Positions 1 to 52,143 of a stretch of 52,143 nt of DNA are shown here, one piece after another. The position numbers were made by a program, and so were the translations under genes. Within the stretch, counting starts at the first letter, position 1, and the number at the start of each line of letters is the position of its first letter. Source of the DNA: a virus; IMG/VR virus record IMGVR_UViG_3300042908_001490, positions 1 through 52,143 of that record. The stretch is one strand, 5' to 3'. The notes below the pieces were generated by a model. It saw nothing but the letters and a program-made list of their open reading frames with translations, did not search any database and was not told where the DNA came from.

Positions 1-198
1 GCGCGTGAGTTGAGTTGCGTAGCCCAAATTGTATTTGAGCGTAGCGAAAACAAAGAAGGCTACAGCGACGAAACGAACAAAATATTGATTTTATGTTATT
101 ATAAAAAAGTAGGTGTAGTCCAATTAAATGCAGAAATGCAGCCTACAAAACAAAAAACAAATCTCAAAACCAAAGAACCGTGGGGCGCACGGTCTTAA
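1..198. repeat. terminal direct repeat, left copy
   Basis: Reads identically to 51946-52143 (gcgcgtgagttgagttgcgtagcc ... gcgcacggtcttaa). Confidence 0.97.
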
Positions 199-373
199 AG
201 CTCAGTTAATGTCCTCATAGAGGAGTCACTGAGAAGCCTACACTCACCTGAAAGGGAGTGTGTGGAGTACGTCACAATGTGCATAACGGACAAAACGCCC
301 CAGTGTTTTCGACACTAAGACGTTTTTCTTTATCTGCCCGCTCGACCTCTACCACAGACCGAGGAAATAATAA

Positions 374-1255
374 ATGAATCATACTGCAAACCTGCCTCAA
401 TTACAAGGTACGACTGTACTTACCAAGCAAGAAATCCTAGAAACCCGCGAATTGGCGTTTGAATTTGCCAACAGCTTAGACAACAAACAACTCCTAACTC
501 AAATGGGGATGTTTAACGCCTACGCTTGGAGAGCCGCCATAAATCACGGAGCGCTCTACTACGAAGTGGACAAATACAGAATTAGTTATCCAGAGTGGAA
601 CAACCTGCTCAACTGCTCACACCAAGGAAAACTAGAAATTGTTGTGGCTACTGAGTGGCTACAGGAATACATGAAGGAAAACTGGAAAGGCGCGTGCCAC
701 AGTGAAAACACCCTAAGAAAATATCGCAAACAGCACGTAGGACTAGGATTAATCTACTTTGACATCGAGAATCGCCCCAAAGGCGCATATTGGGGAAGTA
801 GAAATGGGGAGAAGGGACACGCTACAGCCACACCACCAAAATTAGAAAAAGTAGACTTGCCCAGAATCTTGATTTTCTATCAAGTTTGCGATCAAATCTA
901 CAGAGATAGACTAAACCAAAAACTCATGAACTCCGATCGCATAACCGCGTTCGACTGTATGCCCTCACATGGTGGCATGGTAATGGTTGAACTGTATAAT
1001 GCTCTGAATATCAGCGATTTTCGGGGTAATGTTGGAGCATCAGAAATAGTTGCCCAAGCACAAGAGGAAGTAGCGATCGCAAAACCTCGCGTAGCTTTCA
1101 GTTGGAGGAATAACCCTAAAAATTACTTTGACCCGGCAATTTGGAAATATTTGGTTGAGAGTGCCAAATTTGTAGCCAGTCAGGTCAAGGAGGTTGTTAT
1201 AGAAATAGCTTCTGAACTGATGCCACTTGGCACTCTTGATGAAGTTCCATATTAA
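374..1255 (+). CDS. hypothetical protein, possible partner of the downstream primase zinc finger
   Basis: 293-aa ORF with GAGGA upstream of the ATG. Its stop is 11 nt before the CHC2 zinc-finger gene. The strings LIYFDIE and GEKGHA only loosely recall AEP primase motifs (unverified). Confidence 0.6.
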   Translation: MNHTANLPQLQGTTVLTKQEILETRELAFEFANSLDNKQLLTQMGMFNAYAWRAAINHGALYYEVDKYRISYPEWNNLLNCSHQGKLEIVVATEWLQEYMKENWKGACHSENTLRKYRKQHVGLGLIYFDIENRPKGAYWGSRNGEKGHATATPPKLEKVDLPRILIFYQVCDQIYRDRLNQKLMNSDRITAFDCMPSHGGMVMVELYNALNISDFRGNVGASEIVAQAQEEVAIAKPRVAFSWRNNPKNYFDPAIWKYLVESAKFVASQVKEVVIEIASELMPLGTLDEVPY

Positions 1256-1266
1256 TAACTAAAAAT

Positions 1267-1578
1267 ATGACAGAAAGAATACACCCAGGCACTATCGAAG
1301 AAGTAAAAGCGCGTGCTGATATTGCCAAAATAATATCAGAATATGTAGTTTTAACTGAGCAGGGTAAAGACCTCGTTGGTAGTTGCCCATTTTGTAAGGA
1401 GCAACCCAAAGCTAGTTTTCGTGTTAGTCCAGTCAAAGGTATGTACTACTGCTTTAACTGCCACGAAGCTGGTAATTCAATTAAATTCTTGATAGGTATT
1501 CAATCTCGACCGTTCTCTGATGTAGTAAAAAGCCTAGCAGAGAAGCTTCAAGTTCCGGTTAAATTGTTGGGGAAATAA
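1267..1578 (+). CDS. DnaG-type CHC2 zinc-finger protein (primase zinc-binding domain only)
   Basis: CPFCKEQPKASFRVSPVKGMYYCFNCHEAGNSIKFL fits the primase pattern CPFHxEKTPSFxV..YxCFGCGxxGDxIxF. The ORF is only 103 aa and has no TOPRIM part. Confidence 0.8.
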   Translation: MTERIHPGTIEEVKARADIAKIISEYVVLTEQGKDLVGSCPFCKEQPKASFRVSPVKGMYYCFNCHEAGNSIKFLIGIQSRPFSDVVKSLAEKLQVPVKLLGK

Positions 1579-1616
1579 TAGCGATCGCACACAAAGCACA
1601 TAATTAGGAGGAAATA

Positions 1617-1910
1617 ATGATTGTTGCAGGAAAATTAGAGGTAACAGCCAAAATCACTGAACTACCCAAATCATCCACTGACAAGAACGGGTGGCATGAG
1701 TTTTTTGTGAACTGTGACAGCACGAAAATCAGGGTTAAAGTAAAACCTAAAGTCTGGAATAAGCTGCTTCATGCCGATGCAAATTACCCTATGTGGGTGG
1801 CATCAATCACGGGTAAAGTAGGTGAACCAATATCAGGCGGTTTTAATGTCATCGAACCTGCTATCCAAGTCTACGAGAAAAAGCCCAAGCCCTCGAAGGA
1901 AGAAAATTAA
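1617..1910 (+). CDS. hypothetical protein
   Basis: 97-aa ORF with an AGGAGG Shine-Dalgarno sequence upstream of the ATG. Lys-rich C-terminus. Confidence 0.6.
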   Translation: MIVAGKLEVTAKITELPKSSTDKNGWHEFFVNCDSTKIRVKVKPKVWNKLLHADANYPMWVASITGKVGEPISGGFNVIEPAIQVYEKKPKPSKEEN

Positions 1911-1929
1911 TTGATAGGCGATCGCATTG

Positions 1930-1947
1930 AATAAGCGATCGCTTATT
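1930..1947 (+). terminator. HIP1-centred palindrome, possible terminator
   Basis: 18-bp perfect palindrome AATAAGCGATCGCTTATT, 20 nt after the stop at 1910. Confidence 0.4.
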
Positions 1948-2097
1948 ATTTCCCCGCAAAATGACGTATTTTTATAGCTTTTAAAGTGGTAATCATTTAA
2001 AATAAATACTTATTGCTGATGTTTTAAAGCTGTTTATTTACAATATATTCTTGTGCAATTTGAAATTGATCGTAACAAGATAAATGAATTAAAAAAT

Positions 2098-2448
2098 ATG
2101 AGTAATTACAGAAAAACTCATATTTGCCAAGGCACTTCTGTCTCCATGTGGGGAAGATGGATAAGAGACATACACTCCCCTGGCATCCGAACTTTAGAAG
2201 ATATATCCAAGCATGGTGGATTAAACCCAGCAGAATTAGCGATCGCTATTCTAGAACTTCGACAAGAATACCTGGAAAGTCAATCTTCTGATTACTCATT
2301 TGAGCGTCAGGTGGAAGAGATGAGTGAGGAGCAGTCGAAAGAACTTTTAGTAAAGTTGTATAAACAGATGACAGAGTGTGGGATAACCCATCTGCCTGAG
2401 CGTGATTCTGATAAGTGTACGCTTCCTGAGAATGTATTAGTTAGCTAA
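2098..2448 (+). CDS. hypothetical protein
   Basis: The ORF track opens at a GTG at 2053. The first ATG is at 2098 (MSNYRKTHICQG...). Confidence 0.45.
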   Translation: MSNYRKTHICQGTSVSMWGRWIRDIHSPGIRTLEDISKHGGLNPAELAIAILELRQEYLESQSSDYSFERQVEEMSEEQSKELLVKLYKQMTECGITHLPERDSDKCTLPENVLVS

Positions 2449-2456
2449 TATTTTCT

Positions 2457-2486
2457 ATCCACCCATTTATTACTAAATGGGTGGAT
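2457..2486 (+). terminator. stem-loop, probable terminator
   Basis: 12-bp perfect stem ATCCACCCATTT / AAATGGGTGGAT with a 6-nt loop, 9 nt after the stop. There is no clear T-run. Confidence 0.45.
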
Positions 2487-2531
2487 ACTATTAAACAAAT
2501 GCTATAATTCCAACAAATTACTAATTAAACT

Positions 2532-2774
2532 ATGGCTACCAAGAAAGAACCACTAGAAATAATTGAGGAAGTTAATACTTCAGATTGGCGATCGCTTCCT
2601 GTCGTTCCCGTACTAAAGAGCGATCGCCGTCAATTATTAATTGATAATCTTGTACCAGCAATATTATCAGGGTTGAAACTTGACTTGGACAAAATACCAA
2701 GCCAAGAACAAAGAAACAAGATTGTTAACTTTGCTGTCAAATTAGCAAATGATGTAATAGCTGCAACTAATTAG
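2532..2774 (+). CDS. hypothetical protein
   Basis: 80-aa ORF from the ORF track, following the hairpin. Confidence 0.5.
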   Translation: MATKKEPLEIIEEVNTSDWRSLPVVPVLKSDRRQLLIDNLVPAILSGLKLDLDKIPSQEQRNKIVNFAVKLANDVIAATN

Positions 2775-3265
2775 GGTCTGGGTATTACGCCGTTACAAAT
2801 GTAGCTGTACATTCTCTGACTTGCGCTATCTACCTCGCGTCTAATAGGCTCAAACTCAAGAGTTTCATATTCTTCTTTCCCCTTGAGTTTACCCTTGTAA
2901 GTAACTGATTCAGACTTATAAGCGATCGCGTAATTATTGCAATCAATAACTACTTCGTCGTCAAACCTGTACCCGTGAGAGAATATTGTCACTTGCAGGA
3001 ACGGCTTACTCATTCCACCGGTGACAGTAATATTTTTCTGAATATAGAACTTTGCTACTACTTTTTTCCCTTCCCTGCTTGTCTCATTCCTCTTACCCAA
3101 ATACAAAAAAGATGGCTTGGATGTCACTGTCAAGCACTCTTGCTGACCTGTCTGAGGGTTCACCCAGTAATTTGCACAGGATTGAGCAGCGGCAGGGGAG
3201 TTAAAAGTACCAACCGAAGCGATCGCTGGCAGTAGTCCCAAAACAAGTCCTAAGAAGTATTTCAT
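2771..3265 (-). CDS. secreted protein, unknown function
   Basis: N-terminus MKYFLGLVLGLLPAIASVGTFNSPAAAQ looks like a signal peptide. It is a lone minus-strand gene within a plus-strand block. Confidence 0.65.
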   Translation of the reverse strand: MKYFLGLVLGLLPAIASVGTFNSPAAAQSCANYWVNPQTGQQECLTVTSKPSFLYLGKRNETSREGKKVVAKFYIQKNITVTGGMSKPFLQVTIFSHGYRFDDEVVIDCNNYAIAYKSESVTYKGKLKGKEEYETLEFEPIRREVDSASQRMYSYICNGVIPRP

Positions 3266-3344
3266 TATTCCCTCTGAATGTGTTATTTATAAATCAAGTA
3301 TTATTAATAATATTACGGAATTAACCACTTACTAATAATTAAGG

Positions 3345-3845
3345 ATGTCTGATAAACCCATATATGAAAAACTAGAAACCGAGACACAAGTAGCTTATGA
3401 AGCTTTCTGTGTTTATCGTGATATGGGTTCATCACGGAGTGTCCCAAGGGTGCGAGATGAGATCGGTGGTACTAGTAGAAGGTTAGAACAATGGTGTTCT
3501 AAGCATAGTTGGATTGCAAGAGCCGACGTTTATGACACAGATCAAGAAGCGATCGCTCGACAAATTTTAGAGGAAGAAAATAGAGAATCATATAGAGAAA
3601 AGTTAAGAAAATATCGCCAAGAAAATGAAGAAATTGGCAATGCACTTCGAGCAACTGCCGTAATTGTATTGAAGAAATTTAGAACATTTGCTAATGAATT
3701 AAATCCCAAAGATATTAAACCTAGCAATGCTGCTAATATAGTTAGGTCAATAGATACTTGTTTGACGCAAGGCGATCGCTTGTTATCCGATTCTTTGGCA
3801 ATAGAAAAACTATTACAGCAAATGAGTTCTGATGAGGAAGAGTAG
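3345..3845 (+). CDS. terS: terminase small subunit-like protein
   Basis: 166-aa ORF overlapping the TerL start by 14 nt. It has an HTH-like N-terminus and a charged coiled C-terminus. The call rests mainly on position. Confidence 0.55.
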   Translation: MSDKPIYEKLETETQVAYEAFCVYRDMGSSRSVPRVRDEIGGTSRRLEQWCSKHSWIARADVYDTDQEAIARQILEEENRESYREKLRKYRQENEEIGNALRATAVIVLKKFRTFANELNPKDIKPSNAANIVRSIDTCLTQGDRLLSDSLAIEKLLQQMSSDEEE

Positions 3846-5430
3846 AGCTAAAGATATTATCCTTGAAGATATATATGCCGAAAATCCTTTGGTAAATTAT
3901 CATTCGCAAAAGTCGGAGAAGCGATCGCATAAAGCCAAGAAAACTGCACAAGATGAGTTTCTTGAGCAAGTATGGAAACCTCAAGACGGGTTTCAACAAA
4001 AAGTGTATGAATCAGAAGCAGATGAGCTTTTAGTGGGTGGCGCGGCTGGTCCCGGTAAAAGTGCAGCCCTGTTGATTGTCGCTACAAGGCTTCACAGGAA
4101 TGCAATTATTTTTAGGCGGGAATATTCTCGTTTGAAAGACATAATTGAAAAGAGTCGAAGAATGTTGAATCCTACCAGTGGCAGATATAACAGCACCGAT
4201 AAAATATGGCGACTTCCTGGTAGTAAAACTTTAGAATTTGGTGCGGTTCAATATGAAGATGACAAGGAGAATTATCGGGGGCGTGAACATGATTTAAAAG
4301 GATTTGATGAATTAACAGAATTTAGCCAGACCCAGTACGAATTTATTATTACTTGGAATAGATCATCTGACCCTAATCAAAAATGCAGGGTAATCTCAAC
4401 TTGTAATCCTCCATCCTCAACAGAAGGGGCGTGGATTATTGATTATTGGAGTCCTTGGTTAAAAGAAGATTATCCAGGCGATCGCGCATTACCAGGGGAA
4501 CTCAGATGGTTTGCAACTTTGGATGGTGAATCAGTAGAAGTTCCCAATGGGGACCCGATTGAACATACAAATCAGGATGGGATAACAGAAACTATTATTC
4601 CCCGTTCTCGCTCATTCATCCCTGGGTCACTGGATGAAAACATCTACTTGCGAGATACCAATTACAGGGGGATGTTACAGCGATTACCTGAACCATTGCG
4701 ATCGCAACTCTTGTACGGTTCATTCAAAACTGTTGCTACAAAAGACCATCCTTGGCAGATTGTTCCAACTGAATGGTACGATGCGGCTGTAGCGAGATGG
4801 ACAGCGATCGCACCAGCACCACAATCTCATTTAGGAGTTGATGTGGCACGGGGTGGGGATTGTTATAGTGTGATTGCACCAAGACATCATCACTGGCTTG
4901 CACAGTTGATTGAGATTCCTGGTAAAGATACACCCGATGGTGATACTTTGGCATTGGAAATATTGAAGGTAATGCGATCGCAGAAAACAGAAATCAGAAT
5001 TGACGTAGTGGGTGTTGGTAGTTCACCCTATGATTCTTTGCGGCGAATGAATGTTGAGCCAATTCCTATTAATGGTGGTGCTACTGTTAAGGATGAAGAT
5101 GGCAACCCAAGAAAAGACAGAAGTGGTGTTTTGCAATTCTATAATTTGCGATCGTATCTCTACTGGAACATGAGAGAAATTCTTGATCCTAAATATGGGC
5201 TAAACATAGCTTTACCACCTAATCCAAAACTCAGAACACAGTTATTGGCTCATAGATGGTCGGTTACAAAAGGCAGGACTCAATTTGGGGAAATTAGAGT
5301 TGAGAGTAAGACCGACCCACTTCTTATGAAACGACTTGGTGGGCGATCGCCTGATGAAGCTGATGCTACGGTTTACGCTTTCGGGGAGATTGAAAATGAA
5401 TTGTCCTATGAGTGGATGCGGGAGATTTGA
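3832..5430 (+). CDS. terL: terminase large subunit
   Basis: Walker A is VGGAAGPGKS and Walker B is LKGFDELTEF. A coupling motif STCNPP is present. RNaseH-like nuclease acidic motifs are GVDVARGGD and SPDEADA. Confidence 0.9.
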   Translation: MRKSRAKDIILEDIYAENPLVNYHSQKSEKRSHKAKKTAQDEFLEQVWKPQDGFQQKVYESEADELLVGGAAGPGKSAALLIVATRLHRNAIIFRREYSRLKDIIEKSRRMLNPTSGRYNSTDKIWRLPGSKTLEFGAVQYEDDKENYRGREHDLKGFDELTEFSQTQYEFIITWNRSSDPNQKCRVISTCNPPSSTEGAWIIDYWSPWLKEDYPGDRALPGELRWFATLDGESVEVPNGDPIEHTNQDGITETIIPRSRSFIPGSLDENIYLRDTNYRGMLQRLPEPLRSQLLYGSFKTVATKDHPWQIVPTEWYDAAVARWTAIAPAPQSHLGVDVARGGDCYSVIAPRHHHWLAQLIEIPGKDTPDGDTLALEILKVMRSQKTEIRIDVVGVGSSPYDSLRRMNVEPIPINGGATVKDEDGNPRKDRSGVLQFYNLRSYLYWNMREILDPKYGLNIALPPNPKLRTQLLAHRWSVTKGRTQFGEIRVESKTDPLLMKRLGGRSPDEADATVYAFGEIENELSYEWMREI

Positions 5431-5651
5431 GTTAGGGGAATTTACGCGATCGCTATAAACCAAGTGTAATTTGCTAACCAACAATATCCTGACTTGGTAT
5501 TTCTATAGTCACACCTATTGGTATTTATTGAAAGTGCGAAATTGTGTATTAATTGTGGTAAAATAATTAAACCAGCCCACGAAGGAATACGGGAATATTC
5601 CGTGTGGTTTCGCTGGTAACATTTCACCCGAAAAAGGCGGGTTACTTTGTT

Positions 5652-6347
5652 ATGAACAATATAGCAACATTTGACTACAACGGACAATTGATTTCTCGTC
5701 GGCATGATGGTTTCATCAATCTCACTCAAATGTGCCAAGCGAATGGGAAAAGACTAGACAACTATACGAGACTAAAGCAAACTCAAGAGTATATCAGGGT
5801 TTTGAGCCAGTCCCTCACATTAGAGGTAGTGCAATCAGAAATCGGTGGGACATCTCCTTGCACTTGGGGGCATCCTAGTTTGGCAATTAATCTAGCTCGA
5901 TGGATTAGCACCGAATTTGCTATATGGTGCGACAGTCATATCTTCAACCTGATGTCAACTGGCACTACAGCGATCGCACGCCACAGCATCCCACAAACTT
6001 ATGCGGAGGCATTGCTAGAGGCTGCACACTTAGCGCAGGAAAACGAACGGTTAGAGCAACAAAACATCTTACTAGAACAGCAGAATGAGTGTTTATCTGA
6101 AGCAGTGGATGAATTGTTCAATTATTCCTCTATCGTTCGTGTAGCCAAATTTAACGGCATTTCAGAGACTCGGTTTAAGTGGCATAGGCTCAAAGCTGTG
6201 TCAAATCAAATGGGGTTGGAAATCAAGAAAGTACCATGCCCAAGATTTGTTGAGAAAAATTTATATTCTCATGATGCTTGGCGTGTTGCTTATCCTGGTA
6301 TCCCATTACCAGAAACAACTACATTGGTAGTGCAAGCGGTTAAATAA
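5652..6347 (+). CDS. KilA-N domain / antirepressor-like protein
   Basis: FDYNGQLISRRHDGFINLTQMCQANGKRLDNY...WGHPSLAINLARWIS is a typical KilA-N pattern. The ATG at 5652 lies inside the longer GTG ORF. Confidence 0.85.
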   Translation: MNNIATFDYNGQLISRRHDGFINLTQMCQANGKRLDNYTRLKQTQEYIRVLSQSLTLEVVQSEIGGTSPCTWGHPSLAINLARWISTEFAIWCDSHIFNLMSTGTTAIARHSIPQTYAEALLEAAHLAQENERLEQQNILLEQQNECLSEAVDELFNYSSIVRVAKFNGISETRFKWHRLKAVSNQMGLEIKKVPCPRFVEKNLYSHDAWRVAYPGIPLPETTTLVVQAVK

Positions 6348-6353
6348 TTAAAT

Positions 6354-6387
6354 AAGCGATCGCTCTATTGTCGAGCGATCGCTTTTC
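6354..6387 (+). terminator. intrinsic terminator built from two HIP1 copies
   Basis: The stem AAGCGATCGCTC / GAGCGATCGCTT is 12 bp with a 7-nt loop. It is followed by TTTT, 7 nt after the stop. Confidence 0.6.
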
Positions 6388-6416
6388 ACCTTGTCCACTT
6401 ATCATCTAATAAAATC

Positions 6417-6698
6417 ATGGCAAACTCATCACTTAATAAACACGAAAGATTAGAATTTGTAGACCAATATTTAAAGTCCAAAGGCTTCTGGTTTGCAGAT
6501 TTTGGGAACTACTGCTATGGGAAAAGAAGTGAAACTTTAGGAATCAGTATCGAGATTAAAGGTTATCTAATTTGTGTTTCTCTAATTAAATTTCCCGAAT
6601 GCGATAAATCTTCTTCCGTAGGTATTTTTGGTGGCAACACGAAAGAACTACAAGAGCTTTTGGATATCTTGATTTTTGCAGTCAAGGTTCAAGGCTAG
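6417..6698 (+). CDS. hypothetical protein
   Basis: 93-aa ORF directly upstream of the PLD-family gene. Confidence 0.5.
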   Translation: MANSSLNKHERLEFVDQYLKSKGFWFADFGNYCYGKRSETLGISIEIKGYLICVSLIKFPECDKSSSVGIFGGNTKELQELLDILIFAVKVQG

Positions 6699-6782
6699 GT
6701 AGAATTTAGTAAATTTAGATCGCTGGTTGGGTGGGTGGGACAGCGATCGCAAGCTTGTGTTACAAATTATAAGGAGAAAAAT

Positions 6783-7598
6783 ATGCTTGCTAATTTAAAT
6801 AAAATCAATATAGACGGAGACGTTAAATGGCAACGGTTAACTACTGCTAAAACTAGCTCAATTAGTGTTTATTTTGATAATCTAGAGCAACGTTTGAGGG
6901 AATATATTGTGAGGTCTGAGATATGTCTGGGATGTGTTGCTTGGCTTACCAATGAAAATATATTAAATGCTCTTAGTGGTATCCATAAAGTTTCTATTCT
7001 TGTTCAAAAAGAAGATTTTTTAAGACCTGATTCAGGTAGCAATAAAAAACTAAAAAAGCTTTATGATGATTTACCTGGATTTACTGATGATGATTTGTGG
7101 CCTTATGGAGGATGCAGTAACGTGATCTTCCCTCAAGAAAATGAATCTAAAATCTGGGCGGACGAAGAGGATGAGCGTGAAGTAAAAGATGAATACTTAG
7201 AGTATCCATTTAATAATCCAGTTATATTGTCAACTTTAAGCTCAAAAAAAAGAGGTGTATCCAGACTACCGTTTAGATCGATTACATATTGCAAGGGAGG
7301 GGGTAAAGCGATTAGATGTGTTGGGAATTTGAACACAGATAAGTCACCTGCTATGCCTAGAATGCACCATAAATTTATGTTGTTTTGTGACGAGAATGCA
7401 ATTCCTTTTGCAGTATGGACTGGCTCATTTAATTTTACTCAAAACGGTACAAAGTCTTTAGAAAATGCGATAGTTATTAATGAGCCTGATATTGTTGCAG
7501 CGTATTGGCAAGAATGGGCTTATGTCTATGCACTGTCTGAAGACTTAAACTGGATGCAGAAATGGTGTAGTCCTGACCCTGCCGAGTGGAGAAGTTAG
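6783..7598 (+). CDS. PLD-family (single HKD) nuclease-like protein
   Basis: MHHKFMLFCD...WTGSFNFTQNG matches the HxK..D...GSxN signature. AAGGAG lies upstream of the ATG at 6783. Confidence 0.75.
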   Translation: MLANLNKINIDGDVKWQRLTTAKTSSISVYFDNLEQRLREYIVRSEICLGCVAWLTNENILNALSGIHKVSILVQKEDFLRPDSGSNKKLKKLYDDLPGFTDDDLWPYGGCSNVIFPQENESKIWADEEDEREVKDEYLEYPFNNPVILSTLSSKKRGVSRLPFRSITYCKGGGKAIRCVGNLNTDKSPAMPRMHHKFMLFCDENAIPFAVWTGSFNFTQNGTKSLENAIVINEPDIVAAYWQEWAYVYALSEDLNWMQKWCSPDPAEWRS

Positions 7599-7703
7599 TA
7601 ATTGTAAAGAAATGAATAAGTATAGAAAACGCGATCGCCATCCACAGCCATAACTTTTATTTATGGTTGATTAAACACCCAAATTGTTTTAGGTACAAAA
7701 TCG

Positions 7704-7739
7704 CCACTGTAAAGACGGCATGACTCGTATTTACAGTGG
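7704..7739. terminator. stem-loop between convergent genes
   Basis: 10-bp perfect stem CCACTGTAAA / TTTACAGTGG with a 16-nt loop. The minus-sense 3' side reads CGATTTTG. Confidence 0.4.
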
Positions 7740-7760
7740 ACATAGAGCGATCGCTCTTAT

Positions 7761-7976
7761 TTATTCCTCACTCCATCCTGCTAACCGATCTTTAAGCTGA
7801 TTCAATTCTGCTGTCACAAAACCAATTGTGAGTCCTAAAGTATATTCAACACTTTCTTTTCTATTTACCGCGTTTCTGTTCCCGTATTCCAGCCTTTCCT
7901 CTATCCTTTCAATAATGCTGTTAAACTTTTTAATTTCTTCAACTGGAATACGAGCGATACCAACTTCTTCATTCAT
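7761..7976 (-). CDS. hypothetical protein
   Basis: 71-aa helical ORF from the ORF track. Confidence 0.5.
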   Translation of the reverse strand: MNEEVGIARIPVEEIKKFNSIIERIEERLEYGNRNAVNRKESVEYTLGLTIGFVTAELNQLKDRLAGWSEE

Positions 7977-8046
7977 AATATTTGTTTTTTGTTTTAGTTA
8001 TCAATTAATATTATACTTTAAACAGTGCTAAAATTATCCCAAAACT

Positions 8047-8412
8047 ATGACACACAAGAAAATTAAAAAGATTAGTTTCAACAAATATTTAATCAAGATA
8101 ATTGTTGATGATAAAGTTGCTGGTAAATTGTTAGCGATCGCGGACACCAAGCTAGATTTTCATGTTCTCCAGGTTAAATTAGACAAGAAATTTTGGATTA
8201 TTGAGGAGATAGAAATTATCCCAGAATTTTTAGGTAACGGATTGGGGACTGAGTTGTTAACTTTTGCTATCAAATATTTATGTTTCCGGCAAAAACTTCC
8301 TTTGCTTGTCGTACCTCCCAAAAACGAATATACCGAAAAACTGATAAACTGGTATAAGAGATTTGGCTTTATAGAAACACAGAAAGGTTATTTGATAAAT
8401 ACTGGAGAATGA
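8047..8412 (+). CDS. GNAT-family acetyltransferase-like protein
   Basis: IEEIEIIPEFLGNGLGTELLTFAI fits the acetyl-CoA binding pattern Q/RxxGxG/A. Confidence 0.65.
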   Translation: MTHKKIKKISFNKYLIKIIVDDKVAGKLLAIADTKLDFHVLQVKLDKKFWIIEEIEIIPEFLGNGLGTELLTFAIKYLCFRQKLPLLVVPPKNEYTEKLINWYKRFGFIETQKGYLINTGE

Positions 8413-8422
8413 GATAGAAATT

Positions 8423-8596
8423 ATGGACGATTTAACCCAGAAACTTCAATCACTACTCGACGGTTTTGGTAACAGAGGCAATGCCAAGATTGAAAGACGA
8501 CACGACGGTTTTTATTATATAAGTCAAGCTATGTCTGCTCATTTAGATAGTGAGTACCATAGCGCGATCGCAATATTAAAGCAATTATTTATTTAG
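8423..8596 (+). CDS. small hypothetical protein (57 aa, below ORF-track cutoff)
   Basis: I translated MDDLTQKLQSLLDGFGNRGNAKIERRHDGFYYISQAMSAHLDSEYHSAIAILKQLFI. It fills the gap between the GNAT gene and dcd. Confidence 0.4.
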   Translation: MDDLTQKLQSLLDGFGNRGNAKIERRHDGFYYISQAMSAHLDSEYHSAIAILKQLFI

Positions 8597-8604
8597 GGGA
8601 AACT

Positions 8605-9216
8605 ATGATTTTAAACGATGCAGAAATAACCGAGTTGGCTGTTAATGGAATGATTACTCCATTTCAGATTCAATTAATTAGAGAAGTTGGTATTTGCGGT
8701 CATGCAGAAATGCCCAGGCAGATTAGAAAAGTTATCAGCTATGGCTTGTCATCTTATGGATATGATATTAGATTAAGTTCTAAAGAATTTAAAGTATTCA
8801 AGCATATTCCCGGTACAATTGTTAATCCCAAAAACTTTAATCCCGATAATTTAGAATCTGTAAAATTACAGCATGACTCATGGGGCGACTATTTCATTAT
8901 TCCTGCACATTCCTATGGACTGGGTGTAGCGATCGAAAGATTAGAAATGCCATCAGATTTAACAGCAATTTGTATAGGAAAATCAAGCTACGCACGTGCG
9001 GGGATAATCGCAAATCTTACACCAATAGAAAGTCAGTGGCGTGGAAATTTAACTATCGAGATATCTAATTCATCAAGTGCAGATTGTCGGGTTTATGCTA
9101 ATGAAGGTATCTGTCAATTGTTGTTTTTAAGAGGTAAGCCCTGCGAAGTTTCCTATGAAGATAGACAGGGTAAATACCAAGATCAACCCGAAGAAATTGT
9201 ACTAGCAAAAGTATAA
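8605..9216 (+). CDS. dcd: dCTP deaminase
   Basis: SSYGYDIRL and GKSSYARAGIIANLTPIESQWRGNLTIEISN are typical Dcd/dUTPase-fold motifs. Confidence 0.9.
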   Translation: MILNDAEITELAVNGMITPFQIQLIREVGICGHAEMPRQIRKVISYGLSSYGYDIRLSSKEFKVFKHIPGTIVNPKNFNPDNLESVKLQHDSWGDYFIIPAHSYGLGVAIERLEMPSDLTAICIGKSSYARAGIIANLTPIESQWRGNLTIEISNSSSADCRVYANEGICQLLFLRGKPCEVSYEDRQGKYQDQPEEIVLAKV

Positions 9217-9592
9217 TTTTTCCTCATTCAAATCATGGGAGTCGTCAGCTAATTCCCAGCGAATTTCTTTTTCTAACAGCCTAATCCAGTTGGCTTGCTC
9301 TATTTGCGATCGCCAACTGGATTTCTTAGTTTGAGTGCGTGGAAAGCTACGGATGCGATCGCTTTTTGAGAAGTATTTCGGATAAATGCACTCGATGGGA
9401 TTCTGTCACCACATAGGTCAACATCCCAAAAGTGCTGAGGAATAGTGTGAGTTCCAACAACAATAAAGATACCAAAATAGTTAAGTTTCTTTTTGTTTTG
9501 ACTTCTGTACCCATATTCCACCGAAACCAATGTGCGGTTTTATTTTCTTCTTTTGCGGATTTTGAGCCAATTTTTGAGGATAAATTTTTCAA
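9202..9592 (-). pseudogene. possible frameshifted membrane-protein gene
   Basis: The 81-aa ORF 9347-9592 contains a TM helix. A second coding-looking frame lacks a start codon and runs to the TAG at 9202-9204 (QNPIECIYPKYF...EQANWIRLLEKEIRWELADDSHDLNEEKLYFC). Confidence 0.3.
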
Positions 9593-9650
9593 TTTTCTTT
9601 ACCAAATTTTTAACTTAGGATACCACTAATAAATTATTATAAATGCTAAA

Positions 9651-9887
9651 TTATTTTTTATTCTTGCTTCCTAAAATTCCCAATACATTAAGCCCCAATA
9701 AATAACTAACTAGAGATATTTCAGCGATCGCTAGAGCTTCGGGAATTTCCTCTATTTTAAAAGATTTTATCTGAGGAAGTTGATCTTTGGAAAAATCAAT
9801 CTCTACGCGGATAGACTGAATTACCATTAACCAAGTAATTATCAGCGCGAAAATATACCGATAGATTCTGCCAATCTGATTTTCCAT
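9651..9887 (-). CDS. small membrane protein
   Basis: 78 aa with two hydrophobic helices. It is the last gene of the leftward operon. Confidence 0.5.
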   Translation of the reverse strand: MENQIGRIYRYIFALIITWLMVIQSIRVEIDFSKDQLPQIKSFKIEEIPEALAIAEISLVSYLLGLNVLGILGSKNKK

Positions 9888-9972
9888 AATTAATAAAGAG
9901 CGATCGCCTGTGATCGCGATCGCCTAAAGCTAGGGTGCATCTATCATAAATAGATGCCCTGATTATAGCAAG

Positions 9973-10881
9973 TTATTGGTTCAGGTGTGTCAATAAAAAC
10001 TTCATGATTTTCCAGCTTGCACCGTTTCCAACTACTTCCATTGCTAATGTTTTACGCTCTGGTAGCCAAATTTTATCTGCCGTTTCTTTATCCCCAAAAA
10101 ATCTTAGGCAAGCGCAAGGCGTAACCGACTTAACTATGTTGTCAATCAGAACGTTTGCTTGATTCCAGTGGTTGTCAGCTTTACGTCCAAATGCCCGGAT
10201 TGTGAATGATGGTTCAGATGGTTGATAGGCTCGATTATTTGCTTTATTTGCCCCTATTCGACGTATCAAACAATTGTTGGTTATACCCTTGCACTTCTGC
10301 TGATATTTGGAAAGAAATATCTCTGGAAGTGTAGGAATTAAATCAGCGATCGCCTCATACCATCCCAATAGTCCAACTTGAGGTAATTGGATATCGCTAA
10401 TCTCTTGATTCCTGGCTGCTAACAGATACATTCTTTTCCGAGATTGGGCAATACCAAAATCCTGTAGATTTAATATTTGGGTAGTGGTACAATATCCTTG
10501 GGTGGTTAATTCCTCCTCAATCTGAGTAAAGCTCTCAAAATTCTTGTAACCTGCCACATTCTCTAGTAGGAAGAATTTTGGGAGTTTTGCTTTAATAATC
10601 CCAACTATGGATTTCGCCACAATTAAATCATCTTCTGTTTCACCTGCTTTTGAATTAGCAATACTGGCATTTCTACAACTGGGCGTTGCGATAACACAAT
10701 CTACATCCTCTAATTCATTGGGGTCAACATTCTGGACATAATCACAAATAATTTTGCTGTGGGGATGATTTTTAGCATAGACATCAGCTATTTGGCGATC
10801 GCACTCAATACCCCAAACATTAGTTCCTAAACCATGTAAAGCCATGCCCATACCAGAACAAATTGAACCAATTCTAATCAT
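9973..10881 (-). CDS. DNA (cytosine-5) methyltransferase
   Basis: Motif I is ICSGMGM, motif IV-like is TPSCRNAS, motif VI is LLENV and motif X is VGNGAS. Confidence 0.9.
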   Translation of the reverse strand: MIRIGSICSGMGMALHGLGTNVWGIECDRQIADVYAKNHPHSKIICDYVQNVDPNELEDVDCVIATPSCRNASIANSKAGETEDDLIVAKSIVGIIKAKLPKFFLLENVAGYKNFESFTQIEEELTTQGYCTTTQILNLQDFGIAQSRKRMYLLAARNQEISDIQLPQVGLLGWYEAIADLIPTLPEIFLSKYQQKCKGITNNCLIRRIGANKANNRAYQPSEPSFTIRAFGRKADNHWNQANVLIDNIVKSVTPCACLRFFGDKETADKIWLPERKTLAMEVVGNGASWKIMKFLLTHLNQ

Positions 10882-11299
10882 TGAATTTAACTCCTAATTT
10901 TTCAATCATTTCATCTGACAAATATCTAAACCCTTGGGGTGGTAAAATTCCTGCTTCACGCATCATTGAAAGTGGAATTGGAGTGATTCTTTTGGGGTTT
11001 CTGATTCTAATCCCGTAACCCATGCGATCGCCTAAATAATCCCAAATTTCACGGGAATTTAAGCACAAGCTTGATTGGTAATTGTTGCAAAAAGTTTGAG
11101 CATCTTTGCAGAGAATTTCAACGGATTCACAATAGCCAACTATCTCTGCTGTTGGAGTAGTTTCATAAATTAAGATGCGATCAAAGGCTGGTTGGCAATT
11201 TTCTTCTCGGACACCTCGCTTTCTTAACTCAATTGTTTTCTTCCCTGAGAAAATGTTTTGGCTGTGACGCGGATGTAAGCTGATTAGCAATGTTTCCAT
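10874..11299 (-). CDS. ASCH (PUA-like) domain protein
   Basis: LISLHPRHSQNIFSGKKTIELRKR...ILIYE is an ASCH-like N-terminus. The gene overlaps the C5-MTase start by 8 nt. Confidence 0.7.
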   Translation of the reverse strand: METLLISLHPRHSQNIFSGKKTIELRKRGVREENCQPAFDRILIYETTPTAEIVGYCESVEILCKDAQTFCNNYQSSLCLNSREIWDYLGDRMGYGIRIRNPKRITPIPLSMMREAGILPPQGFRYLSDEMIEKLGVKFND

Positions 11300-11300
11300 T

Positions 11301-11909
11301 TTATCCTTCTTGATTTGGTAGTAATTGGTTATTTGCGATCGCTACTTTCAAAGCTTCCTCGACTTGTTCAAATTCACCACCAAAAGCGAAAAAATCTGAG
11401 GATATTAGACAATAGCGATCGCCTGTAATTTGCAAAATAATCTGGCTCAACGATGATTCTGTGATTTGGTGGTGAATGTGTTTATATTGCTCAAATAGTT
11501 CAAGCATGATTTTCTCCTGTTTAAAAAGTGGAAGTTGGATGGAATTAATTTCTCTGCTATGCTCTTTTTCCAGCGTGTCTACTGCATCTTTAAAAGATAA
11601 ATAAGTTAGTTCAGCCCATCCAGTTGAAGGGATGCTATTTTTATCCATCAAATCGCAGTAGTCGTCAAAAAGCGCGATCGCATCAAAAAGTGAAGTAGCC
11701 GCATCAAAAGCAAGTCTGTTCAGTTTTTCGTTAACACGCTTTTTAGTAGCAGTGTTTGCATCGTTCCACCAGATGCTGTTCCAGACTTTTTCGTAAGCGT
11801 CCGCATAGTCCACGAACAGGGTTAAATGCAATTTCATGGATGCCAATAATTCATGATTATTAGGGATTCTCTCAAGTAAAGTGTGAATCACGCATTTGGA
11901 GATTAACAT
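11301..11909 (-). CDS. hypothetical protein
   Basis: 202-aa helical ORF. It abuts the ASCH gene and the N6-MTase gene at both ends. Confidence 0.6.
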   Translation of the reverse strand: MLISKCVIHTLLERIPNNHELLASMKLHLTLFVDYADAYEKVWNSIWWNDANTATKKRVNEKLNRLAFDAATSLFDAIALFDDYCDLMDKNSIPSTGWAELTYLSFKDAVDTLEKEHSREINSIQLPLFKQEKIMLELFEQYKHIHHQITESSLSQIILQITGDRYCLISSDFFAFGGEFEQVEEALKVAIANNQLLPNQEG

Positions 11910-12661
11910 TAGTACAAAAATGTTGTTGATGGGTTTTCTTTGCCCAAACGAATGTCAAAAACAGCATCGTAGCATTGCCGTCCTGACATCAATTCTGGGA
12001 TATCTGTTTGGATGGCTTCTGTTACTTTTTCCCCGTTTACTATTTTGGCAACTTTACGAGTCTTGAACACAGGATTACCGTCTTTATCAACTTTTTGAGT
12101 TTTACTGCAAGGAACTCCATTAATTAGATAGTCAACACGCTTGGGGATGCGGTAAACATGATGGATATGTGCATCTAGTTGATTCCAAACTTTTGCTCTT
12201 GACTGGGCGCAGTTCCAATCCAATGGCATCAAGAATAATAATCTTGCTGTGGGATTATCGGGATTGAGTAATTTGAGTGAGTGCGCGATCGCCTCCATGC
12301 ACAAACTAAATGGTGGGTTGGTGATAATTAAATCGTAGCGAGTAAAATTCACAAGTTTGAAAAAATCACCATTAAAGTTAAAAGAATGATTCCTTAATTG
12401 ACGAAGTTGCAGTATGCGGCAATATTTTATTTCTGCAACAGTAATTATGCGATCGCTGGGCAGATATTTAACAATTTGTCCACTTCCTGCAAAGGGTTCA
12501 AGGATGTTTTTGTCTGTTGGTAATACTAAACTTGCGATCGCCTTAGCTTCTTTGTCAGGAGTCTCGTAATCGTCGTTAGTAAACTCTTCAACTGACTGAG
12601 ATAATGATAGTTGATTCATGCTATTTTGTCCAGTAGTTGTCTTCATTCTTCTTCCCTCCAT
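11909..12661 (-). CDS. N6-adenine (or N4-C) DNA methyltransferase
   Basis: Motif I is ILEPFAGSGQI and motif IV is DLIITNPPFS. Confidence 0.85.
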   Translation of the reverse strand: MEGRRMKTTTGQNSMNQLSLSQSVEEFTNDDYETPDKEAKAIASLVLPTDKNILEPFAGSGQIVKYLPSDRIITVAEIKYCRILQLRQLRNHSFNFNGDFFKLVNFTRYDLIITNPPFSLCMEAIAHSLKLLNPDNPTARLLFLMPLDWNCAQSRAKVWNQLDAHIHHVYRIPKRVDYLINGVPCSKTQKVDKDGNPVFKTRKVAKIVNGEKVTEAIQTDIPELMSGRQCYDAVFDIRLGKENPSTTFLY

Positions 12662-13017
12662 TCTTCGAGCGCTGGATAATTAGTTGCATTTTTATTAAGT
12701 GCAGTAAACAGGCTTCTTGTGATATGCCTTTCTACTTCCAATAACTGAAACTTTTTCTTGGATAATGCTTTTTGACATTCTGCGAATTTGACAATTGAAT
12801 TAGTGGAAGCCGCAGCTAAATAGCATAGTTTAAGTATTTCTTGCTGAAGCCATTCTTTCTGTTCAATCATCATCCTTAGACTTGGATTCTCGTTCACAGG
12901 TTCGACTCCTTTTCGATTGGATGCCCAATTGATGAATCTTGTGAATAGCATTTGGATAAGTGAATGCGATCGCTTTCCAATGCTTTTAAATTGTCTAAAG
13001 TCTGGTTTATATACCAT
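12643..13017 (-). CDS. hypothetical protein
   Basis: 124-aa ORF overlapping its neighbours on both sides. The start is uncertain. Confidence 0.45.
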   Translation of the reverse strand: MVYKPDFRQFKSIGKRSHSLIQMLFTRFINWASNRKGVEPVNENPSLRMMIEQKEWLQQEILKLCYLAAASTNSIVKFAECQKALSKKKFQLLEVERHITRSLFTALNKNATNYPALEEWREEE

Positions 13018-13157
13018 AATCTTTGTCGAACCTCTCTCAATTGTTGGTGGTAGTAATCGCCGTAAATCTTGATGTCCCTAGTAGCTAATTCGTGGGAATA
13101 TTTTTTCTGAAGCTGTTCTAGGTAAATTTTGAGTGTTTCGAGTTTGGTAATGTCCAT
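12894..13157 (-). CDS. hypothetical coiled-coil protein
   Basis: MDITKLETLKIYLEQLQKKY... read from the internal ATG at 13157. It overlaps 12643-13017 in another frame, so one of the two calls may be wrong. Confidence 0.4.
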   Translation of the reverse strand: MDITKLETLKIYLEQLQKKYSHELATRDIKIYGDYYHQQLREVRQRLWYINQTLDNLKALESDRIHLSKCYSQDSSIGHPIEKESNL

Positions 13158-13360
13158 AAAAACGAAAGTCCACATTCAGGGAAAATAACAACATGAAAAG
13201 TTTCGGGAATATCTAGCTCTTCTAAAGTGAAATTAGATAATGATTGGGAATCAAAAGCGATCGCATCTTCCCGGACAACTGCATGATTGTCATAACCTGC
13301 ATTGACATTTTTGAGTTGATAGGAAGTTAGGGTGAATGAGCGATCGCTTATTTTCTTCAT
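13118..13360 (-). CDS. hypothetical protein
   Basis: 80-aa ORF whose start shares one base with the dnaB stop. Confidence 0.45.
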   Translation of the reverse strand: MKKISDRSFTLTSYQLKNVNAGYDNHAVVREDAIAFDSQSLSNFTLEELDIPETFHVVIFPECGLSFLWTLPNSKHSKFT

Positions 13361-14769
13361 TAGTATTGGGGTTTGACTAAGTTTTTGAACTCTGCGAATT
13401 GAGAATTGAAAAGTAATTTAATTACTCCCGTTCCGGTATCTCTGCCTTTGGCAATATTTAATTCCGCAATGCCTTTGTCTGGAGTATCTTCGTTGTAATA
13501 CTCATCTCTGTACAACAAAAATACAAAATCTGCGTCCTGCTCCAAAGCCCCCGACGCTCTCAAATCACTCATCATCGGTCTTCTGTTTGTCCGCGCATCA
13601 ACACCTCTATTTAATTGAGCTAATCCAAATACCGGACACCCAAAGCCATCCTCTTTAGAAGATATTTCTTTGAGAAACCTCGATGCTTTTGTTATCTTTG
13701 CGTATTCATCATTAGCCCCTTCCTCTGTTCCTGCTAAGATGTGAATATGATCTATAAATATCGCGCCTGGATTACTACCCGTTGTAGCGATGAAACGGCG
13801 GATACTTGCGGCAACATCAAGAACATCCATCTTCTTTTTGTCGCAAATATACAAGTTTGACTGTTCTTTCTCGTATTGAGCCATAGCCAAAGAAACTTTC
13901 ACCCAATCATCTTCTCTCATCATCTTTGGTTGTTTCAAGACAGTCCCTTCAATTCGACTTTCCTGCGCTATCAATCTCCTACATAACTGCTCCGCGTTCA
14001 TTTCTAGGGAAAAGTAGTAAATATCTTTTGGCTGTTCGCGTGACATATTCGCGGCTGCTTTTAAAGCAAATCCCGTTTTACCCGAACCTGGCCTACCACC
14101 AACAACTATGAACTCATCTTCATTAAAGCCACCTGTTTTGTCGTCAATATCATAAAATCCTGATTTAATTGGTTGAATTTCCCCTGCCAGCTTCTTCTCC
14201 ATTTCTGAATACGTTTCCTGCATATATTCAGAAACGTGAACCAACTTTGGGCGATCGTCTACGAGTGTTTGGGATAAGTTAAACACTGATTTTTGGGCTT
14301 CATCTAAAACCACTGAAAGTTTTATCTCTGTGGCATAAGCTAATTTGATGTTCTGCTGGGAAACACGAATTAACTCTCGACGCAAGTATTTCTCCATAAC
14401 CAGCCCCGCTAAAGCATCAATATTCACTGCGGAAACTGTGCAGTCAACAAGTGCGGCTAATTTACTTCTACCACCGACTAGAGTTAAGTAATTTTTCCCA
14501 GTAACTTTATCAATCTTGTCCGTCAGCCACAATGTTACAAAACGTAAGTCAGTTGGCTTTTGCTCTCTATAGAGTTCAAGCATGGCCTCATATATTTTTC
14601 TGTGATGCTCAAGATAAAAGATTTCTGGAGAGATGCGATCGCATATTCGGGTGATAGCTTCAGGGTCTAGTAGTATCCCCCCTAAGATTGCTTCCTCAGC
14701 CTCAATATTTTGGGGTGGCAAGCGGTCAGGACTGTTGCTTGCGAAGTCTAGTTCATTTTCGGTAAACAT
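13360..14769 (-). CDS. dnaB: replicative DNA helicase DnaB
   Basis: PPQNIEAEEAILGGILLDPEAI is a typical DnaB N-terminus. Walker A is GGRPGSGKTGFALK. Further matches are LEMNAEQL and GLAQLNRGVDARTNRRPMMSDLR. Confidence 0.95.
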   Translation of the reverse strand: MFTENELDFASNSPDRLPPQNIEAEEAILGGILLDPEAITRICDRISPEIFYLEHHRKIYEAMLELYREQKPTDLRFVTLWLTDKIDKVTGKNYLTLVGGRSKLAALVDCTVSAVNIDALAGLVMEKYLRRELIRVSQQNIKLAYATEIKLSVVLDEAQKSVFNLSQTLVDDRPKLVHVSEYMQETYSEMEKKLAGEIQPIKSGFYDIDDKTGGFNEDEFIVVGGRPGSGKTGFALKAAANMSREQPKDIYYFSLEMNAEQLCRRLIAQESRIEGTVLKQPKMMREDDWVKVSLAMAQYEKEQSNLYICDKKKMDVLDVAASIRRFIATTGSNPGAIFIDHIHILAGTEEGANDEYAKITKASRFLKEISSKEDGFGCPVFGLAQLNRGVDARTNRRPMMSDLRASGALEQDADFVFLLYRDEYYNEDTPDKGIAELNIAKGRDTGTGVIKLLFNSQFAEFKNLVKPQY

Positions 14770-14810
14770 GGCACTTTATCCTGGATTTTAAAAGGGGTTG
14801 TTGAAGCGAG

Positions 14811-16151
14811 TTATTTTGACCAGTCCCAAGAGGGGAATTTTTCTTTTGCAAATTCGTACCAAGGCTTGTTGTCCTTGTCTTTGGCGAAAAAGACTTCTAG
14901 ACTCCTAGCAGCACGAAACTTTTCATGCAGGATTTCGTGGTATGAGTCATGCCACCCCTTGATATGCCTGGGAGTTTCCGCCAATTCCTCTGCTGATTCC
15001 GTAGAAACTTGGTCTACAGGGCGATCGCAGTAAGTCATTAAGTTTGTCCATCCACCTTTTGTTTGCTCCCACAGATTGATAGTTGCGATCGCCCAGTCAT
15101 ATTTTTGAGTCGGCGTAGCTTTGTCTTTTGCTGCCAGTTGAGTTGCGAGTTTTTTGACAACTTCTGGGTTAAACGTTCCAAACTCTTTTGTTTTGGTGAG
15201 CGATCGCCATGGCCATCTCCATTGACTCCATTTGTATTTTTCGTTGTAGACAGCCAACAGTTCCGACGGTGGCTTTGCATCTGCCAAGTCAGGACTATCT
15301 AAGCATAAATCTACTAATTCCCACACATTTGCAGCTTGGGCGTAAATGCTTTGAAGCGGGCGGGCGGAACACCCGTCTCCATGAGGAGTTATCTGTTTTA
15401 CCGAAGATTCTGTTTTTGTAATCAACGAAGCAGTTGATTCTGAACTACTCCTCTCTTCCTCTTTAATTGAATTTAATTCAATTAAGTGCGCTTGCTCTTT
15501 TGTTAAAACAGACTGTTTATTAAGACTGTTAGAAGAATATAGATCATCCTGTAAATTCAACGACTCGTGCGTTTTTTTTACTAGCTCGTGCGTTCTTTTT
15601 ACAGGTTCCAACGTTTTTTCTACTGACTCGTGCGTTCTTTTTACCGCCTCGGAATTTTCAATGCTTTGAGAGTTCCACCACTGATCTAGGGATGATTGAA
15701 TTAACTCAGTATTGAACTTATATTCCTTGGTTCTGTCAAAGTCATGCTTTGATTTTCGAGAATCAATAAACTCCCATACAATAAGCTTCTTGAGCGATCG
15801 CCTAATGGAAGAATCGCCATAAGCGTCAAGCATACCTTCACTTATGTCTGTTATTGTCTCGTACAGCCATAAATCGGGCGGTTGCATTAAGGGTATATTC
15901 CCTCTTCTGCTTTGCTCGTTATAGCTTTCTATCCGCTTAATTTCTTCTAGTCTGCAAATAGTCCAGAACTCAAAAAGACTGAGTATCTGGGATGCACAAT
16001 CATCACCCTGGCAAATTGCCTGATAATCTTCGTGGCGATAAATGTATTTCCCATAATGCCTTATAAGATGTTTTGCCATTACACACCTCCAAAGATGTGC
16101 AACAATTCGCCCGATCGCTTGACGGGCATAGAAATATTCGATATCATCCAA
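14811..16151 (-). CDS. replication initiator-like winged-helix protein (lambda O / DnaD-like position)
   Basis: It lies directly upstream of dnaB. It has a wHTH-like segment (SSIRRSLKKLIVWEFIDSRK) and carries four 21-bp tandem repeats internally. It shares the motif QITPHxDxxSAxP with ORF 36807-37922. Confidence 0.6.
   Translation of the reverse strand: MDDIEYFYARQAIGRIVAHLWRCVMAKHLIRHYGKYIYRHEDYQAICQGDDCASQILSLFEFWTICRLEEIKRIESYNEQSRRGNIPLMQPPDLWLYETITDISEGMLDAYGDSSIRRSLKKLIVWEFIDSRKSKHDFDRTKEYKFNTELIQSSLDQWWNSQSIENSEAVKRTHESVEKTLEPVKRTHELVKKTHESLNLQDDLYSSNSLNKQSVLTKEQAHLIELNSIKEEERSSSESTASLITKTESSVKQITPHGDGCSARPLQSIYAQAANVWELVDLCLDSPDLADAKPPSELLAVYNEKYKWSQWRWPWRSLTKTKEFGTFNPEVVKKLATQLAAKDKATPTQKYDWAIATINLWEQTKGGWTNLMTYCDRPVDQVSTESAEELAETPRHIKGWHDSYHEILHEKFRAARSLEVFFAKDKDNKPWYEFAKEKFPSWDWSK
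15562..15645. repeat. 4 x 21-bp tandem iteron-like repeats inside the initiator gene
   Basis: The units start at 15562, 15583, 15604 and 15625. Three read (g/a)(a/g)ctcgtgcgtt(t/c)tttttac and the third is degenerate. They encode VKRTHES-type heptads. Confidence 0.8.
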
Positions 16152-16226
16152 ATAACTCCTATGGCTTTGAGATGGATTAGGGGTCGCCCCTCGACTACTT
16201 GCAATAGTGCGGGGGAAATATTGAAA

Positions 16227-16421
16227 CTACTCTGCCAATAATGACTGAGCGTGTTTGAGAAGTTCATCAGCGATCGCGGGATTACTGTCAAGACAGTGAG
16301 CGATCGCCATAAGTGAGGTTTGCAGTTTAACAGGAACTCTACAAACTGTAGTTTTTCCTGATTTCCATTTGAATTTAAACTGTGATTCCAATGGAACAGG
16401 GATTGGTTTTGGGTTTGACAT
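16227..16421 (-). CDS. small RHH-like DNA-binding protein
   Basis: KTTVCRVPVKLQTSLMAIAHCLD shows a strand-helix pattern. It is the first gene behind the promoter at 16448-16477. Confidence 0.5.
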   Translation of the reverse strand: MSNPKPIPVPLESQFKFKWKSGKTTVCRVPVKLQTSLMAIAHCLDSNPAIADELLKHAQSLLAE

Positions 16422-16447
16422 ATCCCTCTCTGTGTTCTATGTGAATC

Positions 16448-16477
16448 ATGATACTCTAATCGCGTGTAACAAGTCAA
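16448..16477 (-). promoter_or_regulatory. sigma70-type promoter
   Basis: The minus strand reads TTGACT-N18-TATCAT. A second TTGACT lies 12 nt upstream, at 16484-16489. Confidence 0.5.
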
Positions 16478-16544
16478 TAGGGAAGTCAAAAATCTTTTCA
16501 TACTAAGTGCAAAGTGGTGTAGTGGATATGAAAAAAGCGCAAAC

Positions 16545-17693
16545 TTATGGAGTTAATTCAAAAAACACCCCTTTCCTGGTTGCAGGTCTAGGCGCGATCG
16601 CAATTTTTCCCTGCCCCTGAAGTTCTGCAAGGATTTTGCTGACTCCTATAGTGCATCTCCTGAGATTCCCTAGATGCTGAGAAATTTCTTGTTTATTCTT
16701 GGGTCCATCCTTGAGAAAGTTCAAAATCTTGTGTTGCGGTTGATTGTTGTTGAAGTCAAAAAATGCTTTTTCGTTAGTAGTAGACACAAACTTTTCTCCA
16801 TGCTCCTGATAATCGAAACAGGAAACAGCATCACCTCTGACTACCAAAAACCGTAGGCAATAACGTATGCTTGTCTTGCTTTTCTTGCCTTTGACCTTGC
16901 TATAGATTTCTGTAGCAGAAGTTATTTTATCGCTTGCATCTAAAATCGCTTTTACTTTTTCAATTGTTGGTAGGCGAGAAACGCAAACACCCCGATATTT
17001 CTCTAGAACTTCAGCATGAGAGTGATGAGCATAAATTCTATTTCTTTGTTTACCGACATAAACAATTTCCCCATCTTCTACCAACCTTGTTGTTGTTATC
17101 CAAGTTGAAGTCGGGAGCGATCGCAGAGCATAAATTCTATTTCTTTGTTTACCGACATAAACAATTTCCCCATCTTCTACCAACCTTGTTGTTGTTATCC
17201 AAGTTGAAGTCGGGAGCGATCGCAGCTTCCTAGCAATGTCTGATAATGAAAATCCTGCATTGTTTCTTTTTAGGAGATCAAGAATTTCCTTCTGTAATAA
17301 ACCGCTGCCAAATTCCCTGTATAACTTAATTTTTTTCTTGATTTCCTTGGGCTTATTTTTGATTTCTTTGGGTTTATTTTTGATTTCTTTGGGCTTATTC
17401 TTGATTTCTTTGGGTTTATTCTTGATTTCCTTGGGCTTATTTTTGATTTCTTTGGGTTTATTTTTGCGGACTCTAGGAGTTTTGAGTTTAGCTTGCTTAA
17501 CTGAAGATGGTTCAGTTTTTGGTTGCGATATGATAGTCAACCGTTGTTGATTTCTCAATGTTGTGACGCAATCCAAGCATAATATTTTAGACTCAGATTC
17601 GTGATTACAGCCTCGATATCTGTGGCAGCTTCCACATCTTCCAAAAGTTTTTTCTATTTGTTTGACTGTTATATGTTCGAGTGTTTGCAGCAT
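16545..17693 (-). CDS. zinc-ribbon / multi-winged-helix DNA-binding protein with internal repeats
   Basis: The N-terminus has CGSCHRYRGC...CLDC. The protein contains (KNKPKEI)x6, an exact 33-aa duplication, and several MarR-like wHTH segments. Confidence 0.7.
   Translation of the reverse strand: MLQTLEHITVKQIEKTFGRCGSCHRYRGCNHESESKILCLDCVTTLRNQQRLTIISQPKTEPSSVKQAKLKTPRVRKNKPKEIKNKPKEIKNKPKEIKNKPKEIKNKPKEIKNKPKEIKKKIKLYREFGSGLLQKEILDLLKRNNAGFSLSDIARKLRSLPTSTWITTTRLVEDGEIVYVGKQRNRIYALRSLPTSTWITTTRLVEDGEIVYVGKQRNRIYAHHSHAEVLEKYRGVCVSRLPTIEKVKAILDASDKITSATEIYSKVKGKKSKTSIRYCLRFLVVRGDAVSCFDYQEHGEKFVSTTNEKAFFDFNNNQPQHKILNFLKDGPKNKQEISQHLGNLRRCTIGVSKILAELQGQGKIAIAPRPATRKGVFFELTP
17029..17225. repeat. 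99-bp exact in-frame tandem duplication
   Basis: 17029-17127 is repeated at 17128-17225. The duplication encodes LRSLPTSTWITTTRLVEDGEIVYVGKQRNRIYA twice. Confidence 0.95.
17340..17465. repeat. 6 x 21-bp tandem repeat (KNKPKEI heptads)
   Basis: The units gatttc(c/t)ttggg(c/t)ttatt(t/c)tt differ only at three synonymous third-codon positions. Confidence 0.95.
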
Positions 17694-17750
17694 GGTAATT
17701 ATTTGTAGTGTGTGGAGCGATCGCTAATTAAATGCGATCGCTTGCTGAAC

Positions 17751-17984
17751 TTACGCAGATGGTCTAATCTGGTCAAGATAAAAGGCTTTAAACAATTTGC
17801 CTTTTACTGACAATTCAATGAAGCTCCACTTCGCTCCTGTGGGGGCTAAACTTGGGGTATAGAACTCATGGAAAATTGCCTCTACCCAACCATTTGCTTT
17901 GGGATGTTTATATTGAATCTTGTCCCCATTTTTCAGATTGGATTCTACTAATTGAGTAGATTGTGTTTGTGTTAGAATAGTCAT
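17751..17984 (-). CDS. hypothetical protein
   Basis: 77-aa ORF from the ORF track. Confidence 0.55.
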   Translation of the reverse strand: MTILTQTQSTQLVESNLKNGDKIQYKHPKANGWVEAIFHEFYTPSLAPTGAKWSFIELSVKGKLFKAFYLDQIRPSA

Positions 17985-17997
17985 TATGAGATTCCCC

Positions 17998-18135
17998 CTA
18001 ATGCTTGTTGAATTGTTGTTTAGCAGGCATTATTTTTTGAGTTTGAACTACAAAAAATAGAATGCCGAGTAAGGTTATCAGCATTGATTCAAGCCCGATA
18101 ATAAATAGAGTGAAAATCCACAAGTGATATTGCAT
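17998..18135 (-). CDS. small membrane peptide (45 aa, below ORF-track cutoff)
   Basis: I translated MQYHLWIFTLFIIGLESMLITLLGILFFVVQTQKIMPAKQQFNKH. Its ATG is 2 nt after the upstream stop. Confidence 0.45.
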   Translation of the reverse strand: MQYHLWIFTLFIIGLESMLITLLGILFFVVQTQKIMPAKQQFNKH

Positions 18136-18137
18136 GG

Positions 18138-18674
18138 CTAAAATAATGATTGTTGAGCGCTTGCTTTTCTTGCACCATCGAGATAGGCGATCGCTTCCTG
18201 TTGAAGTGCCATAACTAAGTCGTAATCAAAGGTATCTTGAGCGATCGCATAGGGTGAGGTTGGGCAAGGGTAAGCGCCGTTAATTTCACATTTTCCAGTG
18301 ATAGTTATGCCGATATTCTCTTCTGTGTGTTTGAAGGAAACGCCGATTATTTGTCCTTCTTCCCACTGGATAGAATCAAGCCCAATTGCATTTATCAGAA
18401 GTGGTAAAAGTTCATCCATGCTGCCGTAAAATTCCTCCCTAGCTTCTTCTTTGGAGGTGAAAGTAGCGGAAAACCAACCGTCTTTAGCTTTGTCGTGAGC
18501 TACTTCATATTCGATGGTAATTAGTTCAGCATCTTCAAGTCTTTTTGCTTTTACTTTGGTAATTCTGCGTTCTGCTGATGGGCTTACAGTGGCTATTTCT
18601 TCTAGCGGTTCAAATGCTTCAAGATGATCAATTACTGGCTCTACTGGTTTTGTCGCTACTGCTGTTGATTTCAT
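18138..18674 (-). CDS. hypothetical protein
   Basis: 178-aa ORF from the ORF track. Confidence 0.6.
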   Translation of the reverse strand: MKSTAVATKPVEPVIDHLEAFEPLEEIATVSPSAERRITKVKAKRLEDAELITIEYEVAHDKAKDGWFSATFTSKEEAREEFYGSMDELLPLLINAIGLDSIQWEEGQIIGVSFKHTEENIGITITGKCEINGAYPCPTSPYAIAQDTFDYDLVMALQQEAIAYLDGARKASAQQSLF

Positions 18675-18696
18675 GATTTATTCCTTGTTTGGTTGA

Positions 18697-18969
18697 CTAA
18701 TTAATTGCAGGTGTCCAGGGTTTAACGCCTCTACTCCAACGAACAGATGGAGGTTCTTTCTTGCGCCCTGGCAGACAGAAACAAATAGTTGCTGATGGTG
18801 TGGTCATGCGGAAATATTGATGAATTTCCCCTGCTTCTCGCAACTCCTTAATTGAATCCCATAGCTCAATGTTGGAGATTTTCAGCGCTTGCTTTATCTC
18901 AATTGCGAACATATCGCCTTTGTTTAGTTGAGCAAGAATTTTGTCTTTTGTTAGTTTGTTTGTGGACAT
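18697..18969 (-). CDS. winged-helix-like small protein
   Basis: ILAQLNKGDMFAIEIKQALKISNIELWDSIKELREAGEI. Confidence 0.5.
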   Translation of the reverse strand: MSTNKLTKDKILAQLNKGDMFAIEIKQALKISNIELWDSIKELREAGEIHQYFRMTTPSATICFCLPGRKKEPPSVRWSRGVKPWTPAIN

Positions 18970-18989
18970 AAATAATTAGGGGCGATCGC

Positions 18990-19184
18990 TTACTTAACTT
19001 CTGGAACTACAAGCTGAAATCTAATGTTAGGCTCTATCTTTTTCTCACTTTGCAATTTTTCAAGGCAAATATAAATGGCGTTCAAGGTGTGATTCTTGTT
19101 GAACTTATTGGTAATTTCCTGGTAAGTGGGCTTCTCCCTAATAAATTCAAGAATTTCTACTTCTAGATCAACTTGCTGCTGCAT
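18990..19184 (-). CDS. winged-helix-like small protein
   Basis: ILEFIREKPTYQEITNKFNKNHTLNAIYICLEKLQSEKKI. Confidence 0.5.
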   Translation of the reverse strand: MQQQVDLEVEILEFIREKPTYQEITNKFNKNHTLNAIYICLEKLQSEKKIEPNIRFQLVVPEVK

Positions 19185-19569
19185 TATTTAACCTCGATTC
19201 AAAATGAAGCCCATAGGCTGTGTAGCCACCTTTTTGGAAAGATAGGACAGCGATCGCCCAAGCAGTTTTAGAGAATTTATTGCCATAGAGCATCCCCATT
19301 CCCTGTTTTTCAACTAAGTCTGCGGTGGCTTTTGCTTGTGTGGCCATTTCCTCAGAGATAAATTGTTGAAAATTTATCTGTTGAAGTCTCATGAAGACTG
19401 CGGCTTTTAGGCTGGGGATTTTGTCAGGTTCAATCCCTGTGTTGCGTTCTAGGCTAGGAAAACATTGGTCGCTTCTCCCTAATCCCAGTTGTCTTTGCTG
19501 CTTGTTGAGTTCACTGGCAACAGACATTTTTCTTCGCCCACTGCCACGATGTGCGGTTTTTTGAGTCAT
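19168..19569 (-). CDS. hypothetical protein
   Basis: 133-aa ORF from the ORF track. Confidence 0.55.
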   Translation of the reverse strand: MTQKTAHRGSGRRKMSVASELNKQQRQLGLGRSDQCFPSLERNTGIEPDKIPSLKAAVFMRLQQINFQQFISEEMATQAKATADLVEKQGMGMLYGNKFSKTAWAIAVLSFQKGGYTAYGLHFESRLNNAAAS

Positions 19570-19572
19570 AAT

Positions 19573-19776
19573 CTAATTGCTTTTATTTTGTTCGCGCAGC
19601 TTATCAAGCCGCGCTTTTCTTCTGGCATAGTTCCCGAATGCTTTGGGAGTTAGTTCTTCGGGAATAAATTCTTTTGGCTCTGAAAGTACGTGTAACTCCT
19701 CAACGGGTACGCCCTTACGCACTCGGTCATATTCGTAGGCTGGGACTGTGTAAGCGATGCAAGCTCCATTCTTCAT
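19573..19776 (-). CDS. hypothetical protein
   Basis: The internal ATG at 19776 (MKNGACIAYTV...) lies 2 nt after the Bro-N gene stop. The longer track ORF overlaps that gene. Confidence 0.5.
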   Translation of the reverse strand: MKNGACIAYTVPAYEYDRVRKGVPVEELHVLSEPKEFIPEELTPKAFGNYARRKARLDKLREQNKSN

Positions 19777-19778
19777 GT

Positions 19779-20576
19779 TTATTCCCCGAATATCATCTGA
19801 CGGTTTCCTTCCTTGCTGGCAAATTTGGTTTTGACAACTTCTAGATGATCTGGCGTTAGTCGTGGGGTGTGGACTAGAGCCGGTTGACTTTCCCAAAATC
19901 CGCTATCCTTTCCATAGCCAATACTGTCTAACCAGTCCCAAGCTGCTTTAGTTGACTTGAACCCGAAGCGTTTTTGAATGTAGGTTATACCCACGCCTTC
20001 AAAAGTGCCATTGTTGGTAATGGTGCGTTCAATGTATTCATTGCGGGTAATTACTGCGTCGGGTCTGCCAAGTGCTAAAGGTGCTAGACCGGGGGCGACG
20101 GTTTCAAGCAAATGAACTGTTGCTAATAATTTGTGTTGGCTGTTAGACAATCGCTCTTGAGTTCTAGCGAGTTCTAACTGCATTTCTAATTCACGAAGGC
20201 GATCGCTCTGTTGAGGAATTACGGTTTCAGCTTCACGGGCTTTGACTACGAAGTATTTTTTAGCCAAGGATACTTCTGTCTTTCGAGCGTCGCAGCAAAT
20301 AGCTGTCATGTAGCATCCGTATCGAGACAACCTATAGTCTTTGGCGTTTCTCCCTTTACTTTTTATTGATACCAATAAGAAGTGGTCAGAAGTCTTGTCT
20401 TGGTTGAGTTCTAGATTTTCGATAGCTTCTTCAATGGACTTCTCGAAATTTTGCCATAGTCCATAACCCATTACTTTCATGAGGTCACGGGCTAACCAGT
20501 ATTCGCCTTGCTCATCTGTGCGGCGAATACTATCAAATGGGCTTGTGTCGTTACCTGTATTTATCGCTAAACTCAC
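19779..20576 (-). CDS. Bro-N / DinD-like antirepressor
   Basis: FDSIRRTDEQGEYWLARDLMKVMGY..WQNFEKSIEEA...RLSRYGCYMTA is a Bro-N pattern. The C-terminus is antirepressor-like. GTG start. Confidence 0.8.
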   Translation of the reverse strand: MSLAINTGNDTSPFDSIRRTDEQGEYWLARDLMKVMGYGLWQNFEKSIEEAIENLELNQDKTSDHFLLVSIKSKGRNAKDYRLSRYGCYMTAICCDARKTEVSLAKKYFVVKAREAETVIPQQSDRLRELEMQLELARTQERLSNSQHKLLATVHLLETVAPGLAPLALGRPDAVITRNEYIERTITNNGTFEGVGITYIQKRFGFKSTKAAWDWLDSIGYGKDSGFWESQPALVHTPRLTPDHLEVVKTKFASKEGNRQMIFGE

Positions 20577-20734
20577 GCTAATACCTCCAGTATTTCTTGC
20601 TCTGAAAAAACTTTGGTTAAACCGCTATTCTTTTGGTAGTAGAGGCAAGTCCAGCCTCCTTGACGGTTAGGACGGATGACTTTGTACTCAGTCTCGCCTA
20701 CTTTAAATTTTGTCCCTGGAGCGATCGCGGTCAT
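20573..20734 (-). CDS. small hypothetical protein (53 aa)
   Basis: MTAIAPGTKFKVGETEYKVIRPNRQGGWTCLYYQKNSGLTKVFSEQEILEVLA. It has an ATGA overlap with the RHH gene and a GTGA overlap with the Bro-N gene. Confidence 0.5.
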   Translation of the reverse strand: MTAIAPGTKFKVGETEYKVIRPNRQGGWTCLYYQKNSGLTKVFSEQEILEVLA

Positions 20735-20931
20735 GCTGCTACCCTTTCAGCATCTTCACTGACTTGCTCTATTCCAATCTGTAATAATGCTTCAAGCATT
20801 GCGGTCTGAGTCATTCCCTTGTCAGCAGCGATCGCTTTGACTCTAGCTAAGAGTGCAGGGTGGATTCTGACCATTGGGCGATCGCTGATAGAGATATCTT
20901 TCAGCGCTGGAGGTAGTGAAATTTGTGCCAT
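20731..20931 (-). CDS. ribbon-helix-helix (Arc/CopG-like) regulator
   Basis: MAQISLPPALKDISISDRPMVRIHPALLARVKAIAADKGMTQTAMLEALL. The internal ATG at 20931 is the likely start. Confidence 0.7.
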   Translation of the reverse strand: MAQISLPPALKDISISDRPMVRIHPALLARVKAIAADKGMTQTAMLEALLQIGIEQVSEDAERVAA

Positions 20932-21103
20932 ATTTTTAACAAATTTGTAACTGTTTCCTATAAGAAATACTATAAACAATTTCATTTCTTGCGGGAAACA
21001 TACTTAATATTTCTTAACAAATGTTTGCAAATAGCTGATTTTGTGTATACTGAGGGATACAATAAAGGTAGATAAAGATGTGTGTAAACATAATGAAACT
21101 CCG
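20932..21103. promoter_or_regulatory. divergent promoter/operator region (immunity switch)
   Basis: Related boxes TTAACAAATTTGTAA (20936-20950) and TTAACAAATGTTTGCAA (21014-21030) are present. There is a 7-bp inverted repeat tgtttcc ... ggaaaca. TATAGT faces left, and TTGCAA-N15-TATACT faces right. Confidence 0.55.
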
Positions 21104-21673
21104 ATGCAATCAGAGCAGGGATTAAAAGTATTAGGGAAAATAATTAAATCTAGCATTGAATATCGTGGGCTAACTCAACAAGAAGCGGCGGACAAAATTA
21201 GCTCATCCACTGGTCACTACATTAGCAAGGGCGGTTTAAACAAAATAATGAACGCCACTACTAAAAATCCAGAATGGAATACTTTAGTTGCGATCGCTGC
21301 ATCTAAACTCATTACCTGTGACAGAGGCATCCCTTTAACAATCTATGATTTCATAGATATTGCTTCTGAAAATAGGGTGACGGACATGGATATTTTGATT
21401 AAGTTAATAAAATTAGAGTTACAAAATCGTGGCTGGACGCTTCGCCGAATGGCTGAAGAGACTGGGATTGAACTTGCTGATTTACTTGATATTTCCGAGG
21501 GTAGAGTATCTGAGGATTTTGAGGGGGATTTAACTCTCTTGGCATTGGTTCTCACGAATCCCAAGACGCGGCGAACTTTCACTACCGCTGAAAATATTGC
21601 TCAATTTTGTGGAATTAAAATTAATCCTACTCACGTTGATTGTGAGCAGGATTATTGCATTGGGCTAATCTAA
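21104..21673 (+). CDS. dual HTH (XRE-type) repressor-like protein
   Basis: There are two HTH segments: RGLTQQEAADKISSSTGHYISKGGLNKI and RGWTLRRMAEETGIELADLLDISEGR. The first ATG is at 21104; the track ORF opens at a TTG at 21041. Confidence 0.75.
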   Translation: MQSEQGLKVLGKIIKSSIEYRGLTQQEAADKISSSTGHYISKGGLNKIMNATTKNPEWNTLVAIAASKLITCDRGIPLTIYDFIDIASENRVTDMDILIKLIKLELQNRGWTLRRMAEETGIELADLLDISEGRVSEDFEGDLTLLALVLTNPKTRRTFTTAENIAQFCGIKINPTHVDCEQDYCIGLI

Positions 21674-22324
21674 TAATTCACGGGAAATTGTTTTGACTAG
21701 CCGTGCCGGTTCACCATTCCAAATTACCATTCTGGCATTGACAGTCAAGCGGGCATTTTCCCCAGAAAACATCTTGGCTACGTAGGAATAATTTCGCAAT
21801 TCCTCATCTTGGCGAAGGCGCTCCAAATATTTATCCAGTTCCGACTCTATCCAAAAGTCGGACATTTTTTTGCCCAACCAATCGTTCGGGTGGGCATTAG
21901 AGGATAAAACAATCTGGGAGTTAGAAAATAGACCTTTGTGGTCTGACATCCGCACGACTCCGCAAGCCCCATCATACGCCATACACTCATCTATTAGGTC
22001 TATGACTGGAACTAATAGATTTTGACGTGGTGGAATTTCTATCACAGTATTCATGAGCAGCACCCTATCATAGTTCAAGGGGAAAGAAGTTACTTTTCTC
22101 CCTACTGCTATTGTCACCATTTTTATATTTTTTGCAATTATCCCTGACCGGATTTCTTCGCCAATTTCTAAACCGAGGCTCATTAATGCTTTAGGTAAGA
22201 TGTTGCGGGATTTTACCAGCTTCGCGCAGGTAGGAATGGTTGGACAAGAAATATACAGACTTGACGACAAGGACGTGATACTGCATTTTTGAAGGAGTAG
22301 GGCGATCGCTTGAACTGTGATCAT
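21665..22324 (-). CDS. PAS-like sensor domain protein
   Basis: The C-terminal half (FSNSQIVLSSNAHPNDWLGKKMSDFW...ARLTVNARMVIWNGEPARL) has a PAS-like pattern. This assignment is tentative. Confidence 0.45.
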   Translation of the reverse strand: MITVQAIALLLQKCSITSLSSSLYISCPTIPTCAKLVKSRNILPKALMSLGLEIGEEIRSGIIAKNIKMVTIAVGRKVTSFPLNYDRVLLMNTVIEIPPRQNLLVPVIDLIDECMAYDGACGVVRMSDHKGLFSNSQIVLSSNAHPNDWLGKKMSDFWIESELDKYLERLRQDEELRNYSYVAKMFSGENARLTVNARMVIWNGEPARLVKTISRELLD

Positions 22325-22459
22325 GGGGGGTGATGCTGGTATGTTGATACTGGATGACTGTATGCCACTACTGGAACTGGCACGTTAGACAAGTATAATA
22401 TATGCGACGGTTATTATTTTAACTTGTTTCAATTATAGGCTAAGTGATCGCAACGGTAA

Positions 22460-22663
22460 CTATTTATTGATCTTATACTCAACTACGTAGTGCCAGTCAA
22501 TCCAGAATTTGAAACAAGCGAAAAATATCATTAAAGTGCCATAGCTTCGGTCAATGTAGAGCGATCGCCAATTAAGTAAAGTTATTTGGAATTTTACCTC
22601 AATCCCGTCAATAGTTTGCCCGTTATATTTGCCTTTGGGAAGTTTGTTTTTGAGTTGGTTCAC
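22460..22663 (-). CDS. hypothetical protein
   Basis: 67-aa ORF with weak support. Confidence 0.35.
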   Translation of the reverse strand: MNQLKNKLPKGKYNGQTIDGIEVKFQITLLNWRSLYIDRSYGTLMIFFACFKFWIDWHYVVEYKINK

Positions 22664-22711
22664 GGTTTTTAATAATTGTATTAATCTATAACATTATACA
22701 TATTTAAGATC

Positions 22712-22737
22712 AAAAAAAAGCCCCTGATTTCTCAGAG
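22712..22737 (-). terminator. intrinsic terminator
   Basis: The minus strand reads CTCTGA-GAAA-TCAGGG followed by CTTTTTTTT. Confidence 0.45.
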
Positions 22738-23091
22738 ACTAATATTTGAACTTTTACTTTTCTTGCTTCAAAAGATTTCTCATTTTGCGATGCAATTACT
22801 CCTCCTAAAACTGCGTTGTTCATGTTTTTATTTGGGTAGGCGATCGCTATCTATTGATTACAGGTTTTGTGAAAATCACATGGTTTGGTATTTTTGTTGT
22901 AGTGTGAAATTTATACAACGTAACATTAAACCATCCGAAGGGGTATTCCCCATTTTTGCATCCATGACAGTTAATAACTATCCATTTTAAATCAATGCAC
23001 AGCCAACCTTCTGAACTAATCTGTATTTGCATTTGCATTTCCTTATTTGATAATTGCGATCGCATTGGGGAGCGATCGCAATTGAAGTTAA

Positions 23092-24009
23092 TTAGTATGG
23101 AGGATAACCAAATTCATCATCTTCTGGGTTTTGTCCTGCCGATTGAACAGCCGCATTAAACTCATTCGGATTGGGTTTGCCTTCATCTTCGGTAGCAGTT
23201 TCTTTTAGTGACGGTCTCCAATCCTTGACTAACTCTCTGCTGAGTTTTATTTGCTCACTCAACTCACTGCCGTTTGTCACAAGAGAAGACATGGTAGCTG
23301 GTTTATAGCTCTCAACAACAGCTACATTTGCTGTGTTAGGAGCTATGCCCCGCACGGCATCTGTTATTGTGGGTTCATAAATGCAATGAGCATGAAACAA
23401 GTCCCCCATCGGTTTATATGGCTGTTTCCTGCTTTGAGCGTAAGCTTTCTCCATGTCACAGCAAAAACCACCTCGATTTGTCTCTTTAGTTTGATGTTGA
23501 AGCCATGAAGCATTGAAAGATGCGCCACTTGCACCACCAAGGGATATCCTGATTGGCGCAGTGTGACAGGGTTTATTGTCTTGTCCTAAGACGTAGCAAT
23601 AACTCCAACTTGCTGTTTTGTAGAGATTTTTGTTCTTCCAAAAATCACTGAATTTTCTCATCTCGCCGATGAGTTCGTTTTTTTCTCTCATCTTCCCAGA
23701 CAAGAATCCTTCGTTCCTGCTTTTCAAGTAAACAGGGGTGCTAGAGAGGATTAATAGTCTTGGCTTTAAAGTCATTAGAACAATTTCTTTGTCGCCACTA
23801 GGCCACTCATGTTCTACTATTTCCCAATTTTCAGGGAGATCAAAGGAACATGATTCTGCATCTTTTTTAGTTATCGCAAATCCGTAAGGAAGAATACCAG
23901 TTCTTCCAAACCTGGGATTAATTATTAGAGCAATTGGCGGACGCTCAGAGACTGGTGCGGAAAATTGTTGATCTTCAAAATCAGGCGCTAATACTGCTGT
24001 GTTTGTCAT
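23092..24009 (-). CDS. hypothetical protein
   Basis: 305-aa ORF with no motif I can name. Confidence 0.65.
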   Translation of the reverse strand: MTNTAVLAPDFEDQQFSAPVSERPPIALIINPRFGRTGILPYGFAITKKDAESCSFDLPENWEIVEHEWPSGDKEIVLMTLKPRLLILSSTPVYLKSRNEGFLSGKMREKNELIGEMRKFSDFWKNKNLYKTASWSYCYVLGQDNKPCHTAPIRISLGGASGASFNASWLQHQTKETNRGGFCCDMEKAYAQSRKQPYKPMGDLFHAHCIYEPTITDAVRGIAPNTANVAVVESYKPATMSSLVTNGSELSEQIKLSRELVKDWRPSLKETATEDEGKPNPNEFNAAVQSAGQNPEDDEFGYPPY

Positions 24010-24182
24010 CGTTTTGTCTTGCTTGTTATTATTTTATCTGTGCGGAGTTGATAAGGCGATCGCACCCAGCCAATTGATAATAGTTAAAACTTGAATTTGT
24101 GGTAGCTAAAATAATTATGCTACCTTCTATTTTAGCAGTTGCGATCGCTCAAATATTTTAACTAAAGCGATCGCGGAAATTA

Positions 24183-24518
24183 CTAAACTGCTACGAGACA
24201 GGGAACTTTATCGCGCCCACTACCTCGTTCATCACATACCAAATCTTCTATGTATTGCTCAAATTCTGATCGAGCTTCACTAATTTGATACCCTTGCCAG
24301 TTGCAGTGACGTTCACACTGGGAATAAGTATGAGCGCGAAACACAATCCGATTATTGACCTTGACAGTATAGGGCTGGGTTAAGCTGCTGAAACTAACGT
24401 CTTCATACTCAACAACAGCTTCATTTGATTGCTCATGGAACAAATAATCATCTAGTTCAATTTCTTCTACTACCTTTACAGTCTGGGGTAGTTTGCGAGA
24501 ATAGACAGTGTGTGTCAT
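24183..24518 (-). CDS. hypothetical protein
   Basis: 111-aa ORF downstream of the RHH gene and the second palindrome copy. Confidence 0.6.
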   Translation of the reverse strand: MTHTVYSRKLPQTVKVVEEIELDDYLFHEQSNEAVVEYEDVSFSSLTQPYTVKVNNRIVFRAHTYSQCERHCNWQGYQISEARSEFEQYIEDLVCDERGSGRDKVPCLVAV

Positions 24519-24595
24519 GATTGATTAGACCTTTTAGGTTGTGGGGCGATCGCTTACTTCTTTGCCGGAGGGGCGATCGCTTTGCTTATACAATA

Positions 24596-24613
24596 ATTCT
24601 ATGTCCATAGAAT
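24596..24613. promoter_or_regulatory. palindromic operator, copy 1
   Basis: ATTCTATG-TC-CATAGAAT. The 18-mer ttctatgtccatagaata is identical to the one at 24837-24854. Confidence 0.6.
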
Positions 24614-24620
24614 AAATTTG

Positions 24621-24827
24621 TCAAGCTATTTTTGAAGATTTTTCTTTGTTCTCAATAAAAACAGCCAAACCCCTTGCTACAGAAGGAATACGAACTACTT
24701 GCTCTAGTAGCTCACTCAGCTTTAAATTAAGATTAGCAGCATATTCCTCATACAATGCGATCGCTGTAGGAGTGAGGTTAATGTGCTTAGAAACCTTCTT
24801 TTCACTATATTTCTGACTTCGTGCCAT
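24621..24827 (-). CDS. RHH-like regulator
   Basis: MARSQKYSEKKVSKHINLTPTAIALYEEYAANLNLKLSELLEQV read from the internal ATG. AAGGAG lies upstream. Confidence 0.6.
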   Translation of the reverse strand: MARSQKYSEKKVSKHINLTPTAIALYEEYAANLNLKLSELLEQVVRIPSVARGLAVFIENKEKSSKIA

Positions 24828-24836
24828 ATCTCTCCT

Positions 24837-24854
24837 TTCTATGTCCATAGAATA
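24837..24854. promoter_or_regulatory. palindromic operator, copy 2
   Basis: TTCTATG-TC-CATAGAA lies 10-27 nt upstream of the RHH start codon. Confidence 0.6.
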
Positions 24855-24930
24855 GAGAATATCACAAAAAATCCCCACTGCCTTCAGTCCAGCAGGGATT
24901 TTTGTAGTGGTAGTGCGATCGCTATGTCAC

Positions 24931-24964
24931 AAAAAAGCTTCCTGAAAACGGTGTTCCAGGAAGT
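24931..24964 (-). terminator. intrinsic terminator
   Basis: The minus strand reads ACTTCCTG-GAACACCGTTTT-CAGGAAG followed by CTTTTTTG. It begins 5 nt after the stop at 24969. Confidence 0.7.
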
Positions 24965-24968
24965 TCGG

Positions 24969-25148
24969 TTATTCTTGCTTTGCAGCGATCGCTATATCGT
25001 TAGTTCGAGCTTTTTCTAGTAATTCAGCGATCGCTATTGTTTGATCAAGAGATATCCCATGTTGCTCGCTCAATCGCTTGAGATGCTTGATAGTTGTGTC
25101 AACATCATCTACGGTTACACGCCCATACTGTTTATACGCTGATTCCAT
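24969..25148 (-). CDS. small hypothetical protein (59 aa, below ORF-track cutoff)
   Basis: MESAYKQYGRVTVDDVDTTIKHLKRLSEQHGISLDQTIAIAELLEKARTNDIAIAAKQE. Its ATG is 2 nt after the ATPase stop. Confidence 0.5.
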   Translation of the reverse strand: MESAYKQYGRVTVDDVDTTIKHLKRLSEQHGISLDQTIAIAELLEKARTNDIAIAAKQE

Positions 25149-25150
25149 AA

Positions 25151-27097
25151 TTATTCTCCCTGCTCAATAAATAAACAACTAATTCTCTCGTCCTGCGACA
25201 CCATTGATGCTGTCGTTCTCGCTTGTGCTTGATCACCGTCGTTACTTGGTAAAAAACCTATAGCAAGCAATTTATATTCGTTACCAATACCGTACAGGTG
25301 CAATTGTCCAGCCGCTTGGTAAATTGTATCTCTGGTTAAATATTTTTTAACCTCAACAATAGTACCACCATCAAAATCAGTGGCAATATCAATGAAACCG
25401 CCATTACTTTTAACTTCTGTTTGTACCTTGTAGCCGTGTTTAGTGAGTCGAGATGCGATCGCTTTCTGCAAATCTTCCTCTCTCCACTTTTCGGGCAACT
25501 CCAAATTAGCGGTAATCATTGCCCAAGTGATAACTTCATCAGTTAGTTCAAGATTGTTTTTCAACAGCATTAAAGCATCGGCAGTTAAAGATATTCCAGT
25601 GACTTGTTGCCACGCTTGAACTAACTCAGAATCGGTGGGGTTTCTGCCTAATTTGTCTATCCATGAGCCTATAACATGATAAGGATTTATGTCTTCTTTC
25701 TGCTCCGATTGCGCCGCATCCTGTGGTTTTTCAGTTTGCTCCAAATCATCAATATTGAAAACAGGAATTAGAGCAATATAAGGATTACCTTTAGTGGGAA
25801 TTACTAAAGCGTATCTCACACCCTGCTTATCAAGTAGTTCACAAACTTCTTTCAATAAGTCAAGAATATCACCTTTAACATTAAGAAAATCGGATGGATT
25901 GCTTAATATGTAACTTGATACTTTGCCCAGTGCAATAAAGCAAATATTCTTGTAACTGGGACGACTAAAACCTGTGCATCCACTTAACGGATTTTGCCCC
26001 ATAAATACGCCATGAACTTTCATTGCGGCTGTAAAGTTGATAACGTAATTCCACATCCCTTGAAGATTTACAGCCGTTTCTTTTGTGACTTGTTTCTTAC
26101 CCGTTCCTGGTAGTCCTTTGCCGCCACCATAAACGACATTTACCTCATCCTGAATTAAGAATATTTCTGATAGACCCGCACCTTTCCGATTGTGTTCAAA
26201 TTCTTGTTGCCTCTCATCAATAATCTTAGTGGCAAACTTAATCCATTCTGGCAATGATTCCAGACCTTCAAACTTTTTGGAAAACTTACATAACCAACGA
26301 GTAACAAAGTTTTTGGGATCTGAACCAATCACATAAGCAGCACCTTGTGATTGAGCCGCAATCTTATTAATAATCACCCCTGCCAACGTTGATTTACCTG
26401 ACTGAGTTTCACCCCATAATCCAAAGTGGTGGTTAGCTCTGTTCCCCATATCCTGAACTGCCGAACTATCGCACAATTCATCAATCCAATTATTATCAAT
26501 CCTGATGTATTCAGGATATTCTGTAGCTAATTCTTGCAGCACAGCCATCACGCCAGGGTTAATGATTTCTTGGACTGCATCCTCATTAAAAGTTGCAACT
26601 TCAGGATTGGGAATACCGCGAGAACTGGGGAGTTGCTTTGGTTCGATTACAGCTTGTTGAACTTGTGGGATTTCTACTAATCCATGTAACCTGTATTCTT
26701 CCATCCATCGTTGACGTTCGTGCGGTGGCAATGAATTGATTCGGGCTGCTAAATCCCTCTTGGCTTCAATTTTCCGCATAGAGAGTTCATAATTAAGAGT
26801 CTCTCTAAGCCCCTCCTTTACTATCTGATAATTAGCTTCATCAATACTCTGATAAGTTTTTTCTTTGCGTTGGCGGCGGAAACATTCTGCTGTAAAACAA
26901 GTCGCAAAAGACAGCCCCGCTATGTTTTCAATTAGCTTTACTTCCTTGATTTGATTTGGCCACAAAATAGGTAAAACTGTACCAACTGCGGCTGCAATTC
27001 CGAGCGCTCCCAACAATATGCGCTCGGATGTTATCAAGGGTTCAAAACAGTTTTTTTGATGTGCAAACGGGTTGGTTGATTGCATCATGTCATCCAC
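25151..27097 (-). CDS. membrane-anchored FtsK/HerA-type P-loop ATPase with C-terminal PD-(D/E)xK-like domain
   Basis: There are two N-terminal TM helices. Walker A is GETQSGKST and Walker B is IFLIQDEVN. The C-terminus reads GGFIDIATDFDGGTIVEVKKY, a D...ExK pattern. Confidence 0.75.
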   Translation of the reverse strand: MDDMMQSTNPFAHQKNCFEPLITSERILLGALGIAAAVGTVLPILWPNQIKEVKLIENIAGLSFATCFTAECFRRQRKEKTYQSIDEANYQIVKEGLRETLNYELSMRKIEAKRDLAARINSLPPHERQRWMEEYRLHGLVEIPQVQQAVIEPKQLPSSRGIPNPEVATFNEDAVQEIINPGVMAVLQELATEYPEYIRIDNNWIDELCDSSAVQDMGNRANHHFGLWGETQSGKSTLAGVIINKIAAQSQGAAYVIGSDPKNFVTRWLCKFSKKFEGLESLPEWIKFATKIIDERQQEFEHNRKGAGLSEIFLIQDEVNVVYGGGKGLPGTGKKQVTKETAVNLQGMWNYVINFTAAMKVHGVFMGQNPLSGCTGFSRPSYKNICFIALGKVSSYILSNPSDFLNVKGDILDLLKEVCELLDKQGVRYALVIPTKGNPYIALIPVFNIDDLEQTEKPQDAAQSEQKEDINPYHVIGSWIDKLGRNPTDSELVQAWQQVTGISLTADALMLLKNNLELTDEVITWAMITANLELPEKWREEDLQKAIASRLTKHGYKVQTEVKSNGGFIDIATDFDGGTIVEVKKYLTRDTIYQAAGQLHLYGIGNEYKLLAIGFLPSNDGDQAQARTTASMVSQDERISCLFIEQGE

Positions 27098-27392
27098 CTA
27101 TTGTGATTCCAATAATTAGCGCGACTGTAGCCGCAGTTCCAAAAACATAGGTTGGGGCAAATCCTACAATTGATTGATTTTTATTCAGATGCCCGGCGGA
27201 CTTGTACCACAGCCCACACCAATTATAAAAACCAAGCCCGACAAATATCAAAATTGAGAACAAGTATAAGGCGATCGCGCCATTCTTGGATTCAGGGAAT
27301 CCCCGAATAATTTGCCCCAACAAAAGGAAGAACGATGCGCCAGTTAAGAAGTATCCAAAATAGAGTAAATTTTTCATTTTCGCATTTCCCAT
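27090..27392 (-). CDS. membrane protein (3 TM)
   Basis: 100 aa with three hydrophobic helices. It overlaps the ATPase start by 8 nt. Confidence 0.6.
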   Translation of the reverse strand: MGNAKMKNLLYFGYFLTGASFFLLLGQIIRGFPESKNGAIALYLFSILIFVGLGFYNWCGLWYKSAGHLNKNQSIVGFAPTYVFGTAATVALIIGITIGG

Positions 27393-27469
27393 TGAAGATA
27401 CAAGATCATGCCTAAAAATAATGCAACTAATAGAATGATAATTATACCCTTTGCATCTGGAACTATCAT
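27374..27469 (-). CDS. micro membrane peptide (31 aa)
   Basis: MIVPDAKGIIIILLVALFLGMILYLQWEMRK. It fills the gap between two genes. Support is weak. Confidence 0.3.
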   Translation of the reverse strand: MIVPDAKGIIIILLVALFLGMILYLQWEMRK

Positions 27470-27470
27470 T

Positions 27471-27953
27471 TTAATCTCCCTGTTTGCTTGCTATATAGAA
27501 AACATTTGCACAACCAAAAGCTACCTCTGATCCCAACACAAATACACCGCACAACACTTTAAGAAACAATAACTTGGGATTGCCAAGTTGAATAAGATTG
27601 ACTTGATAATCAAACCAAAAAGTGTAAGCAGAAATCAGCAAAAAAGCACCTATTCCCAAGAAAGATACTATATCTACAACCTGCTTAACCTCTTTGTCTG
27701 ACTTCGGTTTTTCAAGAATTTTTATCAATACTCTAGGGTCAAATAACACCGTAATAGTTGCGCTTTCAACTCCTAAAATCAGAGCTATTGATACACAAGT
27801 TGCAAAAGTTTTTTGCCACTGATCAACGCCTTTCATTAAATTCCAAAAATACGGAAATAAGGTGAATCCGTTGTAGAAAAATATAGCCCAACCTACTTTA
27901 TTAAAAATTGAGCTAAGACTACCATCTGCTTCAGCATTTCTTTTAAAAAACAT
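27471..27953 (-). CDS. membrane protein (4 TM)
   Basis: 160 aa with four hydrophobic helices. It has a TAATG overlap with the upstream gene. Confidence 0.65.
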   Translation of the reverse strand: MFFKRNAEADGSLSSIFNKVGWAIFFYNGFTLFPYFWNLMKGVDQWQKTFATCVSIALILGVESATITVLFDPRVLIKILEKPKSDKEVKQVVDIVSFLGIGAFLLISAYTFWFDYQVNLIQLGNPKLLFLKVLCGVFVLGSEVAFGCANVFYIASKQGD

Positions 27954-28384
27954 TAGCTAAATATCTCCGCACCTACTTGATAAGCTTCTGTAAAACCGTC
28001 TACATAAGCCTGGGTTGTGGCCGCGCCTAACATATATTGAGCAACTGTTTGATTATGCCCAGATTCAATTTCTCGCAACTTCTGATCTGCTTTCATTGTC
28101 ACAGCAGCCCATCTAGTGTTTTTAGCGTGTAAATCTACCGCCTTGCCAAGTAGTTTTTCTTGTGTAGAAATAATGTCATCGGCTAGTTGCAATTCTGCGT
28201 CAACCTGTCCCATTTCACGCTCCAAATTAACTACTTGCTGTGCTGATATTTCAGTGGGTAATTTCATCTTGGCTTTCACTCTAGCCATTGAATTACCCAT
28301 GTTGCCGATAGCAGTTGGATTTTGCCCACTACCTGCTAATTTACCGGACTTGTCCGCAACTAATCCCCCGAAGAAATTCTCCAT
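27953..28384 (-). CDS. hypothetical protein
   Basis: 143-aa helical ORF. Confidence 0.6.
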   Translation of the reverse strand: MENFFGGLVADKSGKLAGSGQNPTAIGNMGNSMARVKAKMKLPTEISAQQVVNLEREMGQVDAELQLADDIISTQEKLLGKAVDLHAKNTRWAAVTMKADQKLREIESGHNQTVAQYMLGAATTQAYVDGFTEAYQVGAEIFS

Positions 28385-28742
28385 TATTCGCCACGCTCCC
28401 CTGCGTTTGTTGGTTTTTATTGAATGAAAGAAAAAGACATAAAAGACTGACTAAAATTGATGAAGCTAAAACGCAGAGAGTCATCATATCAACGTTTTTA
28501 GCTTGCTTTAGTATTTCCAATTCCTGTTTTCTGCTTGCGGCTCGATTATAGTCAGTAGTTGTTATTATCTGTCTGATTACGTTGTCATCAGCAACGCCCT
28601 CAAAATTAAATTCTCCACTTGGCTTGACACTAACTTTTATCGGCTTTGGTTGCTCACCAATCGGTTTGGCGGTAAACTGTATCGGGTTGGGCTGGGTAAT
28701 TGTCTCCTCCTCCCATATGTCGGGGAGGTCTGGAAATAGCAT
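28341..28742 (-). CDS. hypothetical protein with C-terminal TM helix
   Basis: The ATG at 28742 lies 2 codons inside the TTG-initiated track ORF. The TM helix reads MMTLCVLASSILVSLLCLFLSF. Confidence 0.5.
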   Translation of the reverse strand: MLFPDLPDIWEEETITQPNPIQFTAKPIGEQPKPIKVSVKPSGEFNFEGVADDNVIRQIITTTDYNRAASRKQELEILKQAKNVDMMTLCVLASSILVSLLCLFLSFNKNQQTQGSVANNGEFLRGISCGQVR

Positions 28743-28807
28743 AAACAAAAGCTCCTGTAAATAGAAAAGAAAGAATTAACACAGTGGGAATCATCCAGTT
28801 CGACGGT

Positions 28808-29350
28808 CTAATTATTGACGATATCTGCAAAAGCCTCATCGAAGATTGATCCAATTTGTCCACGAAAAGACGCGGATTCATCGGCGTACTCCTGAAGTCC
28901 TGCGGAAACTTTGGAAACAATGTTTGGACTGATTTGTTTGTAGCGATTCACGATTCTTGCTGCGGCTGCATTCTCAACTTCAGTTGATTTTCTATCTGAT
29001 ATTTCGTACATTGCATCAGATTCGTTTGCAACTGTAGCCCTGAGATTTTGAACAGCAACTTTCAGGTTTTCAATACCTTGATTGCTGGTGGTTGTCGCTG
29101 GGGTATTTTTCTTGTTTTTCTTCGCTTTAGGTTCTTCGTTTGTTGCCAGTTGTCCGTTATTCTCAACAGTAGTCAAACCAAAACCAGCATTTTCTTTATC
29201 AATTTCATCTGCTACAAACTGGGCGTTGGCATCATCTAAAGCAGCGGGGTCAATGTCGTATTGAGCGCAGATAGTTTGGGTTTTCTCCCAAACTTGCTCT
29301 ACGGACATTTCTGTTTTCATGAAACTTTTGACTAAATCTGCAACTGTCAT
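28808..29350 (-). CDS. hypothetical protein
   Basis: 180-aa ORF with an acidic N-terminus and a Lys-rich linker. Confidence 0.6.
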   Translation of the reverse strand: MTVADLVKSFMKTEMSVEQVWEKTQTICAQYDIDPAALDDANAQFVADEIDKENAGFGLTTVENNGQLATNEEPKAKKNKKNTPATTTSNQGIENLKVAVQNLRATVANESDAMYEISDRKSTEVENAAAARIVNRYKQISPNIVSKVSAGLQEYADESASFRGQIGSIFDEAFADIVNN

Positions 29351-29502
29351 TATTTAACTCCCAATAATAATTTTTTGATTTCCTTTCTAACGGCGGCGGT
29401 AAAAGCGAGTAGTCCGGGTTTTGTCGTCCATTCACTGTAGCTTCCGTCTGGTTCGTGTCGTCTAATAGTGAGAATAATTTCAGTTTCACTGTTTTGCTGC
29501 AT
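29350..29502 (-). CDS. small hypothetical protein (50 aa)
   Basis: MQQNSETEIILTIRRHEPDGSYSEWTTKPGLLAFTAAVRKEIKKLLLGVK. GAGGT lies upstream, and there is a TAATG overlap with the next gene. Confidence 0.5.
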   Translation of the reverse strand: MQQNSETEIILTIRRHEPDGSYSEWTTKPGLLAFTAAVRKEIKKLLLGVK

Positions 29503-29614
29503 TAACTACCTCAGCTTTTGTGGCGTGAATGTTATTCGCTGTTATTAATGAAAGTGGTGGAATTGCAAACAATAATAAGACAACGATTGCGGCTTCTAGT
29601 TTTGACTTAAACAT
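29486..29614 (-). CDS. small membrane/secreted peptide (42 aa)
   Basis: MFKSKLEAAIVVLLLFAIPPLSLITANNIHATKAEVVNAAKQ. AAGGAG lies 6 nt upstream of the ATG. Confidence 0.5.
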   Translation of the reverse strand: MFKSKLEAAIVVLLLFAIPPLSLITANNIHATKAEVVNAAKQ

Positions 29615-29882
29615 TGCTATCTCCTTGGTTAATTTTCTCTAGTTCCAGTTGAATCATTTTCGCTTTGCCTCTAAAATTTCTGTATTTTACGACAAGCGAT
29701 CGCACCAACTTTAATTGTTCAATTTGCTGATCAGTTTCAACTGGCATCCCAGTCAATTTGCCTGTTTCTGAATTCATAAAACCGGAAAAAACATTCAAAT
29801 GCTGGGATGCCAATTTTAAATATCGCTGGAGTTGCCTTTCCCCTACACCAATCTTTTCCGCAACATCCTTCCTATTAGCCAT
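29607..29882 (-). CDS. HTH protein
   Basis: MANRKDVAEKIGVGERQLQRYLK read from the internal ATG at 29882. The N-terminal KVKI part of the track ORF is an alternate frame of the 12-bp repeat. Confidence 0.6.
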   Translation of the reverse strand: MANRKDVAEKIGVGERQLQRYLKLASQHLNVFSGFMNSETGKLTGMPVETDQQIEQLKLVRSLVVKYRNFRGKAKMIQLELEKINQGDSNV

Positions 29883-30183
29883 TTTCCTGATCTTGACTTT
29901 GATCTTGACTTTGATCTTGACTTTGATCTTGACTTTGATTCCACGCTTTCCAAACCTGTCTTTGCCCCCTTTCTGTTCTTTCTCCGAACAAATCATTGTT
30001 GATTGTTACGGCTGCTTGTCTCGCTGTTTCAGGTGAAACTCCTTTGCGTTCCAGCATTTCTTGAAAACGCTTTATTCTTGTCTTTTCCACTGATGTCTGC
30101 CTTATGTCTGGTATGTACCCAATATAAAGCCACCCTTTTGAGGTGGCTATAGGTTTCTGTGATTTCGCAGAATTTATAATCAC
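29875..30183 (-). CDS. hypothetical protein with (QSQD)4 tail
   Basis: 102 aa with a GTG start that overlaps the upstream stop (GTGA). Confidence 0.55.
   Translation of the reverse strand: MIINSAKSQKPIATSKGWLYIGYIPDIRQTSVEKTRIKRFQEMLERKGVSPETARQAAVTINNDLFGERTERGQRQVWKAWNQSQDQSQDQSQDQSQDQENG
29889..29936. repeat. 4 x 12-bp tandem repeat gatcttgacttt
   Basis: Exact units start at 29889, 29901, 29913 and 29925. Each unit carries a GATC. Confidence 0.95.
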
Positions 30184-30398
30184 TTAGAGAGAACAGCGAT
30201 CGCCCAGCTTGGGAAATTATCTTTATAGAACCATGTTTCGATAGTTTGTCTTTTGGGTGGCTTACCCTCAGTCCCCTCGAAAAAAGTAGATATTTTTCTA
30301 ACGGCATCATTAATACACATTTTTTTATAGCCGTGGTCGCCCATTAATAATCCTTGGGCTTTTGGGAGTTTGTCCGCGATCGCTTGCATCCGTGCCAT
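30180..30398 (-). CDS. hypothetical protein, first gene of the operon
   Basis: 72-aa ORF from the ORF track. Confidence 0.55.
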   Translation of the reverse strand: MARMQAIADKLPKAQGLLMGDHGYKKMCINDAVRKISTFFEGTEGKPPKRQTIETWFYKDNFPSWAIAVLSK

Positions 30399-30519
30399 AA
30401 TTTTAATTACTCCTAGCAGGTAATAGCTGTTTGGGGTGAATATCCCCCAATCCGACGCAACCGGAGAGGGGGATTATTTTTTCAGTGTACATCATTTCCG
30501 CTAAATTCGTGCTAACTTG

Positions 30520-30918
30520 ATGGGACAATCTACAAATAATTTTATGGTGGAACGCAAAAAACCGCAGACAAAGCAAGAGCTAGAAGCCGATTCAGTCAAT
30601 CACCCAGAACGGGGTAAAGTTGACGGAAAACCAGTTGTAAGCGATGCACCCCGCGAACTTAGAGGGTGTGTACCAGCCGAACTCAAAAGAAAATTCCTCA
30701 GAGTTATTGCCTGTTATGGGCTTGATAATTCTGCTGGGGTGCAACAAGCGCTCACACTCTATTGGAACGAAAACAGAGAAGCGGTAGAATCTCACGAACG
30801 GCAAAAGTCTGAAGAATTGGGAATTTCTGTTGCAGAAGTTCAGAAAAAAAGTTATGGACATTCCAAAGCTCGGAGTAGGCAGAAAAAATTAAATTTAATG
30901 GGTGGTGACAATGAGTAA
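30520..30918 (+). CDS. RHH-like (CopG/ParG-type) protein
   Basis: LRGCVPAELKRKFLRVIACYGLDNSAGVQQALTLYW. The ATG is at 30520. Confidence 0.55.
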   Translation: MGQSTNNFMVERKKPQTKQELEADSVNHPERGKVDGKPVVSDAPRELRGCVPAELKRKFLRVIACYGLDNSAGVQQALTLYWNENREAVESHERQKSEELGISVAEVQKKSYGHSKARSRQKKLNLMGGDNE

Positions 30919-31426
30919 AATTCTATTTTTGGACTTAGATGGTACTGTCCGCAAAAGTAAATCTGGCGCAACTTTCATCAATGACCCCTATGACCAAGAA
31001 TTGATTGATGGGGTGGAAGATGCGATCGCCCGTTATCACGATTACAAAATAATCGGAGTCACAAATCAGGGTGGCGTAATCGCTGGGTATAAATCACTAG
31101 AGAATTGCTTTGAGGAGCAACGTCAAACCCTGAAACTGTTACCCCAAATGAGTTTGTTGTTATTTTGCACGGATAACGGTGATACCATGTTTCGACTCTC
31201 ACAAAGAGCATTAGAAATGCACGGTATGCCGATTATGACTAATCGTTCTAATCATTTTGGCAACTTCAGAAAACCCAACTCAGGAATGATTGTTTTTGGT
31301 ATGAAATATTCCAGGGAAAAGCTGGAGGAAATTTTAATGGTGGGAGATAGATCCGAAGATCAAGAATGTGCTGCTAATGCGAATATTCCATTTATGTGGG
31401 CGGAGGACTGGAGAAATGGTAAATAA
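30911..31426 (+). CDS. HAD-IIIA phosphatase (GmhB / polynucleotide 3'-phosphatase-like)
   Basis: The motifs are FLDLDGTV, VTNQGGV, FRKPNSGM and MVGDRSEDQ. Confidence 0.8.
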   Translation: MSKILFLDLDGTVRKSKSGATFINDPYDQELIDGVEDAIARYHDYKIIGVTNQGGVIAGYKSLENCFEEQRQTLKLLPQMSLLLFCTDNGDTMFRLSQRALEMHGMPIMTNRSNHFGNFRKPNSGMIVFGMKYSREKLEEILMVGDRSEDQECAANANIPFMWAEDWRNGK

Positions 31427-31655
31427 TTCAAATTGGAAATCAACTATTTGCACGGTATTAGAGCATCTACGATCAAATGATGCAAATGATATCCCTAATC
31501 CTGAGTTCATCAGAATTTTTAAAGGGATGAAATCAATCAGCCATTCAAATTTAGTCAATGAGCATATTGACGAGGTAATAGTGGCGATCGCTGATGACTC
31601 CTATTCCGACAAACTTCTACTGGATTTAATTGAATACGTGAGGGATTATGACTAG
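31416..31655 (+). CDS. hypothetical protein
   Basis: The internal ATG at 31416 overlaps the HAD gene stop. Confidence 0.5.
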   Translation: MVNNSNWKSTICTVLEHLRSNDANDIPNPEFIRIFKGMKSISHSNLVNEHIDEVIVAIADDSYSDKLLLDLIEYVRDYD

Positions 31656-32160
31656 CCAACCTGAAGGATATCCCCAAAGATGGGTGTGGGCTGCTTGCGC
31701 TCACATCTACGGCGACCCGATAAGCGATCGCACTTGGAGAAAGTACAAGGATATATGCCAAGTCCCTGATTTTCGCAAGCTCAAGAAAGGGGAAGAGCCG
31801 ATTATTAGTAAAACCCATTGCCAATGGCTAATGACGTTGGCTTATATCCGGTTTGAGCAAAAGCGGGAAAACGGGACTAAAAGACCAATGGGATGCAAAA
31901 CTGGTGTGACCATCCAACAAATTATCAAACGGTTAAACTCAAGTCCTGTTTTAAAAACTGAACTTGATAAGGCATTAGGTGATGCTGTAATTATTGATGG
32001 CATTAAAGGTTCGGAAGTACCCACATGGTTGAGTCGTCAAATCGGCAAGTCTCCAACAATTAAAACTCTCAGACGTTGGGCAAAAAAGCACAATCTGAAG
32101 TTCTCAACTCATCTGCCTGTTCCGGTAGAAACGTTAGATACATTTTTGCGAATAGCGTGA
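31648..32160 (+). CDS. hypothetical protein
   Basis: 170-aa ORF overlapping the upstream gene by 8 nt. Confidence 0.55.
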   Translation: MTSQPEGYPQRWVWAACAHIYGDPISDRTWRKYKDICQVPDFRKLKKGEEPIISKTHCQWLMTLAYIRFEQKRENGTKRPMGCKTGVTIQQIIKRLNSSPVLKTELDKALGDAVIIDGIKGSEVPTWLSRQIGKSPTIKTLRRWAKKHNLKFSTHLPVPVETLDTFLRIA

Positions 32161-32187
32161 CTTTCGTGAATTGCGCCAATAAATAAA

Positions 32188-32219
32188 AACCCACTAAAAT
32201 TAATGCAATTTAGTGGGTT
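32188..32219 (+). terminator. stem-loop terminator
   Basis: The stem AACCCACTAAA / TTTAGTGGGTT is 11 bp with a 10-nt loop. Confidence 0.55.
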
Positions 32220-32373
32220 CATTTATGCCTAGTATTGATTCTACAGTTGGGGAAGTATGCCGTTATTTGGGGTAAGAGCGGATAGCGATCGCTCAGAACC
32301 CCCCAATCAACAAGCATTTAAACCAGGGACACGCGATCGGCACGATTCAATTGATTTACTAAAAAGGGGTAAT

Positions 32374-32766
32374 ATGGACTCATTTAGACTGTTGATCCAA
32401 CTCAAGAAGCAAGAAAAAGAACTCGCGGAGAAAATCAAGTCGGTTCAAAAAATGGCTATTGAAGATGCCATGTCTTTCGGTAAGACTGGACAGTTAGACA
32501 CAATTGATGGTGCAAAAGTTGTTTTTAAATTGGTGGCAGTCAAACCCAAGCCGACAAACGAAATTCAAATAATGATGGAGCATTTGGAATTTGTCAGGGA
32601 AAATCTGCAAAAGTCTAACTCTTCCCGTATCGCTGAATTGAAGGCAGAATTAGAAGCGCTCACCACAAATCCAGAAATTCAGGAAATAGAGTTGGAAATA
32701 GATGCGGCTATGGGAGCGATCGCGTCTGAAAAGGTTGGTCAAATTGCGATTACCCTGCCAAAATAG
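32374..32766 (+). CDS. hypothetical coiled-coil protein
   Basis: MDSFRLLIQLKKQEKELAEK... read from the ATG at 32374, with AGGGG upstream. Confidence 0.55.
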   Translation: MDSFRLLIQLKKQEKELAEKIKSVQKMAIEDAMSFGKTGQLDTIDGAKVVFKLVAVKPKPTNEIQIMMEHLEFVRENLQKSNSSRIAELKAELEALTTNPEIQEIELEIDAAMGAIASEKVGQIAITLPK

Positions 32767-32775
32767 CCAATAAAA

Positions 32776-32797
32776 AACCCGCCATTACTGACGGGTT
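32776..32797. terminator. bidirectional stem-loop between convergent genes
   Basis: AACCCG ... CGGGTT, flanked by an A-run on the 5' side and a T-run on the 3' side. Confidence 0.45.
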
Positions 32798-32813
32798 AAA
32801 TAGTTTTAATTTA

Positions 32814-33005
32814 TTAAATTGTTTCCCAATTTTCTCTAACTGTTTTTTCTAATTTACACCTGCCCTTCCATCGAACAGGATGATGCAGATTTTCAGATAT
32901 GGCTTCATTCCATATGACATCAATTACCTGCTCTACGGAGGAGATTTCAGGAAAATTGATTTTTATATTTTCTACAGCTTTTTTGACAACGTCAATATAT
33001 TCCAT
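32814..33005 (-). CDS. hypothetical protein
   Basis: 63-aa ORF from the ORF track. Confidence 0.5.
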   Translation of the reverse strand: MEYIDVVKKAVENIKINFPEISSVEQVIDVIWNEAISENLHHPVRWKGRCKLEKTVRENWETI

Positions 33006-33051
33006 AAATGACCTTACTACTTTCTGTTAGCTTGCTTACCACTACATGAGA

Positions 33052-33085
33052 TGCACTTTAGCGATCGCGGAACTAAGGAGTTCCG
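33052..33085. repeat. third, truncated copy of the hairpin+HIP1 leader element
   Basis: The 34 nt tgcactttagcgatcgcggaactaaggagttccg are identical to 34679-34712 and 35013-35046. Confidence 0.9.
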
Positions 33086-33103
33086 GTGAGCGATCGGAAT
33101 AAA

Positions 33104-33520
33104 TTAGTTTTGCAATGCACTTCTTTCTAAGTGCTTGTCTTCAGTTGTGGGCGTGACTCCCACCCACTGCTCGGTCACAACTTCAATTTTCAGGATGCGG
33201 AGAAGCCCCGCATAATTGAAAATTACTTGATTATCTTGGGTAGTTTCCCGCTTGTTTTGAGGTGCGAGAAACACGGAAATTCCAGCTTTTAGCCATAATT
33301 CTTGCAAAGGAAGTGGCGCAACTGCTACCACTATGGAATCTTTGGGGATACTGTGCGCGATCGCTTCTGTCTCACCCAATGGCATTTCTAAGAACTTAAT
33401 GTTGTCTCCATCGCGGATAATATTAGAAATTGTGCCACGAAACTGTTGAGTAATTGTGCCGCCCAAATCATTGATCATTTGGGGTTGTGCTTCGTGACGG
33501 GAAAAAAAATAAACATTCAT
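33104..33520 (-). CDS. hypothetical protein
   Basis: The ATG at 33520 has an ATGA overlap with the upstream gene. Confidence 0.55.
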   Translation of the reverse strand: MNVYFFSRHEAQPQMINDLGGTITQQFRGTISNIIRDGDNIKFLEMPLGETEAIAHSIPKDSIVVAVAPLPLQELWLKAGISVFLAPQNKRETTQDNQVIFNYAGLLRILKIEVVTEQWVGVTPTTEDKHLERSALQN

Positions 33521-33882
33521 GTTGTCCACTCCAGAAATTCAATCTTTAAATTCATAACTTGACTCATCAACTGATAGTTGAATTTTGACGCGAACATTGC
33601 GTTAGATTCAACTGGGGAAACTCCTGATTGCCAGCTAACAGATATGTGAGGATATTTGTTAGCGCAGGGAATACAATCAGGAAGTTTGACAGCTACAGCT
33701 TGTATTTTGCCGTTCCAAGCTTCGTACAATGCCGTAGCTTCAAACTCTACTCCTTCCCACCCTTTCCAGTCATCTCTCTCAACCCCAAACTGTAGGGTTA
33801 CGTGGTGTGGTTGACCTTGGGAATATCGTGGGGCGATATTGACTGGACTCTGAGTTACACCCCACAGGATGCCTTGGATCAC
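33517..33882 (-). CDS. 2H-phosphoesterase-like protein
   Basis: There are two HxT/Sx tetrapeptides, PHHVTLQF and YPHISVSW, about 60 residues apart. The protein is only 121 aa. Confidence 0.45.
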   Translation of the reverse strand: MIQGILWGVTQSPVNIAPRYSQGQPHHVTLQFGVERDDWKGWEGVEFEATALYEAWNGKIQAVAVKLPDCIPCANKYPHISVSWQSGVSPVESNAMFASKFNYQLMSQVMNLKIEFLEWTT

Positions 33883-34148
33883 TTTATTGCTTCCAGATTG
33901 TATGCTTGTTCGCCTCTCACAATAAAGACTTTGTCTTTATTGTCAGTAGTTTTTAGCTTGACAACTCGGCTGCTTGGAATAATAGCCACTACTACACATT
34001 GGAAATCACCCATAGCATGATGATAAACAACACTAGAAAAAAGGCTAATGCCTTTGTTTTCTAATACTTTCTCTAGCCCTCCCTGCGAGGATAAGGGAGG
34101 AACATCGTTTACTACTCGCCCTATTGAAAATTTGTGATGCGATCCCAT
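33879..34148 (-). CDS. hypothetical protein
   Basis: 89-aa ORF from the ORF track. Confidence 0.5.
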   Translation of the reverse strand: MGSHHKFSIGRVVNDVPPLSSQGGLEKVLENKGISLFSSVVYHHAMGDFQCVVVAIIPSSRVVKLKTTDNKDKVFIVRGEQAYNLEAIK

Positions 34149-34239
34149 AACTTACCTCTTTACCTCTCTTTAATAATTAACTTGCCTCGTCAGCACCCAA
34201 GTTGTAATCTTGAGTGGACGGGATTATTCCCGTTTCGGC

Positions 34240-34716
34240 TTAATCTCTATTACGTTGATAGTCGTTAGAACTGCCTAATGATGGCGTTGACCTTCCCGAC
34301 AACTTTGGATTGTACCGGGCTAATGCCTGTAATAACTCAAACAGGCACTCATCAGAATCGCTCATATTAGAGTTACCTAATTCTGCTACCTCATATTCCA
34401 TAGAAGTAGTTGGCAAGTCATCACCATAGGTTATTTCTGGAATGTCGGATTCCTTCCCTGGTTGTTCTGGTTCAGTCCAACTAGCCTCAACAACACAATC
34501 AACCCATTCAACTTGTAGGGATTGAAAACGCTTTTGACATAATGGGAATTTTGCCAATTCACTTGTAACTTTAATGAAATGTTTAGTGGGGATGCGTACT
34601 ATTGACATAGCTGTTTTTCCTTTTTTGTATACGCCGATGCTGTCATCAACCGCTAAAGTACAAGTAATTTTCACTGCTTGCACTTTAGCGATCGCGGAAC
34701 TAAGGAGTTCCGACAT
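34240..34716 (-). CDS. hypothetical protein, paralogue A (shared N-terminal module)
   Basis: The N-terminus ...VQAVKITCTLAVDDSIGVYKKGKT is shared with 34723-35007. The C-terminus is acidic. Confidence 0.55.
   Translation of the reverse strand: MSELLSSAIAKVQAVKITCTLAVDDSIGVYKKGKTAMSIVRIPTKHFIKVTSELAKFPLCQKRFQSLQVEWVDCVVEASWTEPEQPGKESDIPEITYGDDLPTTSMEYEVAELGNSNMSDSDECLFELLQALARYNPKLSGRSTPSLGSSNDYQRNRD
34611..34713. repeat. 103-bp direct repeat, copy A
   Basis: It matches 34935-35047 with one mismatch by my reading. It covers the gene's 5' end and the palindrome CGGAACTAAGGAGTTCCG (34695-34712). Confidence 0.9.
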
Positions 34717-34722
34717 TTGTAC

Positions 34723-35007
34723 TTAGGCGATCGCCTGGATAATTTTATGTGCCTGTTTGCCAGACATACCGTCTGGCAACTGAATCCCGACCATATTGAC
34801 CGCAGGTGCGGTCATGTCATCGGATAGACCGGAGTTCCAGTCGTAATCCGGCGCAACAGTCAGTGTTGCGCCGGGAATGGCTGCCAACACTTTTTCAGCA
34901 TTTTCTACCTTAACTCTAATTACTTTCATATTCTCTGTTTTTCCTTTTTTGTATACGCCGATGCTGTCACCAACCGCTAAAGTACAAGTAATTTTCACTG
35001 CTTGCAC
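34723..35007 (-). CDS. hypothetical protein, paralogue B (shared N-terminal module)
   Basis: GTG start. VQAVKITCTLAVGDSIGVYKKGKT is followed by unrelated sequence. Confidence 0.55.
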   Translation of the reverse strand: MQAVKITCTLAVGDSIGVYKKGKTENMKVIRVKVENAEKVLAAIPGATLTVAPDYDWNSGLSDDMTAPAVNMVGIQLPDGMSGKQAHKIIQAIA

Positions 35008-35047
35008 TTTAGCGATCGCGGAACTAAGGAGTTCCGATTATGGTGCG
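34935..35047. repeat. 103-bp direct repeat, copy B
   Basis: See copy A. The palindrome is at 35029-35046. Confidence 0.9.
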
Positions 35048-35105
35048 ATGTGGTGCGATCGCTCATTTCCGGTATTTAGGAATGGGAAAGGGCGATCGCT
35101 GCAAA

Positions 35106-35387
35106 TTAAAAATGTTTAGTTGCCCGCCGATGAGATTCTTTCTCTATCGTTGAATAGTAGAATTTTTCTGGGTAAAAAGAGACATTGTTTCTACTAGAAA
35201 AACTTGCTGCTTTTTTAGGGCAATTGAAAATGTGAAAGTAGCAGTTGCGATCGCCATCTTTCACTTCTTCAATTTGGACTTCCCAGAACTTCTTTTCTTG
35301 GGACTTTAAATAGCTTGGACGTTCCAGCGCTTTTATGTTTCCCCCTCCCCTAGTTTGTCTCATCAGTGCATAGGCTACCAACCTCAT
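35106..35387 (-). CDS. hypothetical protein
   Basis: 93-aa ORF from the ORF track. Confidence 0.45.
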   Translation of the reverse strand: MRLVAYALMRQTRGGGNIKALERPSYLKSQEKKFWEVQIEEVKDGDRNCYFHIFNCPKKAASFSSRNNVSFYPEKFYYSTIEKESHRRATKHF

Positions 35388-35479
35388 GCAGACAGGGTTG
35401 CTAACCCTGTTTCGACTTTATGCTTCGTCCAGTAAAATTGCGATCGCATCTTGGATGCCCCACAGGATACCTTTAGGCA

Positions 35480-36310
35480 TTAGCTCTCTTCTGCGTCGAT
35501 GTATTCAGACTCATCGTAGTCATAGTCTTCATAATCTTCCCCTACTTCCTCCATCTGTCTTTCATTTTTAGACTTAGGTGGCTCGGCAAGAATCTCCAAC
35601 AATCTCCGATAAGAAACTGAATAGTCTCTTTCGACACAATCACCATCTTTTAAGATGAAGTAATTTTTGTTATTTGAAGAATACTTCTCGGACAATACTA
35701 TATAGGGATAGTAAACGTCAGGATTAGAGCTTTCCCAAGCTCTCTCGAATCCTATAGGCTTGGGAACTGGAATGTAGCCAAACTCTAATAATTGAGCATC
35801 ACGCTCATCTGGATTATTTTCAGCCCGGCAATTAGCTAGACTATCAAGAACCCAAGTAGGAGTAGGAAATTCTGTATCACTGGGATTGATAGCTACTAAC
35901 TCTTGGGGAACTACAATTTCGCCATCTTTTGACCATTTGTAGCTATACACTAATTGAGTAATGGCTTCGTAATGACAGCCACCAACTCGATCATCTGGAA
36001 GATAGCACTCGATAATACCCCCTTTAAACTCCATCTTGTCTGAGAAGCAATACTGCAAGAAGACATAAGTTCCCGAAGTGCTGGAATATTCTATGGTCAT
36101 GGCTTTCTCGTTAAATGCCATTTCTAGACTTGCACTACCAAATCCGCAGTCGCTAAAAGACCTGCTAAGTTGAATTTTTAGGAATGAGGCATAAACTTCC
36201 TCAATACTGTTCCCGGCAGGGATATAAGTAGTATTGATGGATTTAGATAATCCTGCTAACCAGTAGTTAGCACCGTCAAAGTTGTCAAATTCTGTTTTAA
36301 GTAATTGCAT
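35480..36310 (-). CDS. hypothetical protein with strongly acidic C-terminal tail
   Basis: 276 aa. The tail reads EEVGEDYEDYDYDESEYIDAEES. Confidence 0.65.
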   Translation of the reverse strand: MQLLKTEFDNFDGANYWLAGLSKSINTTYIPAGNSIEEVYASFLKIQLSRSFSDCGFGSASLEMAFNEKAMTIEYSSTSGTYVFLQYCFSDKMEFKGGIIECYLPDDRVGGCHYEAITQLVYSYKWSKDGEIVVPQELVAINPSDTEFPTPTWVLDSLANCRAENNPDERDAQLLEFGYIPVPKPIGFERAWESSNPDVYYPYIVLSEKYSSNNKNYFILKDGDCVERDYSVSYRRLLEILAEPPKSKNERQMEEVGEDYEDYDYDESEYIDAEES

Positions 36311-36343
36311 ATCGCTCTCTATCTCGCTTGTTTTCCATATCTA

Positions 36344-36357
36344 TAGTTGTACACCAT
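36344..36357. promoter_or_regulatory. TGTACA-centred box, copy 1
   Basis: tagttgtacaccat is identical to 36586-36599. It lies upstream of the gene 35480-36310. Confidence 0.5.
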
Positions 36358-36573
36358 CTATTCTGAAATGTCAACTACTTTCCCGAAATTTTCTTGAAAC
36401 CACTCCAATGGCTTATCTGCTAACACTTCTACGAAATTGACTAAATCAGGATTGACAGTTTTCCCGTAACTGCGGGCATATCCTACAGATATTAGTTTTC
36501 TAGTTAAATTCTTTTTACAAGCCTCTGTGCATCTAGCTTTTATCTCTGTTGTCCGGTTTAATGATGGGCGCAT
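36358..36573 (-). CDS. hypothetical protein
   Basis: MRPSLNRTTEIKARCTEACKKNL... read from the ATG at 36573. The N-terminus of the longer track ORF covers a promoter-like TTGACA. Confidence 0.5.
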   Translation of the reverse strand: MRPSLNRTTEIKARCTEACKKNLTRKLISVGYARSYGKTVNPDLVNFVEVLADKPLEWFQENFGKVVDISE

Positions 36574-36585
36574 AATTTTATTTGT

Positions 36586-36599
36586 TAGTTGTACACCAT
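36586..36599. promoter_or_regulatory. TGTACA-centred box, copy 2
   Basis: tagttgtacaccat lies 13 nt upstream of the ATG at 36573. TTGACA lies 19 nt further upstream on the minus strand. Confidence 0.5.
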
Positions 36600-36806
36600 T
36601 AACTATAACAGAGATTTTTGTCAAGGGGTAGTCACGCGAATGAGGAAATATCCAAGAATCCCCATAGAATCAGGATTTGGAGTATCAACTACTGCAACTA
36701 TCTATTAATTCCCTATGGCTATAGTTAAATGCTTATGCTAAAATTAAAACACCTCCCCAAATGCAACTCCGGGAAGGTGTTTCTTATTCTGTACAAACCT
36801 TTGATT

Positions 36807-37922
36807 ATGACTACTATAACATCATCCGGCTTTTTTACGCAAGTCCTAGGCGAAGTTTCTCACCCAATTAATATAGTGAGAGAATATTTAGAAGCATTCG
36901 GCAACAAATGTAAAGCCGCGATCATAACTTGGCTTGACTCATGGACACGCACCAAGATTGCTCAAGGCAAGGACACATGGGTTTGGGAGCGTCAACGCAA
37001 CTTAGCGAAAGAATTGGGATACAACAAGGAAACAATCAATATCCACTTAAACAAGCTAATTGATGATGGCATTATCGAAGTAGCTTTACAAACACCAAAT
37101 AGCTGCTCACGTCTGCTTAAATACAGATTGAATATTGATAACTTAGCTATATTCCTTGGACAGAAAGGGTTTTCGCCATTAAATCGGAATTCCGTACATG
37201 GTAAAACGGATTCCCGGACAACAGAAGACGGAAATCCAGACAGTAACCTAATTCATTCTCTTAATTCAAATATTCCTAACTCTAGTGAATTAATCAATAA
37301 CAGTGATGATGTTGAAGCGCACCCAATTCCTAATTTAGAAGAATTAAGAGAAGAGAAGCCTGTAATTGATCCTCCTGTTGACAAGCCAAAACTAAAATCC
37401 CAACTAGAACAGATAACTCCTCATGAAGACCAGAGTTCCGCCGCCCCGCAGCGCGACGTAACAAATCCAGACGCAGAAATAAATAATCAATTAGTAGCAA
37501 GTTTAGGCGTTACTTTGAATCCTAAGCTAAAACGATTCCTAGCGTCCGTAGCAGCGGAAGAGGTACTAAAGGGACTCGCTGCTTACTACTACGCCACAGA
37601 AGTCAAGGAAGCAGCGATCGCAAGTAAAACTGGTTTTATCATTGACTCCATCAAAAATAACTACTTCGAGAACGAAAATATGTGGATTAACGCGAACGAA
37701 CGGGATAGGTTGTACTTCTTGTTGTCGGCTGGCGCGATCGCAATGGGAGTAGATTTAGTTGGTGGATGGACTGGGGCGATATACAGGGGCGAAATGCTGT
37801 TTAACGGAAAAGACGGCGAAGGAAAGGTTCTCAACTTTAATTTAGTGGCAGAACTGCTTTCTCGCGTAGGACTTGCTAAGACACTGGAAGCTATGCTGGA
37901 GAATTACCTCCTGTCAATTTAA
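36807..37922 (+). CDS. second replication initiator-like winged-helix protein
   Basis: The wHTH-like segment is LAKELGYNKETINIHLNKLIDDGIIEV. It shares QITPHEDQSSAAP with 14811-16151. The ATG at 36807 lies inside the longer track ORF. Confidence 0.55.
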   Translation: MTTITSSGFFTQVLGEVSHPINIVREYLEAFGNKCKAAIITWLDSWTRTKIAQGKDTWVWERQRNLAKELGYNKETINIHLNKLIDDGIIEVALQTPNSCSRLLKYRLNIDNLAIFLGQKGFSPLNRNSVHGKTDSRTTEDGNPDSNLIHSLNSNIPNSSELINNSDDVEAHPIPNLEELREEKPVIDPPVDKPKLKSQLEQITPHEDQSSAAPQRDVTNPDAEINNQLVASLGVTLNPKLKRFLASVAAEEVLKGLAAYYYATEVKEAAIASKTGFIIDSIKNNYFENENMWINANERDRLYFLLSAGAIAMGVDLVGGWTGAIYRGEMLFNGKDGEGKVLNFNLVAELLSRVGLAKTLEAMLENYLLSI

Positions 37923-38034
37923 CTGGAGCAAATGGACTGCGATCGCTCATATCGTGTGCTACCATAGAGAAACACCGGAACTCGTTTGACTTCATATAGG
38001 CTTCATGCCTTGCGAGTTATCAGGGATGGTGTTT

Positions 38035-38106
38035 CGCGGGGTAGTTTAAGTGGTAAAACGCTGCTTTGAGAGCAGCAAAAGGACGGTTCGATTCCTCCCC
38101 CTGCGG
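38035..38106 (+). tRNA. tRNA-like gene, anticodon UGA (Ser codon family), non-canonical
   Basis: I folded it by hand. The acceptor is CGCGGGG/CCCTGCG with one G:U pair. The D arm is GTTT-AAGTGGTA-AAAC. The anticodon arm is GCTGC-TTTGAGA-GCAGC. The T loop is TTCGATT, with a bulged C in the T stem. Position 26 is absent and the variable loop is short. Confidence 0.5.
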
Positions 38107-38116
38107 TTTTATAGCC

Positions 38117-38142
38117 AAAAAAATACCCTCGCGGGGAGGGTA
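38117..38142 (-). terminator. intrinsic terminator
   Basis: The minus strand reads TACCCTC-CCCGC-GAGGGTA followed by TTTTTTT. Confidence 0.7.
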
Positions 38143-38311
38143 GGGATTGTCTATTTTCTAATTGACTCTTGCGCGATCGCTCGCTCACAGGCTTTTATTT
38201 CATCTTCGTACCAGTAGTAATCTGATGTGCCGTATCTAGTGAATCGTTGGGCTTCTTTTAAGTCGCGTAATACTTCTGTTAGCAGTGGCTAGATAGCCGT
38301 TATTATCTTGC

Positions 38312-38674
38312 TCAATCGTGATTGTTAAGTTCATTTTGTTTCTCCAAAATTTCATCTATTAGTTGATCGACCTGGGATAAGTTCTCAGCGCGAATCTTTC
38401 TAAGTTGCTTTACGGTAGGCAAATACTGTAAAGCGATATATAGATTTTCTCCAAAACCGATCGCAACTTTTTCTTTGTTGCAATGCTTGAGCAAATCTTC
38501 TTCGGGAAGGTCTAAAACTTTGGCAAGTTTCCTCGCTACTTGCTTTGTCGGGGTTCTCTTCCCTGACTCAATGCAAGACAAGAATGAGAGGGAAATTTTA
38601 GCTTCTTTAGCTAACTTTGTCTGGGTTAAAGATGCTTTCTCTCTTGCATCTTTAATTATTGTTGCTATTGTCAT
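38312..38674 (-). CDS. XRE-family HTH regulator
   Basis: IKDAREKASLTQTKLAKEAKISLSFLSCIESGKRTP. Confidence 0.8.
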   Translation of the reverse strand: MTIATIIKDAREKASLTQTKLAKEAKISLSFLSCIESGKRTPTKQVARKLAKVLDLPEEDLLKHCNKEKVAIGFGENLYIALQYLPTVKQLRKIRAENLSQVDQLIDEILEKQNELNNHD

Positions 38675-38717
38675 TTGGTTGGGGCGATCGCATTGGTGAG
38701 CGATCGCAATAAATAAT

Positions 38718-38951
38718 TTAAACTAATTCCCAGGAGCCGTCTTCATTCTGTTTGATGTTTGACTCTTCGACGCAAAATGTTTCTGTGCCTGGAGCATCGC
38801 ATTTAGCGAAGCCGTTTTTAATTAAATCTGCTTCAGTATCATCAGCAGACAAAGTAAATACTTCGCAGAAATTACCATTCTTGTAACCCCATCTGCATTC
38901 ACCATCTAATTCAATTTTGTCAAAAACATAATAATTGATTGTTGCATTCAT
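38718..38951 (-). CDS. small hypothetical protein (77 aa)
   Basis: MNATINYYVFDKIELDGECRW... read from the internal ATG, with GGGAG upstream. The N-terminus of the longer track ORF covers the promoter. Confidence 0.55.
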   Translation of the reverse strand: MNATINYYVFDKIELDGECRWGYKNGNFCEVFTLSADDTEADLIKNGFAKCDAPGTETFCVEESNIKQNEDGSWELV

Positions 38952-39057
38952 GATATTTTGCTCCCTAGTGTATTTTGAATTGTGCGGATAAGGCGATAGC
39001 TTCGCTCGCCACAGGCATCGCACCCAGCACCATTTTCTCTCTGACTTCTCTATATTC

Positions 39058-39079
39058 TCATATTCATAAAAGATTGTCA
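39058..39079 (-). promoter_or_regulatory. conserved promoter element, copy 3
   Basis: The minus strand reads TTGACAATCTTTTATGAATATG, followed by a GAATAT -10 at 17-bp spacing. Confidence 0.55.
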
Positions 39080-39104
39080 AGAGAGAAAGTAAAAAATATT
39101 CAGG

Positions 39105-39314
39105 TTAGCTATTCGCTTTGTATGCCGACACGCCTGAGTTGTGAGCCGCAACGAATTTAGCCGCTTTTTCTTCTTCCCACCCCCACTTATTGATTAGGGT
39201 GTACTCTGCATTTTTAAACCACCAAGCTAAATTTACAGTCATTGGAGTTTCGGCATTTCTGGATAAGGCTTTTAATAGCCCTGACTGAGTTTTATAATTC
39301 ATGGGATTTTGCAT
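39105..39314 (-). CDS. hypothetical protein
   Basis: 69-aa ORF from the ORF track. Confidence 0.55.
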   Translation of the reverse strand: MQNPMNYKTQSGLLKALSRNAETPMTVNLAWWFKNAEYTLINKWGWEEEKAAKFVAAHNSGVSAYKANS

Positions 39315-39343
39315 TTTTCTACTCCTAAATTATCGAGAACCAA

Positions 39344-39532
39344 TCAAAATAGCCGCAGGATTGCAACTAAAGCATCTGAGACTATTTCTGCGGCTGCAAA
39401 TCCGGCTTCCAGTCCATCCTCGAAGTCAGAAGACCAATGATCGTCCTCCTTTCTTCTTCTTCTAGACTTTTTGGTTTTTGGATAAGAAACTCTTAACCCG
39501 GACTCTGCCGATTTTTTCTTTTTGCGGGGCAT
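39344..39532 (-). CDS. hypothetical protein, basic N-terminus
   Basis: MPRKKKKSAESGLRVSYPKTKKSRRRRKEDD... Confidence 0.5.
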   Translation of the reverse strand: MPRKKKKSAESGLRVSYPKTKKSRRRRKEDDHWSSDFEDGLEAGFAAAEIVSDALVAILRLF

Positions 39533-39535
39533 GGC

Positions 39536-40021
39536 TTATACAATTCCTAAATCTTTTTTCAACTCATCAATTGACATTACTTGAACCCAATAGAACCCCT
39601 GTTTGTCTTCTTTGAAACAATAATAGATAGGAGTAGATCCAATATGAGTTTTAGGTTCTCCAACGGCAAATGCTCCTCTAGCGTGAAAATCTGGAGGCAA
39701 TACACAAAGCATTTCGTCGTACAGTTCCTCATCAGTTTCAACCCAGACTTTTTTGCCCTTATTCCAGTTATCGGCGGCTACTTCAAGAGGACGCACCCAC
39801 CAAGATTTGTATTTATCTAGGATTTCCTGTAACTTGATGGGAGTGCATTCGAGAACAGTAAACATTTCGCCGTTGATCATTGCATCAAGTCTGCAAAAAC
39901 CTTGTGCTTTATTCCACATTTCTAGACTGAATGTGGTTTTTTGATCTTGAGCGTCGAAGCACTCAATACATCCAGTGCTATTGGACTTTAAAAAGTTCCA
40001 GAAGTCTTTTAATGTGTTCAT
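39536..40021 (-). CDS. hypothetical protein
   Basis: The ATG at 40021 (MNTLKDFWNF...) lies inside the GTG-initiated track ORF. Confidence 0.6.
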   Translation of the reverse strand: MNTLKDFWNFLKSNSTGCIECFDAQDQKTTFSLEMWNKAQGFCRLDAMINGEMFTVLECTPIKLQEILDKYKSWWVRPLEVAADNWNKGKKVWVETDEELYDEMLCVLPPDFHARGAFAVGEPKTHIGSTPIYYCFKEDKQGFYWVQVMSIDELKKDLGIV

Positions 40022-40106
40022 AGTCGGTAACGGGGTGTGAAACTTTTTCCCCACAGTGAGAGTTAATTCGGATTAACTGCCACTGCGGGAAAGCGATCGC
40101 GGTGGC

Positions 40107-40298
40107 TTATACCAAGTCAAAAGATGTAGAGTTAAATTCATCCATGAACTTGCGATCGTGCTTATTATTTTTCACGAAAGCGTGAAAAATAGCCTGGGCA
40201 GTTGCGCGATCGCTGTAACCTTGTTTAGTCTCTTGAAAAATGGTAAACAGAGAGTCGCCGTGTTTCCATTTAGATTGCATGATATTAAGTATTTGCAT
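40107..40298 (-). CDS. hypothetical protein
   Basis: The internal ATG at 40298 (MQILNIMQSKW...) lies downstream of the paired-HIP1 hairpin. Confidence 0.5.
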   Translation of the reverse strand: MQILNIMQSKWKHGDSLFTIFQETKQGYSDRATAQAIFHAFVKNNKHDRKFMDEFNSTSFDLV

Positions 40299-40363
40299 GA
40301 GTTTTTTATTCCTGTAGTGTAATGTTGGTTGTGCGATCGCATTAAGAGGCGATCGCAATTTAA

Positions 40364-40636
40364 CTAAATAACGTTGCAATCTTCTAGCCAGTCAGAATCA
40401 TCAAAAAATGATTCATAGGGTGTTTCTTCCTCTGGCTTTGGCTCTATCTTTACGCCGTTAATGGAAATACTTAATTGTCCAGTTGCTATTAAGTATTCCA
40501 GCACTACACCAGCGATCGCATCTAGTGGTTGTGCTTTATCAGCGATAATAGGATTATCCAAATCATTTGTGCCATCCAATTCGATGACCGCATTGTAATA
40601 ACCGGACATCTTGGTGCAGTCAATGTTAATTTCCAT
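40364..40636 (-). CDS. hypothetical acidic protein
   Basis: MEINIDCTKMSGYYNAVIELDG... read from the internal ATG at 40636. Confidence 0.55.
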   Translation of the reverse strand: MEINIDCTKMSGYYNAVIELDGTNDLDNPIIADKAQPLDAIAGVVLEYLIATGQLSISINGVKIEPKPEEETPYESFFDDSDWLEDCNVI

Positions 40637-40788
40637 CGTCGTTAGTGGGGAGTGAATAACAAGTATCCCCAAGGCGATCGCAGCAGTTCCGAACTGCACC
40701 CATAACTAAATATTTCGGGTTGTGTGCTTGCGTGCGATCGCGGTTCTATTTTTAAGTAGTGAATTACTTAACTTATCTAACATAATGA

Positions 40789-40810
40789 CATACTCATAAA
40801 AGATTGTCAA
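40789..40810 (-). promoter_or_regulatory. conserved promoter element, copy 2
   Basis: The minus strand reads TTGACAATCTTTTATGAGTATG, followed by a CATTAT -10 at 17-bp spacing. Confidence 0.55.
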
Positions 40811-40828
40811 CAGACTAGATAAAATAAA

Positions 40829-42349
40829 TTACTGATACCATCTTTGGACATCAAAAGTGTAAGACCGCACGGCTTCTGTCCAGCTTTTTTGTTTTGCGCC
40901 GAACTTACTAGATTTAAAGTTTTTGAGGTTTTTATAATGATCTTTCAATAACTTTGCTGTCAATTCATGATTACGAGCAGCCGAAATAAGCTCCTCTGGT
41001 TCATTATCCAGACATTCCTTCCATGCGGCTTTTTCTTCCGCTTGTTTTTTGATTTGTGCTAGTTTCTGGGCTGGTTCATAGCCGATATACTCAGCACGGG
41101 CATATCCACAGTCAATCATGTTGTATTCGACTGTTAAACATCCCTCGAAATAACGATATGGGAGTGTTGACGGTTCTTGATAACCACATCCTTTTGCGAC
41201 TACAACTCCATTCTTGAAAATTGGTAAAGGCATAAAACCAAGCATGATATCATCTTGTTTAATAGCAAGCATCCATGAATCCATGTACAGTCCGATACAA
41301 TTACTTGCTTGTTTTAGAATCTTGGTTACTTGCCGAATCTCAACATACAAGAGAGTATCTGTGTAGGCTACTCCTGTTTCTAGCGTGTAAGATGTGTCGG
41401 TAGAATCTGCTGATTTTAGGGTTACTTTCCCTTCTTTCAACTCTACCCATACAGGGTAAGCTTGATTTTTCTTTTTGTCACCAGCGCGGATAAACATTGG
41501 AAGGTGTTGCAACATTTCGGCTTGCTGGAAATAGCAAACTTGAGTATCAGGAATACTAATCTTTTCTAAATCAATTGATTGCTTGATTAGCTTAGTTGTT
41601 ACCGTAACTTTTCTTTCTACATCAACAAATTTAATGCTTTCACCGTCAATATAGAAAGATGGATTTACCAGTATATCCAATGGGATAGAAGCAGGAATTA
41701 CAGCTTCTATATCCGCTTCATACCCGTTAGCGATCGCGGCTATATCGCATCCATTAGAAGCTATCAGCGATCCTTTGCTGGCAGTTATCCCAGAATACAT
41801 AGGGTTGAGAACGTCGTTTTTAGTGAAAGGAATAAGTTTACCAAACTTTTCTGGCAGGTTGGGGATATATTGTAATTCCCCGTATACATCGGGTGTAATC
41901 GGAAAATGATATTCCTCTAAGCACGTTTCCTCATAAAGCCGTACTTTGTATCGTTTGTGGGCGATCGCTATTTCACGATCTTCTACCTGTTGAATACTCA
42001 TATCCGCAAGCGGTTTACTATCTGTTGTCTTGACTACATCTACAATTTTTTCTAACAAAAAAGCCGCAACACAAATCGCACCATCTTCTATGATTCCACC
42101 GTTTAATTCTACGGTGATAAAAGTCTCAAGATTACTTGCTGTTAAAGTGATCTTGCTGTGCTTGGCTTTGAGTAAAAATGTAGATAAGACAGGATGCTTG
42201 GGGTGATCTGGAATTGCTTTTTTACAGATTGCGATCGCTCTTAGCAATTCAGAAGGTTTAACAAAAATATTAATTCTCGGTTCTACTGTTACTCTAATTT
42301 TTTCTAACAGTATATGTAAACTATCAATCAAATTTAGTACGGCTTGCAT
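40829..42349 (-). CDS. DnaN-like sliding clamp with ~130-aa C-terminal extension
   Basis: SELLRAIAICKKAIPDHPKHPVLSTFLLKAKHSKITLTASNLETFITVEL follows the beta-clamp N-terminal pattern. IASNGCDIAAIA aligns with ATDGHRLA, and MLGFMPLP aligns with the clamp C-terminus. The protein is 506 aa in total. Confidence 0.7.
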   Translation of the reverse strand: MQAVLNLIDSLHILLEKIRVTVEPRINIFVKPSELLRAIAICKKAIPDHPKHPVLSTFLLKAKHSKITLTASNLETFITVELNGGIIEDGAICVAAFLLEKIVDVVKTTDSKPLADMSIQQVEDREIAIAHKRYKVRLYEETCLEEYHFPITPDVYGELQYIPNLPEKFGKLIPFTKNDVLNPMYSGITASKGSLIASNGCDIAAIANGYEADIEAVIPASIPLDILVNPSFYIDGESIKFVDVERKVTVTTKLIKQSIDLEKISIPDTQVCYFQQAEMLQHLPMFIRAGDKKKNQAYPVWVELKEGKVTLKSADSTDTSYTLETGVAYTDTLLYVEIRQVTKILKQASNCIGLYMDSWMLAIKQDDIMLGFMPLPIFKNGVVVAKGCGYQEPSTLPYRYFEGCLTVEYNMIDCGYARAEYIGYEPAQKLAQIKKQAEEKAAWKECLDNEPEELISAARNHELTAKLLKDHYKNLKNFKSSKFGAKQKSWTEAVRSYTFDVQRWYQ

Positions 42350-42402
42350 GATTTTCTCCTGTTAAATTAAAAGTGCCGGGACGACCCAGCACTAAAGTTT
42401 AG

Positions 42403-43233
42403 TTATTCTTGATCTTCGTCGTCCTCATCCTCATATTCCTCATCGCCGTCGCCGTCGGTGTCGGGTTCTTCCTCCTGTTCTTCTGTTAGTTTCCTTAGTG
42501 CGATCGCGCTTAATCTTTGCACTAATTCCAGAAGTTCGACTACTTCTAAATCCATGCTTTCAATTTGGGCTAAAAGTTCCAACACGCGATCGCTCACTTC
42601 GTCGTCGTCACAATCATCTTCATAGTCTACGGTGGTGGCTAGTTTTAACTCTTGTTGATCCATGATATCCTCGGTTTGTTGTGGTGAAATTGCCAGTTTC
42701 AATGCTTCGGCAATACGTGAATAATTCCACTGTTTATCATAGGCTTTACGCCAATCAAACTCAGGAAGTTCAGTAATGCCGAAGTCATGTTCTAGCATAA
42801 ATAAGTAGTCTGCTTTTTCTTTTGCAGCCCACGTTTTATATATCTTTGTTCCTGCTTTATCGGTCAGGATGGTTAGAATTTCTAATAGTAAATTATCCGA
42901 TATGTTCTCTAATTTGATGCTGTTGCTGTATAACATATCGCAACTAATACTAACGCTTTTGGAGTCAATTGTCAAGTGTTCTGAGATACGCAAAGACTTG
43001 TTATCAGCAGGGAGTTTTGGGGGATTACAGTCTAAAATTGCGGCTGCTTTTTTACCAAATTCTACCCTTTGATCCATCTGATATTTGTTCTCCAAAAAGA
43101 TTTTTTTGCACCTTTCATAAGATTCGATGTAATCAGGGATTAACCGTTTATTGATGTCTAAATTGTATGAGCCGGGGACAATATTACCAAAGTAGCGATC
43201 GTTTGTATGATTAGGCAATAAAAAAACCGTCAT
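42403..43233 (-). CDS. hypothetical protein with poly-acidic tail
   Basis: 276 aa. An internal acidic stretch reads DYEDDCDDDEVSD. The tail reads EEQEEEPDTDGDGDEEYEDEDDEDQE. Confidence 0.6.
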   Translation of the reverse strand: MTVFLLPNHTNDRYFGNIVPGSYNLDINKRLIPDYIESYERCKKIFLENKYQMDQRVEFGKKAAAILDCNPPKLPADNKSLRISEHLTIDSKSVSISCDMLYSNSIKLENISDNLLLEILTILTDKAGTKIYKTWAAKEKADYLFMLEHDFGITELPEFDWRKAYDKQWNYSRIAEALKLAISPQQTEDIMDQQELKLATTVDYEDDCDDDEVSDRVLELLAQIESMDLEVVELLELVQRLSAIALRKLTEEQEEEPDTDGDGDEEYEDEDDEDQE

Positions 43234-43245
43234 TTCTGACGGGTT
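43219..43245 (-). terminator. terminator-like hairpin containing the next start codon
   Basis: The minus strand reads CCGTCA-GAAA-TGACGG followed by TTTTTTT. The ATG of 42403-43233 spans the loop/stem junction. Confidence 0.5.
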
Positions 43246-43258
43246 TCGGCAAGCGATC

Positions 43259-43492
43259 TTAACCTTGCATCTTTTTAACCTCTACTTTGTATCCTAGACA
43301 ATTTAACGTTTGATTGATTTTGACCCATGTTTCAGGGTCTTTTTTTAGCCATACAGACAGACGCTTGTGGATTGTTCCTAGTGTGTCGCCTGTCTGCAAA
43401 GAGATTTCCTGAGCAGCGTCGTAAGTGCTGTTATAACTGCTTAGGATTTGTTCAAGGGTTTGGGATAGGTTCATTTTGTCATCTTTTTCCAT
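43259..43492 (-). CDS. small HTH-like protein
   Basis: 77 aa. The segment AAQEISLQTGDTLGTIHKRLSVWLKK is helix-turn-helix-like. Confidence 0.5.
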   Translation of the reverse strand: MEKDDKMNLSQTLEQILSSYNSTYDAAQEISLQTGDTLGTIHKRLSVWLKKDPETWVKINQTLNCLGYKVEVKKMQG

Positions 43493-43509
43493 TCCAATAG
43501 TGTCAATAC

Positions 43510-44271
43510 CTATCTTAATTTTCTAGGAATGGGTTTGTTGCTTTTTTTAAGCTTCGATATCTCCCAGTCCTTAACTATTCTATTTAGCTCTGACTGAGAC
43601 TCTATTGTGTAAGTCCCTTTCTTATACCCAATAACTTGGGCAAAATCATCAGAACTTCTTATGCTAATTCTTTCTACGTCTACAGAGAAAAATTCTTTTA
43701 AATCACTAGGAAGAGAATCAAATAAAGGAATTACAACATCATTTAGCCTTAGTATCTCTGCTTGTTTCCTTAGTTGGGCAAATTTAGCACCTTCTTCTTT
43801 AATCCATTGTAGCTGTGCAAAATCAATATCAAAGAAACCAACCTCAAGACATTTTTTACCGTAGAAAACATCTATGTATTCGTTTCTTTCGTAGACACTA
43901 CACCCCGGAGACCCCGCAAAAAACTCTTTTACGGCTTTAATATTGTAGTTTTTTGTTACTTTATTGTTGAGGAATTTTATAATCTGAGGATAAACCTCTT
44001 CTAAATTTAAGCAATCTTCATCCTGAAGTTGAGCTTTAGGATCTAACGGTACTATTACTTCATAAGTCCCATAATTAGGGATTCTTATGGAACTTCCGTT
44101 TACGTGAAAATCTAAATCTAAATGCCAAGATGGTTGATGCCACACTTTAAACCCTATCTGTGCTAATAAATTTTTGATATCTTCAGGTAAAGCATCAAAT
44201 TTCAAACTAATAAGGTAGTTTGTACCACCTTCATAACAACCTAACTCTTCATGTCTGTTGTATAGTGCCAT
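43510..44271 (-). CDS. hypothetical protein
   Basis: 253-aa ORF from the ORF track. Confidence 0.6.
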   Translation of the reverse strand: MALYNRHEELGCYEGGTNYLISLKFDALPEDIKNLLAQIGFKVWHQPSWHLDLDFHVNGSSIRIPNYGTYEVIVPLDPKAQLQDEDCLNLEEVYPQIIKFLNNKVTKNYNIKAVKEFFAGSPGCSVYERNEYIDVFYGKKCLEVGFFDIDFAQLQWIKEEGAKFAQLRKQAEILRLNDVVIPLFDSLPSDLKEFFSVDVERISIRSSDDFAQVIGYKKGTYTIESQSELNRIVKDWEISKLKKSNKPIPRKLR

Positions 44272-44302
44272 CTTGTTTTCTCCTTTATTTCTTTAACTTC
44301 TT

Positions 44303-44333
44303 ACACTATAGAGTAATTTATCTATAGTGTCAA
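44303..44333 (-). promoter_or_regulatory. consensus promoter overlapped by a 10-bp inverted repeat operator
   Basis: The minus strand reads TTGACA-N17-TATAGT. The inverted repeat is acactataga (44303-44312) / tctatagtgt (44321-44330). Confidence 0.65.
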
Positions 44334-44348
44334 TACTCTTCGTAAAAT

Positions 44349-44377
44349 AAAAAAATCCCCAGCGATAAACCAGGGAT
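44349..44377 (-). terminator. intrinsic terminator
   Basis: The minus strand reads ATCCCTGG-TTTATCG-CTGGGGAT followed by TTTTTTT. Confidence 0.65.
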
Positions 44378-44382
44378 CCCTA

Positions 44383-44511
44383 TTACTTTTTATATTCCTC
44401 TAAAAGTTTGTCCACGACTGGCAACAAATCAAGGGGAATATATCTTGATTCTCCCTGACCTGTGACTGGTCTACCGCGCTTTTTAGTAGTGCGATTTTGC
44501 CACAAGTCCAT
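44383..44511 (-). CDS. small RHH-like protein (42 aa, below ORF-track cutoff)
   Basis: MDLWQNRTTKKRGRPVTGQGESRYIPLDLLPVVDKLLEEYKK. Its stop is 5 nt before the terminator. Confidence 0.45.
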   Translation of the reverse strand: MDLWQNRTTKKRGRPVTGQGESRYIPLDLLPVVDKLLEEYKK

Positions 44512-44645
44512 TAACCCAAAGGGATAGCTTGACCTACTTTATAACTAGGATTTACTGGTTGTGATTTTAACCTATTCATCAAACTGCTGATGATTACGCA
44601 CTAAGTATTTCAGCGACATAATTGTATAAAAAGCATACTTGAGGA

Positions 44646-46103
44646 CTATATGCTTTTCATGATGCTATTCAAGTTTTTTGTATCTTCAAAACTGGTAACG
44701 GGAATAATTGAATCTGCTACCGTAGCAAGGTTTTTTACATAACTGGAGTTATTCGATCCCACTAATCCCACTAAAATTCCATGTACTTTGAGGTCAATTC
44801 TCTTTTTCTCTGCGGACAACTTTTCCAGAAATTCATTATCTTCAATAATGCTGCGGTCTTCGCCATCAGTTAACAGAACTACATCTGCTTTTTTGTAGGT
44901 GGCATCTGAACTAATAATTTTTAAGGCTTTACTTAATGCTGGTTTCCACGCGGTTGAAGCCTTGCCATGAAACATCATGAACTCATCTATGTTTTCATGG
45001 GTTATGTCCTTGTTGGATATGGTGTAGCAGACTCGACCGCCAAAACCAATGAATAGACACTCTCTATTCTGTTTCTTAGCCGCTTTGGATATCATCAAAG
45101 CGAACGCTTTAGCCCACACATATCTGCGCTCACCGCTTAACAGGCTACCCATTGAACCAGCCTCATCTACCAGAACAATAACGGGTCCGCTACCTCTGGG
45201 AGCAATTTTATTCCGGTACTGGGATAATTTGCGCTCGGCAAACTCCAAGTAGAATTGATCCTCATCCTTGCAGTATTCGTCTAGCACTAGCCGGCTGACA
45301 TCATTCCCATTCTCGCAACGGGCTGATTCTTTCTTGGAGCCTGCGGTGGTTCTATGGAAACAACTAAACATTCCCCGCATCTTGCCCATCATATTCAAGA
45401 TTCTCTGAATGTGCGGCTGGGAATACTTGACAGTTATGGCCACTTGTTTAGCCTGTTCCCGTTCATTCATTCCTGGCATATCGCCAGTTAGTTCTCCTGA
45501 ACGGCTAGACTCTAGGGATGCCAAAGCATTTTCAACGGCTTGGTTGCAAATCCGCTTGCAGTAGTCGGTTAGATGATTCTCGTCCTGGTTGTACGGGTTA
45601 ATCAGAACCTTATTAAATTCTTCGTAGGCTTTCTCCCATGCGGCTACGCGGGATTGATGTTGTGTAGATGCAGCAATGCCTAACTTGCTTGCTGACTTGA
45701 TCTGTCTTTGCAGTGTGGGCAAATCGGCGTTGTCACTGTGGTAAATCCTGGGAAAATTTAGCCCTTGTAGTAGCCATGCGATCGCGCACAGTTCGGCGTG
45801 GTTGTTCTGTTCCGTGCCGAAGGATTGGCTTCTCTCTAATAATTCACCCCATCGGGGGGACACGGTTAGTCCCAAGTGAAAAGCCTCTTTCCAGACTTCG
45901 TGCAGTTCCGGTGGTGTATCGTCGTGGAACTTGCGATCGTCTTGAGACTTGATGCGGGTTAATAGTTCCCTGCCAAAGTCATGCTTGAGGTCGAGTTCAA
46001 TACCGGGGAGGGATTGAACGTTATTCAGAACGGCTTGAATGACGCTGCTATCTTCTAGCAGGATGTCATAAGCCGTGCGGGCTTCGTTGCTTATTTTCCA
46101 CAT
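44646..46103 (-). CDS. VWA-domain protein (ViaA-like partner of the AAA+ ATPase)
   Basis: The MIDAS-like motif is VIVLVDEAGSMGS (DxAGS rather than DxSGS). VVLLTDGEDRS is also present. The N-terminal region is about 300 aa and helical. Confidence 0.8.
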   Translation of the reverse strand: MWKISNEARTAYDILLEDSSVIQAVLNNVQSLPGIELDLKHDFGRELLTRIKSQDDRKFHDDTPPELHEVWKEAFHLGLTVSPRWGELLERSQSFGTEQNNHAELCAIAWLLQGLNFPRIYHSDNADLPTLQRQIKSASKLGIAASTQHQSRVAAWEKAYEEFNKVLINPYNQDENHLTDYCKRICNQAVENALASLESSRSGELTGDMPGMNEREQAKQVAITVKYSQPHIQRILNMMGKMRGMFSCFHRTTAGSKKESARCENGNDVSRLVLDEYCKDEDQFYLEFAERKLSQYRNKIAPRGSGPVIVLVDEAGSMGSLLSGERRYVWAKAFALMISKAAKKQNRECLFIGFGGRVCYTISNKDITHENIDEFMMFHGKASTAWKPALSKALKIISSDATYKKADVVLLTDGEDRSIIEDNEFLEKLSAEKKRIDLKVHGILVGLVGSNNSSYVKNLATVADSIIPVTSFEDTKNLNSIMKSI

Positions 46104-46104
46104 A

Positions 46105-47532
46105 TTATTGATTACTTAATTCAATTCTGGTTTTTAAATGACCGATCATTTCTCGGCATTTTTCAACAGATAATGCGGTATCTTCTGCTGTTAATTTTCC
46201 CAAGGCTTTGATATCTTTGGCTATAGATGCTATATCGCCGGCACATCCTAGTAGCTTGTCTATTTTTTGTTCCGTAGTCATCTTGGGTTGACTAGAAATA
46301 GAAAACACGACTTCGTTATACTTGTCTTTTGCCGTTCCTAACAGCTTATACATCTTTTCTAATGACTCTTTCCTAGCGGTATCATCCAACCGAGAAACAT
46401 CATTTTTAAGCCGTTGCTGAAATTCTTGGGTTAATTCCCTAAGCATATTTAATTGTTTTTTGGAATAAATACCGATCGCTTCTAACTCATTTGTCTGTTG
46501 GGCAATGCTATCAACGCGATCGCATAGGTCAGTCGCAAGCTCTAAGCGTTGATCTTTGCCATAATATAAAGAGTTATTCCAGTCATCGGAACAGGCATGA
46601 ATTGCTTTTTTAACTTCGTTGACTTTACCCTTAATCTCTTTGATCTCATCATTGATAATCTTGCTTACTGCGGTTATGTCGTCTGGATTTGACCAGATAC
46701 AATCCGGCAGGAGGGTTTGAATGACATCCAAATCAACCGCATCCTTGTTTTGCACCCAAGCAAAGGCGCGGAAAAAATCGTACATTTGAAACATTTTTCG
46801 GTCTGATATCTCAAACCCCTTAACCCGCAACTTCTCGCGCAGGTCATACAGGACAGGAAGCATCGGCTCAATGGATACTGCCATAGCTTCAGTTTCGGCT
46901 TGTTCGATATCCCATGAAGCTAATTCAATTGTTACCTTGGGTTTATGCCCGTGAATTTTCCGTCTGGATAAGTCCATGAAATTATCTTTTTCACGGATGT
47001 ACCCGATCCAGGTTTTCCAGATAAATCTATCCATGAAAGCGTTGCCGCTATCGGGGACTTCATTGGAACTTGCTAATAAAGACCGCAAGGGAACGGCCTG
47101 GGCGTTCGGATTGAAAAACACTCTTTCGTTAATCACCTTGAGAGTGCTATTCAATAGATCCATGTCGGCTTTGAAAATCTCGTCAATGTAGGCTACTTCC
47201 GCTTCTGGTAGCCTGTTTTTGGTGTTGCGTTTATATACTTCATTGTCTTTGAGTTCCCGAATAGAAACGGGACCAAAGAACTCATCAGGTTTACTGGTGG
47301 GACTGGCCAATATTGACCAGAACTTGCCACCGAGGGCATTGCATAATAATTCAATCAAATATGTTTTCCCTGTACCGGGGGGACCGAGTAAGATCCCGTG
47401 ATTCTTGCAGATATACAATGCAAGCAGGGCATCAATGTGATGTTCTCTCTCAAGACATTCCCGCCGCAACTGTTTTCTGAGTATGTGAATTTTATCTTTC
47501 ACGGTGAGAGAGTTTAGGTCTATGAGTACCAT
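46105..47532 (-). CDS. MoxR-class AAA+ ATPase, RavA-like
   Basis: Walker A is LLGPPGTGKT and Walker B is AYIDEIFKA. The run GPVSIRELKDNEVYKRNTKNRLPEAEV..LNSTLKVINERVF..LLASSNE parallels my memory of E. coli RavA. The C-terminus is a long coiled coil. Confidence 0.85.
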   Translation of the reverse strand: MVLIDLNSLTVKDKIHILRKQLRRECLEREHHIDALLALYICKNHGILLGPPGTGKTYLIELLCNALGGKFWSILASPTSKPDEFFGPVSIRELKDNEVYKRNTKNRLPEAEVAYIDEIFKADMDLLNSTLKVINERVFFNPNAQAVPLRSLLASSNEVPDSGNAFMDRFIWKTWIGYIREKDNFMDLSRRKIHGHKPKVTIELASWDIEQAETEAMAVSIEPMLPVLYDLREKLRVKGFEISDRKMFQMYDFFRAFAWVQNKDAVDLDVIQTLLPDCIWSNPDDITAVSKIINDEIKEIKGKVNEVKKAIHACSDDWNNSLYYGKDQRLELATDLCDRVDSIAQQTNELEAIGIYSKKQLNMLRELTQEFQQRLKNDVSRLDDTARKESLEKMYKLLGTAKDKYNEVVFSISSQPKMTTEQKIDKLLGCAGDIASIAKDIKALGKLTAEDTALSVEKCREMIGHLKTRIELSNQ

Positions 47533-47534
47533 GA

Positions 47535-47864
47535 TTAAATTTCCTCTAATAATTTTTGTAAGTATGCGATCGCGCTATCTACTTTGTCAGCGATCGCATC
47601 GCTGACCGCAGGTGTCGCATTGTCGGCAGATGTAACAGTAATTGGAACTTCGGCGGGAGTGACGGGCGCGGGTGTGGTAACTCCAGTCAATGAAACAGCA
47701 AATTCCCACCGTTCAGGAGTGTATTTTGCCCACCAATACCAGGCTCCACCGAGTCGAGTCGATCTAAACTTGTACCCTCTCAAGCGATCGCGCAAAGCCT
47801 GATCGGGTTTGTCATCAAAGAATATTTCTATACCGTCTTTTTCGGTATTTCTTTCAATTCTCAT
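47535..47864 (-). CDS. hypothetical protein, first gene of the AAA+/VWA triad
   Basis: 109 aa. Its stop is 2 nt before the ATPase ATG. Confidence 0.6.
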   Translation of the reverse strand: MRIERNTEKDGIEIFFDDKPDQALRDRLRGYKFRSTRLGGAWYWWAKYTPERWEFAVSLTGVTTPAPVTPAEVPITVTSADNATPAVSDAIADKVDSAIAYLQKLLEEI

Positions 47865-48040
47865 AGATTCTCCAATAGCATAGACAATCGGCTAATAGAA
47901 CACTTGGGCACAGTCCACCAAAGCATTGCACCAATTTTCTTGGCGTATGCTGATGTCTGTTCCTGAAACAGATTGTGCATAGGTTCTATGTGTGAACAGG
48001 CGATCGCACTCCGACTCTGAGGTGGCGCGATCGCGCCAAG

Positions 48041-48580
48041 CTATTCAAATCCGCACTCTCTCCAAAGTGCATAGGGCATACCATGATCTGAGAATGAGTT
48101 ATGCCATACCGCGTAGGAATTGAATTTGTAGGGTTTGATGCCAAGCGATCTTGTCTCTATCTGTTCCGGTGTATGAGCGCGGAACGGCTTGACGATTATT
48201 ACCAATTTTTTAATCAGGTTTAAAAGTGCGGGTGTGCTGTATTCTCCCATTAAGGTATGTAGGACACCTATAGCTACGTCTGGACAAAATTCTGTCCAGT
48301 ACCGATATTTGGGACGGCATACATAGGGATCGTATCCCTGTATTTGCAGTTCTAGCGATATCGCGGCGTATCTCTCACCCTCTTGCTGTGCAGCAACGGC
48401 GATCCCGTGTTGTACCGCGTCGTAGGTACTGCAAATTTCCTGGGCTGTTTTGATAGCGATCTGTAGCTTGCGATCGCTACTGACTTTTGATTTTGACTGT
48501 GACTGATACTTTTTAACAGTCTTATCGATGCTATCTAGCGTTAGTTGGATGCTAGATATCAGATCCGTTATTAGTTCCAT
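48041..48580 (-). CDS. MELIT-module protein A
   Basis: The N-terminus is MELITDLISSIQLTLDSIDKTVKKYQSQSKSKVS. The C-terminus is unique. Confidence 0.6.
   Translation of the reverse strand: MELITDLISSIQLTLDSIDKTVKKYQSQSKSKVSSDRKLQIAIKTAQEICSTYDAVQHGIAVAAQQEGERYAAISLELQIQGYDPYVCRPKYRYWTEFCPDVAIGVLHTLMGEYSTPALLNLIKKLVIIVKPFRAHTPEQIETRSLGIKPYKFNSYAVWHNSFSDHGMPYALWRECGFE
48479..48580. repeat. 102-bp direct repeat, copy A (5' end of MELIT gene A)
   Basis: It matches 48901-49002 with about 5 mismatches by my reading. Confidence 0.9.
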
Positions 48581-49002
48581 AGTTGATTTAATAGTAGAAT
48601 TTTTGCGGTTGGATGATCTGCGGTAACGTGAATTTCTATAGTTAGGTGATCATCATAGATACTATAGAAGGTAAACTCTTTGCCGTTGATTCTTAGGAAC
48701 GAAAAATCATATTCGGCACTACCGAACCATACCTTCCCAGATATTTCGGCATAGCGACCAGGTGCGCTATGAACTTTTTTTATTAGATCCCTATCTTCTA
48801 GGTGTTGCTGAAAGTCGGCGATCTTAATGTGTTCCCACCTACTTCTTTCGGCTCTACCTGAATTCATTATGTCGTCGCATAATTTTTGAAAATTGCTGTC
48901 ACTGACTTTTGATTTTGACTGTGACTGATACTTTTTAACAGTCTTATTGATACTATCTAGCGTTATCTGGATGCTAGATATTAGATCCGTTATTAGTTCC
49001 AT
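48571..49002 (-). CDS. MELIT-module protein B
   Basis: The internal ATG at 49002 gives MELITDLISSIQITLDSINKTVKKYQSQSKSKVS. The C-terminus is unrelated to that of A. Confidence 0.55.
   Translation of the reverse strand: MELITDLISSIQITLDSINKTVKKYQSQSKSKVSDSNFQKLCDDIMNSGRAERSRWEHIKIADFQQHLEDRDLIKKVHSAPGRYAEISGKVWFGSAEYDFSFLRINGKEFTFYSIYDDHLTIEIHVTADHPTAKILLLNQLWN
48901..49002. repeat. 102-bp direct repeat, copy B
   Basis: See copy A. It is followed by the 11-bp tandem duplication attagttccat x2 (48992-49013). Confidence 0.9.
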
Positions 49003-49015
49003 ATTAGTTCCATAG

Positions 49016-49324
49016 TTAATAAACTTTGTGAATAGTTCCAGAGAATAGATAATTCTGCTTATCGTGATAAGTGCCGGACAATAGATCCCCGCTTTTGTAT
49101 CCTGGATTTTGGCACGATACGCGGACAATTCCGTATTTGTAGGAATATCCAAAATAGTGAAAATTTGAGGAATACATCGGGATCTGACTGTTGATAGTTC
49201 CCAGATAGACTACTATTATCCGTTCTAATCTATCTTTTGTTTTATCTGATATCGAGTTGATTAGTGGTTCTAAATTGTCTAATGTAGTTTTGATATTGTT
49301 GATTAGATTTGTGATTAGTTCCAT
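49016..49324 (-). CDS. MELIT-module protein C (diverged)
   Basis: MELITNLINNIKTTLDNLEPLINSISDKTKDRL... Confidence 0.5.
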   Translation of the reverse strand: MELITNLINNIKTTLDNLEPLINSISDKTKDRLERIIVVYLGTINSQIPMYSSNFHYFGYSYKYGIVRVSCQNPGYKSGDLLSGTYHDKQNYLFSGTIHKVY

Positions 49325-49375
49325 AATTTCTTGATAGTAGAATACAGCACTAAAATAGTGCTGTATTGTGGTTAG

Positions 49376-50083
49376 TTATTTAGTGGACTGAGTTGGTGGA
49401 GTGCTAGTTGGTGGAGTGTTTGTTGGTGGTTTAGAAGTTGGTGGAGTGTTTGTTGGTGGTTTAGAAGTTGGTGGAGTGCTAGTTGGTGGAGTGTTTGTTG
49501 GTGGTTTAGAAGTTGGTGGAGTGCTAGTTGGTGGAGTGTTTGTTGGTGGTTTAGAAGTTGGTGGAGTGTTTGTTGGTGGCTTAGAAGTTGGTGGAGTGCT
49601 AGTTGGTGGTTTAGAAGTTGGTGGAGTGTTTGTTGGTGGTTTAGAAGTTGGTGGAGTGTTTGTTGGTGGTTTAGAAGTTGGTGGAGTGCTAGTTGGTGGA
49701 GTGCTAGTTGGTGGTTTAGAAGTTGGTGGAGTGCTAGTTGGTGGAGTGCTAGTTGGTGGTTTAGAAGTTGGTGGAGTGCTAGTTGGTGGAGTGCTAGTTG
49801 GTGGTTTAGAAGTTGGTGGAGTGATAGTTGGTGGGATATCGGATTGATCAACCTCAACTAATTTAGTTTCTAATTTTTGGCACTCAATGCCGCTATTAAT
49901 TGCGTTGTTATTGCTTAACTGCAATTTAGCCAAAATTTTCTGAGAATTATCAAAATAGTTTTTTAGGTTATTAATAGCGTCTTGGCTATTTTGATTTAAC
50001 TCAACTAATAGCTCGGCTGTTTTTTTAAGTTCTGCAACTTGACTTTTTAGTGATTCTATGATTCGATCTCTGTTGTCTGTCAT
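49376..50083 (-). CDS. coiled-coil protein with ~30 PPTS(K/T)/PPTNT pentapeptide repeats
   Basis: The N-terminus is about 80 aa and helical. It is followed by a Pro/Thr-rich repeat that runs to the C-terminus. Confidence 0.7.
   Translation of the reverse strand: MTDNRDRIIESLKSQVAELKKTAELLVELNQNSQDAINNLKNYFDNSQKILAKLQLSNNNAINSGIECQKLETKLVEVDQSDIPPTITPPTSKPPTSTPPTSTPPTSKPPTSTPPTSTPPTSKPPTSTPPTSTPPTSKPPTNTPPTSKPPTNTPPTSKPPTSTPPTSKPPTNTPPTSKPPTNTPPTSTPPTSKPPTNTPPTSTPPTSKPPTNTPPTSKPPTNTPPTSTPPTQSTK
49391..49835. repeat. ~30 x 15-bp tandem repeat
   Basis: The units agttggtggagtgct, agttggtggagtgtt and tgttggtggtttaga alternate. All three frames on both strands are open across the array. Confidence 0.95.
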
Positions 50084-50160
50084 GATTTTAATTCCTGTTA
50101 AGTTGTGATTGACTAATGAGATAGATCGTTATGTATCAGATAACGATCTATTAATTGGTT

Positions 50161-51018
50161 CTAATTTTGAGACGCGATCTGAGACGCGATCGCGGTTTTG
50201 ACATCTTCCTTGGTAACGCCGTTATCAATAACGTAGTTGCACAAGATGTCAAGATCGCTGCACTTGCGACCGTCTTTAGAAAATGCGTAGTGTAGACGCT
50301 GCCAAGTTGTATCGCTATTTTCAGACCAATAATTGATGATGTAATCACACCATTCTTTACTAACTTGTATTAGTTTGTCACCACCTAACAATACCTTGAT
50401 AACTCTCATGTCTTCTGCAATTGTGGCCACGCCATAGCCGTTACTTAACTCAATATCCGCCGCGATCTCCCGTGCTGATAACGCGCTATTATACCAACTA
50501 GATAAGAGATTAAAGTAATTAAAGTTTTTATCACTTACTCTCCTAGTAGATGTAGTTTGTGTTTTTTCTGGTCTATTTGCTTTGACTGCTTGTTTATTTT
50601 CAGATTTTGAAACTTTGATCGCTAGTGCCGATAATTTATTGATCAATTCAAGTAATTCCTCAGATGATAAAAATGATTTAGTAATAACTTCTATCATCTC
50701 ATTAGAAGATAAGGAAGAACACTGGTCAGCGATCGCATCAATATCGTGTCCTTCTAATTTTGATAAGTTCTTAGTAGTTGCATCTTTATTATCGGATACC
50801 GTCACGGTATGATCGTCTGATAACCAATAAGACTCATTTAAGCTAGTAGCATGATTAGTAAATGAGAAGTATTCGTTGTCATCATGTACTAGTAATTCAA
50901 TGAGAGATACATCATGTTTATTATCTAATGTAATTTCTAGTATCTCATTGCTTAACTCTGTTTGATGGTTGCCAAATTTAGCGCGTAGTTCAGTTAAGTT
51001 GAATGATTGAGTTGTCAT
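50161..51018 (-). CDS. hypothetical protein
   Basis: The ATG at 51018 (MTTQSFNL...) lies inside the GTG-initiated track ORF. The segment EELLELINKLSALAIKV resembles ELLELVQRLSAIALRKL in 42403-43233. Confidence 0.6.
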   Translation of the reverse strand: MTTQSFNLTELRAKFGNHQTELSNEILEITLDNKHDVSLIELLVHDDNEYFSFTNHATSLNESYWLSDDHTVTVSDNKDATTKNLSKLEGHDIDAIADQCSSLSSNEMIEVITKSFLSSEELLELINKLSALAIKVSKSENKQAVKANRPEKTQTTSTRRVSDKNFNYFNLLSSWYNSALSAREIAADIELSNGYGVATIAEDMRVIKVLLGGDKLIQVSKEWCDYIINYWSENSDTTWQRLHYAFSKDGRKCSDLDILCNYVIDNGVTKEDVKTAIASQIASQN

Positions 51019-51058
51019 TTTTTCTCTCACTTGTTTTTATTGACTTGACTTATATTTA

Positions 51059-51080
51059 CATAGTCCTAAAAGATTGTCAA
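51059..51080 (-). promoter_or_regulatory. conserved promoter element, copy 1
   Basis: The minus strand reads TTGACAATCTTTTAGGACTATG, followed by an AAATAT -10 at 17-bp spacing. Confidence 0.55.
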
Positions 51081-51403
51081 TACTTTATAAAAACTTTTTT
51101 AAAACACTTACTGTATATAGCTTTGAGCATTTGTACTACTATTAATTAATCACTATATATATAGTCAATCAATATCAATTAATCACGGTTTATATAATCA
51201 GAAATCGGTTCACCTAAGCGTACCGTATTCACTAAAATTTTACGGGTTACTAATTTAATACCGCAGTAAAAAACGTACCGCAAAAATATTAACTACGGTG
51301 CGCTTCGGTGTTATTAAACTGCGGTTAGCGGATCACGTATTCGATCCTGTGACGGTGTATAAAGCAATACAGGATCGAGCGGATCGCGATCCGCTAAATG
51401 TGA
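51081..51403. promoter_or_regulatory. origin-like non-coding region (AT-rich tract, CGGT-core repeats, GATC cluster, palindromes)
   Basis: It contains no ORF. aattaatcac occurs twice. About ten NCGGT/ACCGN cores lie within 51186-51355. Five GATC sites lie in 51331-51391. There is a 9-bp hairpin (51342-51377) and an 18-bp perfect palindrome AGCGGATCGCGATCCGCT (51378-51395). Confidence 0.5.
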
Positions 51404-51916
51404 TTATTCTGAGAATACTTGCTGAGATATTGCGGTTATTCTAGTGGCTAATTCATCTTTTGTCATGACACTGTATCCACAAACTTGCAAGGCAGAAGCA
51501 ATTTTTTTCATTTCTCGTATTCCTATGTTCTCATAAGTTGATGGCTCATTGCAATCTATTCGTTTTATTTCTTCAATATCTAGGTTAGGTGACTCAGACA
51601 AATGACGCTTAATCTTTTTCACTAAAATAACAGGACATTCTAGTGATTCTCTTTTTTCGTATGAACGAATATTTCTGCCTCCATCGCTCAAAGAGTCTTT
51701 AATAGTCTTTATCATCCATGCTTTTGTCTTCCTAGTTGTTCCCAAATTAATACCTATTCTCACTAAAAAAGCGGATAACTCTTCCATTGAATAGCTATCT
51801 AGTGAACGATCTATATCTTCGGCGATCGCTTGTTGTTCTTTAAATGGTAAATCCGGGATAATAATTGCCCCATCTATTGCCCCGATTACATTTAGCTTAA
51901 TCAGCAGAAGCCCCAC
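51404..51916 (-). CDS. protein with two HeH/SAP (Rho_N-like) motifs
   Basis: The two motifs are MEELSAFLVRIGINLGTTRKTKAWMIKTI and IREMKKIASALQVCGYSVMTKDELATRI. The GTG start is uncertain. Confidence 0.5.
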   Translation of the reverse strand: MGLLLIKLNVIGAIDGAIIIPDLPFKEQQAIAEDIDRSLDSYSMEELSAFLVRIGINLGTTRKTKAWMIKTIKDSLSDGGRNIRSYEKRESLECPVILVKKIKRHLSESPNLDIEEIKRIDCNEPSTYENIGIREMKKIASALQVCGYSVMTKDELATRITAISQQVFSE

Positions 51917-51945
51917 GTCTCACTCTTAGGAGCGTGGGATGAATG

Positions 51946-52143
51946 GCGCGTGAGTTGAGTTGCGTAGCCCAAATTGTATTTGAGCGTAGCGAAAACAAAG
52001 AAGGCTACAGCGACGAAACGAACAAAATATTGATTTTATGTTATTATAAAAAAGTAGGTGTAGTCCAATTAAATGCAGAAATGCAGCCTACAAAACAAAA
52101 AACAAATCTCAAAACCAAAGAACCGTGGGGCGCACGGTCTTAA
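51946..52143. repeat. terminal direct repeat, right copy
   Basis: Reads identically to 1-198 and runs to the end of the window. Confidence 0.97.

Follow-up and report, generated by a model that had tools for sequence, protein, structure and literature searches.

Six genes, A to F, together with a nuclease form a conserved and previously unstudied six-to-seven-gene cassette that is present in almost all sequenced phage lineages, and in many plasmids, of filamentous cyanobacteria. We describe it from a 52,143-nucleotide stretch of viral DNA (IMG/VR record IMGVR_UViG_3300042908_001490, hereafter the window), in which it makes up only part of a minus-strand operon. No profile library names any of its components. 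The products appear, with reasonable probability, to constitute a cytoplasmic-membrane machine that translocates DNA, and the purpose that we tentatively favor is cell-to-cell DNA transfer resembling that of TraB and the Spd proteins.

The replicon is a tailed siphophage related to Aphanizomenon phage vB_AphaS-CL131 (CL131), and neither a plasmid nor a membrane-containing virus: terminase (TerL included), portal and tape measure proteins are encoded, and the operon region is syntenic with CL131 gp108-gp118. Large Nostoc plasmids nevertheless carry the cassette as well. All 14 predicted ORFs and their overlapping junctions are present, running in one direction on the minus strand and including a single FtsK/HerA-class ATPase. 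The overlaps are of 4 nt at 30180-30183, 8 nt at 29875-29882, 29607-29614 and 27090-27097, and 1 nt (TAATG) at 29350 and 27953, to which can be added 17 nt at 29486-29502, 44 nt at 28341-28384 and 19 nt at 27374-27392. The operon closes with the strong intrinsic terminator anticipated there (minus strand, 24938-24963), consisting of a 10-bp stem, a 6-nt loop and a T-run. The promoter placed in 30399-30519 was not recovered, a consensus scan finding no sigma-70-like site on the minus strand of that interval.

Within the operon A-F are a conserved unit, and the remainder are not. The five leader ORFs (minus strand, 29350-30398) encode products of 72 aa (30180-30398), 102 aa (29875-30183), 91 aa (29607-29882), 42 aa with one transmembrane (TM) helix (29486-29614) and 50 aa (29350-29502); they are lineage-specific, being restricted to CL131-like phages and not found in the plasmid, N1, Lbo402-yong5 or other loci. 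The 91-aa protein has an N-terminal HTH-like segment, with a weak MerR_1 match at residues 5-23. A 59-aa ORF between the ATPase gene and the terminator (minus strand, 24969-25148) lies outside the conserved module and is unique to the window, with no counterpart in CL131 or any related locus. CL131 keeps every ORF except this one and the first leader ORF, which other CL131-like contigs have, and its conservation of the micro-ORFs indicates that these are real.

The small proteins of the cassette are encoded on the minus strand upstream of the ATPase, with TM helices predicted here by Kyte-Doolittle. A (28808-29350; 180 aa), the first gene of the conserved core, encodes a soluble protein whose N-terminal domain is small and helical, whose middle is basic and of low complexity (KKNKKNTPATT) and whose C-terminus is helical and acidic; the family was found in 43 loci by iterative HMM searches, is also present in phage Lbo402-yong5 and contig L065, and has no match in Pfam, PHROG or PDB. 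B (28654-28881, within an ORF at 28654-28920) is a single-TM protein of about 75 aa that overlaps the 3′ end of A and the 5′ end of C, out of frame with both, and occupies the apparent 59-nt gap between them. It starts at an ATG at 28881 with AGGAG 8 nt upstream, and has an SSIIRPSNWM motif, the TM helix and then YAISRPPR. This overlapping peptide, which had been suggested only as a possibility, is 46-98% identical in its own frame across CL131-like contigs in which the flanking genes are only 36-55% identical; its family spans 42 loci, and one-TM positional equivalents are present in L064, L065 and phage N1.

C (28341-28748; 133-135 aa) is tail-anchored, with one TM helix near the C-terminus (residues 91-109) and an N-terminal soluble domain in which a conserved hairpin motif, VKPSGEFNFEG, is followed by a helix. 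Its HMM matches CL131-like loci, L007, L049, Lbo402-yong5 (E 9e-11) and N1 (E 2e-9), and the plasmid loci have a positional analogue (cluster 11). D (27953-28384; 143 aa), which shares the 44-nt overlap with C, is better conserved than any other small protein of the cassette (46 loci; 71 database proteins, all named sources being Nostocales). Its N-terminus is Gly-rich and disordered, and a single helix of 76 residues (48-123 in AF2 model m1d5338592d28, pLDDT 71) is probably a coiled coil; there is no PDB sequence match. The next two genes are accessory: X (27471-27953; 160 aa, 3-4 TM helices), specific to the CL131 lineage and present in nine CL131-like loci, and a 31-aa single-TM peptide (27374-27469) that co-varies with it, is 77-100% identical in relatives and is unannotated in CL131. 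Contigs L052 and L058 have no X yet retain A-F. E (27090-27392; 100 aa, 2-3 TM helices) overlaps the ATPase start by 8 nt, and in all loci examined a protein of 91-107 aa with 2-3 TM helices lies immediately upstream of the ATPase. Homology of E to the ATPase N-terminus was considered and rejected (hhalign probability only 0.4%).

F (minus strand, 25151-27097; 648 aa) is the membrane-anchored FtsK/HerA-class ATPase and, as predicted, the only recognizable enzyme. Of the two N-terminal TM helices expected (TM1, 26963-27019; TM2, 26882-26938), one is strong and one weaker; they are followed by a coiled coil (26696-26881), the motor (25733-26557), a three-helix putative DNA-binding domain (25553-25684) and a PD-(D/E)XK nuclease domain (25154-25495; D570, E583-x-K585). 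The motor contains the predicted Walker A GETQSGKST (residues 229-237; 26387-26413), Walker B LIQDEV (residues 314-319; 26141-26158) and a GQNP motif (25979-26002), all invariant in 44 homologues. An AF2 model (ma3cee3d17b48, pLDDT 78.6) has an N-in two-TM anchor with the motor facing the cytoplasm, and its best Foldseek matches against PDB are TcpA (6o1w, E 4e-5), FtsK (6t8g/2ius), EccC (4n1a) and HerA. The Pfam DUF87 match (20.6 bits) falls under the 23.2 cutoff, and distant members of the family give only sub-threshold FtsK_SpoIIIE and Pox_A32 matches. For the three-helix domain, no similarity to FtsK-gamma or to a solved HTH could be detected, a point against our favored reading.

Two features beyond the original prediction are the nuclease domain of F and an HNH nuclease partner in its relatives. 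The isolated C-terminus of F matches PDDEXK_9 (E 2e-4) with the catalytic D...ExK intact, and its nearest Pfam models are restriction-type (PDDEXK_9, MTES_1575 and Mrr_cat). This fusion is found in the CL131 clade; where it is missing, an HNH nuclease gene, G, usually lies 3′ of F and often overlaps its stop codon. G occurs in 38 loci, with an invariant CxxC..HH..CxxCH, and is missing wherever the fusion is present; its profile matches HNH domains in PDB (E 2e-5), and in one record, Lbo402-yong5, it is annotated NinG (NinG/Rap-like). The ATPase core, like the nuclease type, is swapped between loci.

Among phages, the gene set is carried by CL131-like members, by the A-1(L)/N1 cluster in its entirety, by Leptolyngbya phage Lbo402-yong5 and by several uncultured phages; outside phages, it is found on large Nostoc plasmids and on one chromosome. 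The order in which A-E accompany F is the same in no fewer than seven phage backbones that are otherwise unrelated, and also in one plasmid family and the chromosome (the window, CL131, L049, L006/L048, L007, L064, L065, N1, the plasmids and the chromosome); L066 retains F and G, preceded by small membrane ORFs that are divergent, A-D not being detectable. Among CL131-like contigs covering the region the cassette is in nine of nine, a tenth (L059) having only the end of F, and it is in all seven N1/A-1(L) records. It moves as a unit between phages and plasmids that share almost no other genes. The family is tiny, with 213 matches among 1.84 billion representative proteins. When 50,697 phage records were searched with five divergent F queries, by tblastn of limited sensitivity, the matches were only to Aphanizomenon, Dolichospermum, Anabaena/Nostoc and Leptolyngbya phages and no phage of a unicellular host. 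Named cellular sources of cassette proteins are all Nostocales, and named hosts are filamentous cyanobacteria without exception.

An FtsK/HerA-class motor beside numerous small TM proteins could also belong to a PRD1-like virion internal-membrane/packaging module, a holin/lysis cassette or a type VII-like protein secretion system, and packaging ATPases of this class and EccC are among the fold matches. The internal-membrane module had been raised in the original prediction and is unsupported: the element has the TerL, portal and tape measure of a tailed phage, and CL131 ORF108, ORF110, ORF111 and ORF113 do not appear in the searched part of the virion mass-spectrometry table. There is no holin, endolysin or WXG100 family match, and F has a single ATPase domain with DNA-directed domains, unlike EccC/EssC. 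We regard this group of explanations as largely refuted. That F is a coupling protein feeding a canonical type IV secretion system encoded on a plasmid or by the host is also highly improbable. The best structural match is the coupling protein TcpA, Lbo402-yong5 F is annotated 'DNA translocase coupling protein', and MOB-suite classes nine of 19 F-carrying plasmids as conjugative (MPF_T); the other ten, however, are typed as non-mobilizable, F is always accompanied by A-E and not by type IV secretion genes, and the phages have no VirB4, relaxase or VirB6/8. F has no Pfam match to the VirD4 or VirB4 families even in distant relatives, and pilin and peptidoglycan hydrolase, as the original prediction had it, are undetected.

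At the heart of the proposed machine would be a hexameric FtsK-type pump handling double-stranded DNA at the cytoplasmic membrane. B, C, E and the F anchor would form the membrane part, joined in the CL131 lineage by X and the 31-aa peptide, and D and A would bridge to DNA. The nuclease may generate or process a DNA end, and F would pump the duplex. The tentative purpose would be for the element to export its own DNA into the adjacent filament cell, by which phage or plasmid could spread with no extracellular step. Such intercellular spread would explain why the core gene set is in phages of filamentous hosts and was not found in those of unicellular hosts. The conjugative coupling protein TcpA, among the top PDB matches with FtsK and EccC, is in keeping with transfer. 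The layout also agrees point by point, as the original prediction proposed, with that of TraB and the Spd proteins, which drive intramycelial plasmid spread: small poorly conserved membrane proteins, overlapping stop and start codons, and an adjoining FtsK-like motor (PMC4447253). DNA donation by the Thermus HerA-like pump TdtA requires co-encoded nucleases (PMC5365140). A preprint on N1-cluster phages reports 'potential cell-to-cell spread' in Anabaena filaments, but emphasizes differing infection outcomes in adjacent cells, which counts against transfer (10.64898/2026.02.14.705889). Moreover, CL131 is virulent in the laboratory with a normal terminase and virion pathway (PMC6293099), and a second route of spread is therefore not required. 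Also against transfer, no clt-like array of short direct repeats was found near F, host restriction may reflect only a gene pool held in common, and exchange of nuclease types and ATPase cores is a mark of conflict systems more than of transfer systems. Septal nanopores are not known to let DNA through.

The main rival, a real though rather doubtful possibility, is superinfection exclusion or inter-element defense, protecting the infected cell or plasmid host from competing phages by a membrane complex at the entry site of foreign DNA. There F would take hold of the incoming duplex, which the nuclease, attached or separate, would destroy. A motor with a nuclease is standard defense-system logic, and the restriction-type Pfam models, the exchange of HNH for PD-(D/E)XK and of ATPase cores, the movement of the cassette as a unit, and AIPR and toxin-antitoxin genes within about 10 kb of plasmid copies all fit. 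However, PADLOC models match no component, the cassette is core to whole phage lineages and not sporadic, and the family is tiny and confined to filamentous-cyanobacterial hosts, whereas defense systems are usually widespread. To our knowledge, a role in defense has been demonstrated for no FtsK-like protein that is anchored in the membrane.

The cassette always lies among replication or recombination genes (DnaB, DnaD and Pol III beta in the window and CL131; RecT in L065; ERF in L066), and parAB is about 11 kb away in pNPUN02. These neighbors and the NinG annotation of G would suit replicon segregation or resolution at the membrane or division septum with FtsK-XerCD-like logic, F pumping replicated DNA while a structure-specific nuclease (HNH or PD-(D/E)XK resolvase) resolves junctions or concatemers. 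We consider this unlikely: the five dedicated small membrane/coiled-coil proteins and the filamentous-host restriction are left unexplained, and virulent phages have no need of segregation at host septa. More unlikely still is assisted genome entry, similar to T5 second-step transfer or the phi29 pull step, in which an early membrane motor pulls in the rest of a long genome and the nuclease acts on host DNA. Lying behind a divergent regulatory region, the module has an orientation and position that fit early or middle expression, the motor is on the cytoplasmic side, and genomes of 49-113 kb must pass a thick cyanobacterial envelope; but in the deposited genomes of CL131 and Lbo402-yong5 the module is not close to either end, it is lacking in phages whose unicellular cyanobacterial hosts have similar envelopes, and plasmid and chromosomal copies are hard to account for.

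A conserved neighbor of the module, encoded on the plus strand at 31648-32160, is a putative HTH protein of 170 aa, a homologue of CL131 gp121 and a candidate regulator. Present in 27 loci (cluster 12), it has a homologue in Nostoc contig L022 (E 4e-21) and a weak excisionase-type HTH match, and in L006, L064 and L065 its gene immediately precedes A.

Within the minus-strand operon at 24969-30398 lies a cassette of six or seven genes that is both conserved and mobile, centred on a membrane-anchored FtsK/HerA-class motor that is coupled to a nuclease. The only record matched by the window in megablast searches is Aphanizomenon phage vB_AphaS-CL131 (CL131), patchwise and at 82-86% identity. CL131 is a tailed siphophage of 112.8 kb with genes for TerS, TerL, portal and tape measure proteins, and the operon region is syntenic with CL131 gp108-gp118. 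Genes flanking the operon encode a terminase, a DnaB helicase, a DnaD-like protein and the Pol III beta clamp, as well as Bro-N/Rha regulators together with a polynucleotide kinase/phosphatase. Because of the CL131 match, the synteny and the flanking genes, we conclude that the replicon is a tailed cyanophage, neither a plasmid nor an internal-membrane virus; the replicon type and the internal-membrane-virus alternative proposed in the original prediction were wrong, as the window is a relative of CL131. The same tailed-phage identity speaks against a packaging module of the PRD1/PM2 type. Roles in a virion membrane, in lysis or in type VII secretion are less likely readings of the cassette: for a holin/endolysin cassette, no Pfam or PHROG lysis family was matched and the operon is without a hydrolase, and for type VII secretion (EccC/EssC), the operon's 648-aa ATPase has a single ATPase domain and no WXG100 or Ess family was matched. 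ORF107-118 are hypothetical proteins in the CL131 paper (PMC6293099), and in the searched part of one supplementary file ORF108, 110, 111 and 113 turn up in the annotation, promoter and metagenome tables but not in the virion mass-spectrometry table, as far as it was covered (PMC6293099).

The operon had been correctly spotted, and that observation is confirmed. All of the ORFs and junction overlaps originally listed are present, together with three further overlaps; the proposed transmembrane (TM) helices are backed by hydropathy, the ATPase has both Walker A and Walker B motifs, and the strong terminator is a 10-bp hairpin followed by a T-run at 24963-24938 (minus strand). A consensus scan of 30399-30519 found no sigma-70-like promoter on the minus strand. 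The small ORFs are conserved, in that all ORFs but the first and last are kept in CL131, including a 31-aa peptide that is unannotated there. The original prediction lacked the most informative features, namely the link to a nuclease, the actual limits of the module and how widely it is distributed.

Gene order was compared by all-against-all clustering and iterative HMMs among 10 CL131-like viral contigs, about 40 Nostocales genome contigs and the loci of distant ATPase homologues. The order A-B-C-D-E-F recurs across loci, and this conserved unit (25151-29350 in the window) is smaller than the operon. It comprises a soluble protein A (~165-230 aa across loci), the peptide B, a tail-anchored protein C (~100-135 aa), a probable coiled-coil protein D (~145 aa), a protein E with 2-3 TM helices (~91-107 aa) and the ATPase F; families A, B and D are represented at 43, 42 and 46 loci, respectively. 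B is a peptide with one TM helix whose frame differs from those of A and C and spans their junction, with an ATG at 28881 and AGGAG 8 nt upstream, giving a 75-aa product. The overlapping peptide that had been suggested as a possible 46-aa product is real: its frame is 46-98% identical across relatives in which identity of the A and C proteins is no more than 36-55%. For D, the prediction is a Gly-rich disordered N-terminus followed by one 76-residue helix. Outside the conserved unit, the five upstream ORFs (29350-30398) are confined to CL131-like phages, a 160-aa 4-TM protein and the 31-aa peptide are absent from two CL131-like contigs that retain A-F, and a 59-aa ORF 3' of the ATPase gene is seen in this window alone.

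Searches that included Pfam, PHROGs and, with A and D profiles, the PDB gave no family or solved structure for any of A-E; the ten larger operon proteins had nothing over threshold in Pfam, NCBIfam, PHROGs or PADLOC, and the cassette components of Leptolyngbya phage Lbo402-yong5 had no match in PHROGs. An iterative HMM drifted from E to F, but E was rejected as a paralogue of the F membrane anchor at an hhalign probability of 0.4%. A putative helix-turn-helix (HTH) protein of 170 aa (31648-32160, plus strand) is a conserved neighbour and lies directly upstream of A in three other lineages. In Nostoc plasmids a gene for a 23S_rRNA_IVP/bAvd-like four-helix bundle (E 7e-37) is inserted at the D/E junction (12178-12543 in both loci L060 and L061; 1617-1982 in locus L062). 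Near the 5' end of the operon, a perfect 12-nt tandem repeat TGATCTTGACTT (4.3 copies, 29888-29939) lies at the 3' end of a 102-aa ORF, where it encodes (QSQD)n; in the long version of the following ORF, which overlaps, it reads as (KVKI)n. Length variation may occur at this repeat.

The window has 126 copies of the HIP1 sequence (GCGATCGC), or 2.4 per kb, and the A-F core has two copies against about 11 expected (P 0.001). The core is also depleted in CL131 (P range for both 0.001-0.006), and HIP1-poor cores were mapped at 25151-29350 of the window and 8011-12208 of locus L001. Depletion is missing in 11 other cassette loci and was rejected as a general cassette property; it suggests that this phage lineage acquired the cassette relatively recently or from a source of different composition.

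A search of plasmids and viromes for co-occurrence, as originally proposed, showed the gene set to recur in phages, plasmids and one chromosome. Phage carriers are CL131 with its uncultured relatives, Leptolyngbya phage Lbo402-yong5, the seven records that make up the N1/A-1(L) cluster (N1, A1, A-1(L), Elbi, YongM, YongM2 and Dfl-JY23), and the contigs L006 and L048 (a Baseplate_J/Tail_P2_I-type group), L007 (DNA polymerase B and tail tube), L065 (RecT-encoding), L066 (ERF/Portal_Mu) and L049. Large plasmids of Nostoc or Halotia, at least 15 in number and with pNPUN01 and pNPUN02 of N. punctiforme among them, carry the cassette as well, often on several plasmids of one strain, and so does one Nodularia plasmid. 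Beyond A-F, the only genes common to phage and plasmids encode a DUF5895 protein and a cluster-12 HTH protein; having almost nothing else in common, they point to a cassette that moves as a unit. The DUF5895 protein of the window (305 aa, E 4e-27) is encoded at 23092-24009, 1 kb downstream of the operon, and in the Nodularia plasmid the DUF5895 gene is ~5 kb upstream of the cassette. The chromosomal copy, in Chlorogloeopsis PCC 6912, adjoins apparent preQ0-synthesis genes: QueE-, QueD-, FolE- and QueC-like genes, recognized by eye in translated ORFs at 10212-12426 of locus L037, are apparently 3' of the cassette. Such a set would make up a pathway to 7-deazaguanine (preQ0), as is typical when phages modify their DNA, and its presence at the Chlorogloeopsis copy suggests a prophage or island.

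When five divergent F sequences were used as queries against 50,697 phage records, matches were confined to phages of filamentous cyanobacteria, and all of the named cellular sources are Nostocales. The clusters of distant F family members list metagenome proteins only, and the Lbo402-yong5 F as query matched 14 proteins. Because the cassette is core to whole phage lineages and is found only with filamentous hosts, the purpose that we tentatively favour is that it might export the element's DNA into the adjacent cell of the filament. A preprint on phages of the N1 cluster mentions possible spread from cell to cell and also stresses unequal outcomes in adjacent cells (10.64898/2026.02.14.705889).

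The F family is small, with 116 homologues in a set of 5.8 billion proteins and 213 proteins at E <= 0.001 in a profile search of 1.84 billion representatives. An AlphaFold model (44 sequences, pLDDT 78.6) has two N-terminal helices across the membrane region and a long helix to residue 121, then a disordered linker, a RecA-like motor (residues 181-455), a three-helix domain (472-515) and an alpha/beta domain (540-648). The Walker A (RANHHFGLWGETQSGKST, residues 220-237) and Walker B (LIQDEV, 314-319) motifs are invariant in 44 homologues and have the form that defines the FtsK-HerA superfamily (Walker A GxxGxGKS/T after an H-containing strand; Walker B hhhhDE). Foldseek searches of the PDB with the model returned TcpA (E 4e-5), FtsK (1.8e-4), EccC (2e-4) and HerA (4e-4), all at probability 1.0 and with target-normalised TM-scores of just 0.4-0.5; among BFVD viral models, matches were to CL131 gp108 (525 aa) and a Nodularia phage protein, then to FtsK-like and A32-type packaging ATPases. 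As modelled, the motor fold is closest to those of FtsK, TcpA, EccC or HerA, within the FtsK-HerA superfamily.

In Pfam, F has no PF01580 match, and DUF87 scores 20.6 bits, under the 23.2 cutoff; distant relatives have sub-threshold FtsK_SpoIIIE and Pox_A32 matches (16-21 bits against a cutoff of 24 for PF01580) and no match to VirD4/VirB4 families. Searches of PDB sequences with F alone and with profiles of F, of D, of A and of the three-helix domain were without a meaningful match. The conserved three-helix domain, a candidate for the winged-helix (gamma) domain with which FtsK, SpoIIIE and TraB read a short DNA motif, has an invariant W and P, its own profile had no PDB sequence match, and one relative has a weak HNH_repeat match there. 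One class of F relatives retains the N-terminal anchor and C-terminal domains around a different P-loop core. These variants (homologous proteins P0051, P0061 and P0074; 2811-4652 of the CL131-like contig L058; 4624-6201 of contig L067) keep the membrane/coiled-coil region and the three-helix domain, with the nuclease present or absent, and PHROG 38189 corresponds to one of them; their sequences indicate module swapping inside one gene.

The last 115 residues of F have the conserved D...ExK of a PD-(D/E)XK nuclease domain, and the predicted secondary structure fits the alpha-beta-beta-beta-alpha-beta core. A PDDEXK_9 match to this region (E 2e-4, 21.6 bits) is under the 25.5 cutoff, and the segments GGFIDIA and IVEVKK are kept in all fused F forms and in a stand-alone Lbo402-yong5 protein. 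From its motifs and predicted fold, the domain is assigned to the PD-(D/E)XK superfamily. Downstream of unfused F genes there is usually an ORF rich in Cys and His, called G, that in many cases overlaps the F stop codon; G is present at 38 loci and missing from the window and CL131. Its CxxC, HH and CxxCH residues are invariant, and it has no match in Pfam; in the PDB, the G profile has the Cas5-HNH Cascade HNH domain as a match (E 2e-5) and, more weakly, that of IscB (0.09), and G can be classed by motif (CxxC...HH...N...CxxCH...H) as an HNH endonuclease. Lbo402-yong5 has both downstream of F, a G annotated as NinG and the stand-alone PD-(D/E)XK protein with the same motif. A nuclease is an integral partner of F, and we infer for the cassette a role in handling dsDNA at the cytoplasmic membrane.

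The main rival to export is superinfection exclusion or defence, which has in its favour the restriction-like nuclease matches and the swapping of nuclease and motor modules. We rate it only slightly below export; against it are the cassette's core-gene status, its narrow distribution and the lack of a PADLOC match (in PADLOC-DB 2.0 the best was mad8 at E 2.6e-4, to the P-loop only, with none else under 0.007). Were it an exclusion system, it would be the first defence based on a membrane-anchored FtsK-type pump. Assisted genome entry is less likely.

Annotators had noticed the ATPase similarity, as is evident from GenBank labels on F members: 'DNA translocase FTSK' for the N1-type proteins of A-1(L) (OR360731.1) and Nostoc phage YongM (MT426122.1), and 'DNA translocase coupling protein' for the Leptolyngbya-type member in Lbo402-yong5. 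The N1-type F protein appears in one table without analysis (PMC11356776), and neither that paper nor the CL131 paper (PMC11356776, PMC6293099) analyses the accessory proteins, nuclease link, plasmid copies or function. In the literature we found neither the cassette nor its membrane partners described, and likewise nothing on the nuclease link or the plasmid copies; searches by old locus tags gave no papers on expression of the copies in N. punctiforme. The cassette probably represents a previously undescribed form of FtsK-type membrane DNA-translocation system.

By analogy, the architecture parallels the TraB+Spd modules of Streptomyces plasmids such as pSVH1 and pIJ101, in which plasmid DNA is passed across the cross-walls of hyphae by the FtsK-like TraB with the help of small proteins that form pores or oligomers (PMC4447253). 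Both have an FtsK-like ATPase with an N-terminal membrane/oligomerisation region and a C-terminal domain for DNA recognition, which in F is only a candidate (the three-helix domain), in an operon with 3-7 small, poorly conserved, mostly membrane or coiled-coil proteins and overlapping stop/start codons (PMC4447253); a divergent regulator is nearby, and the hosts are multicellular filamentous bacteria. The comparison drawn in the original prediction is reasonable by architecture (FtsK-like motor, small membrane proteins, overlapping stop/start codons), but a clt array was not found: no array of 8-bp direct repeats lies in 24000-31000, where repeats are HIP1-centred or a coding 12-mer. No clt- or KOPS-like motif emerged: the lone strand-skewed 8-mer, GTTGGTGG, proved to belong to a coding tandem repeat at 49.4 kb. 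The small membrane or oligomeric proteins with overlapping stop/start codons are a TraB/Spd trait by analogy only, Spd proteins having no conserved sequence (PMC4447253). The F cassette has no sequence similarity to any Spd and no clt-like repeat array, and F is under the Pfam FtsK_SpoIIIE threshold. It has an integral nuclease, whereas TraB moves unprocessed DNA, and its carriers are mostly tailed cyanophages, some of them virulent, whereas Spd carriers are actinomycete plasmids.

TcpA has two N-terminal TM helices, like F, and is encoded on a mobile element beside the small membrane proteins TcpD and TcpE. Among structures, TcpA of C. perfringens pCW3 (PDB 6o1w-6o1z) matches the F motor best, with 17% identity over ~290 aligned columns, although it is without a nuclease or the C-terminal three-helix domain. 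The Tcp locus also has VirB4-like TcpF, VirB6-like TcpH, the hydrolase TcpG and the relaxase TcpM, which are without counterparts in the cassette, and a T4SS coupling role is less likely; neither Pfam searches of ~30 window proteins nor the CL131 annotation revealed a VirB4-class ATPase, relaxase or VirB6/VirB8-like protein. FtsK/SpoIIIE with XerCD-dif combines a septum-anchored dsDNA pump, a C-terminal sequence-reading domain and a coupled DNA-cutting/rejoining enzyme, features with candidate counterparts in the F cassette. However, these are chromosomal housekeeping proteins with four TM helices and a long linker, the partner is a tyrosine recombinase rather than HNH or PD-(D/E)XK, and F is far under the family thresholds; septal segregation or resolution is also a less likely role.

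The motor-nuclease pairing itself parallels, again by analogy, the TdtA-NurA-Tth111II 'transjugation' operon of Thermus thermophilus ICEth1 (PMC5365140), in which a membrane-associated hexameric FtsK/HerA-class pump is encoded by a mobile element and the co-encoded nucleases are required for efficient DNA donation (PMC5365140). TdtA differs in being HerA-like without TM helices, with NurA and a type IIG restriction enzyme as the nucleases, and its operon lacks small membrane-protein partners, uptake relying on recipient competence machinery.

Returning to export into the adjacent cell, a more specific and unlikely form of this reading is a viral 'movement' system, in which an FtsK-type pump encoded by phage and plasmid, its own membrane channel proteins and an end-making nuclease would pass replicated DNA straight from an infected cell into the neighbouring filament cell. 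If true, bacteria would have their counterpart to the way plant viruses move through plasmodesmata, and cyanobacteria an independent equivalent of plasmid spreading in Streptomyces. Phages of bloom-forming and nitrogen-fixing filamentous cyanobacteria are poorly understood, and the cassette is among the few gene sets common to their otherwise unrelated lineages and to large Nostoc plasmids. If DNA does move between cells, views of how infections proceed, of burst sizes as estimated and of how plasmids are inherited in multicellular bacteria would have to be revised, and the cassette would be a second, independently evolved case of FtsK-driven intercellular DNA spread. Direct tests are feasible, since N1, A-1(L) and Elbi carry the cassette and their host, Anabaena/Nostoc PCC 7120, is genetically tractable.

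Several other features of the window were recorded. A tandem repeat at 49391-49834 (30/45/90-nt, ~15 copies, unit AGTTGGTGGAGTG...) contains the 8-mer GTTGGTGG 32 times on one strand and twice on the other, accounting for a GC-skew spike at 48-50 kb; it lies inside overlapping ORFs at 49376-50083 (minus) and 49401-49847 (plus), and its minus strand would encode a Thr/Pro-rich repeat. At 17027-17225 and 17331-17466 there are a perfect 99-nt duplication and ~6 copies of a 21-nt unit, within or antisense to a 382-aa ORF (16545-17693) near the DnaB helicase gene; these repeats are iteron-like and could mark a replication origin. An 18-nt near-palindrome, TTCTATGTCCATAGAATA, has two perfect copies at 24597-24614 and 24837-24854, one just downstream of and one inside the 5' end of an 85-aa ORF (24621-24878) with 98% identity to CL131 gp104. 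One copy overlaps a promoter-like site (11/12 match), and the two look like a candidate operator pair. A single tRNA-Ser gene (anticodon TGA) at 38034-38107 matches the tRNA-Ser annotated in CL131.

Follow-up and report, generated by a model that had tools for sequence, protein, structure and literature searches.

A membrane-anchored FtsK/TcpA-like ATPase of a cyanophage lineage carries a predicted PD-(D/E)xK nuclease domain and may act as a cut-and-pump DNA module

The gene at positions 25151-27097 of the viral DNA analysed here (52,143 nucleotides, hereafter the window) encodes a predicted membrane-anchored FtsK/TcpA-like ATPase that ends in a separate domain which, judging from conservation, profile matches and the predicted structure, is a real PD-(D/E)xK-fold domain. 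Outside the CL131-like cyanophage lineage, the same domain forms a small protein of its own with a tail anchor, and its gene directly follows that of a membrane FtsK/TcpA-like ATPase. The fusion is restricted to that lineage, the window included. By analogy with Thermus TdtA plus its nucleases or Streptomyces TraB/Spd, we propose that the ATPase and the nuclease may form a membrane-bound cut-and-pump DNA module, a reading to which we give slightly less than an even chance (about 0.45). The features concerned are as follows (positions in the window).

25151-27097, minus strand: 648-aa ORF with a GTG start (ORF list), the putative membrane-anchored ATPase-nuclease fusion
26957-27022, minus strand: predicted transmembrane helix, residues 26-47 (Kyte-Doolittle scans; helical in the AF2 model)
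26696-26947, minus strand: predicted long helix or coiled-coil stalk, residues 51-134 (helices 51-121 and 125-134 by DSSP of the AF2 model)
25733-26500, minus strand: RecA-like P-loop ATPase core, residues ~200-455 (invariant Walker residues; Foldseek)
26390-26413, minus strand: Walker A, G229-S236 (GETQSGKS)
26144-26149, minus strand: Walker B, D317-E318 (LIQDE)
25553-25684, minus strand: predicted three-helix domain, residues 472-515 (AF2 helices 472-483, 489-500 and 506-515)
25166-25492, minus strand: PD-(D/E)xK nuclease-like domain, residues 536-644 (AF2 model, conservation, profile matches)
25478-25480, minus strand: predicted active-site residue E540
25388-25390, minus strand: predicted active-site residue D570
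25352-25354, minus strand: predicted active-site residue E582
25346-25348, minus strand: predicted active-site residue K584
27090-29350, minus strand: five small co-directional genes upstream in the same operon (ORFs; transmembrane scan)
24969-25148, minus strand: 59-aa downstream ORF (ORF list)
24938-24963: terminator-like hairpin (terminator scan)

The AF2 model of the C-terminal domain (pLDDT 95.6, pTM 0.89) has the topology a-bbb-a-b-a-b, with a helix at residues 540-553, strands at 558-564, 567-573 and 579-586, a helix at 589-602, a strand at 609-615, and then a further helix and strand. It shows the alpha-beta-beta-beta-alpha-beta core of PD-(D/E)xK nucleases, in which D570 is placed in beta2 and E582-x-K584 in beta3. 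The predicted active site further includes E561, Q598 and Y602. The initial annotation had proposed to align homologues and to search with a predicted structure. Among 59 diverse relatives of the domain, with identities down to ~30%, E540 was conserved in 93%, E561 in 95%, D570 and E582 in 98%, and K584, Q598 and Y602 in 100%; the D, E and K residues are thus conserved at 98-100%, and together with the core topology this bears out the PD-(D/E)xK domain. Retention of the putative metal-binding and catalytic positions is, at the level of sequence, the signature of a maintained active site, and the domain would be expected to act as a nuclease. The structural part gave a mixed outcome: AF2 returned the fold, but the Foldseek search of the PDB with the domain gave nothing significant (best match Can1, E 0.08), and DdmD, BstEII, XPF and Hna were scattered among unrelated folds in that list. 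Since these matches are non-significant, the fold assignment does not rest on them. Among the predicted structures of BFVD, a phage 'restriction endonuclease' was matched at E 2e-3 with a TM of 0.56, and further matches were a PD-(D/E)XK nuclease and Vsr-like, endonuclease I and MmcB-like proteins.

A word-indexed homologue search with the domain alone retrieved five near-identical fragments only, and an exhaustive HMMER search revealed the domain family, which comprises 57 clusters at 50% identity. The window domain matched Pfam PDDEXK_9 (PF08011) at E 1.9e-4 and 21.8 bits, below the gathering cut-off of 25.5 bits, and it matched MTES_1575 and Mrr_cat weakly. PDDEXK_9 was matched by 23 of 55 family members (best E 3.9e-7). 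Nearly all other profile matches of the family were of PD-(D/E)xK type, the exceptions being two SH3 families and DUF4813; single members matched AHJR-like and UPF0102 models. We regard the domain as real because its motifs are conserved down to ~30% identity, its Pfam matches fall in the PD-(D/E)xK clan and its AF2 topology is confident.

The nuclease fold had originally been read from the D...(E)xK spacing of the C-terminal residues. The motif is present, but its spacing is not above chance: seven matches were found in the protein against 5.4 +/- 2.9 in shuffled sequences, and at least one in 97.7% of the shuffles. The earlier conclusion was right, on weak grounds. The extended pattern D-x-ExK-x-QxxxY occurred in only 1.8% of the shuffles. 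The frequency of the bare spacing would fit a chance motif with no distinct C-terminal domain; this reading is refuted by the confident independent fold in the AF2 model, by the free-standing protein family found with HMMER, and by the conserved motifs and clan matches, and it retains practically no credence.

Along the protein, an N-terminal membrane anchor is followed by the long helix, the P-loop ATPase, the three-helix domain and the C-terminal domain of ~110 residues. Since a database protein 100% identical to the window protein has 645 residues, the true start of the gene is probably the ATG at 27088 (645 aa), which sits 1 nt past the stop of the upstream gene. An orthologue, with 79% identity, is gp108 of Aphanizomenon phage vB_AphaS-CL131. 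The claim that the protein is membrane-anchored held up: the strong transmembrane segment is followed by a weaker hydrophobic stretch (residues 53-72) and by the positive cluster RRQRKEK at 74-80, which would place the remainder of the protein in the cytoplasm. Residues 145-170 appear as a disordered linker in the AF2 model (pLDDT <50). The strings quoted in the initial annotation are all present, namely GETQSGKST at 229-237 (Walker A), IFLIQDEVN at 312-320 and LTKHGYKV...QLHLYG at 551-603. The whole protein gave no match in a sequence search of the PDB or in the NCBIfam search, and its sole PHROGs match was an unannotated family over the N-terminal stalk.

The assignment as an FtsK/HerA-type ATPase was also supported, both by Walker A and B and by the structures ranked at the top of the Foldseek search. 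Four residues, G234, K235, S236 and E318, do not vary among 69 homologues, and D317 is kept in at least 90%. In the PDB, the top rank was taken by the conjugation coupling protein TcpA of pCW3 (6o1w) at E 1.9e-5, a moderate structural match (TM on target ~0.45, rmsd 4.5-5.6 A), followed by the FtsK motor (6t8o/2ius) at 1e-4, EccC and HerA; AAA+ structures among the matches had an rmsd of ~30 A. By its modelled fold, the ATPase appears closest to TcpA and the FtsK motor. By sequence, it falls outside every curated family. The Pfam DUF87/HerA match was below threshold (20.6 bits against a cut-off of 23.2 bits) and covered the P-loop only. The 69-sequence profile reached HerA in the PDB at E 0.037, and EccC and TcpA at >0.1, all at P-loop level only. 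Alignment of the window ATPase with the plasmid L2-type FtsK-like family by hhalign was likewise limited to the P-loop, with a probability of 13%. No significant sequence-profile match to FtsK_SpoIIIE, DUF87 or their PDB members was found. UniRef names some of the homologues 'FtsK domain-containing' or 'HerA', and the homologue in a Leptolyngbya phage bears the annotation 'DNA translocase coupling protein'. The window ATPase would presumably form a hexamer. Protein secretion of the type VII (EccC-like) kind was set aside: there is one ATPase domain, Ess/Ecc partners are lacking, and the BFVD match is non-significant.

Between the ATPase core and the nuclease lies the three-helix domain, in which W479 and P487 are invariant in the homologue alignment. 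In the AF2 model it occupies the position of the FtsK gamma or TraB wHTH domain, and it is possibly a DNA-binding or docking module. C-terminal tails resembling it are also found on proteins encoded upstream of free-standing nuclease genes. The initial annotation had placed the nuclease where related motors carry a winged-helix gamma domain. The nuclease is present, but the replacement is not: since a three-helix domain stands at the DNA-recognition position of FtsK and TraB, the nuclease seems to have been added to such a module.

Only one gene follows the fusion gene in its operon, which otherwise encodes small proteins, most of them membrane proteins. The five genes upstream encode proteins of 180 aa, 135 aa (one transmembrane segment), 143 aa, 160 aa (3-4 segments) and 100 aa (2-3 segments). 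Their stops and starts overlap or abut, and their order is kept in CL131 as gp113-gp109. Pfam, PHROG and PADLOC searches assigned these five genes to no family. At its 3' side the operon likely ends with the 59-aa ORF and the hairpin (24938-25148), a stretch that L060, a relative with a 612-aa allele, does not conserve. It is unlikely that the 59-aa ORF encodes an immunity protein against the nuclease, as the stretch is not conserved in relatives that retain the nuclease. The annotation of CL131 gp117 suggested that the operon opens with an AICE-like 'Pif/Nudix' immunity gene; we rejected this, as the Pfam search gave no Nudix match for the homologue of gp117 in the window. The fusion gene itself lies in the replication/early arm, between XRE/Rha regulators and the genes for PNK, a DnaD-like initiator, DnaB and a clamp. 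An ordinary, separate TerL is encoded at 3832-5430.

The proposed coupling of nuclease and pump, formerly an inference, now has the support of gene neighbourhoods, in which free-standing homologues of the nuclease lie directly 3' of FtsK/TcpA-like ATPase genes. At all 36 assessable loci (Nostocales genomes and viral contigs), a P-loop ATPase was fused to the nuclease domain or encoded directly upstream of it. GTDB contributed 33 loci with the domain, 25 of them with readable upstream sequence; there we found two fusions, 20 ATPases of the L2 type, one of the window type and two of a third divergent type. The 11 loci of IMG/VR comprised eight fusions and three L2-type ATPases with a free-standing nuclease. 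The profile of the L2-type ATPase matches TcpA at E 4e-12 and FtsK at 1e-9. In the Leptolyngbya phage, the ATPase and the nuclease are separate genes within one cluster. A C-terminal transmembrane helix was predicted in 17 of the 18 free-standing nucleases adjoining an L2-type ATPase. Because free-standing copies are tail-anchored and the others are fused to an anchored motor, the nuclease would be tethered to the membrane either way.

The carriers of the partnership are Nostocales plasmids, chromosomes and phages; more distant nuclease homologues adjoin DEAD/ResIII helicase and Bro-N/KilA-N genes. In several Nostoc strains, almost every large plasmid bears a relative of the window-type ATPase, so that a cell has several of them; divergent viral contigs contain such relatives too. 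The nuclease was absent within 10 kb of this ATPase in 10 of 14 viral contigs and in the one Nostoc plasmid copy checked. These motors mostly have no nuclease nearby, so their basic job does not require one. Among otherwise near-identical alleles, the ATPase core and the N-terminal anchor are exchanged in a cassette-like manner. The nuclease domain is 72-100% identical across fused alleles, and the allele comparison found no co-varying immunity gene next to it. One alternative ATPase core matches PCNA (3k4x) at E 2.7e-5.

In the proposed cut-and-pump module, the window protein would be a translocase of the FtsK/TcpA-like kind, anchored in the cytoplasmic membrane and probably ring-forming, with a C-terminal nuclease predicted to be competent. 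The anchor and the small membrane proteins would bring the motor to the inner membrane, where the nuclease tethered to it would nick or cut duplex DNA and so provide an end or entry point. The ATPase would thread the cut DNA and drive it, with export from the cell compartment as the most probable direction, and DNA would be transferred much as in conjugation or by TraB or TdtA. We infer that DNA is the substrate, and the direction of transport and the biological purpose are put forward in the same sense. Since relatives of the ATPase occur on nearly all large plasmids of several Nostoc strains and in divergent viruses, a function in propagation or transfer of the element fits better than a sporadic accessory gene. 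Several observations count against the cut-and-pump reading. The sequence link of the ATPase to FtsK and TcpA is sub-threshold and limited to the P-loop, and the structural scores are moderate. The nuclease domain matched no solved structure significantly, and most motors of the window type have no such nuclease within 10 kb. Profile searches of the operon and of the whole window detected neither VirB4 nor a relaxase nor any further T4SS family, and no conjugation gene is annotated within 40 kb of the one plasmid cassette examined. The phage is a lytic-type siphovirus with no obvious need to export DNA, and ATPase cores swapped between alleles are a pattern more typical of conflict genes. A bolder form of the proposal is a virion-independent apparatus of multicellular cyanobacteria for spreading DNA from cell to cell, a counterpart of Streptomyces TraB/Spd. 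The nuclease would linearise or nick the phage or plasmid genome, and the membrane motor and the small membrane proteins would pump it through the septum to the adjoining cells of the filament. If so, the phage and the large Nostoc plasmids would travel along the filament without lysis or conjugation pili; we consider this form distinctly improbable.

Another explanation is defence or superinfection exclusion, in which the membrane motor and nuclease would seize the DNA of a competing phage or plasmid as it enters through the envelope, and degrade it at the membrane to the benefit of the element already present. In favour of this, the pattern of allele exchange suggests diversifying pressure, systems of this kind are typically found on phages and plasmids, pairs of a HerA/FtsK-like motor and a nuclease are known defence modules, and HerA-DUF4297 (8ziq) is among the Foldseek PDB matches of the ATPase. 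The helicase and Bro-N/KilA-N neighbours of the distant nuclease homologues point the same way, as do weak PADLOC matches of the window ATPase to the MADS mad8, SspH and HerA ATPase models, which are stronger for the plasmid L2-type ATPase (1.4e-13). These matches, however, span the generic ATPase fold only, and the partner genes match no defence model. Divergent cyanophages retain the operon in synteny, and in a given strain most of the large plasmids carry it, whereas defence genes are usually patchier, and the high conservation of the nuclease with no adjacent co-varying immunity gene also speaks against this explanation. We regard defence as possible but doubtful, with perhaps one chance in a handful.

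The position of the gene in the replication/early arm, near PNK, the DnaD-like initiator, DnaB and the clamp, would suit a helper of replication, segregation or resolution that works, at the membrane or septum, on the DNA of its own element, like FtsK with XerCD, the nuclease resolving junctions or concatemers of replicated phage or plasmid genomes. Many small PD-(D/E)xK enzymes are junction resolvases, as the AHJR-like and UPF0102 matches of single members recall, and paralogues on every large plasmid of hosts that are polyploid and filamentous would suit a role in maintenance in cis. The phage, however, owns a terminase for concatemer processing; a tethered free-standing nuclease and multi-transmembrane partners are not expected of a soluble resolvase, and no recombinase partner was found adjacent. 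We think such a role unlikely. It is less probable still that the C-terminal domain keeps the fold and acts only in DNA binding or recognition, or in protein docking, with no cleavage. Many PD-(D/E)xK domains are inactive, the related ATPases of this type mostly function without the domain, and its PDB matches were non-significant; yet six of the predicted active-site residues (E540, D570, E582, K584, Q598 and Y602) are kept at 93-100% in sequences down to ~30% identity, and only a slim chance is left to this explanation.

Pairings of motor and nuclease are common, as in HerA-NurA, HerA-DUF4297, TdtA with NurA and Tth111II, the terminase large subunit and RecB. The feature noted in the initial annotation is real, but with such pairings in the superfamily and beyond it is less unprecedented than was suggested. 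In TerL and RecB, the motor ATPase is covalently joined to its own nuclease domain; TerL cuts and then translocates, and RecB translocates and cuts with a PD-(D/E)xK nuclease that has a QxxxY-type motif. Both belong to other motor classes, and neither is membrane-anchored. HerA-NurA and HerA-DUF4297, known from repair and anti-phage defence, resemble the window system in the obligatory pairing of a ring ATPase of the FtsK-HerA superfamily with a nuclease. They differ in being soluble and unfused, with nucleases of other families and an established role in defence.

TcpA of the Clostridium perfringens plasmid pCW3 (6o1w-6o1z) is the best structural match of the window ATPase core and the best profile match of the L2-type ATPase, the partner of the same nuclease domain; in TcpA as in the window protein, one motor domain comes after a membrane anchor at the N-terminus. 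TcpA, however, has no nuclease domain, its likeness to the window protein in sequence is confined to the P-loop, and it works with T4SS partners (TcpF/VirB4, TcpH and others) and a separate relaxase, for which no genes were found at the window. In the conjugation of dsDNA and its intramycelial spreading, Streptomyces TraB works with three to seven small, diverse Spd proteins, homologues of which also occur in actinophages (PMC4447253). The likeness lies in a single membrane FtsK-like motor with an operon of small, partly multi-transmembrane proteins with overlapping stops and starts (five small co-directional genes in the window, three with transmembrane segments), in the plasmids of a filamentous multicellular bacterium as carriers, and in the wHTH of TraB, which has the same position as the small helical domain of the window protein. 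TraB/Spd differ in having no apparent sequence relationship to the window operon, no nuclease in TraB and a host of another phylum.

The element ICETh1 of Thermus thermophilus encodes TdtA, a membrane-associated hexameric ATPase of the FtsK-HerA superfamily that pushes donor DNA out in transjugation, and DNA donation by TdtA needs the operon-encoded nucleases NurA and Tth111II, one of which is a restriction enzyme (PMC5365140). The cut-and-pump logic on a mobile element would be equal. TdtA differs in its separate nucleases of other families (NurA and a type IIG enzyme) and its lack of a predicted transmembrane anchor, and its homology to the window protein is only at the superfamily level. 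That a restriction-fold nuclease can feed a DNA translocase has a precedent in the MOB_C relaxases (TraX of pAD1 and MobC of CloDF13), PD-(D/E)xK enzymes that process conjugative DNA without an HUH motif (PMC6736028). No sequence match to them was detected, and they are larger, soluble, oriT-specific nickases that act with VirD4-type coupling proteins. PDDEXK_9, Mrr_cat and MTES_1575 share the core and the placement of D and ExK with the window domain; the window family differs from PDDEXK_9 by extra motifs (R589, GQxxxY) and by its fixed membrane and ATPase context.

Motor-nuclease pairs of the FtsK-HerA type power processes that range from DNA repair and conjugation-like transfer to defence against phages. 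The version described here is specific to cyanobacteria and uncharacterised, with the nuclease predicted to sit at the membrane through a tail anchor or through fusion; what is newly seen is that a free-standing tail-anchored nuclease stands beside the motors elsewhere and that the fusion occurs only in the CL131-like lineage. Should the module move DNA, filamentous cyanobacteria would have in it a first candidate for a T4SS-independent machinery of plasmid or phage DNA transfer, and its own cutter would answer how a ring translocase grips a closed circular genome. If instead it excludes incoming DNA, it would be a new membrane-level defence or exclusion system, with a bearing on bloom-forming cyanobacteria and on their engineering by conjugation.

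The cassette is conserved on most of the large Nostocales plasmids and in several cyanophage lineages, CL131 included, its copies are annotated 'hypothetical', and to our knowledge CL131 is the only sequenced Aphanizomenon phage. At 29888-29939, 2.8 kb upstream of the fusion gene, stands a conserved 12-bp tandem repeat. No RNA runs containing the fusion gene were found; by DNA runs, it is present in many metagenomes from lakes.

The gene for the membrane-anchored ATPase is the penultimate gene in an operon of co-directional small genes, arranged as follows.

25151-27097, minus strand: single open reading frame (ORF) of 648 aa with a GTG start
Same operon: small genes of 180, 135, 143, 160 and 100 aa, three of the five with predicted transmembrane (TM) segments, stops and starts overlapping or abutting
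3' of the ATPase gene: 59-aa ORF and a terminator-like hairpin

Since a database protein 100% identical to the window protein has 645 aa, the start is probably the ATG at 27088, 1 nt past the stop codon of the upstream gene. None of the small operon proteins matched a family in Pfam, PHROG, NCBIfam or PADLOC. Modelled by AlphaFold2 with 69 homologues (mean pLDDT 81), the protein has the layout given below.

Residues 26-47: hydrophobic helix, then RRQRKEK
Up to about residue 134: long helix
Residues 145-170: disordered linker
Residues about 200-455: RecA-like alpha/beta domain, then a second linker
Residues 472-515: three-helix bundle
Residues 540-644: compact alpha/beta domain

The strings quoted in the initial annotation were found in the protein (GETQSGKST at 229-237, IFLIQDEVN at 312-320 and the C-terminal stretch at 551-603). 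In the homologue alignment, G234, K235 and S236 of Walker A and E318 of Walker B were invariant, D317 of Walker B was at least 90% conserved, and W479 and P487 of the three-helix domain were likewise invariant. The ATPase was placed in none of the curated sequence families. Pfam gave only DUF87/HerA, below threshold and limited to the P-loop, and in the PDB the 69-sequence profile found HerA, PilT, EccC and TcpA, all with E > 0.03. Under curated sequence thresholds, membership in the FtsK, TcpA, TraB or HerA family is not demonstrable. In structural comparison, Foldseek put TcpA, the coupling protein of pCW3, at the top (E 1.9e-5, TM 0.45 on the target), together with the motor domain of FtsK and with EccC; some homologues are labelled 'FtsK domain-containing' or 'HerA' in UniRef. 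The earlier designation 'FtsK/HerA-type' therefore holds for the fold and superfamily, not for the family. Structural matches to AAA+ proteins, with rmsd near 30 Å, were discarded as meaningless.

The nuclease assignment had been argued from D...(E)xK spacing, which is at chance level: the protein holds 7 matches against 5.4 +/- 2.9 in shuffled sequences, 97.7% of which contain at least one. Because this spacing is uninformative by itself, other tests of the conclusion were needed. The C-terminal domain modelled alone with 55 relatives (pLDDT 95.6, pTM 0.89) consists of a helix, three strands, a helix, a strand, a helix and a strand, and this predicted order is that of the PD-(D/E)xK core. Conservation was then read from 59 aligned sequences, with identity down to about 30%.

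E540, alpha1: 93%
E561, beta1: 95%
D570, beta2: 98%
E582, beta3: 98%
K584, beta3: 100%
R589, start of alpha2: 90%
Q598, alpha2: 100%
Y602, alpha2: 100%

The D, E and K of the proposed active site (D570, E582 and K584) are thus conserved among homologues. The Q-x-x-x-Y that follows ExK resembles the extra motif of RecB/Cas4-type nucleases, and is a lead. In Pfam, the window domain matched PDDEXK_9 just below threshold (E 1.9e-4), with MTES_1575 and Mrr_cat weaker. PDDEXK_9 was also matched by 23 of 55 relatives (best 3.9e-7), and the further families matched were Mrr_cat, XisH, AHJR-like, Tox-REase-9, NERD, HSDR_N, UPF0102 and Cas4 of the same clan and, outside it, two SH3 families and DUF4813. 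Foldseek found nothing significant among solved structures, the best being Can1 (E 0.08), with a few other nucleases amid unrelated folds. Among predicted viral structures, its matches (E 2e-3 to 1e-1, TM 0.5-0.6) were phage 'restriction endonuclease', PD-(D/E)XK, Vsr-like, endonuclease I and MmcB-like proteins. Together, the model, conservation and profiles give good support for the nuclease fold and for an intact active site; from these we infer catalysis. The predicted nuclease is a new PD-(D/E)xK subfamily near PDDEXK_9.

When 1.84 billion cluster representatives were searched exhaustively with HMMER, 57 clusters had the domain, nearly all of them small proteins (100-300 aa) in which it is N-terminal. 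On Nostoc plasmids the domain is unfused: it forms part of a ~210-aa protein whose gene directly follows that of a 522-aa ATPase. A GTDB scan of one genome per species gave 33 domain loci, all in Nostocales. Upstream sequence was readable at 25 of these, the other 8 being cut by contig ends, and a P-loop ATPase was fused or immediately upstream on the same strand at all 25. Two were fused, 20 had the L2-type ATPase (an FtsK/TcpA-like motor), one had the window's type 1.8 kb upstream, and two had a third type, a divergent TM-plus-P-loop protein with the motifs GGSGKG, VIDEGS and AQSP. All 11 IMG/VR domain loci also had an ATPase partner (8 fused; 3 L2-type with a free-standing nuclease).

By its sequence matches (TcpA E 4.4e-12, FtsK 1.5e-9), the L2-type ATPase is a genuine FtsK/TcpA relative. 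It did not align with the window's ATPase beyond the P-loop; at least three distinct FtsK-like membrane motors have therefore taken up the nuclease domain. A C-terminal TM helix was present in 17 of the 18 free-standing nucleases adjoining an L2-type ATPase, so that, fused or free, the nuclease is tethered to the membrane. The eight genes of the L2 cassette form a conserved unit with those for the ATPase and the nuclease at its end; on the one plasmid examined, no type IV secretion system (T4SS) or relaxase genes were annotated nearby. In a Leptolyngbya phage, a homologous ATPase (annotated 'DNA translocase coupling protein') and a PD-(D/E)XK protein 35% identical to the window domain come from separate genes of one cluster. 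The architecture is solid and the partnership striking. No description of the protein or cassette was found in the literature searched.

The window's ATPase type is also common without the nuclease, on 15 Nostoc plasmids (about 50% identity, often several per strain) and in 10 of 14 viral contigs; where 10-kb flanks were checked, they held no nuclease domain. The fusion was therefore added in one lineage, the CL131-like phages (CL131 being Aphanizomenon phage vB_AphaS-CL131), and the motor can do its basic job without it. In the IMG/VR cyanophage contigs L053-L057 and L059 (~9980-10490), a ~170-aa ORF lies just before the ATPase gene; it has matches to two stretches of the ATPase profile (positions 178-237 and 367-438) and looks like a partial ATPase duplicate.

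The N-terminal anchor and the last 190 residues of the window protein recur in a 612-aa allele class, the anchor at 66-83% identity in most members and the C-terminal part at 57-92%. The ATPase core of this class is only ~20% identical and has different Walker motifs (GPKGSGKS, LICDEFEG); its alignment to the L2 type is weak and spans Walker A to Walker B.

25733-26680, codons ~140-455: ATPase core replaced in the relatives P0051, P0062, P0092 and L060

In DNA comparisons with an IMG/VR relative, identity falls from 65-80% to background over codons ~140-450 and then recovers. The CL131 orthologue gp108 (79% identical overall, annotated 'hypothetical' and not discussed in the CL131 genome paper) shows the reverse pattern, with 47% identity in the anchor and 94% in the core. 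The anchor too comes in two alleles, and these combine with the core alleles in all four possible ways. The motor core behaves like a cassette that can be swapped while the anchor and the nuclease on either side stay fixed. The profile of the ATPase core of the 612-aa class (residues ~278-358 of the alignment) also matched an engineered PCNA fusion chain (3k4x, E 2.7e-5) and, weakly, many PCNA chains; this match is probably compositional.

We propose, with a probability of about 0.45, that the protein is a membrane-bound cut-and-pump machine, because it joins a membrane anchor, an FtsK/TcpA-like motor and a tethered nuclease with an intact active site, and because it is accompanied by small membrane proteins and carried by phages and plasmids. 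The nuclease would create a nick or DNA end, and the ring motor would then thread and drive the DNA. It would work like the motor-nuclease pairs HerA-NurA, HerA-DUF4297 and TdtA, and conceptually like TerL and RecB. There are three precedents. To donate DNA, Thermus TdtA depends on two nucleases encoded in its operon, NurA and a restriction enzyme (PMC5365140). TraB of Streptomyces, an FtsK-like motor that stands alone, has operons of small membrane Spd proteins as its partners, and such proteins are also found in actinophages (PMC4447253). MOB_C relaxases, finally, are PD-(D/E)xK enzymes (PMC6736028). Coupling proteins are defined by a T4SS context, whereas the window protein has none.

On the main rival reading, which seems rather unlikely, the protein would serve exclusion or defence by degrading incoming DNA at the membrane. 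The swapping of the motor core, weak PADLOC matches to FtsK-like components of MADS/Ssp, and the association of distant nuclease homologues with helicases (DEAD/ResIII, with a TM/coiled-coil protein) favour this reading; that the operon is kept in synteny, and that most of a strain's plasmids carry it, count against it. A role in maintenance or resolution is distinctly unlikely, and it is highly improbable that the C-terminal domain is non-catalytic. As for what cutting and pumping might serve, it is quite improbable that phage or plasmid DNA spreads from cell to cell along a filament without virions; the named carriers are all filamentous cyanobacteria or their phages, which may be mere phylogeny.

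On the TARA marine contig L049 (5896-9648, 14027-15877), a distant nuclease homologue follows directly after an 800-aa TM/coiled-coil/P-loop protein with the motifs GGKS, VIDEVD and GQSP. This contig also encodes ParA and a ResT/TelK telomere resolvase, so that a linear element with hairpin ends, plasmid or phage, is probable.

The window belongs to the genome of a CL131-like cyanophage. Among its gene products are the small and large subunits of terminase, dCTP deaminase, a C5 methylase, tRNA-Ser, DnaB, a sliding clamp, a DnaD-like initiator, a Rha/Bro-N protein and an XRE regulator. Gene order is conserved with CL131, with 86.6% nucleotide identity over the aligning 40% of the 20-32 kb region. 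The sequence was present in many lake-water metagenomes (DNA runs), and no RNA run containing it was found. Several further elements were observed.

22000-31000: cyanobacterial HIP1 palindrome GCGATCGC, recurring often (e.g. 22562, 24141, 24573, 24915, 25027, 27271), the source of most short repeat families in the region
23092-24009, minus strand: DUF5895 protein (305 aa, E 4e-27), downstream of the operon; CL131 has no counterpart at that position
24597-24614 and 24837-24854: identical copies of the 18-bp near-palindrome TTCTATGTCCATAGAATA, either side of an 85-aa ORF (24621-24878; 99% identical to CL131 gp104)
29888-29939: perfect 12-bp tandem repeat TGATCTTGACTT, 4.3 copies, within overlapping ORFs at the operon head
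30902-31426, plus strand: polynucleotide kinase 3'-phosphatase/HAD protein
33517-33882, minus strand: protein matching tRNA-ligase CPD (2H phosphoesterase), close to the kinase gene
40829-42349, minus strand: 506-aa protein with a DNA polymerase III beta (sliding clamp) N-terminal domain
44646-47532, minus strand: MoxR-type AAA+ ATPase (bpMoxR, AAA_5) directly upstream of a VWA-domain protein

The TTCTATGTCCATAGAATA copies look like an operator pair. The TGATCTTGACTT unit also occurs in CL131 (2.8 copies) and the IMG/VR contig L051 (5.3 copies), and in all three it precedes the ATPase gene by ~2.8 kb; the unit may encode a protein repeat (KVKI...) or serve as a cis site. The kinase/phosphatase and CPD proteins suggest an RNA-repair set, possibly acting against host anticodon nucleases. 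The clamp protein far exceeds the usual ~370 aa, and 44646-47532 is a MoxR-VWA pair within a phage genome.

Follow-up and report, generated by a model that had tools for sequence, protein, structure and literature searches.

Which protein or complex is acted upon by a MoxR-type ATPase and its VWA partner when both are encoded by a phage? The question arises from a locus in a 52,143-nucleotide stretch of viral DNA (IMG/VR record IMGVR_UViG_3300042908_001490; here, the window), where the initial annotation had described a MoxR-type AAA+/VWA pair of RavA/ViaA-like architecture on a mobile replicon. That description is supported. With a probability of about 0.55, we read the pair as a MoxR-VWA module carried by a CL131-related tailed cyanophage of lytic type, with a client in the early or DNA metabolism machinery and with the proteins encoded upstream as adaptors or clients.

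Table 1. Features of the locus, with positions in the window
Feature	Position	Strand	Basis
DUF6744 remnant, 39 codons, in-frame	47861..47980	-	86% identity to DUF6744 residues 1-35
109-aa protein	47535..47864	-	PHROG match; homology to CL131 gp148 C-terminal domain
MoxR-type (RavA-like) AAA+ ATPase, 475 aa	46105..47532	-	Pfam, NCBIfam, PHROG, PDB matches
VWA partner protein, 485 aa	44646..46103	-	Helical N-domain ~1-300, VWA 305-485
Lineage-specific replacement cassette, ~1.5 kb	43160..44645	.	Replaces 332 bp of L015
42-aa orphan ORF in cassette	44383..44511	-	Without profile or tblastn matches
Intrinsic-terminator-like hairpin, then U-run	44351..44381	-	Folding energy versus shuffles
Sigma-70-like promoter match	44305..44333	-	TTGACA, 17-nt spacer, TATAGT; 11/12; consensus match only
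Truncated homologue (276 aa) of ~360-aa acidic-tail protein	42403..43233	-	68% identity to L006
DnaN-like sliding-clamp (processivity factor) homologue, 506 aa	40829..42349	-	Pfam and PHROG

The cyanophage and its ATPase-VWA pair

The replicon is a tailed cyanophage from a lake, related to Aphanizomenon phage vB_AphaS-CL131 (GenBank MG209611), and the window holds its non-structural arm, collinear with that of CL131, together with the small and large terminase genes (positions 3345-5430). It had been taken for a phage/plasmid replicon with no virion genes; it is not a plasmid, and the terminase genes qualify the second point. In CL131 the same pair, in the same order and on the same strand, encodes gp147 (MoxR-like ATPase, 45% identity) and gp146 (VWA-like, 30% identity), with synteny spanning gp149 to gp145. 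The close homologues are not chromosomal housekeeping genes: the close relatives, designated here by L numbers, are all located in phage-like contigs, and no cellular relative above 34% identity was found among 185,579 species-representative genomes. The pair is a member of a known, functionally uncharacterized phage MoxR-VWA module, and such pairs are common in phages. Identity at the locus is mosaic, with the ATPase nearest to L015 and the VWA protein nearest to L017.

The tight packing noted initially was confirmed, as were the ORFs and their minus-strand orientation: the genes for the 109-aa protein, the ATPase and the VWA protein are separated by 2 nt (47533-47534) and 1 nt (46104), a Shine-Dalgarno-like GAGGAA lies upstream of the ATPase start, and all three genes are under purifying selection (dN/dS 0.08-0.39 overall; 0.19-0.39, 0.14-0.17 and 0.08-0.12, respectively).

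In the ATPase, the AAA+ core and its AAA_lid_8 lid are followed by a clade-specific C-terminal tail of ~180 aa. Its best Pfam match was bpMoxR (PF20030; 5e-36, 124 bits versus a cut-off of 27), followed by AAA_5 (2e-18) and AAA_lid_8 (4e-10), in line with the suggested MoxR assignment, and phrog_19600 matched at 3.6e-100. The RavA pattern seen across the core was borne out by a PDB search, in which E. coli RavA was the sole strong match (1.2e-33, residues 13-291), and by the invariance among 24 homologues of Walker A (G50-K56), Walker B (D117/E118), sensor 1 (N157), the Arg finger (R169) and sensor 2 (R245). Judged by its sequence, the protein appears to be a catalytically intact RavA-like ATPase, which by homology would form a hexameric ring. 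Past residue ~295, the tail contains a single proline, gives only weak matches to helical or coiled-coil families and looks helical.

For the partner, the Pfam VWA_2 match fell below threshold (2.5e-4, 22.1 bits versus a cut-off of 27), but an AlphaFold2 model gave residues 305-485 as a confident VWA fold, to which Foldseek matched numerous VWA domains of known structure (1e-5 to 1e-6). The preceding ~300 residues are predicted to be helical, as had been proposed (medium confidence for residues 1-200, low for 202-303). The protein matches phrog_24053 at 1.8e-29, and a Pfam scan found no fused peptidase or effector domain on it. Informative structural relatives were sought for its N-domain, for the ATPase tail and for DUF6744 (see below), and none were found. 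The altered MIDAS motif, DEAGS, was read as D313-E-A315-G-S317, with T384 and D413 (DxAxS..T..D). The Ala is private to the window's sequence; Thr occupies the position in L018 (a 96.5%-identical relative) and the other close relatives checked, and the canonical Ser is found in distant relatives. Since the motif is weakened here (Ser/Thr to Ala) and is degenerate in CL131 (EESAA and TSGD), metal-dependent client binding may not be essential.

The resemblance to RavA and ViaA extends to an AAA+ core with an AAA_lid_8 lid, a helical N-domain followed by a C-terminal VWA domain and two adjacent, tightly coupled genes. Although RavA is the closest solved structure and the RavA and ViaA profiles head the named NCBIfam matches, scores of 141 versus 681 and 43 versus 500, respectively, are far under the equivalog cut-offs, so the RavA/ViaA-like label holds for architecture and fails for family membership. 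The match to the RavA profile extends no further than position 313 of 498, which indicates that the C-terminal LARA region is absent, and the ViaA match is confined to the VWA domain. The ATPase tail and the VWA protein's N-domain are unrelated by sequence to RavA and ViaA, and the pair lies in a phage replication arm rather than in an enterobacterial chromosome. Together with the 34% ceiling among cellular genomes, these differences make a host origin as true RavA/ViaA orthologues, with an auxiliary metabolic role at the respiratory complexes of the host, the most improbable of the explanations considered.

MoxR-VWA systems share a two-component logic, in which an AAA+ ring is combined with a MIDAS-bearing adaptor that engages the client. 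This logic is also that of the MoxR-vWA-beta-propeller ternary conflict systems (bpMoxR; Kaur et al. 2020) and of the cellular MoxR-VWA maturases CbbQO, NorQD and CoxDE, but the window has no beta-propeller, effector, Rubisco, NOR or CO-dehydrogenase context, and the third partner of the viral module is DUF6744. The bpMoxR match could point to a phage-borne defense or abortive-infection system of this conflict type. However, the profile spans just the generic MoxR core (residues 18-182), the flanking ORFs (179, 193, 253, 276 and 506 aa) carry no beta-propeller, iSTAND, VMAP or effector in Pfam, the VWA protein is likewise free of a fused effector, and PADLOC gave no meaningful matches, all of which renders such a system highly improbable.

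Upstream proteins and a shared C-terminal helix

In the 109-aa protein, an N-terminal domain of ~60 aa is joined through a linker rich in Pro, Thr and Ala to a C-terminal helix that ends in LLEEI. The protein has no Pfam match and is matched by PHROG 27491 at 2e-8; its homologue in CL131 is the C-terminal domain of gp148, a 280-aa protein in which the small domain is fused to LPD29 and which ends in the same helix motif. A search for homologues returned 183 representative matches; among the 100 scanned with Pfam, LPD29 was found on 22, N6 DNA methylase domains on several, and DUF3560, LPD25 or LPD30 on one to three each. The ~60-aa domain is thus promiscuous and of polyvalent-protein type.

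The start of this gene overlaps (ATGA) the stop of a DUF6744 stub that the initial annotation overlooked. The stub retains 32 N-terminal and 7 C-terminal residues, and its identity was calculated against the 369- to 373-aa DUF6744 proteins of L007, L015 and L017; in the intact protein, an alpha/beta N-domain is followed by a coiled coil and then a C-terminal helix. Compared to L015, ~999 bp (333 codons) have been deleted between two CTATTAGCCG repeats. The deletion is real, since the identical junction was found in four independent lake metagenome runs and L018 carries another in-frame stub, distinct from this one and 62 codons long. Its loss in the window's lineage shows that DUF6744 is dispensable as the proposed third partner; CL131 has no DUF6744 either.

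A C-terminal LLExΦ helix is common to the proteins encoded directly upstream of MoxR in the clade and co-occurs with the clade-specific ATPase tail, a link that represents one clade and hence one evolutionary event. Defined post hoc, after the sequences had been seen, the motif LL[EA]x[ILFY] ends 3 of the 357 six-frame ORFs of the window, all three flanking the pair and one of them being the 42-aa ORF. Across the whole CL131 genome it is found only in gp148 (1/687), and at other loci of the clade it lies in the genes directly upstream of MoxR, with one off-target occurrence. None of 56 viral DUF6744 proteins whose ATPases are tail-less carries it. From these sequence patterns, the helix may be a docking motif.

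The downstream cassette and the sliding-clamp gene

In close relatives, six co-directional genes follow one another, encoding DUF6744, the small protein, MoxR, VWA, a ~360-aa protein with an acidic tail and a DnaN-like clamp. The operon had been thought to end with a 42-aa RHH-like ORF and a strong terminator. The hairpin is indeed strong (-17.4 kcal/mol, z = -3.8, with 0 of 200 shuffles as good), but it is part of a cassette absent from the relatives compared; in those that reach beyond the VWA gene, the string continues to the ~360-aa gene and the DnaN-like gene, so neither element is the operon's own end. Nor is the RHH assignment supported, as the 42-aa ORF, with a basic KKRGRP N-terminal part and the C-terminus ...VDKLLEEYKK, matched nothing in Pfam, NCBIfam, PHROGs or PADLOC or by tblastn. 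The cassette also contains the promoter-like site, which precedes a 253-aa orphan ORF, and a second orphan of 77 aa, and its ORFs gave no family or tblastn matches. It was not found in L006, L007, L009, L015, L017, L179, L180, L011 or CL131.

What the cassette replaces is the 5' end of the ~360-aa gene (L015 positions 5799-6130). The remaining 276-aa protein corresponds to residues 78-361 of the L006 protein; it lacks the N-terminus, has an internal gap of ~17 residues and keeps the acidic tail (...DGDEEYEDEDDEDQE). In relatives this gene follows the VWA gene, encodes 236 aa in L179 and is absent from L011 and CL131, the latter having neither it nor the cassette between the VWA gene and dnaN. 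The DnaN-like gene, whose product matches Pfam DNA_pol3_beta (7.4e-9) and phrog_947 (DNA polymerase processivity factor, 1.3e-20), closes the conserved string in this cyanophage clade and occupies the same position in L006, L007, L011, L015, L179, L180 and CL131 (gp145).

Gene neighborhoods and the probable client

Across 80 viral loci from IMG/VR, the VWA partner was located downstream of MoxR in 78, the other 2 ending at a contig edge, and DUF6744 lay within 8 kb of MoxR in 56 (co-directional in 55), while the domain of the 109-aa protein appeared in 1. Cellular loci had the VWA partner in 54/80 and DUF6744 in 6/80, so that DUF6744 as third partner is enriched in viruses. The VWA protein therefore does co-occur with the ATPase but the 109-aa protein's domain rarely does, and the proposed triad with the 109-aa gene does not hold as a unit. 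A DnaN-like gene was present in 1/80 other viral loci, so linkage to the clamp is peculiar to this clade. Recurrent neighbors elsewhere were nucleic-acid enzymes, including reverse transcriptase (13 loci), fused multisubunit RNA polymerase (12), PD-(D/E)XK nuclease (5), AAA_24 ATPase (4), SNF2 helicase (3) and, in L014, Rad52, and no capsid or tail gene was among them.

The module most likely acts in the early or DNA metabolism phase. The uninterrupted, same-strand gene string shared with the beta-clamp homologue and the acidic-tail protein points to a client in that machinery (replisome or recombination) rather than in the virion. The ATPase and its ViaA-like cofactor would spend ATP to remodel, assemble or release a protein complex, with the VWA/MIDAS domain gripping an acidic residue of the client and the helical N-domain coupling to the ATPase. 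DUF6744, the LPD29-small-domain fusion and the 109-aa protein could be interchangeable adaptors or clients, which the shared C-terminal AIxxLxxLLExΦ helix would tether to the helical ATPase tail. The DUF6744 stub retains this helix, and the other three proteins stay under purifying selection.

A virion-assembly chaperone, folding or assembling tail or capsid components, is what published proposals would favor. The only studied viral MoxR-VWA case is p618/p892 of Acidianus two-tailed virus (ATV), virion-associated proteins that act in extracellular tail growth. Morphogenesis has been proposed as the role of p618/p892 and also, in group 2.2 jumbo phages, as that of a MoxR-vWA(-peptidase) pair. 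The ATV pair shares the viral MoxR ATPase, the VWA cofactor and a chaperone-type role, and the MoxR proteins of ATV and a Sulfolobus virus are detectable, if distant, relatives of our ATPase. However, similarity to p618 is confined to the AAA core (30% identity over ~155 residues), and nothing at the window's pair indicates a virion. The module is part of the non-structural arm, shares the strand of the replication genes and is tens of kilobases away from the CL131 structural block, its neighbors here and at other viral loci are DNA/RNA enzymes, and its VWA protein has no fused peptidase. We consider this role improbable.

Other phage MoxR-VWA pairs are found in Bacillus phage 0305phi8-36 (gp66/gp63) and Moorella phage MTATph1 (CDS0115/0114), where the annotation is that of "metalloprotein chaperonin" subunits. 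These proteins share the ATPase subfamily (31-32% identity) and the VWA family (26-31% identity) with those of the window and are encoded among non-structural genes. They differ in having the canonical DxSGS at the MIDAS and in lacking a DnaN neighbor. The MTATph1 ATPase is short (~373 aa) and gp66 has 471 aa.

As a counter-defense or host-takeover device, the module could instead dismantle or sequester a host defense or host complex, with LPD29, the small domain and DUF6744 as target-specific adaptors. Both the small domain and LPD29 typically occur as modules of polyvalent proteins, for which an early action against host defenses has been predicted bioinformatically. The locus is plastic: adaptors have been swapped, DUF6744 has been deleted in two different ways, a cassette has been inserted and identity is mosaic. 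Two large viral contigs also give faint AcrVA2-like matches close to the triad. We rate this as unlikely, if foremost among the alternatives: LPD29 has no demonstrated anti-defense function, and the MoxR-VWA-DUF6744 core is kept from cyanophages to the Bacillus and Moorella phages, a breadth unusual for anti-defense genes. A DUF6744-like fold even reaches a haloarchaeal virus, and the linkage with the beta-clamp gene suggests a phage-internal job.

Replicon and arrangement of the locus

The initial annotation had called four minus-strand ORFs (109, 475, 485 and 42 aa), the first three tightly packed, and all four are present where it placed them, with spacers of 2 and 1 nt between the first three. 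It had also left room for a plasmid replicon, but a plasmid origin was rejected, since blastn against PLSDB (72,556 plasmids) gave no match to the locus. Among phages, the locus matched only Aphanizomenon phage vB_AphaS-CL131 (CL131; GenBank MG209611), at a gene annotated as "MoxR-like ATPase." A tblastn search with every ORF of the window showed it to run collinear with the CL131 genome between ~56 kb and 112.5 kb, many hypothetical genes being common to both, and PHROGs detected a terminase, a helicase, a replication-initiator-like protein and a processivity factor. The HIP1 octamer GCGATCGC, a cyanobacterial signature, occurs in 126 copies versus 0.3 expected. Because of the collinearity, the terminase and helicase genes and the abundance of HIP1, the window is the non-structural genome arm of a tailed cyanophage of the CL131 type; the structural genes of CL131 are located outside the stretch that the window covers. 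The gene order in CL131 is gp149, gp148 (LPD29 protein), gp147 (MoxR), gp146 (VWA-like) and gp145 (DnaN-like).

Table. Positions of the features discussed in the text
Feature	Position	Strand	Remarks
Small and large terminase genes	3345-5430		CL131 collinearity and PHROGs
DnaB-like helicase gene	13360-14769		CL131 collinearity and PHROGs
397-aa ORF	36729-37922	plus	Weak replication-initiation-protein matches (phrog_428, 1.7e-8)
tRNA-Ser(TGA)	38034-38107	plus	Sole tRNA of the window
276-aa ORF	42403-43233	minus	Truncated remainder of ~360-aa gene; homologues in contigs L006, L007, L015 and L017
Cassette, ~1.5 kb	43160-44645		Replaces 332 bp of relatives (5' end of ~360-aa gene)
42-aa ORF	44383-44511	minus	Inside the cassette
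VWA-domain partner, 485 aa	44646-46103	minus	AlphaFold2 model and Foldseek
MoxR-type AAA+ ATPase, 475 aa	46105-47532	minus	Pfam, PHROGs and PDB match to RavA
109-aa protein	47535-47864	minus	Promiscuous N-terminal domain and C-terminal helix
DUF6744 stub	47861-47980	minus	39 codons, in frame; stop overlaps start of 109-aa gene (ATGA)
179-aa ORF	48041-48580	minus	Motif MELIT[DN]LI
193-aa ORF	48571-49152	minus	Motif from residue 51
102-aa ORF	49016-49324	minus	Motif MELIT[DN]LI

Elsewhere in the window, the large terminase (532 aa, 3832-5430) corresponds to CL131 gp059 (58844-61651), a gene of 2.8 kb, and its residues 77 to 532 align with the last 1.36 kb (3' end) of that gene. Past its first ~75 codons, gp059 therefore has ~1.2 kb of additional sequence (about 400 codons), absent from the window phage and possibly an intein or homing-endonuclease insert. 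A 203-aa ORF (8605-9216) resembles CL131 gp069 (555 aa, annotated as dCTP deaminase) only over the first 131 residues of the latter (93% identity), perhaps through truncation or a split between domains. The block at ~35400-39300, which includes the 397-aa ORF and the tRNA gene of the Table, has almost no CL131 counterpart and is probably a further lineage-specific insertion.

The MoxR-type ATPase and its VWA partner

Profile searches, which the initial annotation had proposed, placed the 475-aa protein above the Pfam cut-offs for bpMoxR (5e-36, 124 bits, cut-off 27) and AAA_5 (2e-18, 67 bits, cut-off 22), with a RavA-type lid (AAA_lid_8, PF17868) at residues 225 to 293 (39.6 bits, cut-off 22.8, 4e-10) and a match to PHROG 19600 "ATPase" (3.6e-100). 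Its best solved relative by far was Escherichia coli RavA (1.2e-33, residues 13 to 291). Walker A (G50-K56), Walker B (D117/E118), sensor 1 (N157), the arginine finger (R169) and sensor 2 (R245) are invariant in 24 homologues. With an intact AAA_5-type core and an adjoining gene for a VWA partner, the protein belongs to the MoxR family; a Shine-Dalgarno-like GAGGAA is located 5' of its start. The ATPase, VWA and 109-aa genes are all under purifying selection (dN/dS of 0.08 to 0.39).

The Pfam VWA_2 match of the 485-aa partner was subthreshold (22.1 bits versus 27). The AlphaFold2 model, built from 16 sequences, gave a confident VWA fold at residues 305 to 485, mostly with pLDDT of 82 to 93 and down to 63 to 76 at residues 441 to 460 and 471 to 485, and Foldseek matched this domain to many VWA structures with a probability of 1.00. 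The N-terminal ~300 residues are predicted to be helical with medium to low confidence; Foldseek retrieved generic VWA matches only for this part, and the PDB profile search was empty. A likeness to Ro60/TROVE gave long alignments but an rmsd of ~25 Å and was discarded as not credible. The altered MIDAS (DEAGS) reported initially was recovered as D313-E-A-G-S317, T384 and D413. Judged from the sequence, this site is incomplete, with four of the five positions of DxSxS...T...D present and Ala at position 315, where the closest relatives checked have Thr (including locus L018, 96.5% identical) and distant ones Ser. D313, S317, T384 and D413 are invariant across the VWA family alignment. The CL131 VWA-like protein has a degenerate MIDAS site.

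The pair had been described as RavA/ViaA-like. This stands for the ATPase core, the lid and the adjacent VWA gene, but both curated equivalog cut-offs were missed, by the ATPase for RavA (NCBIfam NF010054, 141 bits versus 681) and by its partner for ViaA (NF008230, 43 bits versus 500). The RavA match was limited to profile positions 6 to 313 of 498, without the C-terminal triple-helical and LARA (LdcI-binding) domains, and the ViaA match to the VWA part (residues 289 to 413 versus profile positions 309 to 425). The C-terminal tail of the ATPase, a ~180-aa extension, had no significant match to PDB by sequence. A reading as true RavA/ViaA, carried as a pair of auxiliary metabolic genes, is opposed by the failed cut-offs and the absent LARA domain, for all the RavA-like character of the core. 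A bpMoxR-type defence system could be imagined from the Pfam assignment, but its defining third components are missing: the five flanking ORFs (179, 193, 253, 276 and 506 aa) had no beta-propeller, iSTAND or effector match in Pfam, and PADLOC gave generic P-loop matches only.

DUF6744, a natural deletion and a lineage-specific cassette

ATPase homologues, in 119 clusters, were traced back to their contigs. Three of the close relatives (L015, L017 and L007) carry a co-directional string of six genes around MoxR, namely DUF6744 (350 to 373 aa), a 103-to-105-aa homologue of the 109-aa protein, MoxR, VWA, a protein of ~360 aa whose C-terminal tail is extremely acidic, and a DnaN-like protein (507 to 532 aa). 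L006 has the same string, with the small protein not called, and the ATPases of these four contigs are 58 to 90% identical to that of the window. In L180, DUF6744 is full-length and no small protein was called, while the L179 contig opens with the small-protein gene, and the fifth place of the string is taken there by a protein of 236 aa. More distant relatives retain DUF6744-MoxR-VWA with other neighbours, and CL131 and L011 have an LPD29 protein in place of DUF6744. In two viral contigs of 150 to 160 kb (L012 and L013), DUF6744 and VWA are on one strand with MoxR divergent; papain-like (Peptidase_C1) genes are near, together with a faint AcrVA2-like match.

In IMG/VR, a single-protein scan gave no close relatives and an alignment-based scan succeeded. 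HMMs from the string proteins were run on 80 IMG/VR viral loci encoding this ATPase subfamily. The VWA partner follows the ATPase in 78 (the contig end cuts the remaining 2), and DUF6744 is found at ≤8 kb from it in 56, co-directional in 55 of those, while the DnaN-like gene and the small domain were each detected in 1/80. Among 80 loci from cellular genome representatives, 54 had the VWA partner and only 6 had DUF6744. On these counts, the core that does not vary is MoxR plus VWA, with DUF6744 as a third partner enriched in viruses and the 109-aa gene as a clade-specific accessory, so that of the triad first proposed (109-aa protein, ATPase and VWA) the last two hold together and the first does not. 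The proposed mobile-element association was borne out, as the close relatives are viral and no cellular relative exceeds 34% identity to the window ATPase. Within 44646-47532, the ATPase is nearer to L015 than to L017 (89.5% versus 82.0% amino acid identity) and the VWA protein nearer to L017 than to L015 (93.8% versus 83.3%), which indicates that co-circulating phages have recombined within the module.

The window itself is without an intact co-directional DUF6744 gene, whose product measures 359 to 389 aa in relatives. The stub preceding the 109-aa gene consists of the N-terminal 32 residues of DUF6744 fused in frame to its last 7, with ~999 bp gone between two CTATTAGCCG repeats. An assembly artefact was ruled out as the source of this deletion because contigs from four lake or freshwater metagenome runs, each independent of the others, agree exactly over the junction region (47300-48400). 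Twenty runs contained 60% or more of the sampled words; among RNA runs, only one contained 5% of the words sampled. A different in-frame stub (62 codons) is found in L018. The AlphaFold2 model of full DUF6744 (pLDDT of 69.7) shows an alpha/beta N-terminal region (residues 14 to 212), a long helical or coiled-coil segment (215 to 311), a disordered proline-rich linker and a terminal helix. It gave nothing credible against PDB (TM of ~0.1, rmsd of ~31 Å) and matched only uncharacterised viral proteins in BFVD, including one of Haloarcula virus HVTV-1 (2.8e-15), a virus reported to have a vWA protein near an AAA ATPase. No paper found in the literature searched mentions DUF6744. In-frame deletion alleles that occur naturally in lakes offer a ready-made genetic experiment in a relative that can be cultivated, CL131 on Aphanizomenon.

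At the other end of the module, the cassette contains the 42-aa ORF, a terminator, an 11/12 promoter match and orphan ORFs of 253 and 77 aa. It is absent from all relatives that extend past the VWA gene, and therefore the 42-aa gene plus terminator is a lineage-specific insertion, not the module's own end. The hairpin at 44351-44381 (13-bp stem, −17.4 kcal/mol, z = −3.8), followed by a U-run (UUUUUUUAUUUU), is a credible putative Rho-independent terminator, so the terminator described initially persists but not as the close of the operon. Rfam found no RNA family in 42000-50500. The ribbon-helix-helix (RHH)-like nature given to the 42-aa ORF found no support: none of the Pfam, NCBIfam, PHROGs and PADLOC profiles, RHH/CopG/Arc or other, matched it at E ≤ 1, tblastn retrieved nothing from phages or plasmids, and no relative has the ORF. 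For the origin of the cassette, the 253-aa ORF had no match in Pfam, PHROGs or tblastn and the 77-aa ORF none in PHROGs. The cassette falls in a HIP1-free stretch (42594-45777), which fits a recent foreign origin, although other HIP1-free gaps of ~2 kb occur in the window. The ~360-aa protein that it truncates had no family match; its tail is very acidic with one aromatic residue (...EEPDTDDDEEYDEDEDQE) and recalls the C-terminal tails of phage ssDNA-binding or helicase proteins, or DNA mimics.

The C-terminal helix and possible clients

The first ~60 residues of the 109-aa protein form a promiscuous domain (consensus N.EK.GIE..F..KP....R..L...GFR......WYAK) that has no Pfam model. An exhaustive HMMER search found it in 183 representative proteins, including giants of 2,000 to 4,000 aa, in N-terminal, C-terminal or internal position. 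A Pfam scan of 100 of these detected LPD29 in 22, N6 or Eco57I-type DNA methylase domains in several, and DUF3560, LPD25, LPD30 and DUF5710 in one to three each. In CL131 gp148, the domain is fused behind LPD29. These domains have been described as polyvalent-protein modules of phages and conjugative elements. The polyvalent-protein domains and the plasticity of the locus suggest a counter-defence device as a rival role for the module.

Proteins with unrelated N-terminal parts end here in a similar helix, LLExΦ, after a linker that is Pro/Thr/Ala-rich or acidic in all three cases: DUF6744 (...AISRLSMLLEDL), the small protein (...AIAYLQKLLEEI) and the LPD29 fusion (...AIAEVNELLATLGM). The pattern LL[EA][EDNT][ILFY], defined after seeing the sequences, was searched in the last nine residues. 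It was found in 3 of 357 six-frame ORFs of the window (the stub, the 109-aa protein and the 42-aa ORF), in 1 of 687 ORFs of CL131 (gp148) and, in other loci of the clade, in the genes immediately upstream of MoxR plus one off-target. The motif is absent from all 56 viral DUF6744 proteins, and the ATPases of those loci, where the ORF was identifiable, are almost all of 365 to 443 aa, without the ~180-aa tail. The motif therefore co-occurs with the ATPase tail, in one clade only, and is treated here as a hypothetical docking peptide that makes specific binding predictions. Such tethering would resemble that of Clp-adaptor peptides or of the EEVD tails of Hsp70/Hsp90 clients. Clamp binding by the helix is not claimed, because in our own comparison it falls outside the QL[SD]LF / QLxLxL consensus.

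In MoxR-VWA systems such as RavA-ViaA, CbbQO, NorQD and midasin, an ATP-driven ring remodels a client gripped by a VWA/MIDAS adaptor. The pair described here, an intact RavA-like ATPase and a ViaA-like cofactor, is conserved, under selection and embedded in non-structural phage DNA; by the same scheme, the ATPase ring would remodel with ATP while the VWA/MIDAS adaptor would grip the client. Here a clamp homologue and the acidic-tail protein are encoded in the same gene string as the module, and recurrent neighbours elsewhere are a fused multisubunit RNA polymerase, a reverse transcriptase, a PD-(D/E)XK nuclease, an AAA_24 ATPase, a SNF2 helicase and Rad52. This gene context suggests that the client belongs to the early or DNA-metabolism machinery. 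A rival reading, a virion-assembly chaperone, draws on ATV, the sole viral case studied by experiment, and on a jumbo-phage proposal. The boldest reading, to which we give a probability of only some 15%, is that DUF6744-MoxR-VWA is a virus-specific three-component machine remodelling the phage replisome (e.g., the beta-clamp or the acidic-tail protein), in which a plug-in system has evolved in the Nostocales cyanophage clade, with unrelated adaptors or clients tethered to the ATPase tail by the LLExΦ helix; DUF6744, the LPD29-small domain fusion, the 109-aa protein and possibly the 42-aa peptide would be such adaptors or clients. Were the client the phage clamp or replisome, MoxR biology would reach beyond metalloenzyme maturation into DNA replication.

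Reports of MoxR-VWA pairs in phages go back to 2007, for 0305phi8-36, with later ones for CL131, haloviruses and jumbo phages, and the locus is of this already known kind. Few uncharacterised gene pairs are as widespread as these in the tailed phages of bacteria and archaea, and the literature searched gives no tested function for any bacterial-phage pair. What is new here, the DUF6744 association, the natural deletion alleles and the candidate docking motif, provides useful leads rather than a new category.

Upstream of the stub, the three adjacent and partly overlapping ORFs at 48041-49324 have a common N-terminal motif (MELIT[DN]LI..I..TLD....) and constitute a set of tandem paralogues, with relatives in CL131 (gp149) and among the ORFs of L006 and L007; the 179-aa and 193-aa ORFs had no family match. 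Beyond them, the C-terminal two thirds of a 235-aa ORF (49376-50083, minus strand) consist of tandem PPTS[KT]PPTSTPPTS repeats, read as LHQL and GGV repeats in the alternative frames. This ORF coincides with a GC-skew spike (+0.27 at 48 to 50 kb), and over its N-terminal 122 residues it shares 70% identity with a repeat-free 126-aa ORF of L006.
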